NCBI RefSeq assembly: GCF_001194135.2
Contig: NC_068993.1
Span: forward strand, 53,245,564-53,309,563
DNA from: Octopus bimaculoides
Lineage: Eukaryota
Length of the DNA: 64,000 nucleotides
Direction: 5' to 3'
Below, piece after piece: positions 1 to 64,000 of this stretch. Positions within the stretch are counted from its first letter, which is position 1. The number at the start of each line of letters is the position of its first letter. The position numbers and the translations under genes are program-made. The notes beneath the pieces are model-generated. The model was not told where the DNA came from and did no database searches. It was given only the letters and a program-made list of their open reading frames with translations.

Positions 1-31
<31 letters not shown>

Positions 32-79
32 CATACATACATACATATACATATACATATACATACATCATCATTCTAG

Positions 80-256
80 GGAAGTTTCAAAATCCCATGG
101 AATTGGTCCATTGATTCATCTGCTGGAAGACAGCAGTGAAAATGCTGTGTCCAATGCTGCTGCTGTTCTCACTAACCTTGCTCTTCATGAATCACTTCGA
201 CAGGATGTCAAGCAAAAAGGTGTTGTTAGTGCCCTTGTGAAGGCTCTTAAATTTGT
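80..256 (+). CDS. ARMC3: ARMC3 exon (ARM repeat) [58 protein letters not shown]
   Basis: ctag|g acceptor, gt|gtaagt donor, open frame, ARM consensus. Confidence 0.88.
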
Positions 257-641
257 GTAAGTATTTCTTTAAAACGAATTAATTATTGATATTGTAAACT
301 AAAAGTAGATATATTGGGGTTGTTGTTTTTTTCTCATTGGAAGATTTTTAAGCCAGTTGTTGGTAGAATATTTTGTTAAGCAAAAATGTTACCCTCTGCT
401 TGCAATGGTTCAAAATCCCATCTCTTTTAGCAGGCATGATTTTTGGGTTAGGATGAAATAGTTTTCCAAGAAGCACAACATGTATCAAAGATGAATACTT
501 GACTGATTTTATGATTTTTAGTGTTATATTACTTATATTATTTTGCAAATAATAAAAACAAAAACAACCTACACATATGGTGTAGTGGTTAAGAGTGTGG
601 GTTACTAACCCCAAGATTCCGAGTTCAATTACAGGCAGTGG

Positions 642-679
<38 letters not shown>

Positions 680-755
680 TTTTAAAAAGGATTGACGTAA
701 CTTCGCAAAGGTAAACAGTCAAGACGAAGAGCGCGATTTGATTGTAAGATATTTT

Positions 756-793
<38 letters not shown>

Positions 794-2226
794 CAACATC
801 GAAAATTACCTTAGGAATGAGAACCCAGGTTTGAAATTTCCTCAGGACAAAGGCTGGAGAGTATATCAGCTGAAACGTAGTGTTAACAACAAACAAGATG
901 AGGACAAATATCCGTCAGATGTAAATAATGAATATTTTTAAATTGAAATATTTCAGAAACAATAAGTCAACTCAGAGCCAGGTGTTGTTGGCACTTGCCA
1001 ATTATGCAAGCAGTCCTTTATCAAGAGATGAAGTAAGTATAATGATTAGAGAACAATTGTTTTTCTGTTTTTCTATTATTTCTTGTATTTGTAATACTGA
1101 AAACATGTTGTGAATATCCTCTGTTTTAGATGTATCACCAAGAGTGATACAAAAGCAGACATAGAGCCTTGCGGAGCTGTCTGACTTGTCTGTTCTTGTC
1201 AAACTATCTGACTCATGCCAACATGGAAAAAAAGAATGTTAAATGGTCATGATGATGGTCACATCCACACACACACACACACAAACTTACACACATGCAC
1301 ACACACACATACATTCATATGCATGCACACTCACACATATTAACACATGTATATGTCTGTATGTTTTTGTGTTTGTCCCCCAACTCCACTTGACAACCAG
1401 AGTGGGTTTGTTTATGGTCCCCATAACTTGGAAGTTTGGCAAAAGAAACTAATACAATAGGTATCAGACTTAAAATAGGATAAGTACTGGCATCAATTTC
1501 TTCAGCTAAACCCTTCAAGGCAGTGCCTCAGCATGGCTACAGTTCAATGAAGGAAACAAGTAAAAAGAAAATAATAATAATAATAAAAAATAATATAGCA
1601 TCCAAGTTTCAGACACTTATTTAAATATGTCCATGTATAATAATAATCCATTCTACTATAGGCACAAGGCCTGAAATTTTTGGGGAAGGGGCTAAGTCGA
1701 TTACATCAACCCCAGTGTACTTGTACTTAATTTATCGATCCTGAAAGGACGAAAGGCAAAGTCAACCTCGGCGGAAGGTAGTGATGGATGAAATACCGCT
1801 AAGCATTTCATCCAGCGTTCTAATGATTCTGCCAGCTTGCTGCCTTCCATGTATACTCTTTTACTTGTTTCAGTCATTTGACTGCAGCCATGCTGGAGCA
1901 CTGCCTTTTTAGTCGAGCTAATCGACCCCAGTACTTATTCTTTGTAAGCCTAGTACTTATTTTATCGGTCTCTTTTGCCGAACCGCTAAGTTACGGGGAC
2001 GTAAACACACCAGCATTGGTTGTCAAGCGATGTTGGTGGGGACAAACACAGACACACACATATATCATCATCATCATCATCATCGTTTAATGTCCGCTTT
2101 CCATGCTAGCATGGGTTGGACGATTTGACTGAGGACTGGTGAAACCGGATGGCAACATCAGGCTCCAATCTAATTTGGCAGAGTTTCTACAGCTGGATGC
2201 CCTTCCTAACGCCAACCACTCAGAGA

Positions 2227-2265
<39 letters not shown>

Positions 2266-2995
2266 TATATACGACGGGCTTCTTTCAGTTTCCGTCTACC
2301 AAATCCACTCACAAGGCTTTGGTCGGCTTGAGGCTATAGTAGAAGACACTTGCCCAAGGTGCACACCATGGGACTGAACCCGGAACCATGTGGATCATAA
2401 GCATGCTACCTACCACACAGCCACTCCAATAATAAAGTAAATGTGATTTTGAAAAATTACTTTTGCTGTTTGAAATATTTGAAAAGGTCCGGTTCAGTTT
2501 TTATTCACGTTTCTCTAATATTTTTTTTTGCTCTCTCACATCTAACATCTCACTGAATCAGTTGAGATATGCAAATGGCATTGAACCAGTGGTAAAACTA
2601 CTGAAATCAGAAGATAAAGATGTTGTGAAAAATGCAGCATGGGCTATCTACGTAAGTGCTGCAGATGAAGCAACAGCTCATGAGATATGTATTTGTGGGT
2701 AAGTAATTCACACATCTTGCACATTTATGAATTTCTTCTACTAAAATACCTTAGCAAGCCCCTGGAAACTTCTCAGGGGTCAAAGTAGTTGGTAGTTAGT
2801 ATTGTAAGTTTATGATGTACCTCCATGTATTTCATAAAGTCAATGTTATTATCACTGGATATTTAGTGGTACAAACACATCTGGAAACTTATTCAATCTT
2901 TTGGAAGCTACAGAAAAGTCTCACATTCACTAATTCAAATAAGACATGTTCTGCTTACATGCAATCTTGTTTTTTTTGCAACTTATTTTTCATTG

Positions 2996-3032
<37 letters not shown>

Positions 3033-5939
3033 NNNNNNNNNNNNNNNNNNNNNNNNNNNNNNNNNNNNNNNNNNNNNNNNNNNNNNNNNNNNNNNNNNNN
3101 NNNNNNNNNNNNNNNNNNNNNNNNNNNNNNNNNNNNNNNNNNNNNNNNNNNNNNNNNNNNNNNNNNNNNNNNNNNNNNNNNNNNNNNNNNNNNNNNNNNN
3201 NNNNNNNNNNNNNNNNNNNNNNNNNNNNNNNNNNNNNNNNNNNNNNNNNNNNNNNTATATATATATATATATATATATATATGCATATATACATACGTAT
3301 ATGTACATACATCTATACGTATATTCTCCTAACAGCTCTTTAACTGCAAATTGGTCGATTACTTGTCTTTCAAAGAATGATATTAAGAATGTAATTACAA
3401 ACAGAAGATAGAGAGAAGCTCTATTATTATTTATTTATCTATTTCATAATAGCACTCATTGGCAGGTTTCTACTGGCCCAATTACTAGTTCACTGGACTC
3501 CTGATGGCAAGAGTGACCAGGGAGTATCTGTAACTCAATGCAGAATAAATTCTCCAAGAGTCTTCATTTGTAAAGCACTGGGTATAGCATCATAATATCC
3601 ACACATCATAATCACTCTCCACCATCACATGCCGCCATTTAATTTTTGGTCCCTTGTCCCCTTTGAGAGTAATTTCCATTAGTTAATGACACGTTGTCAT
3701 TAATTAATAATTCAAATAGATTACAGATTATTTTCAGCTCACCAAATTATGTTAGCCTGTAATTATCTTAATGATAATAGTTTTGCATAATTATAGGTTA
3801 GCTTTATTTTAAAGTAAGTGTAGAAAGTTGATTAAAATCTGAAAAAGTTTTATTATCTATTATTTTTTTATAATATTGATAGATATTTCTGAAATATTAA
3901 AATTGTCTATATATTCTGTCAAAATAAATGTCTTATGATTTTATTTCTTTCAAAGTGGCCTAAATACACTCCAGGAGATTAATTTGAACCCGACACGTCG
4001 GAATCAATTCACCGCAATAGCTCTTGAACGTCTATTTGACAACAATCTTTCTGCAAAGTTCTCGTTTTGTGGCTACCTTGGTGAGAAAACATTTTTTCTT
4101 CTGATAACATCCTTCTAGACCAGTAGTCACAGACTCTTACAATTACTGTCCCCTTAGATTTTATCAAATATTTCAAAAGTAAAATTTAAAAGATTTTGGT
4201 TTTGTGACCCTTTCAGAAAAATACCATAACTCAAATTGTGTTGTGATTCAAAGTTTGGGAACTGCTGATCTAGAACAACAACAGTGATCTGCTACATATT
4301 TCAGTGTTGCAGTTGCTATTTATAGTTCCAAACATTTGCTTTCATTCTATAGTTTTTTGTTTTAGTTTTTGTATGCAAAGAACATATTTAGATGTAAATT
4401 CAGCACCTTATTTTTGACAAAATAATTGTATAAATATTCTAGGATAGCTATTTAAATTAAAAGTCTTTGTTTTTCTTTTCATGTTGCACTTTCATTCATA
4501 CATCACCTTGTTTCTCTGTACAACAGTTTCTGGAATATTGCAATTGTCTTTCTCTATTAAAAAAAGGACAAAGATACATCGCTACACAAATGAAATATAT
4601 TTTTTATGAAATTATCTACTCAGGGTGAAGAAGATGGCTGCAAATTAGTTAAGAAAATGGTGGTTAATATAATGTAACAAGGCTGTATTGTGTTCATAAT
4701 CCAGACACTTAATTCACACTGCTAATTCCACTGTCTGGAAACAGTGAAAATATTTTTATTTTACTATTTAAATTTTAATCCACAGCTCCTACAAATATAA
4801 TTACGGATGGCTTTTTTTATGCTGGTCGTCTGAAACTGGATGCAGAATTCAAATCCTTAGAGGAATTAAGCACTCAAAAGATGAAGGACCGCAAGTCTAT
4901 CATAGTGATTAATGCGAAATTTGAGTGAGTATAAAAGAAAAAAACTATATTAATCTAACTTGAGCTAGAACAACTAACAATGATATCATTGCATAGACAT
5001 CATTCTGTACCCATGGATGTTCTTTAGATATTTAGTATTATAATGTAATGTTCCATGTCTGAGATAGTTGGTGTCACTGCCACCATCATCATTACTGCCA
5101 TGTTGGTGTGTTTCCATCCCCGTAACTTACTGGTTCAGCAAAAGAGTTCAATAGAATAAGTACTAGGCTTACAAAGAATAAGTCCTGGGATCAATTTTTG
5201 ATTAAAGGTGGTGCTCCAGCATGGTCGCAGTCAAATGACTGAAACAAGTAAAAGAGTAAAAGAATAAAAGAATATATGCATGTGTTAAGTAGAAATCACT
5301 GAAGCATGTTTTTTACAATTGGGTTCCCTTCCAGTTACTAACCCTCAACTATTTCCAAGGAAGATAATATTTCCCCATGGTTGGACATGTTTTCAAGAAA
5401 GACTGGAAGTGAAGGTCATCATTTGTATGAATGCGATGCTTATTGTTAGCTATCATGTGATGTTGAGACAAGAAGATACAACCTCTCCACCCCACCCACA
5501 TCTACCTGCTCATCTGTCTACTCATTAGTTCACTCATCTCTGTTCATTCATCTATCCATATATACATCCATATATACATGATTGGCTTATAGTAGAAGAT
5601 ACTTGCCCAAGGTGCCATGCAATGAGGACTGAACCTAGATCCATGTGGTTGGGAAGCAAACTTTTACCACACAGCCATACCTACACCTATATATATATAT
5701 ATATATATAGGCGTTAGGAAGGGCATCTAGCTGTAGAAACTCTGCCAAATCAGATTGGAGCCTGGTGTAGCCACCTGGCTCACCAGTCCCCAGTCAAATC
5801 GTCCAACCCATGCTAGCATGGAAAGTGGACATTAAACGATGATGATGATGATGATAATGATGATATATATATATATATATATGTGTGTATGTATATATAT
5901 ATATGTATATATATATATATGTATGTATACGTGTATATA

Positions 5940-5970
<31 letters not shown>

Positions 5971-5991
5971 GTATTTATGTATGTATGTATG

Positions 5992-6041
<50 letters not shown>

Positions 6042-9000
6042 ATTCGAGGAAGTTAAGTCCTCATTAGGGATTATATAATCGAAGGTATTCCACAGGTTCA
6101 ATCCATATCATATAATGGTAAAGTCATTTGTATATGTTTAGGATTATTGAAATTATTAATATACAGGGAAAAACAAGGAGAAGAAAATCAAGAATAAATG
6201 GATGTAATTACTGATTTATTTGCATGTTGTAGAAAGATGATGTTTTTTAAAAAGCATTACAAATAAATTGGAGGTTGAAAGCTCAAAAAAGGTAAGAAAG
6301 AACTTAAGAAGAACCTATATATATGTTTCTGTCAAAACCAATAGGCAGATAGGAGTTTCGAAACATGTTGTTTTTCCCTCTCTCTCTATATATATATAGA
6401 TACACACACATAAATATACACATGTATGATGGCTTTTCTGTTCATTTTCCTCTTGAAATGTATTGGTCAACTCAAAGCTATAATAGAAAACACTTGCCCA
6501 AGATGCCAAGCAGTGGGATTCAACCCCAAAACTTCTTAATCCTGTAGTCATTTTTTGTTTCCTTTTTTTTCATGAGTGTGTGTATTGGGAGTTGGCTCTT
6601 GAACAAAATAATTGTGAAACCACAGCCAGTCATAAGTTGTTAGTGAGAATAGCTTAGTAGCATGTATCATACTTTCACTAATTGTTTTAGGTGCCTGTGT
6701 AATCATGAGAAGACATGGACACTTGGCCTCTTTACTCGTGATCCAGCAGAACATCCAGGATGTGACAGATGGAGAGAGGTAGGGAATGTGCTGGCACTCA
6801 GCTAGTACTCATTTACAGTTGAGTAGACTGGAGCTACATAAAACCAAGTACTTTGCTCAAGGACACAATGCATCATCTGGTCCCTGAATTGAACTCACAA
6901 TGTCATAACCATGAGCCAAACACCCTGATCACTAGGCCACACACCTTCACAGTGTTATTTTTTTTATTGTTATGGCTTGTTTAAAATATTATCATGGATT
7001 TTTTGTTTTCCTCTCCACAGAGCTCCAGCAAAAGACGATGAAAAACAAGAAGACCTTAACAGCAGGGTCTTATTTAAATTTAAAAGAGACGGGTAAGTTG
7101 ATTTTTGCATTATGACTTTTTAATGTGTTTTTCCTGTATTTGTAATAGTAGCAACATTTGGCTGCTTTTTCTTTGAGCAGATTGATTGACCAGGCTGAGG
7201 CTTCTTATTTTTTGTTACTGCTTTTGTTGTCATCAATAACAGCAACAACAATAACAATATTTAACATCTACTTTTTCATGCTTGCATGGGTCAGGCAGAA
7301 TTTGTCGAGGCAGATTTTCTACAGTTAGATGCCTTTCCTATCACCAACCCTCACCTGTTTCCAAGCAAGCTAATATTTCCTCATGACCAGACATATTTTC
7401 CACACGACTGGAAATGAACAACATTGGTTGTATGATGGTGAAGCTTGTTTAAAAACCAATGTGTGTGTGTGTGTGTGTGTGTGTGCATGCATAATGGACT
7501 TCTTTCAATCTCTGCCTACCAAATTCACTCACAAGGTTTTGGTTGTCTGGGGCTGTAGCAGAAGACTCTCACCCAGTAGCTCAAAGTGCTGTGCAATGAG
7601 ACTGAATCTGAAACCATATGGTTGGGAAGCAAGTTTCTTAACCACATAGCCATACCTGCATCTGTTTGGTTTAAGACTTTGTTGCTTTCATTCAATGGCT
7701 GTGAATACTGGGTGTAGAAGAGGGGCCTCTGGATGAAGATATGCAGTGTGCATGGAGATGCCTTCTCTTCCACCTTTTTTGTCACTCATTATATCCACCC
7801 CTGCATACCTCTGATCTCCATCTCTGTTGCTGTGCATCTTCTCTCTCCCTGACACTTCACATCATCTCCCTATTTTTCATCTGTCTGTGGTTTAATTATA
7901 TTGTAGCTGTCCACCACACTCCTTTTATGCATTGCCAACTATCACCACCTCCTCCCTGACTGACTCTTGCTTCCCTGTTCCTTTCCTCAGACTAAGATTT
8001 ACCGTTGATTACTCCTCCACCTGTGTTCACCATTCACTGATTTCACCTCTGTCCAGATTGCTAGCTGTCTATCACTCTCCTTTCACACTTTCATGAACCT
8101 ACCCAACCATCTTTGATTCTCTGTCTCTATTTACTCTTGATCAACCGTCTTGCACTGTGAGGATATGTCCTGACACCTCATCTCTACCATTCTTGCTTCC
8201 TTTAATCCTGGGGTGGCAATGTATCTCCCCTACAACGAAATACCTGTTCTTGTGTGTCTATCGTACTTGAGCCTCTCAACACTTGGCACAAAGCCACATT
8301 CCCACTCTGTCAAAGGTTCTTGTCTTGCAAGTTGACCAATGATATTACAAATGCTGGTACCATGGAAAAGTACCCAGTATATTCTGTGAAGTGGTTGGTG
8401 TTAGGAAGAGCATCCAACTATAGAACTCCTGACAAGGAAAACACTGGAGCTCAATGTAATCCTTTGACTCTTCAAAGTGTGTTTAACCATCCAACCCATG
8501 CTAATATGGAATACAGATACCAAATGAATATACTGCTGCTGATGATGATAATGAACTTCATCATTATTGATAATGAACTTCATCATTATTGATAATGAAC
8601 TTCATCATTATTGATAATGAACTTCATCATTATTGATAATGAACTTCATCATTATTGATAATGAACTTCATCATTATTGATAATGAACTTCATCATNNNN
8701 NNNNNNNNNNNNNNNNNNNNNNNNNNNNNNNNNNNNNNNNNNNNNNNNNNNNNNNNNNNNNNNNNNNNNNNNNNNNNNNNNNNNNNNNNNNNNNNNNNNN
8801 NNNNNNNNNNNNNTCATTATTGATAATGAACTTCATCATTATTGATAATGAACTTCATCATTATTGATAATGAACTTCATCATTATTGATAATGAACTTC
8901 ATCATTATTGATAATGAACTTCATCATTATTGATAATGAACTTCATCATTATTGTTTTCGGGTTCACGTTTTCATGCTTGCATAGGTTAGGCAGAATTTC

Positions 9001-12000
9001 TTGAAGCAGATTTTCTATGATCAGATGCTCTTTCTGGTACCAGTTTCATCTATTTCCAAGCAGGGTATCATTTTCCAGTGGCCAGATATATTTTCCATGG
9101 AAGATTGGAAACAAACAACATTACTTATTTGCGAGTATTACATTCTGTGAAGATGAGACAGTAGCACCACCACTTGCATGCGCACTCACACAAACATGAT
9201 CAAATCTACTCACAAAGCCTTGTATCTTCTGTTTTCCTAGAGTGCCTTTATTTTTGAAATATCTCTCTTCTTATTTAATAATAGACACTGAAATTCTTTT
9301 GGCTTTTCTTTCTTTCTTTTTTTGTTTTTAGGCGGTCTCGGAATCCAAAAGAGCGAATTGAGAAGGGCAAGGAAGAGGAAGAATTCACCAGTACTACTGG
9401 TGAAGACAAACCTACAGTGACAGTAATAGAATGTGAAGAAAAGAACTTTGTCCTACCAGAAGATCCTGAACTTGGTGGCTACGTGGATGAAATAACTAAA
9501 GAACTAACAAACATGAACAATTTTCTTGAGCAAATCATTACATTAGCAAAGTAAGTGATGCAAACAACCTTGAGACTGACTTATTGATACGTTTATATGT
9601 ATGTAAATTAATACTTATCATTCACACTTTCATTATCATCATTTTAACATCCACTTTTCTATGCTTGCACAGGTCAAAACAATTGCCCCTGAGGTTCTCC
9701 AGAATTCACAGGGAGCAAGATCTGGACTGTAGGGAGTGGGTGAGGGACAGTTTTGATGCCCATCTCTGTCAAGTAGGTGGTTACCTGGATGCTTGTCACT
9801 GAATACTCTGGAACAAACTTTGCACAAATTTTGTGCATGTTCAAATGTTCAGGAATAATTCTGTGTAAAGTTGTCACATCAGCTCCAAACCTGATGCTTA
9901 TTGTCTTCATCTAGAAAACTGTGAATTTTCTCAACCAGCTCTGATGTTCTGACTCTCTATTACACCTCTCATTGTCGCTCACCTTCTCTCTACCCTCGTT
10001 GAGTTACTTCTGCTCGTAAAAAAGTTAATCTATAAGTAGTCTAGAGCAATTTATAAGTTTATGTAGTGTTTATGCACAGCTTAACATAAAACTTTATTGC
10101 ATAAAAAGCTTCCAGACATCCTGACTGCATTCTGAAAACTAGTCAGCTGCAACAAGCAGTGTTTAGTAGGGTGTGTTCAAAGTGCTGTTACAGCTGTCCA
10201 TTTCAATCTGGAATAGCAAAAGTTGTCAGGTCAGCTCATTAGATGTATAGTAATGATATATTGAAATTACAGTAATCTAGGACAGGCATAACTGCTTCTC
10301 ATACATTTGTATGTAGTTGGGGATGTTAATTGATTGACAAATGAAAAGAGAAAATGACAGGGAAAATGTATAGGGAGATGATTGACATTATTTATTTGAA
10401 AGTTAATGTGGTTATGCCTTGCTATCTTTAAATTGAATTATTTTTCAGATTTGTTTCAAACAAGATGGGCGGAGCTGTTTCTAGAGAAGAGTATGGAAAC
10501 TTCAGCTGGGAACTACCACTTTCTCAGATTCAGCATGAACGTGCTTCAAATATTGTTTCAATCGGCTCAATCAAATATGGTAACCAATTCCACAGAGCTT
10601 TGCTATTTAAGGTATTTGATGGCATACAATGAATATAACTATTATTAGAGTTGAAACTGCAGTACCCTTTATAGTTTGCATTGCGGTACAGACATGGCCA
10701 AGGTGCAGGCACACACACACATGTATGTATTTGTGTGAGTGTCTCCTTGTCGTGACATTATGTGATGGTTGCAAATGAGTGTTACCATCATACACGCAAT
10801 GTCCAGTTATCATTTTCAATCTTCCATTAAGTGATGTTGAGCCATAGAGAAAAAAAATGTCTTCCTGTTTTCAAGTTTTGGTTCAAGAGTAATGTGCAAG
10901 AAATATTCAAATGTATTTCTTGCATATTTTAAAGTCTGCCTTGGACTTTAAGTCACGTTTTTGGACGAAGACTTATTGGGGCAAGTGAAAGCGAAATCGG
11001 GATAGCACCTGTGCCCAGCGTCGCCTTTCTGGCACTTGTGCCCATGACATGTGTAAGGATTTTCGAGCGAGATCGTTGCCAGTACCCCTGGACTGGCTCT
11101 TGTGCGGGTGGCACATAAAATACACCATTTTGAGTGTGGCCGTTGCCAGTACCGCCTGACTGGCCTTCGTGCGGGTGACACGTAAAAGCACCCACTACAC
11201 TCTCTGAGTGGTTGGCGTTAGGAAGGGCATCCAGCTGTAGAAACTCTGCCAAATCAGATTGGAGCCTGGTGTTGCCATCCGGTTTCACCAGTCCTCAGTT
11301 AAATCGTCCAACCCATGCCAGCATGGAAAGCGGACGTTAAACGATGATGATGATGATGATGATGATACTGGAAGAACAAGACTTCTCCCATCCTAATTGA
11401 GAGACCAGTTCATTGTTGGGTTAAACATTTGGTACCAGTGGTACTTACTTTCAGCTGGGTGAACTGGAATAACATGAGATGAAGTGTCTTACTGAAGGCA
11501 CAACATATTACCCAGTCCAAGACTTGAACCCGCAACTTAATGATCATGATCCCAACAACCTGGCCACTAGGTCACTCACCTTCATCTCCATATTTCAAGA
11601 AAGTGAAAAAAAAAAAATGGTGATAACATATATTTTCTTTTGTGACTAGGTGTTGGCTGACCGTGTTATTATACGTTGTTCTCTCGTGCATGGAGATTTC
11701 TTCAAAGCATGGAATATTGTTTTGCTTGGAAATGAAGATTCAGAAACTGTAGGTCAAAAGGTTGGTTGAAAAATATTTTTGTTTTAATTGTCAATTCTGG
11801 AGGCATCTTAAATATAGATGTTTTCGATCTAGTTTGGATTCTTTGCCATCAAATTTGAATTCTTCGCAATCAAATTTGATTGCAAAAAATCCAAACTAGA
11901 TTGAAAACATCTATAATATTTGAGAAAAACTCTGCACTCCACGACACTAGAAATAAAACACTGAAATGAATGAGGGTATACCCGCTTGCTAGAAATAACA

Positions 12001-13726
12001 GACAAAACTCCCTCAAACCATTACCTTCATATCTTAAAAAAAGAATTAATTGGATAATTTATCCTGAGGTATAATATTGCTAGGAAAAATTATAAGAATG
12101 GTCATGGCTGGAAGACTTTTGATCATAAGTTTGTTTAATCAAGGTTGGCCTGGAGTTAAATAATCCTTTCTACTATAGTCATAAGGCCTGAAATCTTTGG
12201 AGTAGGGCTAGTCGGTTACATTGCCCCCTGTGCTCAACTGATACTTATTTTATTGATCCAAATGGGATGAAAGGTAAAGCTGAGCTCAGTGAAATTAGAA
12301 CAAAGAACATAAATCAGAAGAAATGCTGCCATGCATTTTGTCCAGCATGCTAACAATTCTTCTAGTTTACCATCTTGAACTGGAGCGGAATAACAAGCAA
12401 CACACATTTGTTTCTGTTGCAGTTTAACCCCATGCCAATCCTGACTGATTGGCATGGATTACAGATACTCCAGTTGTGACCATCTGGTCTTTTTTTTAGA
12501 GATATAGATTTCATTGTCCAATGATTCTTTTCTGATTTTGAAGATGGTGAGGTGAGATTTGAAGTAGATTTAGTTGCTTTTTTTGACTTTTGGTCAAGTG
12601 GCCACTTACAAGTACCATCACTGGAAGATAGTATATTATATTTACTTTGGTGTTGAGTCTGATACCAACCTGCTTAAGATTACTCTTGGTTATATGATAC
12701 AAGCTTTCTGTTGATCTTGATTGAAAGATTAGCTCAGAATGTAATGTAGTAGAACAAATATTGTTAGACATTTTGTCTGATACTGTAATGATTCTGCCAA
12801 TGTACTACCATTAAGGTGTTAATGATAACAGAAATATTACACAATATCAGGGAAATGATCATAGTTCAGTTTTATGGAAATTAAATGTAAGAACTTATTG
12901 CTCAAATTAGTTGCAACGGAATCAGTAGCATATAATATTTGGGAAAATTTCCTCAGGAATGGTATTACGTGAAGAAAATATAGTCAAGAGCAGGCTAATA
13001 TGCTAAATGTAGCAAACCAAAAATAATTTTTAATCAACTGAAATTATATTCAAGCCATATACTATTTGTAAGAAATCAAAAGTTGAAATCTAGAATCTAT
13101 TTTGGAAGGTTCACAAGTGGTAGTAGATAAGTTGACCATAAATATTTAATGAAGATTAATTGGATATATAAGTATAGGGGTAGTGGGAGAGAAAGTGGAA
13201 GAGGGGAAGAGAGCAAGAAATGTTAATTGATGTTTTCTTATTATCGACAGCTAATTGCTTTTATTTACTAAAGGCTTAGTAAATAAACTATTACACTTGT
13301 TTTCTTCTGTGAAAGAACTTTTTGTCTAAAACATAATTTTTATATTTTTGCTCTCCAATTCTGTGCCCTTTTCCAGTATATTTTTACTGGTTCTTTTCCC
13401 CATGAAGTAGTGATAGCAAGTCTGAAAGCTCATGAATCAAATATTACAAGTGTAATAGTTTATTTATTGATCCTTTAGTAAATAGGAAAATAACCATTAT
13501 TTGACAGATTTGCTAATATATTTTCAATGCTAAACTGAATATAAAAATACTGAGGGCTTTCCATAGAAATCTCCTAAAGATACAGAATGTCTAAAAGCAC
13601 TGCCAATCTCATTTTCAGGATGATGTAAACTCACCTCTCAAAGCTTACATTGTGGATGTCATTCATGAGCCTGGACGACTTATTTTAGTAGACACTCCAG
13701 AGGCCATACGCTATTGTACAATGTAA
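80..13726 (+). CDS. ARMC3: Armadillo repeat-containing protein 3, 3' part (10 exons; 5' exons lie upstream of the window)
   Basis: Exons 80-256, 957-1032, 2562-2698, 3956-4080, 4786-4924, 7021-7092, 9332-9550, 10449-10611, 11650-11748, 13619-13726 all have AG/GT ends and compatible phases. The spliced product has ARM repeats ([28 protein letters not shown]; [24 protein letters not shown]), then [84 protein letters not shown]. This matches motif by motif the human ARMC3 C-terminus as I recall it (NNLSLKYSQTGYL, KMGGKI, FSWEL, FYHRALLFKALADRI, CSLVRG, AWNEV). Confidence 0.92.
575..920 (+). mobile_element. tRNA-derived SINE with internal (AAT)n
   Basis: Pol III A-box (tggtgtagtggtt) and B-box-like (gagttcaattac) head, AAT microsatellite, unique 3' body. 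Confidence 0.55.
957..1032 (+). CDS. ARMC3: ARMC3 exon [25 protein letters not shown]
   Basis: ttcag|a acceptor, gaa|gtaagt donor, phase 2 to 0. Confidence 0.85.
1651..1846 (-). mobile_element. tRNA-derived SINE family 1
   Basis: Reverse complement of the 29851 copy head (ggcggcgagctggcagaatc...gagttcaaattcc). Confidence 0.75.
1855..2428 (-). mobile_element. tRNA-derived SINE family 2 interrupted by an RTE 3' end (about 2066-2228)
   Basis: Body matches the copies at 19583-19980 and 27800-28015; the insert matches the RTE 3' tail ending in (GAT)n. Confidence 0.75.
2562..2698 (+). CDS. ARMC3: ARMC3 exon [46 protein letters not shown]
   Basis: cag|ttg acceptor, gg|gtaagt donor; ARM repeat visible in ORF 2463-2702. 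Confidence 0.9.
3956..4080 (+). CDS. ARMC3: ARMC3 exon [41 protein letters not shown]
   Basis: caaag|t acceptor, g|gtgag donor, phase 2 to 1. Confidence 0.88.
4786..4924 (+). CDS. ARMC3: ARMC3 exon [45 protein letters not shown]
   Basis: cacag|ct acceptor, ga|gtgagt donor; IITDGFF motif. Confidence 0.88.
7021..7092 (+). CDS. ARMC3: ARMC3 linker exon [23 protein letters not shown]
   Basis: pyrimidine tract ccacag|a acceptor, gg|gtaagt donor, phase 2 to 2. Confidence 0.75.
8540..8953. repeat. 22-bp minisatellite (CATCATTATTGATAATGAACTT)n
   Basis: Perfect 22-bp period on both sides of the N-gap 8697-8813. Confidence 0.95.
9332..9550 (+). CDS. ARMC3: ARMC3 exon [17 protein letters not shown]...[34 protein letters not shown]
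   Basis: tttag|g acceptor, aa|gtaagt donor; LPEDPEL / EQIITLAK motifs. Confidence 0.88.
9700..10000 (-). mobile_element. Internally deleted mariner transposase remnant
   Basis: [20 protein letters not shown] fused to [11 protein letters not shown] and [11 protein letters not shown] (mariner WVPHEL / YSPDLAP motifs). Confidence 0.75.
10449..10611 (+). CDS. ARMC3: ARMC3 exon (EDR1-like) [54 protein letters not shown]
   Basis: ttcag|a acceptor, aag|gtattt donor; HRALLFK motif. Confidence 0.92.
10950..11366 (+). mobile_element. RTE-type LINE 3' UTR fragment with (GAT)n tail
   Basis: Matches the 3' UTR of the ORF-bearing copy at 34266-35826; similar fragments at about 5710-5860, 45460-46140, 49325-49782 (+) and 42462-42743 (-). 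Confidence 0.8.
11650..11748 (+). CDS. ARMC3: ARMC3 exon [33 protein letters not shown]
   Basis: ctag|gtg acceptor, act|gtaggt donor, phase 0 to 0. Confidence 0.9.
11814..11914. mobile_element. Hairpin MITE-like element
   Basis: 27-bp terminal inverted repeat (1 mismatch) in TA context; internal perfect palindrome gcaatcaaatttgattgc. Confidence 0.6.
13619..13726 (+). CDS. ARMC3: ARMC3 terminal exon [35 protein letters not shown]
   Basis: ttcag|gat acceptor, TAA at 13724-13726. Confidence 0.9.
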   Translation, partial: DDVNSPLKAYIVDVIHEPGRLILVDTPEAIRYCTM

Positions 13727-13741
13727 TCATTTTGTTTTGGA

Positions 13742-13747
13742 AATAAA
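13742..13747 (+). terminator. Candidate polyadenylation signal of ARMC3
   Basis: AATAAA 16 nt after the stop codon; a second AATAAA near 13828. Confidence 0.5.
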
Positions 13748-15965
13748 AAAATTGTAACTAAATATCGTAACTTCATTTACGTTGTTATTTCAATGCATAT
13801 GATCTTATCTTTTAGTTTTGGTGTTTAAATAAAAGCATTCTTGACAGAAGTAGTGGTGGATGATGATGATGATGACAAGGAGAAACAGCTTGAAGGTTAA
13901 AAAAGCAACTAAATACATAAATCATAAATACTGTATATGAAATATATCCTTGGTAAAAACAGCTCAGCAGGTTAATGAAACTATCCCTTTAGGCAGGTCC
14001 CTTAACATCTCCACACAACAAAATATCAATGTCCTAAATACTCTAAGTGGTTTACTCATCGCTGCACTGCAGCTGTTTGGACAGAAAAACAAGACTTACA
14101 ATGCCTGGAGAATTTCATTTGCCCACCAAAGCTGCTGGTGGGGTTCACACAATGGTGCCTTTTGCATAAAATCACTATCTGGTGTGCATATTATGCCATC
14201 ATGCATCACACAGCCCTCAAGCTTACAAGTCTTCCAAACTGCAACTGATCCTTTTTTTTTTGTTCCATGCCAAAAGAATATCCAATATTGAGGTGTTATC
14301 TTTCTCTTCCATACAATAATGGCATTATAAGCTGTACACTCATGGAGAGAGCTTCCACTTTCATTGTCAGATTTGATTCTATTTTCACACCCCAGACTTT
14401 GACCAATCACCTCCAAATCTTTCTCCTTCCACCCCAATCAGCTGCCCACCTTAGCCTCTCATTCAATAGGGATATATATACCCTGATATTTGGAAACAGA
14501 ATTTCGTATGTCCCCTAAAGACAGGCAATCCGGCTATCTTTCGTTTTGATGTGAATAACTAACTGTTAACTGAAGCAGATGGTTTTGTTTACATCTAATC
14601 GGCATTTTCTGTGTGCCGACTAAAACCTTGTAGGAGGGAAACAAAGAAAAAAAACCCGTCGTATGTGTGTGTGATTGTCCTTCAACGCTTGACAACCGGC
14701 GTTGGTCTGTTTACGTTGTCGCAAATTAGCAGTTCGGCACGAGAGATCAAAAGAATAAGCACCAAGCTTTAAAAAAAGTACTGGGGTAGATTCATTAGAC
14801 TAAAAATTACTGAAGGTGGTGCACCAGCATAGCGACAATCTATTGATTGAAACAAGTAACAAGATAAAAGATAAAATGTGGGCACTGTCATGGTATTAGC
14901 TGTCAGAAGTGAAAGTAGAAAAATCTGACAAGGAACGTTACTGCTGGTTTGAGTTGATTCTTTGGCTACTGACAGCTAATACTATGACTGGCCGGAGCGA
15001 GCTATCTGTCTGTCTGTCTCTCTCTATCTATCTATCACTCGAAAATTATTGGAACAAATTTGACACCTATATCCATGAGTTTGAAAACACACAGAGTATA
15101 AGGGTACTACTAAAGCAGAGTGGTCCCGAACGCGCAGTCGCGTGTCCGCGCTAGCTAGTCGTGAGTGGTCGATCCTATTATTTTTAAACTTCAAACTTCA
15201 TTTGTTTTCTATTTTGATAAATTCTCTCTGTTGAAAATCGTACGAAATATATGAGAAAGCAATAAAGCAAACATCAGCACTTCAAGAGTGAAAAAATGTT
15301 GGTACTATTCAAGAAGAGTGGTCCCGGTGCGCGCACTCGCGCTAGCTAGTCGATCCTAGCATCAGTTCATGAGGGACATTACAAGTAATTACCTTTTGCG
15401 TAACCCCTACCAAATTGGTAGACTTGGGCACATCGTAGAAACAGATGAATCTATGATGTGCAAATACAACGGAGGATGGGATAGAGAGGATAAAAATAGG
15501 ATTTTACTCTTTAGACCGTTCTTCTGAAACTTCTACCACTTATTAAAGAATTTATCAAACCAGGGACGACTATATATTCTGAGTGTTGGAGTGCGTACAA
15601 TGGGATTACTGAAATAGATAAGACACCAAAATACACCCTGGAAGAACGTAAAACGACGTTTTAAGAGTAAGATGGGGAAGATTCAACAAAAAAAAAAAAA
15701 ATTATTTACTGTGTTTTATTTACTTTGTTTACATGTTTTGCNNNNNNNNNNCAACAAAAAAAAAAAAAATTATTTACTGTGTTTTATTTACTTTGTTTAC
15801 ATGTTTTGCGCATTCGCGCTAGATAGTCGTTGTAGGATCGACTAGTCACGACTAGCTAGCGCGCACCGGGAACACTCTTCTTGAAAAGTACCAAAAAGTT
15901 GATTTTTTTTTGCTTTTCGCTTTAACTGCTTTCTCTTTTTTGACGCTCATATCTCGAAAATAATA

Positions 15966-16089
15966 CAGGGTGTCCACAAAGTCTGGGTACATGGAGTAAA
16001 TAAAATCATAACATAAACAATTAAATGTAAGAAATAATTTCTTAAAGTATGTGTTAATACCCATGTACCCAGACTTTGTGGACACCCTG
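15966..16089. mobile_element. Tc1/mariner MITE
   Basis: Perfect 29-bp TIR cagggtgtccacaaagtctgggtacatgg flanked by TA on both sides. Confidence 0.9.
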
Positions 16090-17246
16090 TAGAATACAAA
16101 GAAAATAACATCACTGTTCTTACTATGACTGAAAGTAAGCAGTAAAAAATTTGCTTCACTTTCCTTTTCTTTCTGTTGACCAATTTATACTAAGAAATGA
16201 AGAAATGCGAAATAAAAGTAAATATGACAACAACGAATCTTGTGAAAATTATCAAGAATCAATTATATATTACACAATATAAATAAATATATATATATAT
16301 ATATATATTTCGTTTTTGGATTTGGTTTGCAAGATTTTTTTATGTGATTTCGTGTGTTGAAGCATATTCTGTTGTGTCTGGGGAGAGTCACGACTATTGA
16401 AAAGGTTGCAAGACGCAACGAAAATTTTAGGAAAATAAAAATAATAAGTGGAAATTTTAACGGGTAGTGTGTTAAATTTCAAGGCACGATAAGAAAATGA
16501 CTCTCCCCAGNNNNNNNNNNNNNNNNNNNNNNNNNNNNNNNNNNNNNNNNNNNNNNNNNNNNNNNNNNNNNNNNNNNNNNNNNNNNNNNNNNNNNNNNNN
16601 NNNNNNNNNNNNNNNNNNNNNNNNNNNNNNNNNNNNNNNNNNNNNNNNNNNNNNNNNNNNNNNNNNNNNNNNNNNNNNNNNNNNNNNNNNNNNNNNNNNN
16701 NNNNNNNNNNNNNNNNNNNNNNNNNNNNNNNNNNNNNNNNNNNNNNNNNNNNNNNNNNNNNNNNNNNNNNNNNNNNNNNNNNNNNNNNNNNNNNNNNNNN
16801 NNNNNNNNNNNNNNNNNNNNNNNNNNNNNNNNNNNNNNNNNNNNNNNNNNNNNNNNNNNNNNNNNNNNNNNNNNNNNNNNNNNNNNNNNNNNNNNNNNNN
16901 NNNNNNNNNNNNNNNNNNNNNNNNNNNNNNNNNNNNNNNNNNNNNNNNNNNNNNNNNNNNNNNNNNNNNNNNNNNNNNNNNNNNNNNNNNNNNNNNNNNN
17001 NNNNNNNNNNNNNNNNNNNNNNNNNNNNNNNNNNNNNNNNNNNNNNNNNNNNNNNNNNNNNNNNNNNNNNNNNNNNNNNNNNNNNNNNNNNNNNNNNNNN
17101 NNNNNNNNNNNNNNNNNNNNNNNNNNNNNNNNNNNNNNNNNNNNNNNNNNNNNNNNNNNNNNNNNNNNNNNNNNNNNNNNNNNNNNNNNNNNNNNNNNNN
17201 NNNNNNNNNNNNNNNNNNNNNNNNNNNNNNNNNNNNNNNNNNNNNN

Positions 17247-17605
17247 GCGGACTCGCGGTCATAGGATCGCGGTTTCGATTCCCAGACCGGGCGTTGTGAG
17301 TATTTATTGAGCGAAAACACCTAAAGTTCCACGAGGCTCCGGCAGGGGATGGTGGCGAACCCTGCTGTACTCTTTCACTACAACTTTCTCTCACTCTTAC
17401 TTCCTGTTTCTGTTGTGCCTGTGATTCAAAGGGTCAGCCTTGTCACACTCTGTGTCACACTGAATATCCCCGAGAACTACGTTAAGGGTACATGTGTCTG
17501 TGGAGTGCTCATTCACATGCACGTTAATTTCACGAGCAGGCTGTTCCGTTGATTGGATCAACTGGAACCCTCGACATCGTAAGCGACGGAATGCCAACAA
17601 CAACA
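17247..17605 (+). mobile_element. tRNA-derived SINE family 3 (5' end in gap)
   Basis: Near-identical to the copies at 28072-28458 and 60751-61134. Confidence 0.85.
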
Positions 17606-18939
17606 ATTAGATTTGTATGAAATAAGAATCGAAACTGCGTTTGTGTAATGATATTAAAATATTATTCTTTAATGCAAGGCGGCGATCTCGCAGAATCGTT
17701 AGCGCGCTTGACGAAATGCTTGCCGGTGTTTCGCTCGTTGCTCCGTTCTGAGTTCAAATTCCGCTGAGGTCGACTTTGCCTTTTCATCCTTTCGGAGTCG
17801 ATAGATGTAATCGACTAGTTCTCTCCCCCAAATTCCGAGCCTTGTTCCTATTATTGTTTAATGCGAAACATTGTGAAAAAGAATAATTGTGCTTGAGAAA
17901 GCCACAACCATGTAGTTTGGGAAATGAGTGAGTTTGATTTTAAAATACAGATATCTATTACTCGTTCCAGAGATACAATTGACTGAATTTTTATACAATG
18001 GATAATTCTTATACAGAAATTTGCTCAAGATGCTACGCTTTAGGATCGAACGCAGGACTTCATCCACCACAACAATATTTACTAAAAGAATATTTACAAA
18101 AAGAAATAAAGAAAAATCAAACGGCATTGCAAGGGAAACAGCTCCCTTGAGTCTTCGCTATACTCCGAGAGTTACTTCCCTTAGACCGTCAACTCTTATT
18201 TAGCTAACATTATTTTTTTGTTGTTGCTTTCAAAACTTGTCCTCAAGCAGCAACGGTGTTTTGAAAGGTACTACATCCATACACTTTATGGAGTATGCAC
18301 CCGGCGATGCTTTTTACCTTCTGGAAAAATGAGAAAATGAAACGCCTTATAAAATGTTGGTGTATGCCAGAGAGGTCAATGTTTCCATAAGTGCATCTTT
18401 CTTGGAGGAACCCAAGAAAGCTAATCTCAAGTTGTCAAGCAATATAGGGACAACAAATGCACACACATACATGGGCAAATAACACGCGCGTGTGTGTGTG
18501 TTTGTGTATGCCATTTCCCTTTGGTAATCCATCGTTTTTGATCTCGGAAAAGTGAAATTATTCGGCAAATTCCGTAAAACATTTTTATTGTTTTACTTCC
18601 TTTTTCAGCTCTAACATTTTCTCTCTCTCTCTCTCTCTCTGTCTGTCTCTCTCTCTCTCCCCCCACACACTCAGAAATATACATACATGCACATATATAC
18701 ACAAAAATACTTAAATATAAGCGATTCGTGAAAGCATAAAACATGTATATGTATGTGTGTCACTGATCAAGTCGCTCTTGCAAATGAAAGACAAGGAATG
18801 TGTGTGTGTGCGACCGTGTTTTTCACTGTTCAGCTGCAAAATATAAACATTAAAGAAATAAGTTTTATACGGAACTTGCCGAACAAATACACTTTTCCGA
18901 GACCTAAAATGATGCATTGCTAGTCTTTTTTTCTTGTTA

Positions 18940-19577
18940 GGAATTTCAGTGTTTGTATATATAATATAGGAATAATAATGCAGTATATGGGGATCGGACA
19001 ATAAGTGTAAGCCAGTGTCAATGGTGGTTCCAGTAATTCCAAGCCAGAAATTACAGCCTAGAAGACGAGTCTCATCCTGGAAAATTTGTAAAGCCTGGCG
19101 AGGACGTTCTGCAAACTCTGGTAGAACAAAATCCCATCGTAACTGTTGATGAACTTACAGAGAAGCTTGGATTTGGTTATTCAACCACTCATTCAAGTCA
19201 GTGCTATAAGAAAAATGAACAACTTTGGTTTCAAGATGAAAAGTGTTCTTCCGAGGATGACAGTTTGAATGGGAAACGATACCCCAACCACCATATTCGC
19301 CAGACATTAACCCATTTGCTTCTCATTTATTGTGCAATCATCAAAGTCATTTGGACAGAAAAAATATGAATATGTAGACGAGGTCAGAACAGTACTGGAG
19401 GAGTATACATAAATATAAGTGAATTTTGGAAGAGGAGCCTCGCAAGTCTACCAGATGGCTGGAAGAGCGTTGTAGAAAATAGTGTATATTTTAGATTAAA
19501 AAGGAACTTTGTTTATCTTAATTTTGAAAAATAAAAGAAATATAAAAAAACCTCATTATTTAGAGAATGATCCAATA
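18940..19577 (+). mobile_element. Deleted mariner element, family B
   Basis: HTH region homologous to 58820-59187 and 62673-63030; ends in TIR-like cattatttagagaatgatccaata. Confidence 0.7.
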
Positions 19578-19582
19578 TTTAT

Positions 19583-19980
19583 TCTTTTATTTGTTTCAGT
19601 CATTTGACTGTGGCCATGTTGGAGCACCATCTTTGGTCGAATAAATCAACCCCAGGACTTATTATTTGTAAGCCTAGCACTTATTCTAGTAGTTTCTTTT
19701 GCCGAACCGATAAGTTACGGGGACGTAAACACACCAGCATCAGTTCTCAAGCGATGGTGGGGGACAAACACAGACACATAAACATATACGCACACACACA
19801 CACACACATATATGTATGTCGGGCTTCTTTCAGTTTCCGTCTACCAAATCCACTCGCAAGGCTTTGGTCGGCCCGAGGCTATAGTAGAAGACACTTGCCC
19901 AAGGTATCATGCAGTGGGATTGAACCCAGAGCCATGTGGTTGGTAAGCATGCTTCTTACCGCACAGCCACTCCTGCACCT
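19583..19980 (-). mobile_element. tRNA-derived SINE family 2, near full length
   Basis: Minus strand: A-box gtggctgtgcggtaag, B-box ggttcaatccc, ccttgggcaagtgtc core, CA microsatellite, 3' body. Confidence 0.8.
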
Positions 19981-20720
19981 CTTTCTGTCACTCCTGCACC
20001 TCTTTCTGTCTCTCCTTAGATATATATTTATAGATTCAAGGTGAATATGGTACTTAAGTTTAGGCACCAGAATTAAGTATGGTATTATCCAAACAATTCC
20101 AAAATAAGGTGATTAAAATCAAAATAAGCAATAAGGATATTCAAAGTTAACGCAGTATGCGACTCCATTTATTTAAGCAATGTGAACATTACATTAAATG
20201 TAAAATGCAGAGCAATCCTCAGCTGCACAAAAATATAGAAATTTACTGAAATTTCATTTCAACAGGACATATTTTTGTAACTACATTTAAACTCTCTAAG
20301 TGGAAAGGATTATTATTAGTGTTATTAAAGCAGTAACCTGTGGGTTTATGTCAACTGCCTGCTGTCACATGTGGGACAGATCCAGCTATCAGTGGCATGA
20401 TCCTCCTAAGCCAACCACTTTACAGAGTGTAATGGGTGTTTTTAATATGGCACCAGCACTGGTGGGGTCACCAAATAACTTTCAAGACCAAGACCCTTGA
20501 GCGGGGAAAGGTTAAAGTATAAAAGAGGAATAAAGGTGTCTTGTTGTGGAGGGCATATACACATGGTAACCCATTTAGGGAAGAAAAGCAAGAAAGGGAA
20601 AAAGAGAAAGCCAGATAGGAAGATAGGGAGACATGGCAACCCCTGTTGGGAAAGAAAGGTAAGAAAGAGAGAATGGAGGATAAAGTGAAGTTTATATACC
20701 CAACATGTTTGAATAGTTTA

Positions 20721-21977
20721 TATTGGGTTGAATAAAAAGTAAGCAATGTTTTGAACCATGAAGAATTTATACTGGATTTTTGCAGAGAAAATAAATTTTT
20801 TAAAGCATTTTTTTTTTTGCTATTGTCTGATAATACAGACATAGACTTACCCAAATGCATCAATAAATTAACATTGATATTTTTTTCACTGTTGTTACAA
20901 CCATCTGAAATGGAACTATCAAAGTGCAATATTTGAGCAATTTCGCTATTCAACTTCAATAAAGGATGTAAAACAGCTGAAACTGCTCGCAATATCAATG
21001 AAACGTTTGGTGAGAAAATGACCAGTGAGTGGTCGGCTCGAAAATGGTTTAAATGATTTTACAGTGGAAACCTGAGCCCTTGAAGATCATGAGCATAGTG
21101 GACTCCCATCTGTCATTGATGATGGTCATTTAAAGACCGTCATTGAGAAAGATCCATGTAAAACCACTCGAGAACTGGTAAAAGAACTTCCAGTTAGCCA
21201 GAAAACTGCCTGCAATCATTTACTTGTGATCGGAAAATCAAAAAAGCCCGACAAATGGGTACCACACTATTTGCATGAAAATCAGAAAATGTGCAGATAT
21301 GAAATTTTTCTCATCACTTCTCTGTAATGAGACTGATCCATTTTTCAGCTGTATTGTAACTTGTGAAGAAAAGTGGATTCTGTACAATAATAAAAAATGT
21401 TCTTTGCAGTGATTGGACCAAAATGAAGCACTGAAAACCTTCCTTAAACCCGAGCTCTTCAAAAAGATTATGGCAACTGTTTGGTGATTACTGCGGGATT
21501 CATTCACTATAACTTCTGAAAACCCAGAAAAACCATTACTGCAGAAACATATTGCCATGAAATTGCCAAAATGAACAAAAAACTGCTACTCCTTCATCCT
21601 AGATTAGTCAACAGAAGAGGGCCAGTCATTCTTCATGACAATTCTCAACGCCATGTTCCACTAATGATGCTCTAGAAGTTGAGGGAACTTGGCTACGAAG
21701 TTCTTCCCCACCCAGCTTATTTCCCAAACCTTTCTCCTATTGACTACCACTTTTTCAAGCACCTTGATGGCTTCCTGCAAGAGGAGTTCAAAAATCAAAC
21801 TGATGCTGAAAGTATGTTCAAAGACTTCATCAACTGGAATAAACAAACTTGTAATTCTACAAAAATGTATTGATTGTAATGGTACTTACTTCGATGAATA
21901 AAATTTTCACTTTGTTGAAATATATTGTGATGAATTTCATGTTTCAAAACGTTGCTTACTTTTTACTCAGCCTGGTA
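20721..21977 (+). mobile_element. Near full-length degenerate mariner transposon, family A
   Basis: TIRs (aaaaagtaagcaatgttttgaa / ttcaaaacgttgcttacttttt); transposase from ATG 20910 with KWVPHYL, LHDN and HPAYFPNLSPIDYH motifs, broken by stops and frameshifts. Confidence 0.92.
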
Positions 21978-22099
21978 GTTCACCTTGCATTATATCAGCT
22001 AACAATAAGCTAAACTACTTTCAAACTTCAAATTCACTACATGCTTTTTAAATGATTGTTCTATTGTTTCCATATTTTGTAATTTATATGTAAATGGTG

Positions 22100-22760
22100 C
22101 CAAGCCTGATGTGTAGATAAATACTGTTTGCTGTTCTGTGTGATTGAAATCTGTATCGCTGGCTTCATTGTCAGTTCTTCTGAACGAGAACTTCTTGTAA
22201 ACAGCATTCTTTGTGGAATGTTTCTTGTTTGATATATATATATGTTCAATCTTAGAAACTCTGTGTCCACTATAGAGAAGGCAACATATTGTTGTCCTTG
22301 TGTGAATACAGACTTTGATAAATATAAAGGAAGTTTAAAAAATGTTTGTCCTTGTCTTTTATTAATTGCCATTGCCATTGCTAATTTAATAAGAAACTCT
22401 TGTCTAATTGATATAAATGGTATCTCTTCTGCTATTGAAGAAAGGGTAACTTTTGATATAAATATAGTTTTCATGTGATGTGGACCTTCAGTTATAATTT
22501 TTGCCTTAATGACTTTTTCCTGTCTTGAATGTACCATTACAAATGCCATAAGCTTGGTCAATTGTATTTAAGAGAATAATTACTGCATTAGTCTTTCATT
22601 TTAATATGTGTGATGTGAACCCGAAATATTTAGCATATTCAAGTATTTTGTAGTGGATTCTGAAGGGTCATCCTGATGCAAGCATTGATTGTCATTAAAG
22701 AGAACCTTTTCATCTGGAAAAAGTATCAATATTTCCTCATTGATCAACATCAGGCGTTCC
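22100..22760 (-). mobile_element. Helitron PIF1-like helicase C-terminal remnant
   Basis: IPFISIRQEFLIKLAMAMAINKRQGQTF...VFTQGQQYVAFSIV matches the Helitron consensus RRQFPIRLAFAMTINKSQGQT...FSHGQLYVALSRV. Confidence 0.85.
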
Positions 22761-23300
22761 CCCAAGTGGTCAGTAAGTTCATGCAAAGGTGGTCAGGCAT
22801 TCCCCCAAATTTTAGTTCAGTGGTCAGTAAGTTCATGCAAAGGTGGTCAGGCATTCCCCCAAATTTTAGTTCAGTGGTCAGTAAGTTCATGCAAAGGTGG
22901 TCAGGCATTCCCCACNNNNNNNNNNNNNNNNNNNNNNNNNNNNNNNNNNNNNNNNNNNNNNNNNNNNNNNNNNNNNNNNNNNNNNNNNNNNNNNNNNNNN
23001 NNNNNNNNNNNNNNNNNNNNNNNNNNNNNNNNNNNNNNNNNNNNNNNNNNNNNNNNNNNNNNNNNNNNNNNNNNNNNNNNNNNNNNNNNNNNNNNNNNNN
23101 NNNNNNNNNNNNNNNNNNNNNNNNNNNNNNNNNNNNNNNNNNNNNAAGTGGTCAGTAAGTTCATGCAAAGGTGGTCAGGCATTCCCCCAAATTTTAGTTC
23201 AGTGGTCAGTAAGTTCATGCAAAGGTGGTCAGGCATTCCCCCAAATTTTAGTTCAGTGGTCAGTAAGTTCATGCAAAGGTGGTCAGGCATTCCCCACAAA
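22743..23300. repeat. 54-bp minisatellite
   Basis: Unit agtggtcagtaagttcatgcaaaggtggtcaggcattcccccaaattttagttc at 22765, 22819, 22873 and again after the gap. Confidence 0.95.
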
Positions 23301-24886
23301 TTTCGGTACCAAAAATTGCAAAAAGGAAATCTGTTTTTGGCGCTGAAATGTTTCATTTTTGTGTGGGGAGAGAGAGAGAGAGAGAGAGTGACGAAGTTTA
23401 CCTAAGCATTGAATGGGTAACAACCTATCATGATTATATATCATCATCATCATCACCATCATCGTTTAACATCTACTTTTCTAATTGGCATGGGTTGGTC
23501 GGTTTGACTGAGGATTGGCAAGCCAGGAAAATCTATTCGGAATTATTATACATATAATATCCAGTGATTTTAAGAGGTAGGAAAAAGATAGTTTGTTAAT
23601 ATTTTCCTTTTACTCTATTTCACGTGTTTTCTTAAAGATGAATTTATTGTCTATCTCTCCAGACTTCATTACCACTAACTTCAATAACCTCTTTCAAACT
23701 TCTTTGAATTTTCAATCTAATGTAATCCACACTTTCTCGAAAACATATTTCTGCAAAATGTGATCTAAAATTATGAGTAAAGAAAGAAATAGGAAAAAGT
23801 ATTTGAAAATGGGGGTGGGGGTGAAATTTCCAAGGGTTCCACCTCAGCCCACCCCGTTTTCNNNNNNNNNNNNNNNNNNNNNNNNNNNNNNNNNNNNNNN
23901 NNNNNNNNNNNNNNNNNNNNNNNNNNNNNNNNNNNNNNNNNNNNNNNNNNNNNNNNNNNNNNNNNNNNNNNNNNNNNNNNNNNNNNNNNNNNNNNNNNNN
24001 NNNNNNNNNNNNNNNNNNNNNNNNNNNNNNNNNNNNNNNNNNNNNNNNNNNNNNNNNNNNNNNNNNNNNNNNNNNNNNNNNNNNNNNNNNNNNNNNNNNN
24101 NNNNNNNNNNNNNNNNNNNNNNNNNNNNNNNNNNNNNNNNNNNNNNNNNNNNNNNNNNNNNNNNNNNNNNNNNNNNNNNNNNNNNNNNNNNNNNNNNNNN
24201 NNNNNNNNNNNNNNNNNNNNNNAATTTTTGCATGGAATCAAGTACCCTGACCTCCTAATATGCTGCAAATCCCTTATTGTGTTTCGAAAGGTGGGGGGCG
24301 CCCCCATCCCAGAATCACTGGAAATTTTTTTTTCATTGAATGAATTCCTGTGACCTAATATGCTACAAAACCTTTTTGGGGCCCGAAAAGTGGGGTGAGG
24401 TGGAAGCCTTGGAAATTTCACCCTCCACCCCCAGCGATCTTTTCACCCCACCTTTTTTCCGAACTAAAATAAGGGATTTGCAGCATATTAGGTCAGAGTA
24501 CTTGATTCCACTTTAAAAATCCGATTTTTGTTTTCTTAGTGAAAATCGTGCAAAGCTGTGAAGGAAACAGAGACACTGGAAAAACCAGATTTGAGATTTC
24601 CCACCAGGTAAAGGAAACGAAATAGGACATAGTTGACGAGATCCTAGTCAAGAGATAGCATGTGGCCTCATTATGCAACGAAGTTACCAACTGCAGTTTT
24701 CCAGCTGGATCAGAGTGCTATTTCCAGAGAAGTTAGGTGTGGAACCCAGATGACAGAAAAAAGCCAACAAGGAGATAGGCACGACAGCTGAAACTAGCCC
24801 AAAGTGGCTATAGTTGATGGAAGAAGGCAAGTGGAACCCTTCTTTGGTCTTTATATCACCCATACATGATTATATCCATACTATCC

Positions 24887-24920
<34 letters not shown>

Positions 24921-25183
24921 ATGAATGCACAAACTGGGAATTTCCAAGTCACACATATATATAGATATGACAGCCAGACGAAAAATGAAATAAAAAATAA
25001 ATTAAACATGCTTCTTTTATTCAGTTCAATATACATCGTGACATTATCTAAAAGCTTTTGTACTTTGAAATAGTGAAAAAGAAATAACGATAAAAAGGAG
25101 GGCAGATAGAAGGAAGTAGTTATCAAGTTTCATTATTTAAACACGGTTTTACTTCAAGAATTCAAATATTCAAGCTACACGCG

Positions 25184-25192
25184 ATGATAAAA
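25184..25192 (+). CDS. Candidate first coding exon (ATG ATA AAA, MIK)
   Basis: gcgATGATAAAA|gtaagt; the phase-0 donor fits the next exon and supplies a start codon and basic n-region for the signal peptide. Only 9 coding nt, so uncertain. Confidence 0.5.
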
Positions 25193-28100
25193 GTAAGTAA
25201 TTTGTAATTTGTCAATCGTTTTATTGCTTTAGTGATTTGAAAAACCTGGTCTTTCTTTTTATTTTGTTTATAAATTATGTAGAAATTGTTCGAATTTTAC
25301 AACTAGGAAGTGAAGATAAGAAATGACTCTGAATTCATTCAGTGTTCTGGCTTTTATGATTATTTTTCTTTCGTTTATTCTGTCGTGTCTGGAGAGTCAG
25401 TTTCTTATTGTGCCTTAAAAGTTAACACACACACCGGTAAAATTTCCACTTATTTTTCTTTTTATTTTCCTAAAATTTTCGTTGAGTCTTGCAACCTTAT
25501 CAATAGTCTTGACTGTCCCTTACGTTTATGTTATTTATAAACAATTAAGCGGTAACATAGAGGAATTAAGTGGAATGCAGTACAGTATTTGAAATTAGAT
25601 AGTTTAAAGTGAGATTACATATTTGTTATTAAATGACAAACTATTGAAAAGTTACTTTATCGTCAGTTTGAAAAACTCAAGTTTTACAAGTTAATCGTAA
25701 TCGAACAGACCAATGATCAAAGCTATTCCACTTGGATCAATATTATTTTCTGTTTCTTTTCTTTTCACCTGACCAGGTGAGGATGTCATCTGAAGAGCAT
25801 TTGCCGTGACAGTAACTTAGTGTGGTAGTTGTATGGCATTCACTCGCGTAGCTAGGAGTAGGGGCGGCACTTTTAAAGGGGCACCACTTTTGGGTCTGCC
25901 GTAGGCAATATGTGTTTCTTGTGGGGTCCGGGGTGACAAACGGAAGGGCCGTCCCGAGCTGCGCACACTCTAGCTACGCTAGTGATGGCATTTCTACATA
26001 ATCGTGCCTACTCGTTTTCCCCCCTCCTAACATTCAGTAAAATGGATACTTTTTAACGAAATTNNNNNNNNNNNNNNNNNNNNNNNNNNNNNNNNNNNNN
26101 NNNNNNNNNNNNNNNNNNNNNNNNNNNNNNNNNNNNNNNNNNNNNNNNNNNNNNNNNNNNNNNNNNNNNNNNNNNNNNNNNNNNNNNNNNNNNNNNNNNN
26201 NNNNNNNNNNNNNNNNNNNNNNNNNNNNNNNNNNNNNNNNNNNNNNNNNNNNNNNNNNNNNNNNNNNNNNNNNNNNNNNNNNNNNNNNNNNNNNNNNNNN
26301 NNNNNNNNNNNNNNNNNNNNNNNNNNNNNNNNNNNNNNNNNNNNNNNNNNNNNNNNNNNNNNNNNNNNNNNNNNNNNNNNNNNNNNNNNNNNNNNNNNNN
26401 NNNNNNNNNNNNNNNNNNNNNNNNNNNNNNNNNNNNNNNNNNNNNNNNNNNNNNNNNNNNNNNNNNNNNNNNNNNNNNNNNNNNNNNNNNNNNNNNNNNN
26501 NNNNNNNNNNNNNNNNNNNNNNNNNNNNNNNNNNNNNNNNNNNNNNNNNNNNNNNNNNNNNNNNNNNNNNNNNNNNNNNNNNNNNNNNNNNNNNNNNNNN
26601 NNNGAATATCTAAGTCAAAGGAAAGGGAATCAGAGAAAAATGATAATTGATATGAAATTAACGAAACGCGACTAAATAATAAAAAAAAAACCCAAGAAAA
26701 TATTCTCTGTAGCTTCTTCACAATCTGTTGGGCTTTCCTCTTCGTGATAGATTTCCACACCATGCAGTTAAAGAGAGGAATTAGCAAATTAGACATTAGT
26801 GTGGGTAAACATTGGCCTGAAATCCAACAGAGAATAGAATATCCTTTTCTACTCTAGGCACAAGGCCCCAAATTTTAGGGGAGGGAGCAGTCGATTAGAT
26901 CGACCTCAGTTCACAACTGGTATTTAATTTATCGACCCTAAAGGATGAAAGGCAAAGTCGACCTCGGCGGAATTTGAACGCAGACAGACGAAATACCACT
27001 AAGCATATCGCCCGGCGTGCTAACGTTTCTACCAGCTCGTCGCCTTATCCAGGAATTTTATGAGCAACTGCAATTACCTCGTATCAAAGTTGAGAAAACT
27101 TTTCTTGAGAAAAGAGGACCTGTCACCTGACTAAGTTTCAGACTCCCTCAGCATCAACAACAACTATGCCGGTCAATTTTTATTCTTAAATACAATGTAG
27201 CAATACAACACGATGATGCAATACTTGTAATGGAATAGTTTAAAACAGGTAGGGAAAAAATAACGAGAAATCAAAAGTTACTTATTTTGCCCCGGTTATT
27301 CATTTTACTCCATTTCTTTCAAGGAAATTTTTTTTGAGGAAACGTTTTTCCAAGGGATGAGTTTCGGAAAATTCACATGCCGGCTTTGTTTCCTCATAAC
27401 TTACTGAAAATCGGGTGTTTTATAGTGAAATTTTCTGAAAATACCTTTCACCTGTTATCAATTACAATTATGTCGGAATTTGTTGTAAAACAATTGGGGA
27501 AAGGCGGATATTTCATGCACCTCGACTTTGTTTCATCATACGTGTTTACTTTCCAACCATATGGTTCTTAGTTCAGTCCCACTGCATGATAGTTGAGTAA
27601 GTGTCTCATACTGTAGCCACCTCCGCTTTACAACTAGTGTTTGTTTGTTTATGTCCTCGTACTTTAGTGGTTTGGCAAAAGGGAATAATAGAATAAGTGC
27701 AAGGCTTTGATAAAATGATGGGGTCGATCTGTTCAACTAAAAGGTGGTGCTTCCGCATAACCACAGTTCAATGATTGGAACAAGTAAAACAAAACTAGCA
27801 TGTGCGTGTATATGTTTGTGTGTCTGTGTTGGTCCCCCCACCATCGCTTGACAACCGATGCTGGTGTGTTTACGTCCCGGTAACTTAGCGATTCGGCAAA
27901 AAAGACCGATAGAATAAGTACTAGGCTTACAAAGAATAAGTCCTGGGGTCGATTTGTTCAACTAAAAGGCGGTGCTCCAGCATGGCCGCAGTCAAATGAC
28001 TGAAAAGTGAAAGCAAAAAAGAGATGAATTGGTTGGTATGGTTGTTTTTGTTATGTTGTAGGTCTTGGTGTGGAGGCGCAATGGCGCAGTGGTTAGCGCA

Positions 28101-31100
28101 GCGGTTAGCGCAGCGGACTCGCGGTCATAGGATTGCGGTTTCGATTCCCAGACCGGGCGTTGTGAGTGTTTATTGAGCGAAAACACCTAAAGCTCCACGA
28201 GACTCCGGCAGGGGATGGTGGCGAACCCTGCTGCATTCTTTCACCTCAACTTTCTCTCACTCTTACTTCCTGTTTCTGTTGTGCCTGTAATTCAAAGGGG
28301 CCAGCTTTGTCACACTGAATATCCCCGAGAACTACGTTAAGGGTACACGTGTCTGTGGAGTGCTCAGCCACTTGTACGTTAATTTCACGAGCAGGCTGTT
28401 CCGTTGATCGGATCAACTGGAACCCTCGACGTCGTAAGCGACGGAGTGCCAACAACAAGAATACATCCATATGATTCCTACTATTTCTAGCATGCGAAAA
28501 GACTGTGTATAGTATGGGTCACCAAACTACGGTCCGCGACGTCAATTTGTCCGGCCCGCTGTCGTATGCTGAAAAAAATAAACATGTTTCTTATACTTCT
28601 TAGATTACGCATGTCTTATGTATACTGAATCAGTCACGTCACGCGCTATGTATTTCACGCACCATAATAATTACCACAGTGCATCACATGTGCCTCGGGC
28701 TAGTCATGATATTAGTGATTACAATTAAAATGAGAATATCTGACGCCGAGGCCTAAGACTGCTTTTGTTTTTTCTTCACCCATCGTTATGGCTACTAAGA
28801 GGAGGAAAGTTGATGATGAATGTCGCATTTTCAATAAAGAATGGGGAGAAAAGTACTTCGGATCTTTCTGATTTGGCGGACACCATTTTTTATTTAGTTT
28901 TAATTTAGTGTGTTTTCTACCGAAACACTTTAAAACTTCGTATACTTGTATATTTTGTCTTATAGAACAGACATTTTTTTTTTTATATTCGAAGTTATTT
29001 CATGTTGAAAGTTGTCGTATTTCGGTAATTTCAACCAATCATTGACGCCTATTGAGGTGAAAACAATTACTGCTGTGGATTGTCAACAAGACGTTGTGGC
29101 GGTGTAATGGGATCTTTTTCCTTGAATAAAATTAGTGCCGTTGTTTGTCAACAACAACTATCGGCGGTACTGTTATTTATGACATCGTTCGTGCGTTTGT
29201 ACTGGTTTTAGCTTTAGGGTTTTAGGGTTAGGGTTCGGGTTAGGGATTTAGGGTTAGAGTTAGTGTTATGAGCACTATATGAAAAGGGGATAATTTCAAG
29301 AATCAAGAGTTTTTCCAAAGTCAGCATGATAATTGTCCTAACCTGTCTCCAGCATAAGACATTGGAACATAGATATGTATACACAGAAAAGCATAGAATA
29401 TATTTATGGCCTAAGTACTTTACATAAATTGAATGAAATGATTAAAAAATGGTTTACAAACTATTGTATTCAATATATGAATCTCTTTGCCTTAACCAAA
29501 TTCACACATTAATTATAAAATATTTTAGCCATAGAAACATTAGCTAGGACTAGTTGCACTTTGTCTATAATAGAGAATAGCCAACTTTATTTCTAATATT
29601 GTTTTAACATATCTATCCAATTAAACATAATCCATTTTAAACTGTAAATATTTTAAACTGTAAATATTTTAATCCAAAAGATTATTATTATTATTATTAT
29701 TGTTGTTGTTGTTGTTTTCCAGCCCAAATTACCCATTACAATTTGGATTTTGCTCTGTAATACTATTATTTCTACTTCTCAAATATGGTGAGTAGTTACT
29801 GTTATTATTATTATTATTATTATTACTATTATTATTATTGTTATTATTAAGGCGGCGAGCTGGCAGAATCGTTAGCACGCCGGGCGAAATGCTTAGCGGT
29901 ATTTCGTCTGCCGTTACGTTCTGAGTTCAAATTCCGCCAAGGTCAACTTTGCCTTTCATCCTTTCGGGGTCGATAAATTAAGTACCAGTTACGCACTGGG
30001 TCGATGTAATCGACTTAATCGCTCTGTCTGTCCTTGTTTGTCCCCTCTATGTTTAGCCCCTTGTGGGCAATAAAGAAATAGGTATTCTGTCTGTCACAAT
30101 AGACAAAATTCTGAGTTCAAATTCTGCCAGGGTTGAGTTTGTCTTTCATCCTTTCAGGGTCAATAAATTAAGTACCAGTGGAGTACTGGGGATCAATGTA
30201 ATTGACTGTCCCCCTCCCCACAAAATCTAGGCCTTCTGCCTATAGTAGGAATTATTATTATCATTATTATTGAGTGAGAGAGCAGTGCATGCCATCAAAG
30301 TGACACTGGAGTAAAATATACGAAGCCCAGTACACCCATCATGACTAACTGTCTGATAAGGGTACACCAGGCATATGCATCACAACCATATTATGTGCAC
30401 GACATGCTGATCTCATATCTAAAGGCGGTGCTCCAGCATGGCCACAGATGTGTGTGTGTGTGTGTTTCTCTGTGTGTATGGGTGCTTGTGTCTCATTTTC
30501 TTAATATTATGTGATAGCTGCATATCAGTGTCACTATCATGGAAGTGATGTCATTAGTCTGTTGTCATCATTGAATAGAAGTCCAGAGAAAGGGAGCCAT
30601 TTCCTTACATGGGAATAGGTGAAGATTGTTAACAGGCTGTAGAAACTCTGCTTTGACATCCATCTGACTCATGGAAAAGTTATAGTGGCGGCGGCGGTGG
30701 TGGTGGTGGTGAATATGACGATGATGATGTAGAAAGCAATGATATTTTTTAAAAGACACTGGTAAAGAAAGAATTTGGTGTAACTGAGTGTAATTGAATA
30801 CTTCAGGGTATGGTGTCTGCTGCTGCAATTTATGTTAACGGTGGTGTTTTCTTTTTTACAGGACTTACATAGACAAGCTTGGTCATGTTGAATACTGTTG
30901 TATTTGCCACAAAGATTTTGAGCAGAATGACATAATACATGAATGTTACTTAAAAAATAAAAAGGATGCTCGTCTGCCATTTTGCAATTGCTATAAAGGC
31001 ATACATCCAGGTATGTAAAATGTTTGTTTTGCGTTTTAACATCCTGTTACGAAAGGATTCTGACCACCCTCAAGTGACCAAAGGTGGACTGACTCATTAT

Positions 31101-32727
31101 TATAAAATGAAGAACTGTGAGCGTTTGGCAGTTCATGTTGGTAAGCAGTTCACTGTGTGTCTGTTGATATAGAGCGTTGAGTCTTGTGTAAAGCAATAGT
31201 TGTGCATCATGTGTACACTTTTCTTCCCTCTTGCTTCGTTATATTATATATCTAATACAAAGATATAAAACATCCTGAGCTGCTCTATCCAACATGATCT
31301 TTCTTTCACAAGTGTGTAACTTTTTCATTATTTTGAGTAGGTCTGGTCATCCCATAGATGTTCTCATATTAGCTTGAGTTAGTTGTTGTTCATTAGTCTC
31401 AAGTCATATGTGAGACGACTGTTGTTATCGTCAAGCCTAACTCATCGTAAGGTAAATACCACCATGACCGATATCCAAACTATAGTGGAAAAGGCTAGCC
31501 ACTGGATTTAGTTAAAAAAGAGACGATGAGCGATGGCTAGAGAAATATTGAGCTTTGTTTTTAATAACCAGTTGATCTAGCAAGCGGGGCCTCATATCAG
31601 TGAGGGTGGGGGGCGGTGCGCATTGATGCTGTCGAGAGGTAGGCCCTGAAACGACGCGCATTCTCTCCTGATGACCCCATACACTTGCTGGCTTCTGGTA
31701 TGCGGAGTTCTTGACTGGTAGCACTTGCATGTGCAAGTTGTTTGCAAGACATCTAAGACCTTGTTGTTTGCAAGACATCTAAGACCTTGTTGTTTGCAAG
31801 ACATCTAAGACCTTGTTGTTTGCAAGACATCTAAGACCTTGTTGTTTGCAAGACATCAGTTCTTAAGGCTGTGATCACTGTGTCCAGACTTATTCATTTC
31901 AGTAGGTACCTAGAACTACATTATTCAGTTTAATAAAAGTGTTTAGGTGTGATGTGAAGGAAATTTGGCTGTTATTTTTATTTGAACAAGCAACACTTTA
32001 GAAGTTCCCTCGTTAAGATATTTACATCCAATGGGCAACTAACTTCTACAACAGAGCATGATGTTTGTTCCCTATCCTATAGAACAGTATCAACACTGAT
32101 ACTTGCCCTCACCCCCACTCATTACAGCTACCACTGTGTGCCTCTGACCTCAAACTTTGTCCCTATATATTACTTTCTCCACCCCACCTCCCACCATACA
32201 AATTTATTATACTGCTGCAAAAATTTCTTTTGTAATTGTTTTCCAGATTTAGCTACAAGAACAAGATCACCAGCATAGAGAAATTACTTGGGACATCTGG
32301 TCTTAAGTATTTCTAACTAAATTAACACATCTGATGTGCATAGAAAACATATGGTCATAATTTAAAGATGCATTAGGTTTATGATATGCATAATAGAAAT
32401 TATTTAAAGAAGTAGAGATTAATGTTGAGGAAATTAATGGCAGAATTTTCTGTCTGTCTACTCATCTCTCAGTCTCTCTGTGTCTTTCAGTTTATCTCTT
32501 TCTCTCTCAGTCCCTTATTCTCTGTGTGTCTATGTATATATATATACATATATATATATTGACAAAAAAGGTCATCAAAATTTTGGAGAAAAAATCTTTT
32601 TATTTATTCATTTTTATTAGTGCTTCACCCCAAAAAACAAAAACAATGTTCTCCTCTTCTAACCCCCCCCCAAGCATCTGTTTTATATTGAATATCTGTA
32701 CACCACACCTAACACTCTCTCTCTATG

Positions 32728-32789
<62 letters not shown>

Positions 32790-35700
32790 CACACACACAA
32801 ACACACATACATGCACATGTATATTTTTGTTTCAGTGTGTCCAGGAAGTACAACTATTTGCAACAGAGAAGTAACATGTCCTGAAAGACGTGTCTATAAA
32901 GAATGTAAAGTGTCTCGTCTGAACAATGATAAATTGGTATGCAATGACAGTCTAGAATGGGAACCAAAGTTTGCATGTCCAGGTAAAAGAGATCTCAACA
33001 CATAATTATAATTGTTGTTGTTATTAATCTTTGCAATTTATTCTTGTTATTCTTTTTTGTCATTTTATAATATTGGAAATATTACAAAAGGGGAAAACAT
33101 ATAGGGAAGTGATCTGCCTGTTACATTGTACATTGCCATAGGTAGTCTTGAAGTCCATTGTATTCCAGTCTCGGCCAGTGGTTCTCAACCAGAGACCGTA
33201 TTGTCTTTGGGGGTCCATATCAGATTGTGTAGTAATAAAATCAATTATAATTGTTCAGTAGACAAAATATTTTGATAATTTTTTTTTATACAATTCCTAA
33301 TAATATTTAATTATAAAAAATATAAGATTTTTTTAAACACTGAATGGCTGATTGTCCAAAATAGGAATTAAAGGGGTCCTTAGACAAACAAACAAAAAGA
33401 ACACAACTCCAATAATGCACAGAGTCAATGACTATTGAAAAGGTTGCATGACGCAATGAAAATTTTAGTAAAAATAAATTAGTAAATCAAACCAGTGAGT
33501 GTGTTATATCAGACACTAAAAGAGAATGACTCTCTTCGGATACAATAAGATATTCATATAAATGTATGTATGTATATAAGTATGTATGAATGAATGCATG
33601 CTTGTCTATGAAAGTGTGTGCATATATTTCCTAAATGATGTTGACTATTTAAACTAAATGAATCTTTTCCACCCCTCCAGAGTGTACCAAAACTACTATC
33701 TACTGCAATAGAAGTGTAAACTGTAGTGAAACATTCATTGGCAGTGAGTGTATTTTACCATTTAACACCTCACAGAAATTGATATGTGGTGATGATCAAC
33801 AATGGAAAAGTGACTTTAAATGTCCTCCAGGTAATAATTTTATTGTATAGAATTGGTTTTTTTTTATTTATTTGATTGTTTTAATGGAATATGTCTCTAT
33901 TGAAAAAATTGATAATTAAGTGAAAATTAAATCTAATTTTTAATTTTTTTATTTTTCCTGGCGCCAACACTTCTTTTTATCAATTTTCCTTTTTCTTTCT
34001 TTTCTATCTGCCTTGTCTATTTTATGTGATATATGGATTATATATGTATATAATACAAGTATATATATAGCCTATGTAGGGTGTTTGAGCTAAATTTAGC
34101 CATTATTTTGTCTCTTATTTTCTGGAACTGCTCGATGTATTGTTAAACATTCAGTGTCATCGGAGAGCATGTAGGTTAATGTTGTTGCGAATAATTTAGC
34201 TGACATGGAGAACTGGGAGTCATCTCTATATTGGTATAGAGTTACTTGTATCATGATGACTTGCAAAGCAAGGATTAGAATCGAAGGGCCCTAGAGTCAA
34301 CTTAGCTAAAACCAAAGTCTTAATAAGTAGGAAGGTAGACAAATCACAAATCCCTTCAGGTAGATGGCCCTGCTTGATCTGTAGAAAAGGTGTAGTTAGA
34401 AACTCCATAACGTGTACCAAGGGTAAGCTATGCACACATAAGAGGTGCAGCAATATCAAAGGAAGGCTAACTGGGAAGATAGTTTTAGTATGTGGCAAAT
34501 GCTCAGGTGCTATAAACACTGAAAATGTGCAGAGAACAGCTTCTGTCACATTCCAGGGAGAAAAACTACAAGTAGTTGATAGCTTCCATTACCTAGGGGA
34601 CCAAGTCAGTAATGGGAGTGGGTGCTCTGAAAGTGTAGCTGCTAGAATAAGAATAGCCTGGGCAAAGTTCAGAGAGCTCTTACCTCTGCTGGTGACAAAG
34701 GGCCTCTCGCTCAGAGTAAAAGGTAGACTGTATGATGCATATGTATGAACAGCCATGCTACATGGCAGTGAAACATGGGTTGTGACTGCTGAGGACATAC
34801 GTAAGCTTGCAAGGAATGAAGCCAGTATGCTCTGCCAGATGTATAATGTCAGTGTGCATACACGACAGAGTGTAAGTGCCCTGAGAGAAAAGTTGGATTT
34901 AAGAAGCATCAGATGCAGTGTGCAAGAGAGACAGCTGTGCTGGTATGGTCATGTGTTGTGAATGAATGAGGACAGCTGTGTGAAAAAGTGTCACACCTTA
35001 GCAGTTGAGGGATCCTGTGGAAGAGGTAGACCCAGGAAGACCTGGGATGAGGTGGTGAAGCGCAACCTTCGAACATTAGGCCTCACCGAGGCAATGACTT
35101 GTGACCGAGACCTTTGGAAATATGCTGTGCGTGAGAAGAGCCGGCAAGTCAAGTGAGACCATAATCCAAGGCCTCTGCCAGGGGTGTAGCCAGCCCACTT
35201 ACGTGTAACATCCCTTCATTGGACACTAAACTCCACTTGCGAAGACCTGTTGAGGCAAGTGAAACCGAAATCGAACTAAATTTGATGACTGGCATCCATG
35301 CCAACGTCTCCTTCATTAGACACTAAACTCGGCTTGTGAAGACCTGTTGGGGCAAGTGAAAGCGAAATCATGATGGCACCTGTATCAGTGGAGCGCTAAG
35401 AGCACCGTCCAAGCGTGATCGTTGCCAGAGCAGCAGTCTGGCTTCCATGTCAGTGGCATGTAAATAGCACCATTTGAGCGTGATCATTACCAGCGTCGCC
35501 TTCCTGAAACTTGTGCCGGTGGCACATGAAAAGACATTAGAGCGAGGTCATTGCCAGTGCCACCGGACTGGCTCCTGTGCAGGAGGCACATAAAATACAC
35601 CATTTTGAGCATGGCCATTGCAAGTACCGCCTGACTGGCCTTCATGCTGGTGACACGTAAAAGCATCCACTACACTCTTGGAATGAATGGGGTAAGAAAG

Positions 35701-38522
35701 GGTATCCAGCTGTAGAAACTCTGCCAGATCAGATTGGAGCCTGGTGTAGCCATCTGGTTCGCCAGTCCTCAGTCAAATCATCCAACCCATGCTAGCATGG
35801 AAAGCAAATGTTAAACGATGATGATGTATGTATGTATGTATGCATGCATGCATGCACGTATATAAATATGTGTGCATGTATGTATTTCCTAAATGATGTT
35901 AACTATTTAAACTAAATGAATCTTTTCCACCCCTCCAGAGTGTACCAAAACTACTATCTACTGCAATAGAAGTATAAACTGTAGTGAAGCATTCATTGGC
36001 AGTGAGTGTATTTTACCATTTAACACCTCACAGAAATTGATATGTGGTGATGATCAACAATGGAAAAGTGACTTTAAATGTCCAGGTAATAATTTTATTG
36101 TGTAGAATTGTTTTTTATTTATTTGATTGTCTTAATGGAATATATCATTTTTGAAATAATTGATAATTAAGTGAAAATTGACCTGATCAAATCTGGAATT
36201 ATTTTGAATTTTTCCTGGTGCCAACACATCTTTTCATCAATTCTCTTTTTTCTTTCTTTTCTATCTGCCCTGTCTGTTTTATTTTTTTTGGAGCCTCTTT
36301 CTATATTTCTGCTGTGGTATATGGATTATATATATATATATATATAATACAAGTATATATAACCTATGTAGGGTATTTGGGCTAATTTAGCCATTATTTT
36401 GTCTCTTATTTTCTGGAACTGCTTGATGTATTGTTGAACAATCAATGTCATTGGAGAGCGTGTAGGTTAATGTCGTAGTTGCGAATAATTTAGCTGACAT
36501 GGAGAACTGGGAGTCATCTCTATATTGGTATAGAGTTACTTGTATCATGATGACTTGCATTTAGTATCAAAATGCTAACATGCTTTGAGAACACTCAATA
36601 CTTTGTGAACACTCAATGCTTTGTGAACACTAAAGAAGCTGTAAAATGTGACATGAATAGCTGCAACCAAGACTAGTCTGCTGTTTGCTAGCAGAAAAGT
36701 GACACAGCAAGCATTCTGAGTGTATTCAAACACCAAAATTCATCCAACAGCTCAAGGAAGAACAAGGTGCTAGAAGATGCAAGCAAGAGAATCTGGGCTT
36801 TGGCAAGAGATTTGGGTGTTGGGGTCACTACTATGAAGCTGGCCCTAAGTGAGGACCTTTTTTACTACTGGAAAAATACAACAAGACACAAAATCTGACA
36901 GTCTATGCTAAGCAGAACTGTTTGGCAAAGAACATAGAAGCTGATGGACAGGCTGAGCCACCCTGTTCATCCAGGGATAATCTAGTTCTTTTCAAATGAC
37001 CTGTGGCAGGACCAGTTGCACAACATCTGCGACAATGGGTGGTTTGCCTACAATCAAAAAACTAAAATTTTAACTTTATCCATGGATGGTATATGGTTTT
37101 ACTTGAATTTTTTTCATATCACTTTTGCTATTGCTGTGAGTTTAGTGTGTATCTTACTTAATTTTAATGAATAAGATGTTTTGAAATTTCTTAATGGTTT
37201 TTAATAGTTTTCAAACCTTTTAACATTTTATTCGATGCCTGACCCTAAAGGATTCATGTTATTCCATTGTTGTTGTACTATTATCATTGTTATTTTATAG
37301 GTGACTTAAATAAATCTAATCCTTGTTCCATTATTATTTTGTACTTAGCTCATGTTAGTTAACACAAGTTCCTGATAATTTAAGATAGTGTGATCTAATT
37401 AAATTAGTACATAATAATCATGTTCTCTATTAATAGTTTAGTTCACCATTATATTCTATGTTAATTCCAATCATTCATTTTATCAGTTTCTTACACCTTG
37501 ATGAGTCTATCATTATAAACCATGTAAATTCTATGTATCAATTCTGTACATTAGTTATAAAATAAATTTTATCTCTTATGTGTCCTTTAAATGATATTAG
37601 ATAAGTTTAATTTTTAAAAAAAATTTAGTCCAATATATATAAAACATTTTTAATTTCACATCTTATCTATGGTTCCTTATATTGGTGTAAATAAGTCTAA
37701 ATGTACTTTACCATAGCATTTTAAATTAATACCACTTCATGGTTTTTGCATACTGCATTGATTGACTAGTTACATTACTATACACTATTTCTTTTTATTT
37801 TTATTTCATTATTGATTTATAATTAGCTTTTGTTTATTCACATATTAATTAAGCAAATATTTGTATCTTAAGTTTTTCAAACTTAGCATATGTAAAACAA
37901 TACTGATACATTATTCTGATTAATGAAAACTATGAATAAACATTTACTGTATCTGTACACAATATAGCAACTTTATTTTATATACTTTTGACCTAGGTGC
38001 CTTATGGTAAAACTTCCCCTGCTCCATTATAAACTGGTCTGCTAGTAGAGAACCCCCCCCCACCTATAGTAGTTTGTCACTAAACCCAAAGAAATTTTAT
38101 AACCATATCATCCATGTATATTGTTTACCCCTTTCCCTTTCCCCATAAAGAAAATGCTAGTGCCCTCTTAAGCTTTGAATCACTAGGTCTGATAAGATGA
38201 TCCATAAATCAAAAAAAATAAATAAATAAATAAAAATAAAATCAGTGACAGTAAAAAATCTACTTAGAATTAATTACTAGCCTGTATGGTCTGGCTAAGT
38301 CAAAATGTTTTTTTTGTATTCTTCCTTTCTACTTGGAGAGTTTAAATGTAGTTACAAAAATATGTCCTGTTGAAATGAAATTTCAGTAAATTTCTATATC
38401 TTTGTGCAGCTGAGGATTGCTCTGCATTTTACATTTAATGTAATGTTCACATTGCTTAAATAAATGGAGTCGCATGAAAACGATCGTACTGCATTAACTT
38501 TGGATATCCTTGTTGCTTATTT

Positions 38523-38603
<81 letters not shown>

Positions 38604-41600
38604 TATGTATAGGCATATGTATGTATGCTTATTTTATACATATATTTATTGATATAAACACATTCATATAAATGTACGTATGTATGCATGCATTTATAAA
38701 TGTATATATGCATGTATATGAATATGTGTGCATGTATGTATTTCCTAAATGATGTTGACTATTTAAACTAAATGAATCTTTTCCACCCCTCCAGAGTGTA
38801 CCAAAACTACTATCTACTGCAATAGAAGTGTAAACTGTAGTGAAACATTCATTGGCAGTGAGTGTATTTTACCATTTAACACCTCACAGAAATTGATATG
38901 TGGTGATGATCAACAATGGAAAAGTGACTTTAAATGTCCAGGTAATAATTTTATTGTGTAGAATTGTTTTTTATTGATTTGATTGTCTTAATAGAATGTC
39001 TTTATTGAAATAATTGATAAATAAGTGAAAATTGATGTAATCAAATCTGAGGTTTTTGAAAAAATTTGCCTGGTGCCAACACATCTTTTTATCAATTCTC
39101 TTTTTCATTTCTCATCAATCTGTCTTGTCAATTTTTTTTGGTGCTTCTTTCTCTATGTGTATTTTGGTATATTGTTTATATATTTATAAAGAAAATGTTG
39201 ATAAAGGACCACCACTTTAGTGAAAGTGTTCATTGAGATGTCCTGTAAGTGAGCTTTTAAGAAGTGTGCGTAATGAAAATATCAGAAGGCATTTTTATAT
39301 AAAATATTTTAATTTATTAAAAGATAATGAGTGCTGACAAGTAATATGAGTGTAGCCGGCGTATGTGCATGAATCAGAAAAAGGTTTATAACTTACATTG
39401 GAAAAATGGATTCAGTTGGAAGTTGTTTTAAGCAAACAAAAATGGTGCTAGTGTAAACAAACATATACTGATCATAATATAGACAGAGTTGTGGGCTGAT
39501 GTTATTCAGGATTTGGCATGAATGAAATAGGCTGTTCATAATGTGGGTTGAGTTGAGGGCTGATATAATTCAGAGCTAGCAGTGCAAAGTTGGTGACAAG
39601 AACAAAGGGGCTGTTCCTATGCTTAGCAGCCAATGTTGCTGGTTTGTTGTCTTTTTGCTAACTGGTCCAAACACCCACTTAACTCTTCTCGGTCAGAGAA
39701 CTACCTTTGGCATTAATATGTGCTCAGCTCTGATTGGCTGGAGTTGCTATTGCAGAACTATGCAACAATGTGATAACAAAAATAGCTTTTCTGACTTGCA
39801 ACAGTACCCTTCACTGACACTACAGATTGATACAAGCAACAGTAATGCAGCAAAATAAAAAAATAAAAACAGTGTGAAATGTTCAAACAAGGTAAATGCA
39901 TCAGGAAAAGAAATATTACAAATACAATAAAAGGCAAATATACAAAAATGAGAAGACGACAGTCATTTAGTGCAAGTTCATATATATATAGTCTTGCAAA
40001 GTCTCATGGGCCTATGGACGTGACAGCCTCTACAAGTTGTCATTCCATGTATTGGTGGAGGTGGGGAAGATGTGTGTGGAGTGGTGTGTGTAGAGGGTGT
40101 ATGAGGTTTCTAGGTATGAGCATCTGTATAGGCTCTTTTAAGTCTATCAACAGAGAAAGTGTCTCTGGAACCACTGCAGTCAATGGTGAAATGTTTGTTA
40201 GAATGAGAAAGAACACGATAAGGTCCTGAGTAAGGTTGGATGAGAGGACTTCTCATGGTGTTGTTTCTGATGAAAACGTGGGTCCATGAGGCCATGTCCC
40301 TCAGGACTGCAGGTTTCACAGTTTGATGCTTGGTGCTCATTGGCAGCAGGTCTTCAAGGTATGTATGGAGGCGGTTCACATAAAAAGGATCTTGAGTCAA
40401 TAGATCTACTGGGGCAAGCATCTGCCTTGGTAAAGACAATGGAATGCTGAACAGCAGCTTGGCTGGGGTGTATCCAAGTCCTTCTTTGAACAAAGTTCGA
40501 ATGCCAAGGATTACTATTGGGAAGTACTCGATCCAGCTATGATTATCAGGATAAGCACAAAAATGTATATATACATTTGTAAGTATGTGTGTATTTGAAT
40601 GGGTGTGTGTGTATATATGTATTTTCTGATTGAAGGTAGCTATTTATTGTAAATTAATTTTCTTCTACCCCTCCAGAGTGTCCCAACATTACTTCTGTCT
40701 GCAATAGAAGAGTAAACTGTAGTGAAACATTCATTGGCACTGAGTGTATTTTACCATTTAACACCTCACAGAAATTGATATGTGGTGATGATCAACAATG
40801 GAAAAGTGACTTTAAATGTCTTCCAGGTAATAATTTTATTGTATAGAATTGTTTTTTTTTTATTTATTTGATTGTTTTAATGGAATATGTCTCTATTGAA
40901 ATAATTGATAATTAAGTGAAAATTGGTGTAATCAAATCCAAAGATATTTTTGAATTTTGCTTCATGCCAACACATCCTTATATCAATTCTTTTTATCCTT
41001 TCTCTTCAGTCTGCCTTGTCAGTTTTTTTGGTGCCTCTTTCTCTATGTGTTTTTTGGTATATAGATTATATATGTATACTAGCAGAGATATCCAGCATAG
41101 CACAAGATTAAAATGGTATAGTTTGTATACATATATTACAGTTATGTTGAAACAGGTGATACAGGAAAGTGCAGCATTGATGACAAAATATTTGTGGAGT
41201 AAATGATGGTCTAACTTAGTGACATGTTATACATCAAGCCCTAACCTATCATGGACAATTGGGAGTTGTAGGGAGGCATGTAATTTTTGAACCTACTACA
41301 GAGCTGTCAGTGGATATACATGCCGTGGAGGTGGTCAGTACTGCGTGTCATCGTATAATTGACAGTCAAATGAATGGGAGTGTAATGGAGATATTGTATG
41401 TAAATGGGTACATTCTGGAAATGGGCTGCAATAGAAGATAACAACAGGGATGTGAACTGTTGAAATGATGCAGAAGGTGAAGTGTTGACATTGGATTGCT
41501 GGTGTGGTTGTAGAATAAGAAACATAAAGTGAGCCTATGCAGTCATATGAGAATATGTAGCAATGAATTACTTGAACAAATAAGGCTTAATGGCTTCCCG

Positions 41601-42014
41601 CATAGTATGTATATAGTATGTGTGTATTTTTGTATGCAGTGTAAATTGACGAAATATAAGAAAATGAACAAAATAGAAGCACATGTATGAAAATGCTAAT
41701 TTAACGGTAAATACCACAATAATTATTACAGAGAAACAAAGAATTATATATATATATAGGATAAATTTCATAATGTAAGTGTAAATATGCAATTGTAAAT
41801 ATCTTGCAAACTTGCAACTGCTGTGCTAATTATTAACTGATAATAGAACAGTAAATGTGTATTTTAATATATACCTTGTATATTTTATATGTATATTTTA
41901 ATATATACCTTGGACCTTGCTACCTCAGTGGTTTTTTTTCAAGAGTCTCACTTCTAGCACTCACATACATACATTCAGGCATGTCAGTCATCACATATGT
42001 ATATGTATGTGTAG

Positions 42015-42054
<40 letters not shown>

Positions 42055-45000
42055 AATAATGCACTTAACGTGGAAACACACAGGCTCACAGCTACTCACA
42101 CTCGTACACTCACAGACAGATACATACTCATATACAAAATGTGACATTGTGTTATAAAATGTTCCTGATATACACTCAAATACATATACTAAGTTAGTCA
42201 CACAGGGACATACATTCATGCATGTCAGTTGTTACATATGCATATGTATGTGTACATGTGTGTATGTTTAATAATGTACCTGACATGGAAAGACGTCATA
42301 TACAAAATGTGATTATTTGCATTATTTACATTGGATGGCTATGTGTCCTAGAAGTAGCTGATAGCTTCCGCTACCTAGGTGACCGAGTTTGTAGTGGGGG
42401 AGGGTGTGCTGAAAGTGTAGCTTCTAGAATAAGAATAGCCTGGGCAAAGTTTAGAGAGTTGGACGATTTGACTGAGGACTGGTGAAACCGGATGGCAACA
42501 CCAGCCTCCAATCTGATTTGGCAGAGTTTCTACAGCTGGATGCCCTTCCTAACACCAACCACTCAGAGAGTGTAGTGGGTGCTTTTATGTGTCACTCGCA
42601 TGAAGGCCAGTCAGGCGGTACTGGCAACGGCCACGCTCAAAATGGTGTATTTTATGTGCCACCCACACAGGAGCCAGTCCAGGGGCACTGGCAACGATCT
42701 CGCTTGAAAATCCTATGAAGGCCAGTCAGGCGGTACTGGCAACNNNNNNNNNNNNNNNNNNNNNNNNNNNNNNNNNNNNNNNNNNNNNNNNNNNNNNNNN
42801 NNNNNNNNNNNNNNNNNNNNNNNNNNNNNNNNNNNNNNNNNNNNNNNNNNNNNNNNNNNNNNNNNNNNNNNNNNNNNNNNNNNNNNNNNNNNNNNNNNNN
42901 NNNNNNNNNNNNNNNNNNNNNNNNNNNNNNNNNNNNNNNNNNNNNNNNNNNNNNNNNNNNNNNNNNNNNNNNNNNNNNNNNNNNNNNNNNNNNNNNNNNN
43001 NNNNNNNNNNNNNNNNNNNNNNNNNNNNNNNNNNNNNNNNNNNNNNNNNNNNNNNNNNNNNNNNNNNNNNNNNNNNNNNNNNNNNNNNNNNNNNNNNNNN
43101 NNNNNNNNNNNNNNNNNNNNNNNNNNNNNNNNNNNNNNNNNNNNNNNNNNNNNNNNNNNNNNNNNNNNNNNNNNNNNNNNNNNNNNNNNNNNNNNNNNNN
43201 NNNNNNNNNNNNNNNNNNNNNNNNNNNNNNNNNNNNNNNNNNNNNNNNNNNNNNNNNNNNNNNNNNNNNNNNNNNNNNNNNNNNNNNNNNNNNNNNNNNN
43301 NNNNNNNNNNNNNNNNNNNNNNNNNNNNNNNNNNNNNNNNNNNNNNNNNNNNNNNNNNNNNNNNNNNNNNNNNNNNNNNNNNNNNNNNNNNNNNNNNNNN
43401 NNNNNNNNNNNNNNNNNNNNNNNNNNNNNNNNNNNNNNNNNNNNNNNNNNNNNNNNNNNNNNNNNNNNNNNNNNNNNNNNNNNNNNNNNNNNNNNNNNNN
43501 NNNNNNNNNNNACATATTGCTATTTTATAACTGCCAGCAATTTCTTCATCACAAATTGCCGTCCTAGCTCCTGCGAAAAGGGATTACTCTGCTATGTATA
43601 ATCAGGGCAGCGCAAAAAGTTGTTTTGCACAAGCATTTCTATAGCCAATTAGATGGAGGAAATTTACGTACGCTTAATAATGTTACGCAAAACAGCCTTC
43701 AGACTTTCCCTATTAATTTCATTGTCTTTTGAATTATGAACATATTTACATCATAAGGGTTTTTTTGTTGTAAGGCTTTCTTTTTTAGTTGATTTTCACC
43801 TAGCAAGACTTATCATAGATGGCGTAATAAGTCACAGCCAGACAAGGTCGGGTTATACAGCTAGTATATATATATATATATATGAGGTTGGGATGATAAG
43901 TTCATAGGCTGACTATGAAGGAGTGATGCTAGTTCTGTGAAATCTTGCTTGCATTAATTTCAACAACTGGTATTAATATTTTGTATTTAAATGTAGTATT
44001 CATGCACAGTTTTCAGAACATTAACTTATTGCTTCATTTTAGTTTCAGATCCTGGAAGTCTTGCAATTTTGGGGTATATCTTCCCTCCTATTATTATTAT
44101 TATTATTATTATTATTGCAGGTTTGTCAATTTTTTTTTCTAATAATAACCATAAAAATCTTATAAATCCAGTGTCAGACCTTAGAATTTTCTTAACCTCT
44201 CATCACTCAGCTTCATTTATTTCCATAGTTTTTACATCTGTAATTCCAAACTCAAGGTTTACTGAAACATTGAACTGACGTCCAATTTGAATTTTACCTT
44301 TTTTTTTTGTCATCTATAATCACATTGTACTGATTTTTAGCNNNNNNNNNNTTACCCACCATCACACACATAGACCATTTACTGCAGCAGATTCAAAGCA
44401 ACAATATTTCACAAATAAATCTTAACCTTATTAATCCTTTATTTTCATTGTTTTTTTTTACATTCATTGCCCCGTTTTGGTTACCCCATTATCCCCTCAT
44501 TTTTCTTCAATGCTTCCTGGATCTTACCACTGCACCCAGTGGGGTGGTACCACCCACTTTGGGAACCACTGGTTTAATTTTTTGCACACTTGAGATATTC
44601 TTCCTACTATTAACCATCCAGTCATGGAAGATGTGTGGAATTGTTTTGGAAGCCAGACAAATCATGACCAACAGTTTGGTCTGTTTAAGATACAACACAA
44701 TGGCTCTAGCAGTTATGTCTGAACTCATAATCATGTAGCTGGTATTCCAGTAGTTTCACTCACATGACCATTATATTTCTATAAGTTGATATCTAATCAC
44801 TATTGACTTTTATTTATTTTTCAATGATTATCATGAAGCATAGGTACGGAATTTATATATATATATATTTCTTAAACAAAAATATTATTGATAATGACTT
44901 TGAATTTTCAGCTAGCTAAGCCTTTCTCAGTCTGCAATGCCTTGAAGTTCATTTTGGCTTCATATAGTTCATTGTGGCTACAATAGAATTGAACTCAAAA

Positions 45001-46125
45001 TGTAGAAGTTTTAAACTGTATACTGTAAAGCCTTTTGGTTAGGGACATGGTTGCTTTTGTACAACATAAACTTAAGATACCAATCTCATGATGAGAGATG
45101 TGAAGTTCAGGTGGCAAAATGTTGTGCTAGATACACTAAATCTTCTAGTCTGACACCCACTTTCTCTTCCATGACTATTGAAATATACCCTTACTACACA
45201 CACACATGTGTGCACAATTACATACATATATATCTACCTACCTACCTGCCTGCCTGCCTTTATATATCTGTAAAATGTTTTGTTTTGTCTTTTGTAGTTG
45301 TAATTTATCCATGCCGTGACAGGATAGAAAACGCATTATCAGGTCAGTATTACTATTTTCTTTATTATGATATTAATTAATCAAGTTCTTAAATCTCATT
45401 TATCATCGTTTTCTTGTATTTTGGGGGGGAAATTGAAACATGAAATTTTAAAGAACGAGACCCAGGAAGACATGGGATGAGGTGGTGAAGCATGACCTTC
45501 GAATGTTGGGTCTCACAAGGGCAATGACGAAAGACCGAGACCTCTGGAGATATGCTGTGACTGGCAAATAGAGTGAGATCACAGCTGTAGCCTACGCCAG
45601 TGTCACATAACCAGTCCACTCAAAAGTACCTTGGATTGTAGGGCAACATGCCGTGCTTGAAGGGACCTGCTGAGTCAAGTACATCATCAACATCAAAATC
45701 AAATCAAACCACAATAAGATGGAAATTGTAGTTGTGGCTGATACCAACGCTGTCTGTCTGGCTCCCCAAGCTGGTGATACATAAAAAGCACCATCCAAAT
45801 GTGGTTGTTGCCAGCTCCCTCTGGCTCCTGTGCCAGTGGCATGTAAAAGCACCATCTAATCGTGGTCGATGCTAACCTCCTCTGGCTCCCGTGCTGGTGG
45901 CAGGTAAAAGCACCATCCAAATGTGGTCGATGCCAGCCCTCTCTGGCCCTTGTGCCAGTGGCATGTAAAAAGCACCCACTGCACTCTCGGAGTGGTTGGC
46001 GTTATAAAGGTCATCCAGCTGTAGAAACACTGTCAGATCACATTGGAACCTGGTGCAGCCTCCTGGCGTCCCAGACCCCAGTTGAACGAGCATGGAGAAC
46101 AGACGTTAAACGACGACGACGACGA

Positions 46126-46157
<32 letters not shown>

Positions 46158-46378
46158 ATGGTCAGCAAAAAATGATATATAGAATAAGATATATTATTGT
46201 TAACCTAACATACATAGGCACAGATGCTAACTGCATGCATAGCTCTATGACTAAGAAGTTTTACATACAGTTGAAAAGCACAGCACTTTGGGGGAAAGTT
46301 TTCTTTTATTAGAGCTTCCAGACAATGAAAGTCTTGTGAGTGAATTTGGTGTATGGAAAGAACATACATACACACACG

Positions 46379-46447
<69 letters not shown>

Positions 46448-49400
46448 NNNNNNNNNNNNNNNNNNNNNNNNNNNNNNNNNNNNNNNNNNNNNNNNNNNNN
46501 NNNNNNNNNNNNNNNNNNNNNNNNNNNNNNNNNNNNNNNNNNNNNNNNNNNNNNNNNNNNNNNNNNNNNNNNNNNNNNNNNNNNNNNNNNNNNNNNNNNN
46601 NNNNNNNNNNNNNNNNNNNNNNNNNNNNTGACACAAATGAAATTTAAATGTTGAAGCGAAACTAATGGTTTGTGAGTGTTCTTGAATGGCTTACAAATAC
46701 AGGGGTTGGACAAAATAATGGAAACACCTTAAAATTTCAAACAAATTTATTTCAATAAGGGGTAGGACCACCTTTGGCAGTAATTACAGCTTGAATTCTA
46801 TGAGGTATTGACTCGTACAAAGTTTGAATTGTTTCCAAAGGAATTTTTGTCCATTCTTCAGCTAAAACAGTCTCCAGTTCTTGTAGTGATGATGGTGGAG
46901 GACATTGACTCCTTACTTGTTTTTCTAAAATGCACCATAAATGTTCAATAATATTGAGATCTGGGGACTGTGGTGGCCATATAAGATGTTCAACTTCACT
47001 AGAATGTTCCTCATGCCATTCAGTAACAACTTTAAGCTGTGTGAATTGGCTCATTATTATCTAGAAAGATTGTGTTTACCTCTGGGAACAGTTCTGCAAC
47101 CATAGGATGAATTTGATTAGATAAAATGCTTAAATAGTCTTGACTACTATTTCTGTGGATCTTGCCCTGACCGCAGCATCCAGAACATGAGAAGAATCAA
47201 AGGAATCACTAACTGTGACATCCCAGACAAGGCATCTGCCTTTCAATCAGGGACACAAGGAGAGGCCGTTGGGTCTTTTCCCATCATATCTGAAGTACCA
47301 CAATCTGTTGGCCAACTACATTTTCCATTCTGTGGTGTTTGAGACGTTTGGTGGGGTCAGACCAGTGACTTCCAGATTCCTGTCTTCACTGGCTGCTCGC
47401 CTAGCAGAGGTAACTGGCAAAGCTTGTGAGGGTGCTTGGTTGTCCCAGTGCATCAGCCTTGCCATCACCTGCAGCAATGCTGCAAGCATGCTGGTGTACC
47501 TCAAAAGCCATCAGGGAGGTTTCCCAATGCCCTCAAATTTTCTACTTGTTCGAGTAATATGATACTATAACAGTTTATTATTGAGTTAGCAAAGCTATTG
47601 TTCACAAAGGAGCGAGAAAAACACAAATAGCAAAGAAAATATAAAATAATTTGCACAAAACACACACACATATATATGTACAGACACACACATACACGCA
47701 TACATATATGATAGCCTTTTTTGGTTTACATCTGCCAAATCCACTCACAAATCTTTCATCGGCCCATGGCTGAACTAGAAGACACTTGCTCATGGTGGCA
47801 CACAGTGGGATTGAACCCAAAACTAAGTGGTTGGTAAATATATAGTAAAATAACACCCACATTGTATTCTATATTATACTATATATTTCATTGTTTATTG
47901 TATTATTGTTTTATATCTTTTCTAAGGTTCAGTATTTTGCTTTGTATCTCGAAGAAACAAAGGACAAGCTCCTAGAGATAATGGACAAGGTGAGAGTGGA
48001 TGTTTAATTGGATTTATGTGATTTTTGTTCTCTTAACTGTTATATTTTATTTTTTTAATAACAGTTTCAGCCTCTACTTCAGTAGATTTATGATCAAAGA
48101 TATTCCTGCCAAGCTTACCTTGTCTTTTATTCACATACTATATATCTGAGGCAACATATACTATGTGTTTTGCCACTTTCTGAAGAAAATATGGCATAAT
48201 CAGAAGCAGATTTGGCTGCTACTTCTTGCAGGTGGAGAAACACTATAGAGGCTAATATATTGTCCTGCATATAGTATGTTTGTGTATGCACACTAAGTGT
48301 ATGACAGTGTTGTATGAGCTTGCTCTATATTTTGGGCTTAGCTGCTCGAAATCATTCTCACATGGCCTCACTGAGTAGATGACAATGAACCAAAATGTCT
48401 AATGATATGAGGTTCTTGAGAAGACTAGCTCACCTCAGTGAAACTGAGTTTTGATAAACCCATAATATCATTATCTACTCATAGATTATATAGCTGGTGT
48501 ACTGCCTTAACCTTACTTATTATTATAAATCGTGGATAGATAAGTATATATGTATATTTATGTATTTATAATCACTGACTCTCAATAGGGTAGTATATCA
48601 ATTTAGTAAATTTTTGTTGTCTTTAGCATTCTCTTTATTTATTTATCCCTCACACATTGTCAACTCTACAATAGTATTCATGCATAAATGTCCTTATTTC
48701 ATAGTATTCATGCATACACCCAAAGAAAATTGATAGACAAAGTTTTGCAATAGAAGTTCTTGTCCCCCATAAATTGAGTTCTAGAGAGAAAATCCAAATT
48801 TCATAGTCAAAGTGTGTAAAAAATAGGTGTGAGAACAAATGGGGATAAGAAGATATTTTATATGGTGAAATTATCTGTTATTAGGTTTAATCAAAAAGTG
48901 TATGACTTGAAGTCTAGACAATAAGTCTGATGAGTATAAAAGGAAGAAACCTCTAAAAAGGCCAAGGTATCTTAATATCTGATTTATAAGAGTGAGCACA
49001 GTTAGAAATTCTTTTGTAGTGATGCACAAAAATGTCAGTTTGCAGGGCAGATAAGTTCATCATCAAAATATAACGCCCCATCCTAAATCTGCTTCATTCT
49101 TTGCATTCATTGCCCTTGCATCAAAACCATAGTGATATCCATTTGGCAGCTGATGGTGGGAATATACTTATGTTTTGCTTGATTTTGAATTTCTTATATC
49201 TTAGTTTCATCATTTTACGTTGTCCTTCATTCTTGTAAAGTGGAAAGTGTTTGTGGATTCAAAGTTAGATTGGTATTGGTTGGTTTTCCTTCATAGGTAA
49301 TTTTTTAGGCTTAGATAACGTCTTCATTGAACACTAGACTCGGCTTGCGAAGACCTGTTGTGGCAAGCGAAAGTGAAATCGTGATGGCACCAGTACCAGT

Positions 49401-50473
49401 ACCAGTAAATCATTAAGAGCACCGTCCGAGCGTGACCGTTACCAACGTCGCCTTCCTGGCACTTGAAAAGACATTCGAGCGAGTTCGTTGCCAGTACTGC
49501 TGGACTGGCTCCTGTGCAAGTGGCACGTAAAATACACAATTTCAAGCGTGGCCGTTGCCAGTACCGCCTGCCTGGCCTTCGTGCGGGTGACACGTAAAAG
49601 CACCCACTACACTCTCGGAGTGGTTGGCATTAGGAAGGGCATCCAGCTGTAGAAACTCTGCCAAATCAGATTGGAGCCTGGAGTAGCTATCTGGTTCACC
49701 AGTCCTCAGTCAAATTGTCCAACCCATGCTAGCATGGAAAGCAGATGTTAAACGATGATGATGATGATAATGATGATGATGATATGTGTAGAGGGACTGA
49801 ACCAGAAGCTATGTGGTTGGTAGTAAAATCATGTCCACATTCTATCTTACATTTTACTGTATATATACTTGTTTATTTTATTACTTTTGTATATTTTTTC
49901 TTAGATACTCAGGAAAGAGAACTTCTAACATCTAAAAATCAGGACACACAACCAAATGAAAATATTGAAGGTGAGAGAGAAAATGATAGAAATGATAGCA
50001 AAAATCCTGAACATGGGGACTGCATTTATTTTCATTTTTTAATCTCAATGTGTGCCTGTACTTCTTTCTATCTTGTCTTATAATGGGACTGTATATGTTT
50101 CATTGTCATATGCTATGTGTTCTGTAAATTTCTGAAGAGAATAGAGTATGATTAGAAGTAGGTTTGACTGCTACTTCAAGTAGGTGGAGAAATTCTAGAG
50201 AGGTTCATATATTACCTTGTTTATAACGTGTGTGTGTTTGTGTGTATTTCTAAATAAGGTAATATTTTTGAAGGTGTGCAAAATGGAGAACAAGGCACAT
50301 ATCAACACAATATAAATCAAGAAGGTATGTATTCTTCAAATTTAGGAAGAAAATAATATATGATTGGAGGTAGACTTGGCTTCTATTTTTCACAAGTAGA
50401 GAAATCCTAAAAAGATTAATGTATAGACTTGCTTATGAGTGTGTGTGTGTGTGTGTATGTTTGTGTGTGTGTT

Positions 50474-50504
<31 letters not shown>

Positions 50505-53500
50505 GTATTTTTGTGTGCATGTGCATGTGTGTGTGTGCATGTATATATGTGTGTATGTGTGTGTGAGTATAACTGATTTTCTTTTTGAGATGACTACACA
50601 CTACATGTCTTACTTTGAAGCAATGGAAGTGAGTGAGAATGTTATAACTTAGTGTACATGAATGACAGAGTTGACAGTCAATCTCTGCCAAGCAGCTTCA
50701 CTCTACATACTTTAGCTCTGCTACGATAACAACAGTCCTGATACTCTTTCATCAGAAATCGTATATACGTATATGATAAGCATTGTTCAGTTTCCATCTT
50801 CCAAACGCACTGGCTATGCTTACCCTAGAAGACCCTTCTTACGCTGGCACTCAGAGGGACTGAATCAGAAGCTATGTGGCTGGTAGTAAAATCATGTCCA
50901 CATACTATCTTACATTTTACTGTATATATACTTGTTTATTTTATTATTTTTGTATATTTTTTCTTAGGACCTGAAGAAGAAACATGTCCAATGCTTGAAG
51001 ATGTGGAAAATAGAGAACAAAGCACAGAGCAAAAAAATATAAATCAAGAAGGTATGTATTCTTCAAATTCAGGAAGAAAATAATATATGATTAGAGGTAG
51101 ACTTGGTTTCTATTTTTCACAAGTAGAGAAATCCTAAAAAGATTAATGTATAGACTTGTTTATGAGTGTGTGTGTGTATTTGTGTGTGTATGTAGGTGTT
51201 AGAATATTTATAAATAATGTAATAATCTCCCTGTAATNNNNNNNNNNNNNNNNNNNNNNNNNNNNNNNNNNNNNNNNNNNNNNNNNNNNNNNNNNNNNNN
51301 NNNNNNNNNNNNNNNNNNNNNNNNNNNNNNNNNNNNNNNNNNNNNNNNNNNNNNNNNNNNNNNNNNNNNNNNNNNNNNNNNNNNNNNNNNNNNNNNNNNN
51401 NNNNNNNNNNNNNNNNNNNNNNNNNNNNNNNNNNNNNNNNNNNNNNNNNNNNNNNNNNNNNNNNNNNNNNNNNNNNNNNNNNNNNNNNNNNNNNNNNNNN
51501 NNNNNNNNNNNNNNNNNNNNNNNNNNNNNNNNNNNNNNNNNNNNNNNNNNNNNNNNNNNNNNNNNNNNNNNNNNNNNNNNNNNNNNNNNNNNNNNNNNNN
51601 NNNNNNNNNNNNNNNNNNNNNNNNNNNNNNNNNNNNNNNNNNNNNNNNNNNNNNNNNNNNNNNNNNNNNNNNNNNNNNNNNNNNNNNNNNNNNNNNNNNN
51701 NNNNNNNNNNNNNNNNNNNNNNNNNNNNNNNNNNNNNNNNNNATATATATATATCCATATATACATATATATATATACATATACACACTCATGCATATAT
51801 ATGCAGGTATGTATGTATATATATGCATATATGTATGTATATGTATAAAAATATACATATGATGAGTGTTGTTATAGCATGAGTTCCTCTGTAAGTTGGA
51901 ACATCACGGGGACTGATTGGGTATCTATGTAATAATAGAATATATCATAGTATAATATGCATATTGTATCTTAGATTTTAGTACATATGTTGCTGTTCAG
52001 TTCCTTATTTTTGTATATTTCTTGCTATATATTTTGGACTTAGCTGCTCGAAATCATTCTCTCAGGGCCTCACTGAGTAGATGACAATGAACCAAGATGT
52101 CTAATGATATGAGGTTCTTGAGAAGACTAGCTCACCTCAGTGAAACTGAGTTTTGATAAACCCATAATATCATTATCTACTCATAGATGATGATTGGTGT
52201 CTAACTCTGAGAGGGTCTGTGGATTACAAAAGTGATCATGTGAACCAGCCCAACTTGCTGTGTATTTATTTGGGAGTTTTCAGAATCAATCAGCAGATTA
52301 CTTTTCACAGAATTCTGAGGAATCATGTTGAATATGTGTTATAAAAGAAGCCATACATAGCTCATGAAAATTAATCAATAATTGTTAGAATGGTTTCAAC
52401 ATTATACAAAATTGATTATACTGAATAATGGTGAAACTATTGTAAATGACATATTAAAATGATTTCCTTACTCGATTCATCAATATTTGTCATTATATAT
52501 AATATGTGTGTTTGTGTATGTATCTTTTCTATTGCTTATTTCAGTCATTTGACTGTAGCCATGCTGGAGCACCCCAACCGCACCCCCTTGAAGAGATTTA
52601 GTCGAATGAATAAACCCTAATATATTTTTTTAAAGCCTGGTACTTATTCTTTCTTTCTTTGTTGCCAAACTGCAAAGTTATGGAGATGTACTCACCAACA
52701 CCAGTTGTCAAGTGGTGGTGATGGTGGGGACAAACACAAACACACATACACACACATAGGCTTGACAACTAATGTTCGTGTGCTTATGTCCCTGTAACTT
52801 AGTGGTTCGGCAAAAGAAACCAATAGAATAAGTACTAGGCTTACAAAGAATAAGTCTTGGAGTGGGGAGGGACGATTTGTTTGACTAAAGGTGGTGCTCC
52901 AGCATGGCTACAGACAAATGACTGAAACAAGTAAAAGAATATATATATATGTGTGATTTTATTAACTCTGATGAGAGAAATATAGAGTATTGCTATGGTT
53001 GGAGTTAGCTCGCCTATAGCAACTATATCTTTTCGAAACAGCCGTTAGACTTTATACATAAACTTTATACATGTTCCTGACTCTTTATGAATCATTTTAC
53101 ATCTGCTTTATCTTCCTCCTCATTCCGACTTCGCAAGTACATTTAAGGACTTACACTTTTTATCTATTTATATTGATGAATTTTTATGTGTTTTATAAAT
53201 TTTTATATGTGTATAAATTTTCGTGTATATGTATGTATTTATAGATTCTTAGAAATTTTTATGTCATATAGATGAATGCAACTATGTATGTAATTTGTAT
53301 ACCATGGAGAAATTCGTTAATATGGAATGAATGAATATATACATCGGCCTTTGAATTTGTCTTCTCCTCTCCTTAATTCATCATCATCATCATCATCATC
53401 ATCGTTTAACGTCCGCTTTCCANNNNNNNNNNNNNNNNNNNNNNNNNNNNNNNNNNNNNNNNNNNNNNNNNNNNNNNNNNNNNNNNNNNNNNNNNNNNNN

Positions 53501-56500
53501 NNNNNNNNNNNNNNNNNNNNNNAAGAAACAAGGAGAGAAAAAAATGTGTGTAGTGGCTAGCGATCTATCATGTATACACACACACACACACACACACACA
53601 TTATAAATGAAAGACTCCAATGTCTAGTATTCCAAGTTGCTTGCTTTCAGTCAAGCCTGTTTCTGTTTTCTTTTGAATATTCACTGTCTGAATATTTTTT
53701 CAAGTATGAAATGAAAGTTTGAAAGACATTCTTACCATTATGCTCTTTTGTTTAGAAACCATTTGAAAAATATATGTGAAATGGTTGCTTCAAGCTCACA
53801 CTCTTGATTTATTTTCCGGTTCTCTTGGTAATGTTATTATAAAAATGTCATAGATTCTACACAGTAGGAATCATGAAATTGTGCTGCTGCTTAAGCAATG
53901 TTCCAAAATAATCAATTTAAGTAATACATTTCATTAATGTCTTTAAAACCAATGTGTATGTATGTGGATGTTGATTTTGCATTGTCCTGTGCAGACACAT
54001 GTATGGAGAGATATGTACACTCATAGACACACATTTATACACAGAATTATATATACAAGTATACGTATACACACATGCATGAATACATATACTCACATAT
54101 AGACATGCAAACACACACACACACATTTAAACTTATATGAATAAAGTCTATCACTTAAACATTTCAAAAACTAAAAGATACTTAGCCACATGCATACAAA
54201 ACATAACGAATGCATTTGTCTTGTTCAAATTATTGGTGCCATGTGTCAAAATTCTCAGCTATTTGATCAAACAAAAGTCACACAGCATCTTTGATTTGAC
54301 ACTTCCTTTTCTGTAAAGTTGTGCACTATCTATAAAAGACCAGGAAATTTTGAATTTGTGAGGACTTGTCTCATGCATGAACCATATAAACTCTAACAAA
54401 GTTGTAGCACATTTCCTGTGGGTTTCATTGATCCACTATACATTTCAGGTTGATCACTGCTGTTTGATTCAACCTTTGCATTATTCTATTGACTTTGCCA
54501 GACAATTAACATATGAAGTGATTAAATGATTATATTTTCATTTTCTAAATGTTTCTTTTTTTATGTTTACAGATGTTGATGAACAGGATTCAGTTGATAT
54601 GAATGTTTTTTTTATTATAATCTAATGTCCTCTTTGTTGTTCTTCATTCTGTGAGCCAGCGCTACTCAAGTAGATTGATGGTGAAAGACATTCATCCCTA
54701 TGCAATCTTATGTTTTATTTTGTGATATTATATTTAAATCTAATGCATCAATTTTTTTATATGGTAGTGTATCATTATGTAGCAATTTGGTTACTGTTTC
54801 TAGCAAGTTGAATGACTGTAAAGACACCTTCAGTGACATATCCAGAATTTATGTTATACTCCAGAATTTACAATATATACTCCAGAATTTACGTTATACT
54901 CTAGAATTTACATTATACTAGAATTTACGTTATACTCCAGTTTCATTTTGATAGTAATGATTTAATGATTAAATTTTGGCTTTCTTTTATTAAATTTACA
55001 TGAACTTCAGTATGAAAACTAGATTTTCAAATTTATATAGATATATGTAATCATCTTAAGCATTGGATACCATGGACTACATTATTCAATGTGTCTTCTC
55101 TCTTTTAAGATTGTAGGACAGGATTAAGGTTAAAACCTCTGCAATTTACATGTCAACCCAACAAGTTTTCAGATATATTTAGTTTTCATTTAGTCTGAAG
55201 GAATGAACTATGTTTTACCTATTTATCTCGGAGGGAACAAGGCAGACTTTTCATGGTTGTCTGATCCACTAAAACTAGCTACAAAATCTGTTGGATGTCA
55301 ATCAAATCCAGTCACAAGGCTTTAGTCAGCCCAAGGCTATAGCAGAAGACATTTGCTCAAGGTGCCATGCAGGAAATCCTCGGAGTTTTCCAAGAAGTCG
55401 ATCTTAAATCCTCGGAACTTTCCAGGAAATCCTCAGAATTTCCCAGGAAGTAGATCTTATATCCTCGGAACTTTCCAGGAAATCCTCAGAATTTTCCAGG
55501 AAGTTGATCTTATATCCTCGGAACTTTCTAGGAAAGATTCGCTCATTAGTTGCTTGATCTTAATCCCTTGAGTATGTCCTTTAGTGGCTGAAAAGATGTG
55601 CATCTCTGATCATGAGCAGTAGTGAAGGAGCATCAGAGCAATGTGTTGAGAGGGGTTTCAATAACTGTAACAAAAACAAAGTTTGAATGAAATGTTAGCC
55701 ATTTTACATACTTTCTAGTGGTAAGCAAATAGGAAATACCAGTTGCTACCCAAGGACAAAAATGGTCTCACACAGTGTAATTGCATGCCTATATCCCTGT
55801 GTGCATGTGTGTGTGTCTGTTTGTTTGTTTTATCAATTGAAAATGTAATTAATTTTTTATCTACAGCAAGAGCATTACATAAGTTTTAATTTATTCAATT
55901 GAGTGTTTATGCATGTTGTGTTGCGACTATGCACATTGCGATTGTGTGCGTATTTGTGTTGTCGTTATTATTTGTCTGTTGTGTTTGTGCATTGTAAAGG
56001 ATATGTATTTGTGTTGTTTGCTGTGAGTTGTATGTTAATATTTGTATATTTAGCATGAGTATGCATCCATTATCAACTCTCCCTATCACTCATGCACACA
56101 CACACTCACTCACACACACATGCATTTATTCATGATCCTGCATAGATGTATTTATGCATGCACATTAGCACATTGCAAGCATCAATAAGTGCAAGCCCAT
56201 ACAAATATGAAACATGTTTGTATGCCTATATGGATACGCTTGTCTACTTTCAGAAGCTTACCTTTCATACACATACATATGCGCACATGTGCGGCATTCC
56301 TGCACACACATGCATACTGACACACAAAATAGAGACTCAAATGTTTCTATGTATGTGCTCTCAGTGCATGTACTCATATTTTCATATGGATGCACACACG
56401 ACAAATTCTAGTTCAATCACAAGTTGATGAAATGCAAGATGATTAATGTGACTTACATTGAAAACTAAACAAATGTACTCTGTAAGTTGCAATAAAGCAA

Positions 56501-57085
56501 GGAATGAATTTGAACAAGATGAGATGAGACAAAGTAGGTAAAATAAACTGGTGTTAATTTTCAAAAAATGGTGATATGGAAAAATAACAGATGGTAAAAT
56601 AAATATAACCTTCCGTAATTTGCTTATGGTCAGCCACTGCATAGTGCTAATCAGTCACCATGTGGTGACTGAAATATGAGAGAAACAATCACTTTTTTCA
56701 GTTCACAGCACCACTCTGCCTCGTGTCTGTGACCGAAGAGGAGATAACTACTCCAAAATGCTTGCATCTCACAGTCCAGACAGGTGGCTCTGTGAACTGA
56801 TATTGGTGTATTAACACCATTCTGTCTACAGCAAGAAACTTTCCCTATGACAAAACACAGTGAATAGCTTATTTACGAGTCCAAATATGCATATTTGAAC
56901 TGATAATAACATTACATTTTTACATTATACACACACACACACAAATACATACATACACAGACACACACATATATATAATAATAATAAATTCATATATCCT
57001 TATATATATCTTAACAGAAACTAAAGAAACAGAAACAGATTCTGAGGCTAAATCCCCAAATAATGACGCTACACACAACCGTTAA
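25184..57085 (+). CDS. Unrecognised type I membrane protein (~455 aa): signal peptide, TNFR-like Cys module, 5 mini-sushi/CCP-like 6-Cys modules, poly-Ile TM, acidic tail
   Basis: Exons 25184-25192, 29723-29787, 30862-31010, 32836-32982, 33681-33830, 35939-36085, 38795-38941, 40677-40826, 44049-44120, 47927-47989, 49905-49970, 50274-50324, 50968-51051, 57018-57085 join into one 1368-nt frame with no internal stop; every junction is GT-AG and phase-compatible. Extra exons may be hidden in N-gaps. Confidence 0.8.
25841..25984. mobile_element. hAT MITE with 8-bp target-site duplication
   Basis: 15-bp TIR cact(c/a)gcgtagctag (14/15); TSD atggcatt at 25833-25840 and 25985-25992. Confidence 0.88.
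26845..27046 (-). mobile_element. tRNA-derived SINE family 1
   Basis: Reverse complement of the 29851 copy head. Confidence 0.8.
27800..28015 (+). mobile_element. SINE family 2, 3' half
   Basis: Matches the reverse complement of 19583-19790. Confidence 0.75.
28072..28458 (+). mobile_element. tRNA-derived SINE family 3, full length
   Basis: A-box tggcgcagtgg, B-box ggtttcgattcc, (CAA)n tail. Confidence 0.88.
28510..28858 (+). mobile_element. hAT (Buster/Charlie-like) 5' end fragment
   Basis: Terminal-like caccaaactacggtccgc...ccggcccgc and N-terminal peptide [23 protein letters not shown]. Confidence 0.7.
29211..29263 (+). repeat. Degenerate interstitial (TTAGGG)n
   Basis: tttagggttttagggttagggttcgggttagggatttagggttagagttag. 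Confidence 0.85.
29723..29787 (+). CDS. Signal-peptide exon [21 protein letters not shown](W)
   Basis: ttccag|ccc acceptor, tg|gtgagt donor; hydrophobic h-region followed by small polar residues. Confidence 0.7.
29851..30085 (+). mobile_element. tRNA-derived SINE family 1
   Basis: A-box tggcagaatcgttag, B-box gagttcaaattcc; inserted in an (ATT)n tract; a partial second copy follows at about 30108-30250. Confidence 0.85.
30862..31010 (+). CDS. Cys-rich N-terminal module [49 protein letters not shown]
   Basis: ttttacag|g acceptor, g|gtatgt donor; 6 Cys in a CC-x-C...C...C-x-C pattern. Confidence 0.8.
31738..31857. repeat. 26-bp tandem repeat, about 4.5 copies
   Basis: tttgcaagacatctaagaccttgttg at 31741, 31767, 31793, 31819, partial at 31845. 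Confidence 0.95.
32836..32982 (+). CDS. 6-Cys module 1 (divergent) [48 protein letters not shown]
   Basis: ttcag|tg acceptor, g|gtaaaa donor; same Cys/Trp spacing as the four downstream copies. Confidence 0.85.
33681..33830 (+). CDS. 6-Cys module 2 (copy A) [49 protein letters not shown]
   Basis: ctccag|ag acceptor, g|gtaata donor, 150 nt, phase 1-1. Confidence 0.88.
34266..35826 (+). mobile_element. 5'-truncated RTE-clade LINE (ORF2 C-terminus, 3' UTR, GAT tail)
   Basis: [12 protein letters not shown]...[13 protein letters not shown]...LYDA...MLHGSETW...LCWYGHV...[13 protein letters not shown], with stops; (GAT)n tail. Confidence 0.93.
35939..36085 (+). CDS. 6-Cys module 3 (copy B) [48 protein letters not shown]
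   Basis: same splice signals, 147 nt, phase 1-1. Confidence 0.88.
38795..38941 (+). CDS. 6-Cys module 4 (copy C) [48 protein letters not shown]
   Basis: same splice signals, 147 nt, phase 1-1. Confidence 0.88.
40100..40500 (-). mobile_element. Gypsy LTR retrotransposon integrase C-terminal remnant
   Basis: [51 protein letters not shown] (GPY/F module). Confidence 0.85.
40677..40826 (+). CDS. 6-Cys module 5 (copy D) [49 protein letters not shown]
   Basis: ctccag|ag acceptor, g|gtaata donor, 150 nt, phase 1-1. Confidence 0.88.
42340..42743. mobile_element. RTE ORF2 fragment (+) fused to an inverted RTE 3' UTR (-)
   Basis: [37 protein letters not shown] followed directly by the reverse complement of the 3' UTR. 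Confidence 0.8.
44049..44120 (+). CDS. Transmembrane exon 1 [24 protein letters not shown]
   Basis: ttttagtttcag|at acceptor, gcag|gtttgt donor, 72 nt, phase 1-1; contains (ATT)9. Confidence 0.7.
46700..47125 (-). mobile_element. Tc1 transposon 3' fragment with TIR
   Basis: ta|caggggttggacaaaataatggaaacacc TIR; [15 protein letters not shown]...GGPTPY* (DD34E C-terminus). Confidence 0.9.
47160..47510 (+). mobile_element. CRE-like non-LTR element, restriction-like endonuclease C-terminal remnant
   Basis: [21 protein letters not shown]...RLAEVTG...[18 protein letters not shown] resembles the RLE motif KY...F.P.A.ETLG...QRISLAIQRGNA. Confidence 0.7.
47927..47989 (+). CDS. Transmembrane exon 2 / stop-transfer [21 protein letters not shown]
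   Basis: tctaag|gt acceptor, g|gtgaga donor; hydrophobic end followed by RRNK. Confidence 0.75.
49905..49970 (+). CDS. Cytoplasmic exon [22 protein letters not shown]
   Basis: ttcttag|at acceptor, g|gtgaga donor, phase 1-1. Confidence 0.72.
50274..50324 (+). CDS. Cytoplasmic exon [17 protein letters not shown]
   Basis: ttttgaag|gt acceptor, g|gtatgt donor, phase 1-1; paralogous to the 3' half of the next exon. Confidence 0.65.
50968..51051 (+). CDS. Cytoplasmic exon [28 protein letters not shown]
   Basis: ttcttag|ga acceptor, g|gtatgt donor, phase 1-1. Confidence 0.72.
52964..53050 (+). ncRNA. Hammerhead ribozyme-like motif (probably a degenerate Penelope-type minimal HHR)
   Basis: CTGATGA at 52968-52974, ~20-bp stem II (52975-52998 with 53014-53034), GAAAC at 53035-53039, 4-nt loop, GTT triplet at 53044-53046; stem I only 2 bp. 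Confidence 0.55.
54841..54940. repeat. About 20-bp tandem repeat (tccagaatttacgttatac)-like, about 5 copies
   Basis: Direct inspection. Confidence 0.85.
55371..55536. repeat. Two-subunit tandem repeat, period about 53 bp, 3 copies
   Basis: Alternating aggaaatcctcagaattttcc and aggaagtagatcttatatcctcggaactttcc. Confidence 0.85.
57018..57085 (+). CDS. Last coding exon [22 protein letters not shown]
   Basis: ttaacag|aa acceptor, phase 1, TAA at 57083-57085, donor gtaagt at 57099 just after the stop. Confidence 0.62.
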
Positions 57086-57744
57086 CAATTACTTAACTGT
57101 AAGTATGAATCCATTTTAATGTTTTCTCTATATTCAAAATGAGTTTGGAAAAGGAAATTTGGGCGTTTTCAAATAGGGCATGGAAAATGGACTCAAATGA
57201 AAGAAAAAAAAAATGAAAGTGTGTGTATATACATATATATAATTTACCTTAAAAACATATTTATATATATACTAAATAATTTCAGCTTAAAACATATATA
57301 CTAGTGACCAACGAGGAAGAACTTAATGTACGACAACAGAAATTGAGTAGGGACTCCTTCATGCACTACGACAGAAATTATGAAAAAAAACCTTTTTCTT
57401 TCGCTCCATCTTTTTCTCTTTCTCCTTTTTTTTTTATAAAGACTCAACATGACTGAACTTTCAATCATGTATGTTTGTTTTATCTTCAGTAGAAATTCAA
57501 ACTTATATTACTGTCTATGTCTGTGAAACTCATCCAAAATTCTATGAGCATTTGAACACTTGAACATTTAAAAATATTTCTTCAAGTTTTCCCTTGTAAA
57601 TTTGAACCGTCTTAAACCCCTAATTTATTTATTTTCATCATTGATAAACAAAAGATTGCTGAAACCGGTTTGGTATTTGAATAAATTACGAAATATAAAA
57701 ACAAGTACACGTTTTTAGATTAAAGAGTATTTTCAAACTACAAA

Positions 57745-57797
<53 letters not shown>

Positions 57798-58590
57798 TGT
57801 CATATAGACATATAAGAAATTGAGTGGGACTGGAAATACCATCTGTCTCCTGTTCCTTCTTGCACTTTTGCTGTTTGTCACACTCTCTTTCTTTCCCTTG
57901 CTCTTCTCTCTGGTTGGGTAGCCATGTATCTCCCCTACAGCAGCACACCTGTTTCTGCCCTCATTCTTGATCACACTCTCTCTCTCCTTCTCTTGCTTTT
58001 CTCTCTGCCTGGGTAACCAAGTATCTCCTTTACACCAGTACACCTGTTTCTGTCCTCTTTCTTGTACCACTTGCTCACTCTTTCTTCCTCTTCCTCTCTC
58101 TCTTCTTCTCCCTCTCCCTCTCTTTCTCTCTGGCTGGGTAACCATGTACCTTTTCTATAGCAAAACACCTATTTCTACCTCTGTTTCTCTGTCACACTTT
58201 AACCTTTCATCATCCAACTCAAGATCCCCTCCCCTCTCAAAATTCCTTGTCTTGCAAGTTACTCGTTGACCCTGCTGGTGTTGGTGCTGGTGCTGCCATG
58301 TAAATCTCTTCCAGTCCAAACTGCAAAATGGTTGGCATTTGGAAGGTCAAAACTGACCTCACCTGTGCTGGTGCCATGTAAAAGGTACCCAGTCCACTCT
58401 GTGGAGTGATTGGTGTTAGGAAGGTCATTCAACCATAAAAATCCTATCAAAACAGACACAGTAACCTGGGGTAGTCTTCTACCTGGCCAGCTCCTGTCAA
58501 ACTGGCCTACTCATGCATGCATGGAAGATCGATGTTAAACAACAACGATGATGATGATGATAAAGCTGATGATATATATATATATATAAA

Positions 58591-58654
<64 letters not shown>

Positions 58655-58661
58655 TAGGGGG

Positions 58662-58765
58662 TGAAGGCGCATGGCTCAGTGGTTAGAGTGTCGAGCTTAC
58701 GATTGTGAGGTTGTGAGTTTGAATCCCAGACCGGGCTGCGTGTTGTGTTCTTGAGCAAGACACTT
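58662..58765 (+). mobile_element. tRNA-like SINE head, truncated
   Basis: A-box tggctcagtgg, B-box gagtttgaatcc, followed by ttgagcaagacactt core motif. Confidence 0.65.
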
Positions 58766-58819
58766 ATAAATAATTAATTTCATTAAATTAAATAAAAACT
58801 ATGTTTATTAGAATTATCT

Positions 58820-59187
58820 ATTCTCTCTCATAAAGAGGTTCGTCTTCTTGGCTGTAGTTTCTGGCTCTGAATTTCTGGAACCACTGTTGACACTGGCTTA
58901 CGCTTATTGTCTGATGCCCATATACTGCATTAATATTCCTCACACTTTCCATTGTGTTGTTGCCTTTATTGAACTCATAAAGCAAACTATGCCGAATATG
59001 CTCCTTTGTCACTTCCATTATAGCTTTGAAAAAATAACTGTTAAAATCGAACTGCACTCTTCAAAACTTGCACTAAGAATAAATACTTGGTTAGATTACT
59101 ACCTGCTTTTAAAGCAAGTTGACGCAGGTAGTTTATCTTTTAGTTCATGCAGTTGATAAAACCGCATTATTTATGGGATGATCCAAT
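58820..59187 (-). mobile_element. Mariner family B 5' fragment with TIR
   Basis: MEVTKEHIRHSLLYEFNKG...QWFQKFRARNYSQEDEP (mariner HTH); TIR ends accgcattatttatgggatgatccaata. Confidence 0.88.
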
Positions 59188-59999
59188 ACTTGTCAAGCAG
59201 ATTTCATAACATCAAAAATTTAGAGGAAGTGATATAATTAATGTAATTTAGAAGGAATTCTCTGATCTTTTGTCAACATCTAAACAGAAAACAAATGTTG
59301 ACACTAAAATATTCCCTCAAAAACTAATTTCATCTCCAAATCCAAATTTTATGTTTTATCTTTTTCTTGTTTCAACCACTGAATTATGGCCATACTAGAA
59401 CATTGCTTTGAGGATGATTTTTTTTTTGTTTTGTTTTGTTTTATTATCATGAATATATATCAAATGAATTTTTTCATTTTCTTTTACAGACTAGAAAATA
59501 ATTCTTCAAAGATTGATGTGTTCAGACAAATGTCTACTTCATTTAGTTCCTGCATTACATGCTGATCTTCAATCACTTAAAAACTGTTTGGTTGTAAACA
59601 GTCTTTCTACTGTGTTAAACTTTATTAAGGGTGTAGATACAGTGATACCTCACAGTACAAGTTTAATTCATTCCATGACTGAGCTTGTGTTATGATTTAC
59701 TCATTTTACTAATCAATTTTCTCCATTGAAATTTATTAAAATATATTTAATCCATTCCAGCTTAAAAAAAAAAAAAAACACCCAAATCATTTTTGTGGGT
59801 TTTGAAACAGAAAAGGAGCAGTTACAAGGCAATTATAAGAATATAATAAAAAGAAATATGTCAACTGGTTTTATTAATTTAATTACCTTAAAGATGGGAC
59901 AATTTTTGTGTGAGAAAGATGATGGAGTAGGGAGGAGGTGGATTATTATCTGGAAGGAAAACCTCCTGCCATTACGACTTCCAGAAGAACAGTTTCCAG

Positions 60000-60430
60000 C
60001 GTTTTCTCTCTCACTTCACATTCAGTTAGGCTTTTTGGACACACTTTCTTCACTTTTCACACTTGCAGGTCGTTTCACTAGAAACATATCAAGAAAAGCC
60101 TGCTTTTTCCTGATTTTCAAAATGTTACAAAAATGTACCAGAGCAGCGTCATTATATGAAGTAGCTGCATGACTTGTAGATACTTTTTCAGGATAATATT
60201 TTTCTACAAATTCAGAAACATACTGCCACTTTGCCAACACTGCCCTTATGTCACTCGTAGAGATAACCTTCTCTGCTACACTGAATTCCTCTGGGAACAA
60301 AATCTCTTCCACTGCATCCAAATGCTGCTGTTCCTGAAGCTGCAGGAGTTCATCTGTCATCAACTCCTTTGAATGTTCCTCAACAAGATCGTTAATGTCC
60401 CCATTGTCAACCTCTAGGCCCATGAACTTA
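60000..60430 (-). mobile_element. Tigger/pogo transposase C-terminal remnant
   Basis: MGLEVDNGDINDLVEEHSKELMTDELLQL...FVEKYYPEK...HFCNILKIRKKQAFLDMFLVK. Confidence 0.8.
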
Positions 60431-60750
60431 CTGCGAGGTTCTACTGTAATGAATAAAGATACCAAAAAGTAACTAGTGGTATATTCAGCCGCCAAATTTT
60501 GACGTTATATAGATACTAACAATGATTATTGGACTTTTTGATATTTTACTAACTTTCCGTTCTCTTTAGAAAACAGTCTTATTAATTTCTATTAATTTTA
60601 TCCTTATTTTTAAGATTTTAAAAAATTGACTGTGTTTCTGAAATATTGTGGTGGAATTATTTTTAACTTGGATCTCTTTTAACCTGAGGAGCTTGCTTAA
60701 TATCAACATTAATTTAAAGATTCATTTTAACATATAAATATAAACAAATT

Positions 60751-61134
60751 GTGGAGGCGCAATGGCCCAGTTGTTAGGGCAGCGGACTTGTGGTCATAGG
60801 ATCGCGGTTTCGATTCCCAGACCGGGCGTTGTGAGTGTTTATTGAGTGAAAACACCTAAAGCTCCACGAGGCTCCGGCAGGGGATGGTGGTGAACCCTGC
60901 TGTACTCTTCCACCACAACTTTCTCTCACTCTTTCTTCCTGTTTCTGTTGTGCCTGTATTTCAAAGGGGCCAGACTTGTCACACTCTGTGTCACGCTGAA
61001 TATCCCCGAGAACTACATTAAGGGTACACATGTCTGTGGAGTGCTCAGCCACTTGCACGTTAATTTCACGAGCAGGCTGTTCCGTTGATCGGATCAACTG
61101 AAACCCTCGTCGTCATAAGCGACAGAGTGCCAAC
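60751..61134 (+). mobile_element. tRNA-derived SINE family 3, full length with TSD
   Basis: 11-bp TSD ataaacaaatt at 60740-60750 and 61135-61145. Confidence 0.9.
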
Positions 61135-61959
61135 ATAAACAAATTACAGAATATCATTACGACTGGCAAACTGTGATGTTTAAACTACATGTGGATTGGT
61201 CAAAACTGTATTCCGTAAATTCGGCTTGCTGGAGCATTCTAAGAAGTACAACAGTTGTCAAGAACTCAACTGTTAGTTAAGTACATTTGAAATCTGAAGA
61301 TTACTACCAAAACATATGAAAGTGCTAATTGAACTTTATGAACATTACAAAATATTTTTTTACTGTTAAAATACTATAATAAAAAATGTGAAAACCAGAC
61401 CATGTTTTAACTTTATTCAACTGATATATTATTCTATCCACATTCACACAAATTCGAAATTTATATATATATATAAAGGTATTTGGATTCTGTCATGGAG
61501 GAAGCCGATGTTCAGTTTATGTGTTTGCTGACTATACTGTTTTGGTGTCTCTCTTGTTTATAATCAGGTGTAGAATTGGTTGAATGCGGTGTAGAACATT
61601 AAGTTGACAAAACTTTTAGGATGCGTTAGAAGTTATTTATTAAAATGGTAACATTTGCTATATCTGGTGACCCCGAGCAAGAGAATTGCATCCTTCACAA
61701 ATATTTAATATCTGGTGACCCTTGACTTCAACCAAATAACTTTATATATATATATATCCCATGAGGGATTGGTGTAGCAGCATTATAATCAACTGCTACA
61801 AAAGCAAAGGTGATGTCTTAGACAGAAATAATTGCAGAGGCATCAAATTGCTAGACTAGGAAATGAAAGTTACAGAAAAAGTCATTAATTAGGAAGAAAG
61901 CTAACCTAGGTGAAATGCAGTTTGAATTTGTGCTAGGTAGAAGCACCGTTGATACCAAG

Positions 61960-62672
61960 TATCAGGCAGAGTAAAAAATAAGCAATGTTTTGAAACATGA
62001 AATTCATCATGATATATTTCAACAATGCAGAAATTTTATTCATCAAAGTAAGTACCATTATAATCTACACATTTTTACCAACGAGTTACAAGTTTGTTTA
62101 TTCCAGTAACAAAAATCTGCAGTTCTGGAGCTGATAAACTCTTTGAACGCACTTTCAGCATCAGTTTGATTTTTTAACTCCTCTCGCAGGAAATCATCAA
62201 GGTGCTTGAAAAAGTGGTAGTCGGTAGGAGAAAGGTCTGGGGGAATAAGCTGGGTGGGGAAGAACTTCGTAGCCAAGTTCCCTCAACTTCTGGGGTGTCA
62301 TTTGTGAAACATGTGGTCAAGCATTGTCATGAAGAATGATTGGCCCTCTTTGGTTGACCAGTGTGGGACGGAGGAGCAGCAGTTTTTCATTCATTTTGAC
62401 ACTGTCATGCCAATTTATTTCTGCAGTAATGGTTTTTCCAGGTTTTAAGAAGTTATAGTGGATGAGTCCAGCAGTTCACCACCAAACAATCACCATAACC
62501 TTCTTTTTGAAGAGCTCAGGTTTAGGGAAAGTTTTCGGTGCTTCACCTTGGTCCAACAAGTGTGAAGAACGTTTTTTTATTATTATACAGAAGCCAACTT
62601 TCATTGCAAGTTACAATATGGTCAAGAAATGGATTGGTCTGGTTACGGAAAAGAAGTGATGAGTAAATTTCA
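61960..62672 (-). mobile_element. Mariner family A 3' half
   Basis: Reverse complement of 21300-21977, including the TIR; PPDLSPTDYHFFKHLDDFL. Confidence 0.88.
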
Positions 62673-63030
62673 TAATGATAAACTACCTGCATCAACAACG
62701 CAGCGAAAAGTGCGAGGAATGTTAATGCAGTATATGGGGATCGGAGAATAAGCGCAAGCCAGTGTCAACCGGGGTTCCAGAAATTCCGAGCCTCGTCCTG
62801 GAAGATCTGTAGAGCTCAACGAGAATGTCCTGTAAACCCTGGTGTCCAGGGTTTGCAGGACGAACAAAATCCCATCGTAACCGTTGAGGAACTAGCTAAG
62901 AAGCTTGAATTTAATCATTCAACCATTCATTGACACCTGCGTGCCATCGGAAAAGTCAGCAAATTGACTCAATGGGTTCCTCATAAACGTTCCGAGTCTA
63001 ATCGTGCGCAGAGAGTGAATGTATGCTTTT
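62673..63030 (+). mobile_element. Mariner family B 5' fragment
   Basis: Homologous to 58820-59140 and 18960-19190; ends near the QWVPH motif. Confidence 0.8.
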
Positions 63031-64000
63031 GACACTGGAGAATGTATTCCAGATGAGCAACTCTCGAACGGGGAATGAGTTGTCCAGTGCCAAACATCAC
63101 CGCAAGCAATGCCAACTCTCTGTCGAGAGGGCAAAATTGGCAGCCTCGAAGTTCGATTTAATAACATCGTTGAATGCTGCGTAGTGAAGAAAACGTCCTA
63201 TACAGTAATGAAAGAGAATGAACGCAGTCTGGACATGTCGACAGTAGTTCTACAGTGCAATTTTTGTAGTTCATAAGCATAGCAAGTAAGACATAGAAGA
63301 ACTTTGATAAGTGTGTATTCATCGTTGTGAAGGATGCCGGTTGATGGAGGGATGCCCTTGTTTGATTATGAGACAGTTCGGAAATAAAAACGAGGTTAGT
63401 CAAAGAGTTACTAGATCGTTGTAATCATGCTGACAGCGAAACCATAGCAAACGCACACAGTCAGCGCACACTCATATTCACATTCCACACTAGGCTCGGG
63501 AATATTACAGAGAACTTCGTAGACGTGTGCACTGTGGAAAACCACAGAGGAAAGATAGCCCGGCAATGCCGACTTCCAGCCCATATCGTTGAAAATGATG
63601 TTGCAGATGAATTCCACTAACAAGCAAATGGAAACGTCGAGTTGGTGGAGATGTCGAATTAAAGATAGTGAGCTGCACCCTGAAAAGAGAGTTTTGAAAG
63701 AGTGAAGCAGTTCTACCACAGAAAGCAAGCTCGATGATAATCAACCAAGCACGAATTCTGGGTAATCTTTGTCATGTTCTCACGCTTGGTTTGCAGACAT
63801 TGGTGGACAACTTTCTAGTGAATCAAGGAGCCGAAAATATAGGCATTGTCCCGCAGGTAGACCAGAATAAATTTAACGTTGCGTACGGTGTCATATAATT
63901 GGCTTATTATTTCTGATTTGAACGCAAGTCCAAGAAGCGACACTGGTGAAATAGCGTCGTTTCATTTTTTCTATTTTACAAGAAGGCAAAAAGCATCGCC

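Follow-up and report, generated by a model that had tools for sequence, protein, structure and literature searches.

Abalone VERL carries tandem extracellular repeats under concerted evolution, with the end repeats escaping homogenisation, and in polyubiquitin and human genes of the CR1/apo(a) type intragenic concerted evolution proceeds through unequal crossover and conversion, with variable copy number. The repeat arrays of sea-star bindin are a further case of concerted evolution of tandem extracellular repeats (PMC4063459). In the fungal HNWD genes (het-d/het-e), the WD40 repeats combine concerted evolution with diversifying selection at four surface positions, and this positive selection was shown statistically and mapped to the interaction surface (PMC1805685).

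The locus described here lies in a 64,000-nucleotide stretch of Octopus bimaculoides DNA (the window). We predict a gene encoding a signal peptide, a Cys-rich N-terminal domain and five 49-aa six-cysteine modules, the last four of which, A-D, are its exons 5-8 (Table 1). An earlier note on this DNA had read A-D as recent duplicates diversified by selection. Our analysis makes it highly probable that they are old tandem copies kept alike by conversion, and that the pattern in which every altered codon changes the protein reflects a conversion boundary together with small counts.

As in VERL and bindin, the coding repeats are closer to one another within a species than orthologous repeats are across species, the end units (here D and the first module, module 0) are incompletely homogenised, and the protein is fast-evolving and would be extracellular. 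Unlike in those arrays, the octopus repeats are separate phase-1/1 exons with introns of ~2-3 kb and tracts spanning the exon plus ~60-90 nt, and in neither sequence nor fold is the module related to ZP-N or bindin repeats. Synonymous differences common to all units within a species recall polyubiquitin, CR1 and apo(a). However, ubiquitin units stand head-to-tail in a single exon under extreme protein constraint, the long homologous repeats of CR1 cover several CCP exons, and the octopus module belongs to none of the CCP, kringle or ubiquitin domain types.

Table 1. Features of the predicted gene and its surroundings (window positions)
Feature	Position	Strand	Evidence or remark
Start-codon exon, ATGATAAAA then gtaagt, M-I-K	25184..25192	+	collinear with annotated start of O. 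sinensis LOC115229376 (L001:10001)
Signal-peptide exon	29723..29787	+	tblastn with P0001; AG/GT borders
Cys-rich N-terminal domain exon	30862..31010	+	86-88% aa identity to O. sinensis P0001; AG/GT borders
Module 0 exon, phase 1/1	32836..32982	+	tblastn E=1.6e-10; splice sites read
Upstream proximal intron of A, co-homogenised with C	33625..33680	+	
Module exon A, 150 nt	33681..33830	+	flank orthologue O. sinensis S1 (L001:30478-30624)
Upstream proximal intron of B, co-homogenised likewise	35883..35938	+	
Module exon B, 147 nt	35939..36085	+	chimeric flanks: upstream C/S2-like, downstream A/S1-like
Upstream proximal intron of C, co-homogenised likewise	38739..38794	+	
Module exon C, 147 nt	38795..38941	+	flank orthologue O. 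sinensis S2 (L002:9930-10076)
Module exon D, 150 nt, terminal module	40677..40826	+	orthologue O. sinensis S3 (L002:12414-12563)
First ~90 nt of intron after D	40827..40919	+	2/93 differences from intron after A; absent from O. sinensis S3
Stretch orthologous to S3 exon extension (VVKIDPSKSK) and intron	40920..41750	+	blastn 88.8% to L002:12566-13400
Homologue of O. sinensis tail exon ARRSRTPSATSNGR	47948..47989	+	donor kept; acceptor AG changed to AT
51-nt candidate exon, phase 1/1	50274..50324	+	homologous to O. sinensis 22-aa tail-repeat exons
Second 51-nt tail-repeat candidate exon	51001..51051	+	

The predicted spliced open reading frame is uninterrupted over 321 aa, with AG/GT at all exons. 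Module 0, overlooked in the earlier note, is a divergent fifth six-Cys copy with ~37% aa identity to A and 84% to the first module of P0001, and the N-terminal domain exon has a dN/dS of 0.63 against O. sinensis. Downstream of D, a hydropathy scan returned T-rich intron translations and microsatellite artefacts alone and no convincing transmembrane (TM) exon, and the S3-type donor within the stretch orthologous to the S3 extension reads AAAG/AT and is thus unusable here. The window holds no further family gene outside 30.8-41 kb; a weak module-like match at 24646-24764 has a frame broken by stops and was set aside as chance.

The gene belongs to a family that, to judge from database matches, is restricted to cephalopods and unnamed. 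A family HMM search returned 11 proteins at E<=1e-3, of which 8 are named cephalopod proteins (Octopus, Argonauta, Sepia); of the remaining 3, two are unnamed Logan fragments and one, P0011 (E=4e-6), is a weak match from outside the family. Members are O. sinensis LOC115229376/"ribosome-binding protein 1-like" (P0001 and P0002), O. bimaculoides LOC106874402, O. vulgaris CAI9732128-31, Argonauta hians GAB1601623 and Sepia pharaonis CAE1153323, and a literature search with the LOC identifiers found nothing on this family. The family signature, all of which is present in the window ORF, is a signal peptide followed by a W-x-Y-x3-G-x3-CC-x-C...PFC N-terminal domain and at least one six-Cys module, whose pattern C-x6-C-x5-C-x8-C-x11-C-x5-W-x5-C is common to family members. 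Module number varies from 1 to 5, and modules of the A-D type (type 2) were seen in the window species and O. sinensis only. Taken together, P0001 and P0002 correspond collinearly to the window gene as its orthologue. Public models of this O. sinensis orthologue are fragmentary, one being split over two scaffolds and two ending by reading into an intron, and the comparison shows that they are pieces of one gene. The O. vulgaris P0004 locus, considered as a third orthologous array, is a paralogue with module-0-type repeats only.

Searches for known domains in the modules and six family members gave nothing credible in Pfam above threshold. A Sushi/CCP domain was taken to have ~60 aa, four Cys paired 1-3 and 2-4, and the CCP beta-sandwich fold; the Sushi/CCP profile (PF00084) matched neither the modules at E<=10 nor the six family members at E<=1, and there was no CCP structure among the 50 best Foldseek matches listed. 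By eye only, the C-terminal C...C..W..C spacing of the module is CCP-like. CIMIP3 is an intracellular axonemal protein. Its Pfam entry (PF22581) was the sole match above cut-off, and we rejected it: the 36 bits are the sum of four ~9-bit matches of 23 aa in an artificial four-module concatenate, and native P0001 reaches 13.8 bits (E=0.056), below the cut-off of 27. An AF2 model of a single module (pLDDT 87.5) is all-beta, and Foldseek with this model and with the whole P0001 model found no match at E<=0.001. The best Foldseek matches were pacifastin-like, with probabilities of at most 0.3; the top one, the pacifastin-type six-Cys inhibitor 2xtt_A (E=1.0, probability 0.30, TM 0.41/0.52), was likewise rejected, its Cys spacing being different. 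A PDB sequence profile search yielded chance Chk1 matches only (E ~1), and a 50-column module alignment had no match in a 5.8-billion-sequence protein database, for which size the query is too short.

All four exons A-D are of phase 1/1, with AG at the acceptor and GT at the donor, and the differences that the earlier note had listed among them hold. A equals C apart from one CCT codon missing in C; B differs from C only by GTA>ATA (V>I) and ACA>GCA (T>A) and lacks the CCT codon as well; relative to A, D carries 11 nt changes spread over 8 codons (T>P, K>N, T>I, I>S, Y>V, S>R, S>T, P>L). The core from GAGTGT to AAATGT shows 0/81 differences among the four copies, and the six Cys and the Trp are retained throughout. 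Replacements concentrate toward the N-terminus, in codons 3-22. The module is rich in N-glycosylation sites, and the sequons in its first beta-hairpin (codons 3-22) turn over between copies. Two of the statements made about these exons stand only in part. No codon as listed is purely synonymous, but Nei-Gojobori paths give the multi-hit codons of D about one synonymous-equivalent step (Sd=1, Nd=10); and the introns are more diverged beyond ~60 nt upstream and 40-90 nt downstream, but the proximal intron is co-homogenised.

To date the array, we compared the flanks of its units with those of the one other species with type-2 modules, O. sinensis, in which the array lies on two scaffolds with at least three copies. 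Orthologous flanks are 7-9% diverged, as against 20-30% between paralogous flanks. In the downstream far flank, D and S3 differ at 12/163 sites and C and S2 at 15/161, whereas paralogues differ at 30-40/160; C and A differ at 30/131 in the downstream flank. Upstream, the near flank gives 4/61 for D-S3 against 16/60 for D-A, and the far flank 14/79 for A-S1 against 34/80 for A-C. Collinear blastn of the window with the O. sinensis units gives 87-92% identity. Because orthologous flanks are far closer than paralogous ones, A, C and D are older than the divergence from O. sinensis; by this flank comparison the three units were already present in the common ancestor, and the description of them as recently duplicated is refuted. 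The repeated unit is only 470-750 bp long at 82-89% identity, and the units are separated by spacers of TE or microsatellite DNA that share no homology. Homology between A and B reaches 34265/36559, an extension not found in C or D. An origin of B by recent C x A unequal crossover would fit its chimeric flanks, but these flanks are 16-34% diverged from their partners and such recency is unsupported. An assembly artefact, in which the collapse or duplication of reads multiplied one exon into spurious copies, has next to no probability: A and C are 100% identical save for one codon, but flanks, spacers, TE insertions and microsatellites differ from copy to copy, and three copies have separate orthologues in the independent O. 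sinensis assembly.

Within the exons the relationship is reversed. Over exon nt 67-150 the window copies show 0-1 differences among themselves versus 5-8 to each O. sinensis copy. All window copies differ from all O. sinensis copies at three synonymous sites, codons 30 (ACC/ACT), 31 (TCA/TCT) and 34 (TTG/TTA), and codon 44 (S/T) is fixed differently in the two species. Identity runs extend over 78-198 nt (permutation P<=1e-4): A and C are identical over 198 nt beginning 57 nt upstream of the exon, the B-C run of 130 nt ends at +38, and in the upstream near intron A, B and C differ by 1-3/60. These shared species-specific exon states, combined with 1:1 orthology of the flanks, argue for concerted evolution by short-tract gene conversion, and the homogenisation of the core proposed in the earlier note is borne out. 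We infer the mechanism, conversion as against unequal crossover. It is very improbable that the exons were instead held by extreme nucleotide-level purifying selection on protein and splicing enhancers while the introns drifted. Identity is indeed highest on the exons, and the two species conserve the Cys, the Trp and the C-terminal two-thirds; however, codons 30, 31 and 34 would each need three or four parallel changes without exchange, identity continues past the exons, for 57 nt of the upstream intron and 38-93 nt of the downstream one, and the protein changes fast between species (omega 0.38-0.65), which is incompatible with frozen synonymous sites. Very strong nucleotide-level constraint could add to exon identity.

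The boundaries of the tracts can be read in D, which resembles S3 up to about exon nt 64 and A from there on. Its residues P3, N4 and S7 are those of S3, its variable positions 5, 8 and 12 are shared or paralleled in S3, and altogether 5-6 of its 8 differences are shared or paralleled in this orthologue; Ile13 of B (ATA13) is the state of O. sinensis S1 and S2, and just three substitutions occur in the window alone. We propose that near-identity is upheld by continuing intragenic gene conversion or unequal exchange in short, exon-centred tracts, reaching from ~60 nt upstream to 40-90 nt downstream. The latest tracts would have rendered A and C identical and replaced the 3' two-thirds of D, the terminal unit, by A/B/C sequence. 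The end of the exon and the start of the intron would have been swapped between A and D; the start of the intron after D, together with the extra CCT/CTT codon, appears to mark this tract, although these 89 nt of intron after D may be either ancestral or a gain through conversion. The 5' third of D would have lain outside the tract and retained ancestral terminal-module residues also present in S3, and B would have retained one ancestral residue, Ile13. Thus the clustered all-replacement differences mark a conversion boundary over a module with a replacement-tolerant first beta-hairpin (omega ~1) and constraint on the remainder (omega ~0.5).

Does selection also diversify this hairpin? Between A and D the excess of replacements is non-significant (Fisher p=0.35); the earlier note had cautioned that the counts were small. 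In simulations, 13 random substitutions were all replacements with P=0.03-0.09, before post-hoc choice and shared ancestry are allowed for. Between species, dN/dS is 0.38-0.54 for the modules and 0.65 for exon 2 plus module 0, values that by the earlier note's own rule (refuted if not above 1) count against its selection reading. Among seven copies from the two species, events numbered 22N:4S in codons 1-22 and 8N:3S in codons 23-50; omega is ~1.3 in codons 1-22 (binomial p=0.42 versus neutrality) and ~0.55 in the rest, and replacement density is higher in the N-terminal third (p=2e-4). The N-terminal third is a genuine replacement hot spot, and statistically it cannot be told from neutral evolution. 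Diversifying selection is not demonstrated, and an omega of ~1.3 with seven sequences leaves room for some.

Very recent tandem duplication, with selection diversifying an exposed face of a recognition receptor, is, on these data, improbable. It would account for the fact that all 10 altered codons change the protein and cluster in codons 3-22, for the omega of ~1.3 in codons 1-22, and for the three or four residues found at each of positions 3, 5, 8, 12, 19 and 29 in the seven copies. The paralogues also resemble type I membrane proteins, and recognition repeats with concerted evolution plus positive selection are known (PMC1805685; PMC4063459). Against it stand the age of A, C and D, the differences of D, most of them inherited states common to S3, and the non-significant N:S excess with between-species dN/dS of 0.38-0.65. 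HNWD is the scenario of the earlier note, exchange homogenising the repeats while variability is kept at few positions per repeat; unlike in HNWD, the octopus data are seven repeats from two species, with exchange within one gene and a variable third whose omega does not depart from neutrality.

By analogy with HNWD and VERL, there is a small chance that the hairpin of codons 3-22 is the surface that determines specificity in an extracellular recognition family confined to cephalopods and shaped by both conversion and diversifying selection. Exon-centred conversion would then homogenise the scaffold and shuffle hairpin variants among modules and alleles, in the style of those systems, and diversifying selection would lie below detection with seven sequences. 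In a lesser variant, the equal-phase exons may be used combinatorially or mutually exclusively. Exons A-D share phase and near-equal length, which is compatible with mutually exclusive (Dscam-like) use, but the annotated O. sinensis models splice consecutive modules together (module 0 and S1 in P0001, S2 and S3 in P0002). The window gene product is probably an extracellular glycoprotein, either anchored or secreted. Several paralogues have a TM helix and a low-complexity or cytoplasmic tail, whereas the hydropathy scan found no convincing TM exon for the window gene; by analogy with these paralogues, a receptor is a plausible guess.

With old copies kept alike by conversion as the preferred reading, the locus is a clean, small case of exon-centred concerted evolution, in which the intron flanks preserve the true history and conversion tracts can therefore be read to tens of bases. 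It illustrates how the edge of a conversion tract can be mistaken for diversifying selection acting on one face of a module. It also documents an unnamed, apparently cephalopod-restricted family of six-cysteine modules with no relative found in Pfam or PDB. If positive selection on the N-terminal hairpin proved true, this family would be a candidate lineage-specific recognition system of cephalopods.

The four near-identical six-cysteine module exons reported in the earlier note (A, B, C and D) lie exactly at the coordinates claimed, all on the plus strand, in AT-rich animal DNA with many microsatellites. Their borders are the same in all four (...ccctccAG on the 5′ side and GTaataat on the 3′ side). 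The differences between the copies had also been read correctly: one CCT codon is the sole difference between A and C, V13I and T18A are the sole differences between B and C, and 11 nt in 8 codons separate D from A. The core from GAGTGT to AAATGT does not vary among A–D, and every copy retains the six Cys and the Trp. A fifth, divergent module exon (module 0) was absent from the earlier exon list; it shares 84% identity with the first module of the O. sinensis protein P0001 (LOC115229376) and takes no part in the homogenisation of A–D.

Exons of the O. bimaculoides window and module exons of O. sinensis (L001, scaffold VCDQ01002432; L002, CM016871)
Feature	Position	Strand	Remarks
ATG exon	25184-25192	+	mapped from octopus proteins
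Signal-peptide exon	29723-29787	+	mapped from octopus proteins
N-terminal Cys-rich domain exon	30862-31010	+	upstream of module 0, A, B, C, D
Module 0 exon	32836-32982	+	147 nt, phase 1/1; 37% aa identity to A-D
Module exon A	33681-33830	+	150 nt, phase 1/1
Module exon B	35939-36085	+	147 nt, phase 1/1
Module exon C	38795-38941	+	147 nt, phase 1/1
Module exon D	40677-40826	+	150 nt, phase 1/1
Tail exon homologue	47948-47989	+	next after D; acceptor AG replaced by AT
Tail-repeat exon candidate	50274-50324	+	51 nt; homology to O. sinensis tail exons
Tail-repeat exon candidate	51001-51051	+	51 nt; homology to O. sinensis tail exons
S1	L001:30478-30624		O. sinensis type-2 module
S2	L002:9930-10076		O. 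sinensis type-2 module
S3	L002:12414-12563		O. sinensis type-2 module

The window is collinear with O. sinensis loci, and its unique non-coding DNA is 87–92% identical to theirs. At least three modules of the A–D type (type 2) are present in O. sinensis, in an array divided between an unplaced scaffold and a chromosome. We aligned the seven units (A–D and S1–S3) and measured flank distances segment by segment. In the downstream far flank, D–S3 and C–S2 differ at 12/163 and 15/161 positions, compared with 30–40/160 for paralogous pairs; the upstream near flank gave 4/61 for D–S3 versus 16/60 for the paralogous D–A, and the upstream far flank 14/79 for A–S1 versus 34/80 for the paralogous A–C. 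The flanks of A, C and D are in 1:1 orthology with those of S1, S2 and S3, respectively. The repeated unit is only 470–750 bp long, units are 82–89% identical to one another, and the spacers between them are unrelated TE or microsatellite DNA. A, C and D therefore predate the split of the two species, and their description as recently duplicated was wrong. The flanks of B, which are not young by their segment distances, are chimeric (C/S2-like upstream, A/S1-like downstream), the arrangement expected from unequal crossover.

The O. sinensis scaffold ends in 53 nt (L001:36604-36656) that match window 33218-33270, directly upstream of unit A, and this match hints at a further unit after S1 in the unassembled gap; the same segment has another copy at L001:27810-27989. 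Interspersed repeats that recur many times in the O. sinensis and O. bimaculoides loci lie within the spacers (34266-35826, 42348-42708); 35541-35786 matches 42458-42704 in inverted orientation (88%), and 34566-34676 matches 42348-42458 in direct orientation (86%). At the upstream edges of the repeat units, and in the tail region, there are long microsatellites of the types (TA)n, (TATG)n and (TG)n (32700-32800, 38489-38660, 50420-50560), and inter-unit homology begins right after them.

Over exon nt 67–150, A–D show 0–1 differing sites among themselves and 5–8 versus each of S1, S2 and S3. Four codons are species-fixed, each state occurring in every copy from one species and in no copy from the other: codon 30 (ACC in the window, ACT/AGT in O. 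sinensis), codon 31 (TCA, TCT), codon 34 (TTG, TTA) and codon 44 (AGT, ACT); three of these four differences are synonymous. Identity also extends beyond the exons: A and C are identical over 198 nt, from 57 nt upstream of the exon, and B and C over 130 nt, to 38 nt inside the downstream intron (permutation P≤1e-4 for the identity runs), and A and D differ at only 2/93 positions of the intron start. The extra CCT/CTT codon is common to A and D only. Purifying selection can account for neither the shared synonymous states nor the intronic identity. The exon identity is the product of concerted evolution, whether through short-tract gene conversion or through unequal exchange, and its most recent events long postdate the separation of the two species. 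Homogenisation of a structural core, as proposed earlier, stands on the species-fixed synonymous codons and the intronic identity runs, with gene conversion as its mechanism.

The replacement differences have a largely older origin. Pro3, Asn4 and Ser7 of D are the same as in S3, and D and S3 both depart from the A type at positions 5, 8 and 12; S22T and P49L are the only changes private to D. The 5′ third of D lies outside the conversion tract; terminal repeats of concerted arrays usually escape homogenisation (PMC4063459). Ile13 of B (ATA) is also found in S1 and S2, and A and C share GTA with D/S3, so the B codon is probably a retained ancestral one; only T18A is private to B. Since most differences of D and B are shared with O. 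sinensis copies, the 13 differences come down to about three recent, independent substitutions, the rest being paralogue differences that were inherited. N-glycosylation sequons at module codons 3–5, 10–12, 14–16 and 29–31 turn over fast between copies and species (NRS, NCS and NTS in A/B/C; NIT, NCS and NTS in D; one each in S1 and S2, three in S3), and several hypervariable positions make or break them.

Diversifying selection, which the earlier note had read from the lack of purely synonymous changes, is not upheld on present evidence. For the pair of A and D, the Nei-Gojobori method gave Sd=1 on 27.5 sites and Nd=10 on 122.5 sites (dN/dS 2.3, Fisher p=0.35). When 13 random substitutions were simulated on exon A, 3–9% of trials, depending on kappa, had no purely synonymous codon, a figure that precedes correction for post-hoc choice and non-independence. 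Between species, the three pairs of orthologous modules had dN/dS of 0.38–0.54, and exon 3 together with module 0 had 0.65. A minimum-event count across all seven modules gives 22 replacement and 4 silent changes for codons 1–22 (omega about 1.3, p=0.42 when tested against neutrality) and 8 and 3 for codons 23–50 (omega about 0.55). The two parts differ in replacement density (p=2e-4) but not in silent density. The N-terminal third is indeed the variable part, and relaxed constraint and selection fit its variability equally well.

Protein searches matched octopus proteins only: P0001, P0002 (O. sinensis "ribosome-binding protein 1-like") and P0003 (O. bimaculoides LOC106874402). Mapping these back onto the window gave a plus-strand gene model with AG/GT borders on every exon and a spliced frame without a stop over 321 codons. 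P0001 and P0002 are two pieces of one gene, cut by an assembly break (L001 end/L002 start). P0001, P0003, P0005 and P0009 all end by read-through of a module-exon donor into the intron (GNNFIV*, GKRNLN...), and these public models are therefore truncated or intron-retaining.

In an exhaustive HMM search, 11 proteins reached E≤1e-3: eight named proteins from cephalopods (Octopus vulgaris, O. sinensis, O. bimaculoides, Argonauta hians, Sepia pharaonis), two unnamed Logan fragments, and P0011, a weak match (E=4e-6) outside the family. In several paralogues the modules are followed by a TM helix and a cytoplasmic tail of low complexity. The module has the pattern C-x6-C-x5-C-x8-C-x11-C-x5-W-x5-C, and each copy carries two or three N-x-S/T sequons; AlphaFold models the module as a small all-beta unit (pLDDT 87.5) with hairpins at residues 4–13 and 22–35 and a short strand at 41–43. 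Because no credible Pfam domain occurs in any family member, the module profile has no PDB match and the modelled module no significant Foldseek relative, it is an unnamed six-cysteine module restricted to the cephalopod lineage. CIMIP3, the sole Pfam match above cut-off, was rejected as the sum of four ~9-bit matches in an artificial concatenate. In O. vulgaris, the paralogue CAI9732128 (P0004) covers 88 kb of a 108-kb locus (OX597826); a tblastn scan of this locus found three module-0-type and zero A–D-type modules, and the protein itself carries four. CAI9732129-31, with consecutive accession numbers on the same contig, appear to form a tandem cluster of family members with it.

At the 3′ end, S3 is missing the first 89 nt of its intron, and reading continues as ...CPPVVKIDPSKSK up to a new donor; D keeps the standard donor and has AAAG|AT at the S3-type donor. 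The S3 extension VVKIDPSKSK runs to a GT donor (comparison of L002:12563-12600 with window 40827-40960), and the sequence coding for it is homologous to intron in all other units. O. sinensis tail exons are recognisable in the window in strongly diverged form, and the repeat exons of 22 aa are shortened here to 17 aa; neither later tail exons nor a convincing TM exon candidate for the gene were found in the window.

The observation on the four exons is confirmed, and the homogenisation part of its interpretation stands. The A–D array adds a new case of a process that is well known, in a cephalopod-specific family of modules that is uncharacterised; it is of use for annotation and as a caution, and no surprise to the specialist.

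What the first reader, a model, noticed from the sequence alone, without database searches (positions are those of the whole stretch)
44090..44116. Transmembrane helix written by an (ATT)9 microsatellite
Seen: the core of the predicted TM ([27 protein letters not shown]) is nine consecutive ATT codons inside a 72-nt phase-1 exon, completed by the next exon that adds the basic stop-transfer RRNK. (ATT)n is one of the commonest non-coding microsatellites in this window. Inference: an exapted or slippage-expanded repeat in which in-frame slippage would tune membrane-span length, a possible source of allelic variation in localisation or dimerisation.
Basis: partly seen in the sequence, partly recalled or inferred. 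Interest (0 to 1): 0.7.

Follow-up and report, generated by a model that had tools for sequence, protein, structure and literature searches.

The report
Poly-isoleucine membrane helix from ATT repeat
Nine ATT codons really do lie inside a conserved coding exon that forms the membrane-spanning helix of an octopus cysteine-rich receptor-like protein; a relative has four, so the run probably grew by slippage, but the gene model is already public and nobody has checked that the exon is expressed.

Summary
The (ATT)9 run at 44090-44116 is real. It sits in a stop-free 72-nt phase 1-1 exon (44049-44120) with good splice sites. Sequence alone was weak evidence, because hydrophobic, phase-compatible pseudo-exons occur about every 6 kb here. 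Homology makes the case.

- **Published model.** Window exons reproduce residues 4-394 of Octopus bimaculoides UniProt A0A0L8H5C1 (394 aa) exactly. That model contains ...[24 protein letters not shown]....
- **Paralogue.** An annotated O. vulgaris protein (CAI9732128.1) uses the homologous exon. It has the same acceptor and donor and 90-93% identical intron flanks, but only (ATT)4.
- **Origin.** The exon is therefore older than the long run, which is a slippage expansion and not an exapted intronic repeat.
- **Missed exon.** It ends the helix and supplies the first basic residues.
- **Third paralogue.** Its helix core is a TTA (Leu) repeat, with a 9-nt in-frame indel between two sister species.

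Caveats:
- There is no transcript evidence.
- The exon lies on an 830-bp island between assembly gaps.
- The O. sinensis orthologue lacks both the helix exon and the mini-exon.

Verdict: a real, modestly interesting new example of a known kind.

The parts
25184..25192 (+). First coding exon, ATG ATA AAA|gtaagt (MIK)
   Evidence: This is the only MIK-encoding site followed by a gt donor; it supplies the first three residues of P0014.
29723..29787 (+). Signal-peptide exon ([22 protein letters not shown])
   Evidence: tblastn with the O. sinensis orthologue P0001. It is part of the exact reconstruction of P0014.
30862..31010 (+). Cysteine-rich N-terminal exon ([19 protein letters not shown]...)
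   Evidence: dN/dS against O. sinensis is 0.65.
32836..32982 (+). Type-1 six-cysteine repeat exon, phase 1-1
33681..33830 (+). Type-2 six-cysteine repeat exon, copy 1
35939..36085 (+). Type-2 six-cysteine repeat exon, copy 2
38795..38941 (+). Type-2 six-cysteine repeat exon, copy 3 (intact, but not used in published model P0014)
   Evidence: It is absent from P0014.
40677..40826 (+). Type-2 six-cysteine repeat exon, copy 4 ([12 protein letters not shown]...), the last extracellular exon
   Evidence: Orthologous to O. sinensis L002 12410-12563.
44049..44120 (+). Transmembrane exon, 72 nt, phase 1-1: (D)[23 protein letters not shown](G). An alternative in-frame acceptor at 44043 adds VS and is the one used by the published model.
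   Evidence: Homologous to the O. vulgaris exon L003 64075-64149, with identical splice sites.
44090..44116 (+). (ATT)9 microsatellite, encoding Ile x9 in the helix core
   Evidence: The paralogue has (ATT)4 at the same position.
45298..45342 (+). 45-nt mini-exon, phase 1-1: [15 protein letters not shown].
   Evidence: Paralogous to the 36-nt mini-exons L003 66834-66869 (GVVYCLRRRRSS) and L004 31347-31382 (GVVYWILKRRKS).
47927..47989 (+). Cytoplasmic exon [21 protein letters not shown], phase 1-1
   Evidence: The O. sinensis counterpart is in L002 16690-16850 (acceptor near 16740; the part used by the P0005 model is 16779-16823). It has a 21-nt in-frame insertion.
49905..49970 (+). Tail exon [22 protein letters not shown]
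50274..50324 (+). Candidate tail exon [16 protein letters not shown]. It is a tandem duplicate of the next exon and is not in the published model.
50968..51083 (+). Last coding exon of the published model ([28 protein letters not shown], then read-through [10 protein letters not shown] and stop). A gtatgt donor at 51053 could instead continue the gene.
42744..43511 (.). Assembly gap (768 N) on the left of the island that carries the transmembrane exon
44342..44351 (.). Assembly gap (10 N) on the right of the 830-bp island 43512-44341

Best explanation
The window is Octopus bimaculoides. The finding lies in a gene for a type I single-pass membrane protein. The protein has a signal peptide, a cysteine-rich N-terminal module, one type-1 and up to four type-2 six-cysteine repeats (each on its own phase 1-1 exon), one transmembrane helix, and a hydrophilic tail built from tandemly duplicated exons.

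The helix is encoded by exon 44049-44120 plus the mini-exon 45298-45342. Together they read [26 protein letters not shown], followed by RDR. The nine Ile residues in its core are nine pure ATT codons.

The exon is older than the long repeat. The homologous exon of a paralogue has the same splice sites and an (ATT)4 run just before the same GCA G|gt end. The long run is therefore a replication-slippage expansion of a short, pre-existing Ile-codon run. It arose in an AT-rich genome where ATT/TTA repeats are the commonest local microsatellites.

Because the unit is 3 nt, each slip adds or removes one Ile without breaking the frame. Because any hydrophobic residue serves in a simple membrane anchor, such changes are tolerated.

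What is shown: exon homology, conserved splice sites and frame, and the repeat-number difference. What is inferred: that the exon is spliced into mRNA in this species, and that the run functions only as generic hydrophobic filler.
For: - Repeat and exon: the (ATT)9 run and the exon anatomy are as described.
- Published model: window exons, including 44043-44120, reproduce residues 4-394 of UniProt A0A0L8H5C1 (P0014) exactly.
- Family search: a phmmer search of 1.84 billion representatives found 9 family members, all cephalopod where a source is named. P0002, P0003 and P0006 carry a helix plus a basic cluster after the Cys repeats.
- Homologous exon: the helix exon of O. vulgaris P0002 (L003 64075-64149) aligns with the window exon. 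Both have acceptor tttcag|AT and donor GCAG|gtttgt. Flanking introns are 93% and 90.5% identical. The net length difference in the exon is 3 nt, whereas the flanks carry indels of 1, 7 and 2 nt. The O. vulgaris exon has (ATT)4.
- Mini-exon: it is conserved in phase and splice sites in three loci.
- Third paralogue: its helix core is TTA ATA (TTA)4 ATA in O. sinensis. It differs from O. vulgaris by a 9-nt in-frame indel inside 360 nt that are otherwise about 99% identical.
- Selection on the ectodomain: ectodomain exons give dN/dS about 0.53, with all cysteines kept, against O. sinensis.
- Hydropathy and model: the Kyte-Doolittle maximum is 3.0 over residues 281-301. AlphaFold2 predicts a helix at 288-311.
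Against: - No transcript evidence: no RNA evidence could be consulted.
- No RefSeq model: no NCBI RefSeq protein of O. bimaculoides contains these exons. The only O. bimaculoides protein that does is the UniRef entry P0014.
- Assembly context: the exon sits on an 830-bp island between N gaps.
- Missing in the orthologue: in the gap-free O. sinensis orthologous intron (L002 14348-15446) neither the helix exon nor the mini-exon has a counterpart. The O. sinensis models P0001 and P0005 have no helix, and the donor of its last Cys exon is deleted.
- Odd helix residues: a Pro-Pro pair directly precedes the Ile run, which is unusual inside a helix.
- Unexpectedly high flank identity: the flanks are 90-93% identical to the O. 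vulgaris paralogue. That is more than the 78-83% seen between the two paralogues within O. bimaculoides. It needs either selection on the flanks or gene conversion to explain it.
Confidence: 0.7

Rival explanations
1. Relic exon in a gene that is losing its anchor. The exon was a real transmembrane exon, but this gene now mainly makes secreted products by read-through after a Cys-repeat exon, or is decaying. The ATT run would then expand neutrally, as in any intron.
For: - The O. sinensis RefSeq model P0001 ends in ...KCPGNNFIV*, by read-through of the repeat-exon donor.
- The same read-through sequence follows all four type-2 exons here.
- O. sinensis lacks the helix exon and the mini-exon, and has lost a donor.
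- No RefSeq protein of O. bimaculoides covers this gene.
- The run is perfectly pure, and a Pro-Pro pair sits next to it.
Against: - In the window, the frame, both splice sites and the total exon length are intact.
- The downstream mini-exon and tail exons are all open and in phase.
- Ectodomain dN/dS is about 0.5, with every cysteine kept.
Confidence: 0.2
2. Scaffolding error. The island 43512-44341 belongs to another paralogue and was dropped into a gap of this gene. The published model would then be chimeric.
For: - There are N gaps on both sides of the island.
- The piece 42349-46629 has no counterpart in the O. sinensis orthologous intron.
- The O. bimaculoides copy of the paralogue (L004) has a 655-N gap exactly where its own helix exon should be.
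- The island's flanks are 90-93% identical to the O. vulgaris paralogue.
Against: - The neighbouring contig 44352-46447 carries a mini-exon (45 nt, VVIYPCRDR...) that clearly differs from the one already assembled in L004 (36 nt, GVVYWILKRRKS). O. bimaculoides therefore has two separate loci.
- The island has an empty TTAA site where L004 has a MITE. It also differs from L004 upstream of a shared 16-mer.
- The order and orientation (helix exon, then the 44654-44853 segment, then the mini-exon) match the paralogue's layout.
Confidence: 0.07
3. An ordinary intronic microsatellite that looks like an exon by chance.
For: - Phase-compatible hydrophobic pseudo-exons are frequent here: four loci in 23 kb, one of them written by (TG)n.
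- tblastn with the helix peptide hits many non-coding ATT runs in related loci.
Against: - The exon is homologous, splice site for splice site, to one used in an annotated O. vulgaris protein.
- The frame is kept through indels while the flanks carry non-3n indels.
- It is included in the published O. bimaculoides model.
Confidence: 0.03

Closest known systems
UniProt A0A0L8H5C1 (Octopus bimaculoides, 'TNFR-Cys domain-containing protein', 394 aa; P0014)
   Same: It is the same gene. Window exons reproduce residues 4-394 exactly, including [26 protein letters not shown].
   Different: - It is an unreviewed automatic prediction.
- It uses acceptor 44043.
- It omits type-2 copy 3 (38795-38941) and the candidate exon 50274-50324.
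- It ends by read-through at 51083.
- No paper in the searched library mentions it.
Octopus vulgaris CAI9732128.1 / A0AA36FEY1 (P0002), a paralogue
   Same: - It shares the architecture of Cys repeats, helix exon and tail of repeated exons.
- Its homologous helix exon has identical splice sites and ends ...ATT ATT ATT ATT GCA G.
   Different: - Its run is (ATT)4, not (ATT)9.
- The rest of its helix is mixed (L, V, G, A).
- Its exon is 75 nt rather than 72 nt.
- The model skips the conserved mini-exon at L003 66834-66869.
Leucine repeats encoded by CTG repeats in signal peptides, such as the CNDP1 (CTG)4-7 'Mannheim' polymorphism
   Same: A trinucleotide repeat encodes a hydrophobic homopolymer in a membrane-targeting segment. 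Repeat number changes hydrophobic length in frame. For CNDP1 this changes ER targeting and secretion (PMC13116943). Leucine repeats are common at the N-termini of membrane receptors (PMC1557989).
   Different: - Here the residue is Ile (ATT), not Leu.
- The segment is a stop-transfer membrane anchor, not a cleaved signal peptide.
- No polymorphism or functional effect has been shown.
Third paralogue (O. vulgaris CAI9732129/30, O. sinensis XP_036364319; P0003/P0010/P0011)
   Same: Its helix core is written by the same AT-rich repeat class. A 9-nt in-frame length difference lies inside it between sister species.
   Different: - The repeat is read in the TTA frame (Leu).
- The helix and the basic KSHKKK cluster lie on one exon.

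Membership tests
Coding trinucleotide microsatellite (homopolymeric amino-acid tract) | A perfect tandem trinucleotide run lying in frame inside an open coding exon | tested here: met
   (ATT)9 at 44090-44116, with 100% matches, inside the stop-free exon 44049-44120.
Coding trinucleotide microsatellite (homopolymeric amino-acid tract) | The host exon is a real exon, conserved in homologues with the same splice sites and frame | tested here: met
   The O. vulgaris exon L003 64075-64149 has the same acceptor and donor. The net exon indel is 3 nt, while the flanks have non-3n indels.
Coding trinucleotide microsatellite (homopolymeric amino-acid tract) | Repeat number differs between homologues by whole units | tested here: met
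   9 units here against 4 in the paralogue. There is also a 9-nt indel in the TTA-run helix core of the third paralogue between sister species.
Coding trinucleotide microsatellite (homopolymeric amino-acid tract) | The exon is transcribed and spliced into mRNA, and repeat length is polymorphic between individuals | not testable with these tools
   No RNA-seq or population data are available. No transcript-derived protein with this exon appeared in the protein searches.
Type I single-pass membrane protein | An N-terminal hydrophobic signal sequence | tested here: met
   [25 protein letters not shown]. It is conserved in O. sinensis P0001, and the AlphaFold2 model has a helix at 8-19. No dedicated signal-peptide predictor was run.
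Type I single-pass membrane protein | One hydrophobic span of about 20 residues or more after the ectodomain, followed by basic residues | tested here: met
   The 19-aa Kyte-Doolittle mean reaches 3.0 at residues 281-301, the only such stretch beyond the signal peptide. RDR and then RRNK follow. The model predicts a helix at 288-311.
TNF-receptor cysteine-rich domain (the name UniProt gives this protein) | Sequence match to the TNFR cysteine-rich domain profile | tested here: not met
   No Pfam TNFR_c6 hit at E<=10 for the repeats, or at E<=1 for five family members. No TNFR chain appeared in the PDB sequence search at E<=10. The UniProt name presumably rests on another profile (my inference), which was not tested.
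TNF-receptor cysteine-rich domain (the name UniProt gives this protein) | Structural similarity of the repeats to solved TNFR cysteine-rich domains | tested here: inconclusive
   The AlphaFold2 model has repeats at pLDDT 75-86 but pTM 0.33. Foldseek against the PDB gave no match at E<=0.001, and no TNFR among the top 50. The full-length multi-domain query is a poor probe.
Sushi/CCP domain (a resemblance recalled from the C...W...C ending) | Sequence match to the Sushi profile | tested here: not met
   There was no Pfam Sushi hit. Each repeat has six cysteines in about 49 residues, not four in about 60.

The most novel reading that the evidence does not exclude
In this cephalopod receptor-like family, AT-rich trinucleotide slippage repeatedly rewrites the membrane-helix core. 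It reads as Ile in the ATT frame in two paralogues and as Leu in the TTA frame in a third. This would produce heritable differences in helix length and composition between species, and perhaps between alleles. Those differences would alter sorting, surface level or signalling, making the repeat an evolutionary 'tuning knob' acting on a membrane anchor.
Probability: 0.15. Interest if true: 0.6.

Novelty: new member of a known kind. Interest (0 to 1): 0.4.

Why it matters
Hydrophobic homopolymer tracts encoded by trinucleotide repeats are known mainly as leucine runs in signal peptides. There, repeat number can change ER targeting, as in CNDP1. A pure nine-codon isoleucine run in the core of a stop-transfer helix is a rarer case.

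This example has a clear history. The homologous exon of a paralogue has four units. An Argonauta relative has a mixed I/V/L helix. A third paralogue shows a 9-nt in-frame indel in its repeat-written helix core between sister species.

If the repeat is polymorphic in O. bimaculoides, it would give a natural allelic series for testing how helix length affects trafficking. Practically, the case also shows two things about AT-rich, microsatellite-rich genomes. A hydrophobic open frame with splice-like edges is not evidence of an exon on its own. Assembly gaps and split models (one O. sinensis gene annotated as two proteins) can hide or remove a membrane anchor from an annotation.

Tried and rejected
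- **Word-indexed protein searches.** Searches with the repeat-plus-helix peptide and with the helix-plus-tail peptide found only the O. sinensis orthologue, or nothing. The window's own protein is hidden inside a 90% cluster. It surfaced only through the cluster look-up.
- **Orthologue search.** I looked for the exon in the O. sinensis orthologue. The contig holding the 5' half ends 6 kb after the last exon. The chromosome locus holding the 3' half has no counterpart of the helix exon or the mini-exon.
- **Mis-scaffolding from the paralogue.** I considered this seriously because the paralogue's locus has a gap at exactly the right place. I rejected it as the main reading because the mini-exon exists in two distinct versions in O. 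bimaculoides, and the island has an empty MITE site.
- **Terminal-exon reading.** In the window the ATT-frame ORF continues 52 codons past the donor. I rejected this reading because an 8-nt poly-T length difference breaks that frame in O. vulgaris.
- **Possible remnant in O. sinensis.** I checked whether an ATC/ATT run in the O. sinensis intron (L002 14447-14482) was a remnant of the exon. It lies in a stretch that also matches another place in the window (575-930, minus strand), so I read it as part of a repeated element, not an exon remnant.
- **Rfam.** A scan of 27-52 kb found nothing.
- **Ectodomain fold.** Pfam, the PDB sequence search and Foldseek gave no assignment. The only Pfam score near threshold (CIMIP3) comes from short repeated matches and is not credible.
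- **Exact-product look-ups.** Look-ups for P0003 and P0014 found no record.
Full report
**1. The observation**

The window is AT-rich (about 24-44% G+C per 2 kb) and full of microsatellites, transposon fragments and N gaps. It is clearly an animal genome.

At 44090-44116 there are nine perfect ATT units. They lie in tttcag|ATCCTGGAAGTCTTGCAATTTTGGGGTATATCTTCCCTCCT(ATT)9GCAG|gtttgt. This is a 72-nt stop-free segment at 44049-44120. Its phase matches the upstream cysteine-rich exon that ends at 40826. ATT/AAT-class runs are indeed the commonest trinucleotide repeats nearby.

By sequence alone this was weak evidence. A scan for AG..GT-bounded, phase 1-1, stop-free segments with a hydrophobic 19-mer found four separate loci in the 23 kb downstream of 40826. 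One of them is a (TG)n repeat that reads CVCVCV.

**2. What gene this is**

Upstream on the + strand lie:
- a signal-peptide exon (29723-29787);
- a Cys-rich exon (30862-31010);
- one type-1 six-cysteine exon (32836-32982);
- four tandem copies of a type-2 six-cysteine exon (33681, 35939, 38795, 40677).

All the repeat exons are phase 1-1.

The first protein search found only O. sinensis XP_029655600 (P0001, 179 aa). This is a secreted-looking model that ends by read-through of a repeat-exon donor.

An exhaustive phmmer search with my spliced model found nine family members. All that carry a source name are from cephalopods: O. sinensis, O. vulgaris, O. bimaculoides and Argonauta hians.

A cluster look-up then showed that P0001 shares its 90% cluster with UniProt A0A0L8H5C1 (P0014), a 394-aa O. 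bimaculoides protein. Concatenating window exons reproduces residues 4-394 of P0014 exactly. An ATGATAAAA|gtaagt site at 25184 supplies residues 1-3, MIK.

The window is therefore O. bimaculoides. The published gene model already contains the poly-Ile exon: ...KCLP|[26 protein letters not shown]|[15 protein letters not shown]|[21 protein letters not shown]|....

**3. Independent support for the exon**

The O. vulgaris paralogue CAI9732128.1 (P0002) reads ...FTCP|DPESPILTIILGILVGVALLIIIIAG|QDPENG.... I fetched its locus (L003) and mapped that segment to 64075-64149.

The window's 43975-44341 aligns to L003 64000-64369:
- The acceptor (tttcag|AT) and donor (GCAG|gtttgt) are identical.
- The upstream flank is 93% identical and the downstream flank 90.5%.
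- The exon's net length difference is 3 nt (72 against 75), while the flanks carry indels of 1, 7 and 2 nt.
- The O. vulgaris exon ends CTT CTT ATT ATT ATT ATT GCA G, which is (ATT)4.

An Argonauta relative has a mixed helix, IIVLGVIVVVLIIFASLYC-KKWRKKRK. The exon and a short Ile run are therefore ancestral. The nine-unit run is a derived expansion. Total exon length stayed almost unchanged, because the extra ATT units occupy positions that are GTT GCT CTT CTT in the paralogue.

The alternative acceptor at 44043 used by P0014 is absent in O. vulgaris, which has taa instead of tag. So 44049 is the conserved acceptor.

**4.

P0014 places [15 protein letters not shown] between the helix exon and 47927. 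It maps to 45298-45342 (ttttgtag|TT...TCAG|gtcagt).

It is the counterpart of 36-nt mini-exons in the paralogue:
- GVVYCLRRRRSS at L003 66834-66869;
- GVVYWILKRRKS at L004 31347-31382, which the O. bimaculoides RefSeq model P0013 uses.

All are phase 1-1. The full helix is therefore [26 protein letters not shown], followed by RDR.

The 47927-47989 exon is also real. Its O. sinensis counterpart keeps the frame through a 21-nt insertion. It belongs to a series of tandemly duplicated tail exons at 47927, 49905, 50274 and 50968.

**5. Evidence bearing on 'tuning'**

The third paralogue has its helix and its basic cluster on one exon. The core of that helix is TTC TTA ATA TTA TTA TTA TTA ATA in O. 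sinensis. This is the same repeat class, read as Leu.

Against O. vulgaris, the surrounding 360 nt are about 99% identical outside the helix core. The only indel is 9 nt, in frame and inside the core, and most of the substitutions sit beside it. At the protein level this is FLILLLL---ICYC against [14 protein letters not shown].

In-frame length change in repeat-written helix cores therefore does happen in this family. Whether it matters functionally, or is polymorphic here, cannot be tested with these tools.

**6. Caveats**

- **Assembly context.** The helix exon sits on an 830-bp island (43512-44341) between a 768-N gap and a 10-N gap.
- **Missing in O. sinensis.** Synteny with O. sinensis runs 39000-42349 to L002 10137-14348, and resumes at 46629 to L002 15446. 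The intervening window piece, which holds the helix exon and the mini-exon, has no counterpart in the gap-free O. sinensis intron.
- **Split O. sinensis annotation.** O. sinensis has also lost the donor of its last Cys exon through an 89-nt deletion. Its gene is annotated as two proteins without a helix, P0001 and P0005 ('ribosome-binding protein 1-like'), split by an assembly gap.
- **Mis-scaffolding test.** I tested whether the island was misplaced from the paralogue, whose O. bimaculoides locus (L004) has a 655-N gap where its helix exon should be. Two results argue against it. The mini-exon exists in two clearly different versions in O. bimaculoides (window and L004). The island has an empty TTAA site and different upstream sequence where L004 has a MITE. 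Misplacement from the paralogue is therefore unlikely, though not excluded.
- **No RNA evidence.** None was available. No RefSeq protein of O. bimaculoides covers this gene.
- **Selection.** Ectodomain exons show dN/dS about 0.53 with every cysteine kept. This argues for a functional gene, but not specifically for use of the helix exon.

**7. Family assignment of the ectodomain**

UniProt calls the protein 'TNFR-Cys domain-containing'. I found no corroboration:
- no Pfam TNFR_c6 or Sushi hit;
- no relevant chain in the PDB sequence search;
- an AlphaFold2 model with β-hairpin repeats at pLDDT 75-86 gave no Foldseek match at E<=0.001.

I therefore leave it as a cephalopod-restricted six-cysteine repeat family.

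**8. Comparison with what is known, and verdict**

The closest described phenomenon is the leucine repeat encoded by CTG runs in signal peptides. Such repeats are frequent in membrane receptors (PMC1557989). In CNDP1 the repeat is polymorphic (4-7 units) and alters ER targeting and secretion (PMC13116943).

The present case differs in three ways. The residue is Ile, encoded by pure ATT. The segment is a stop-transfer anchor. Nothing functional has been shown. No paper in the searched library mentions these proteins.

The finding is real and the 'slippage-expanded' reading is supported. The 'exapted' reading is not supported. The exon chain needs the mini-exon added. The functional speculation remains open. 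I rate it a new member of a known kind, with interest 0.4.

Noticed in passing
window 29681-29716 and 29802-29849: The signal-peptide exon (29723-29787) is hemmed in by (ATT)7(TTG)5 just before its acceptor and by a (TTA)16 array 15 nt after its donor. The same repeat class therefore crowds another hydrophobic-coding exon of this gene.
   Followed up: partly
window 33681-33830, 35939-36085, 38795-38941, 40677-40826: The type-2 six-cysteine exon is present four times, spaced 2258, 2856 and 1882 nt apart. The published model uses three copies. The two O. sinensis loci fetched show three (one in L001, two in L002, either side of an assembly break), so copy number may differ between species or assemblies.
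   Followed up: partly
L001 and L002 (O. sinensis): XP_029655600 (on an unplaced contig) and XP_036364299, 'ribosome-binding protein 1-like' (on the chromosome, starting just after an N gap), look like the 5' and 3' halves of one gene. The second name appears to be an artefact of its low-complexity tail. An 89-nt deletion removed the donor of the last Cys exon, so the frame runs on as VVKIDPSKSK.
   Followed up: partly
window 47927-47989, 49905-49970, 50274-50324, 50968-51052: The cytoplasmic tail is built from tandemly duplicated phase 1-1 exons that share upstream or downstream intron sequence. The pair at 50274 and 50968 is 93% identical. O. sinensis and the O. vulgaris paralogue have their own independent arrays of tail-exon repeats.
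   Followed up: partly
window 41946-42140: A (TG)n microsatellite gives a phase-compatible, splice-flanked pseudo-exon that reads ...CVCVCVCV.... It is a useful negative control for claims that a repeat writes a helix.
   Followed up: yes
L004 30098-30146 and 22193-22420; L003 74910-75138 (also 76825 and 78736): A MITE of about 225 nt, with inverted ends CCCTTTAGTG...CTAAAGGG and TTAA on both sides (I take it to be piggyBac-like). One copy is inserted 60 nt upstream of where the paralogue's helix exon should be in O. bimaculoides. The contig breaks there.
   Followed up: partly
window 3-257 and 2436-2699 (+): Open frames that look like armadillo repeats to me (for example [51 protein letters not shown]). 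They suggest exons of an unrelated upstream gene.
   Followed up: no
window 34260-35153 (+), 58821-59060 (-), 62061-62475 (-): Long open frames that I take, by eye only, for a retroelement fragment (inside the intron between type-2 copies 1 and 2) and for mariner-type transposase fragments.
   Followed up: no
window 29204-29268: A short interstitial array of TTAGGG-like units (degenerate telomere-type repeat) about 450 nt upstream of the signal-peptide exon.
   Followed up: no
P0004, P0008 (O. bimaculoides UniProt entry; Logan contigs): Two family members end, after the type-1 repeat, in a conserved read-through tail: CPGKRNLNALSLFLLVLSLLFFLVILFLSLYNVGRIT. It looks like an alternative hydrophobic C-terminal anchor. 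In the window the equivalent read-through stops after KRDLNT.
   Followed up: no
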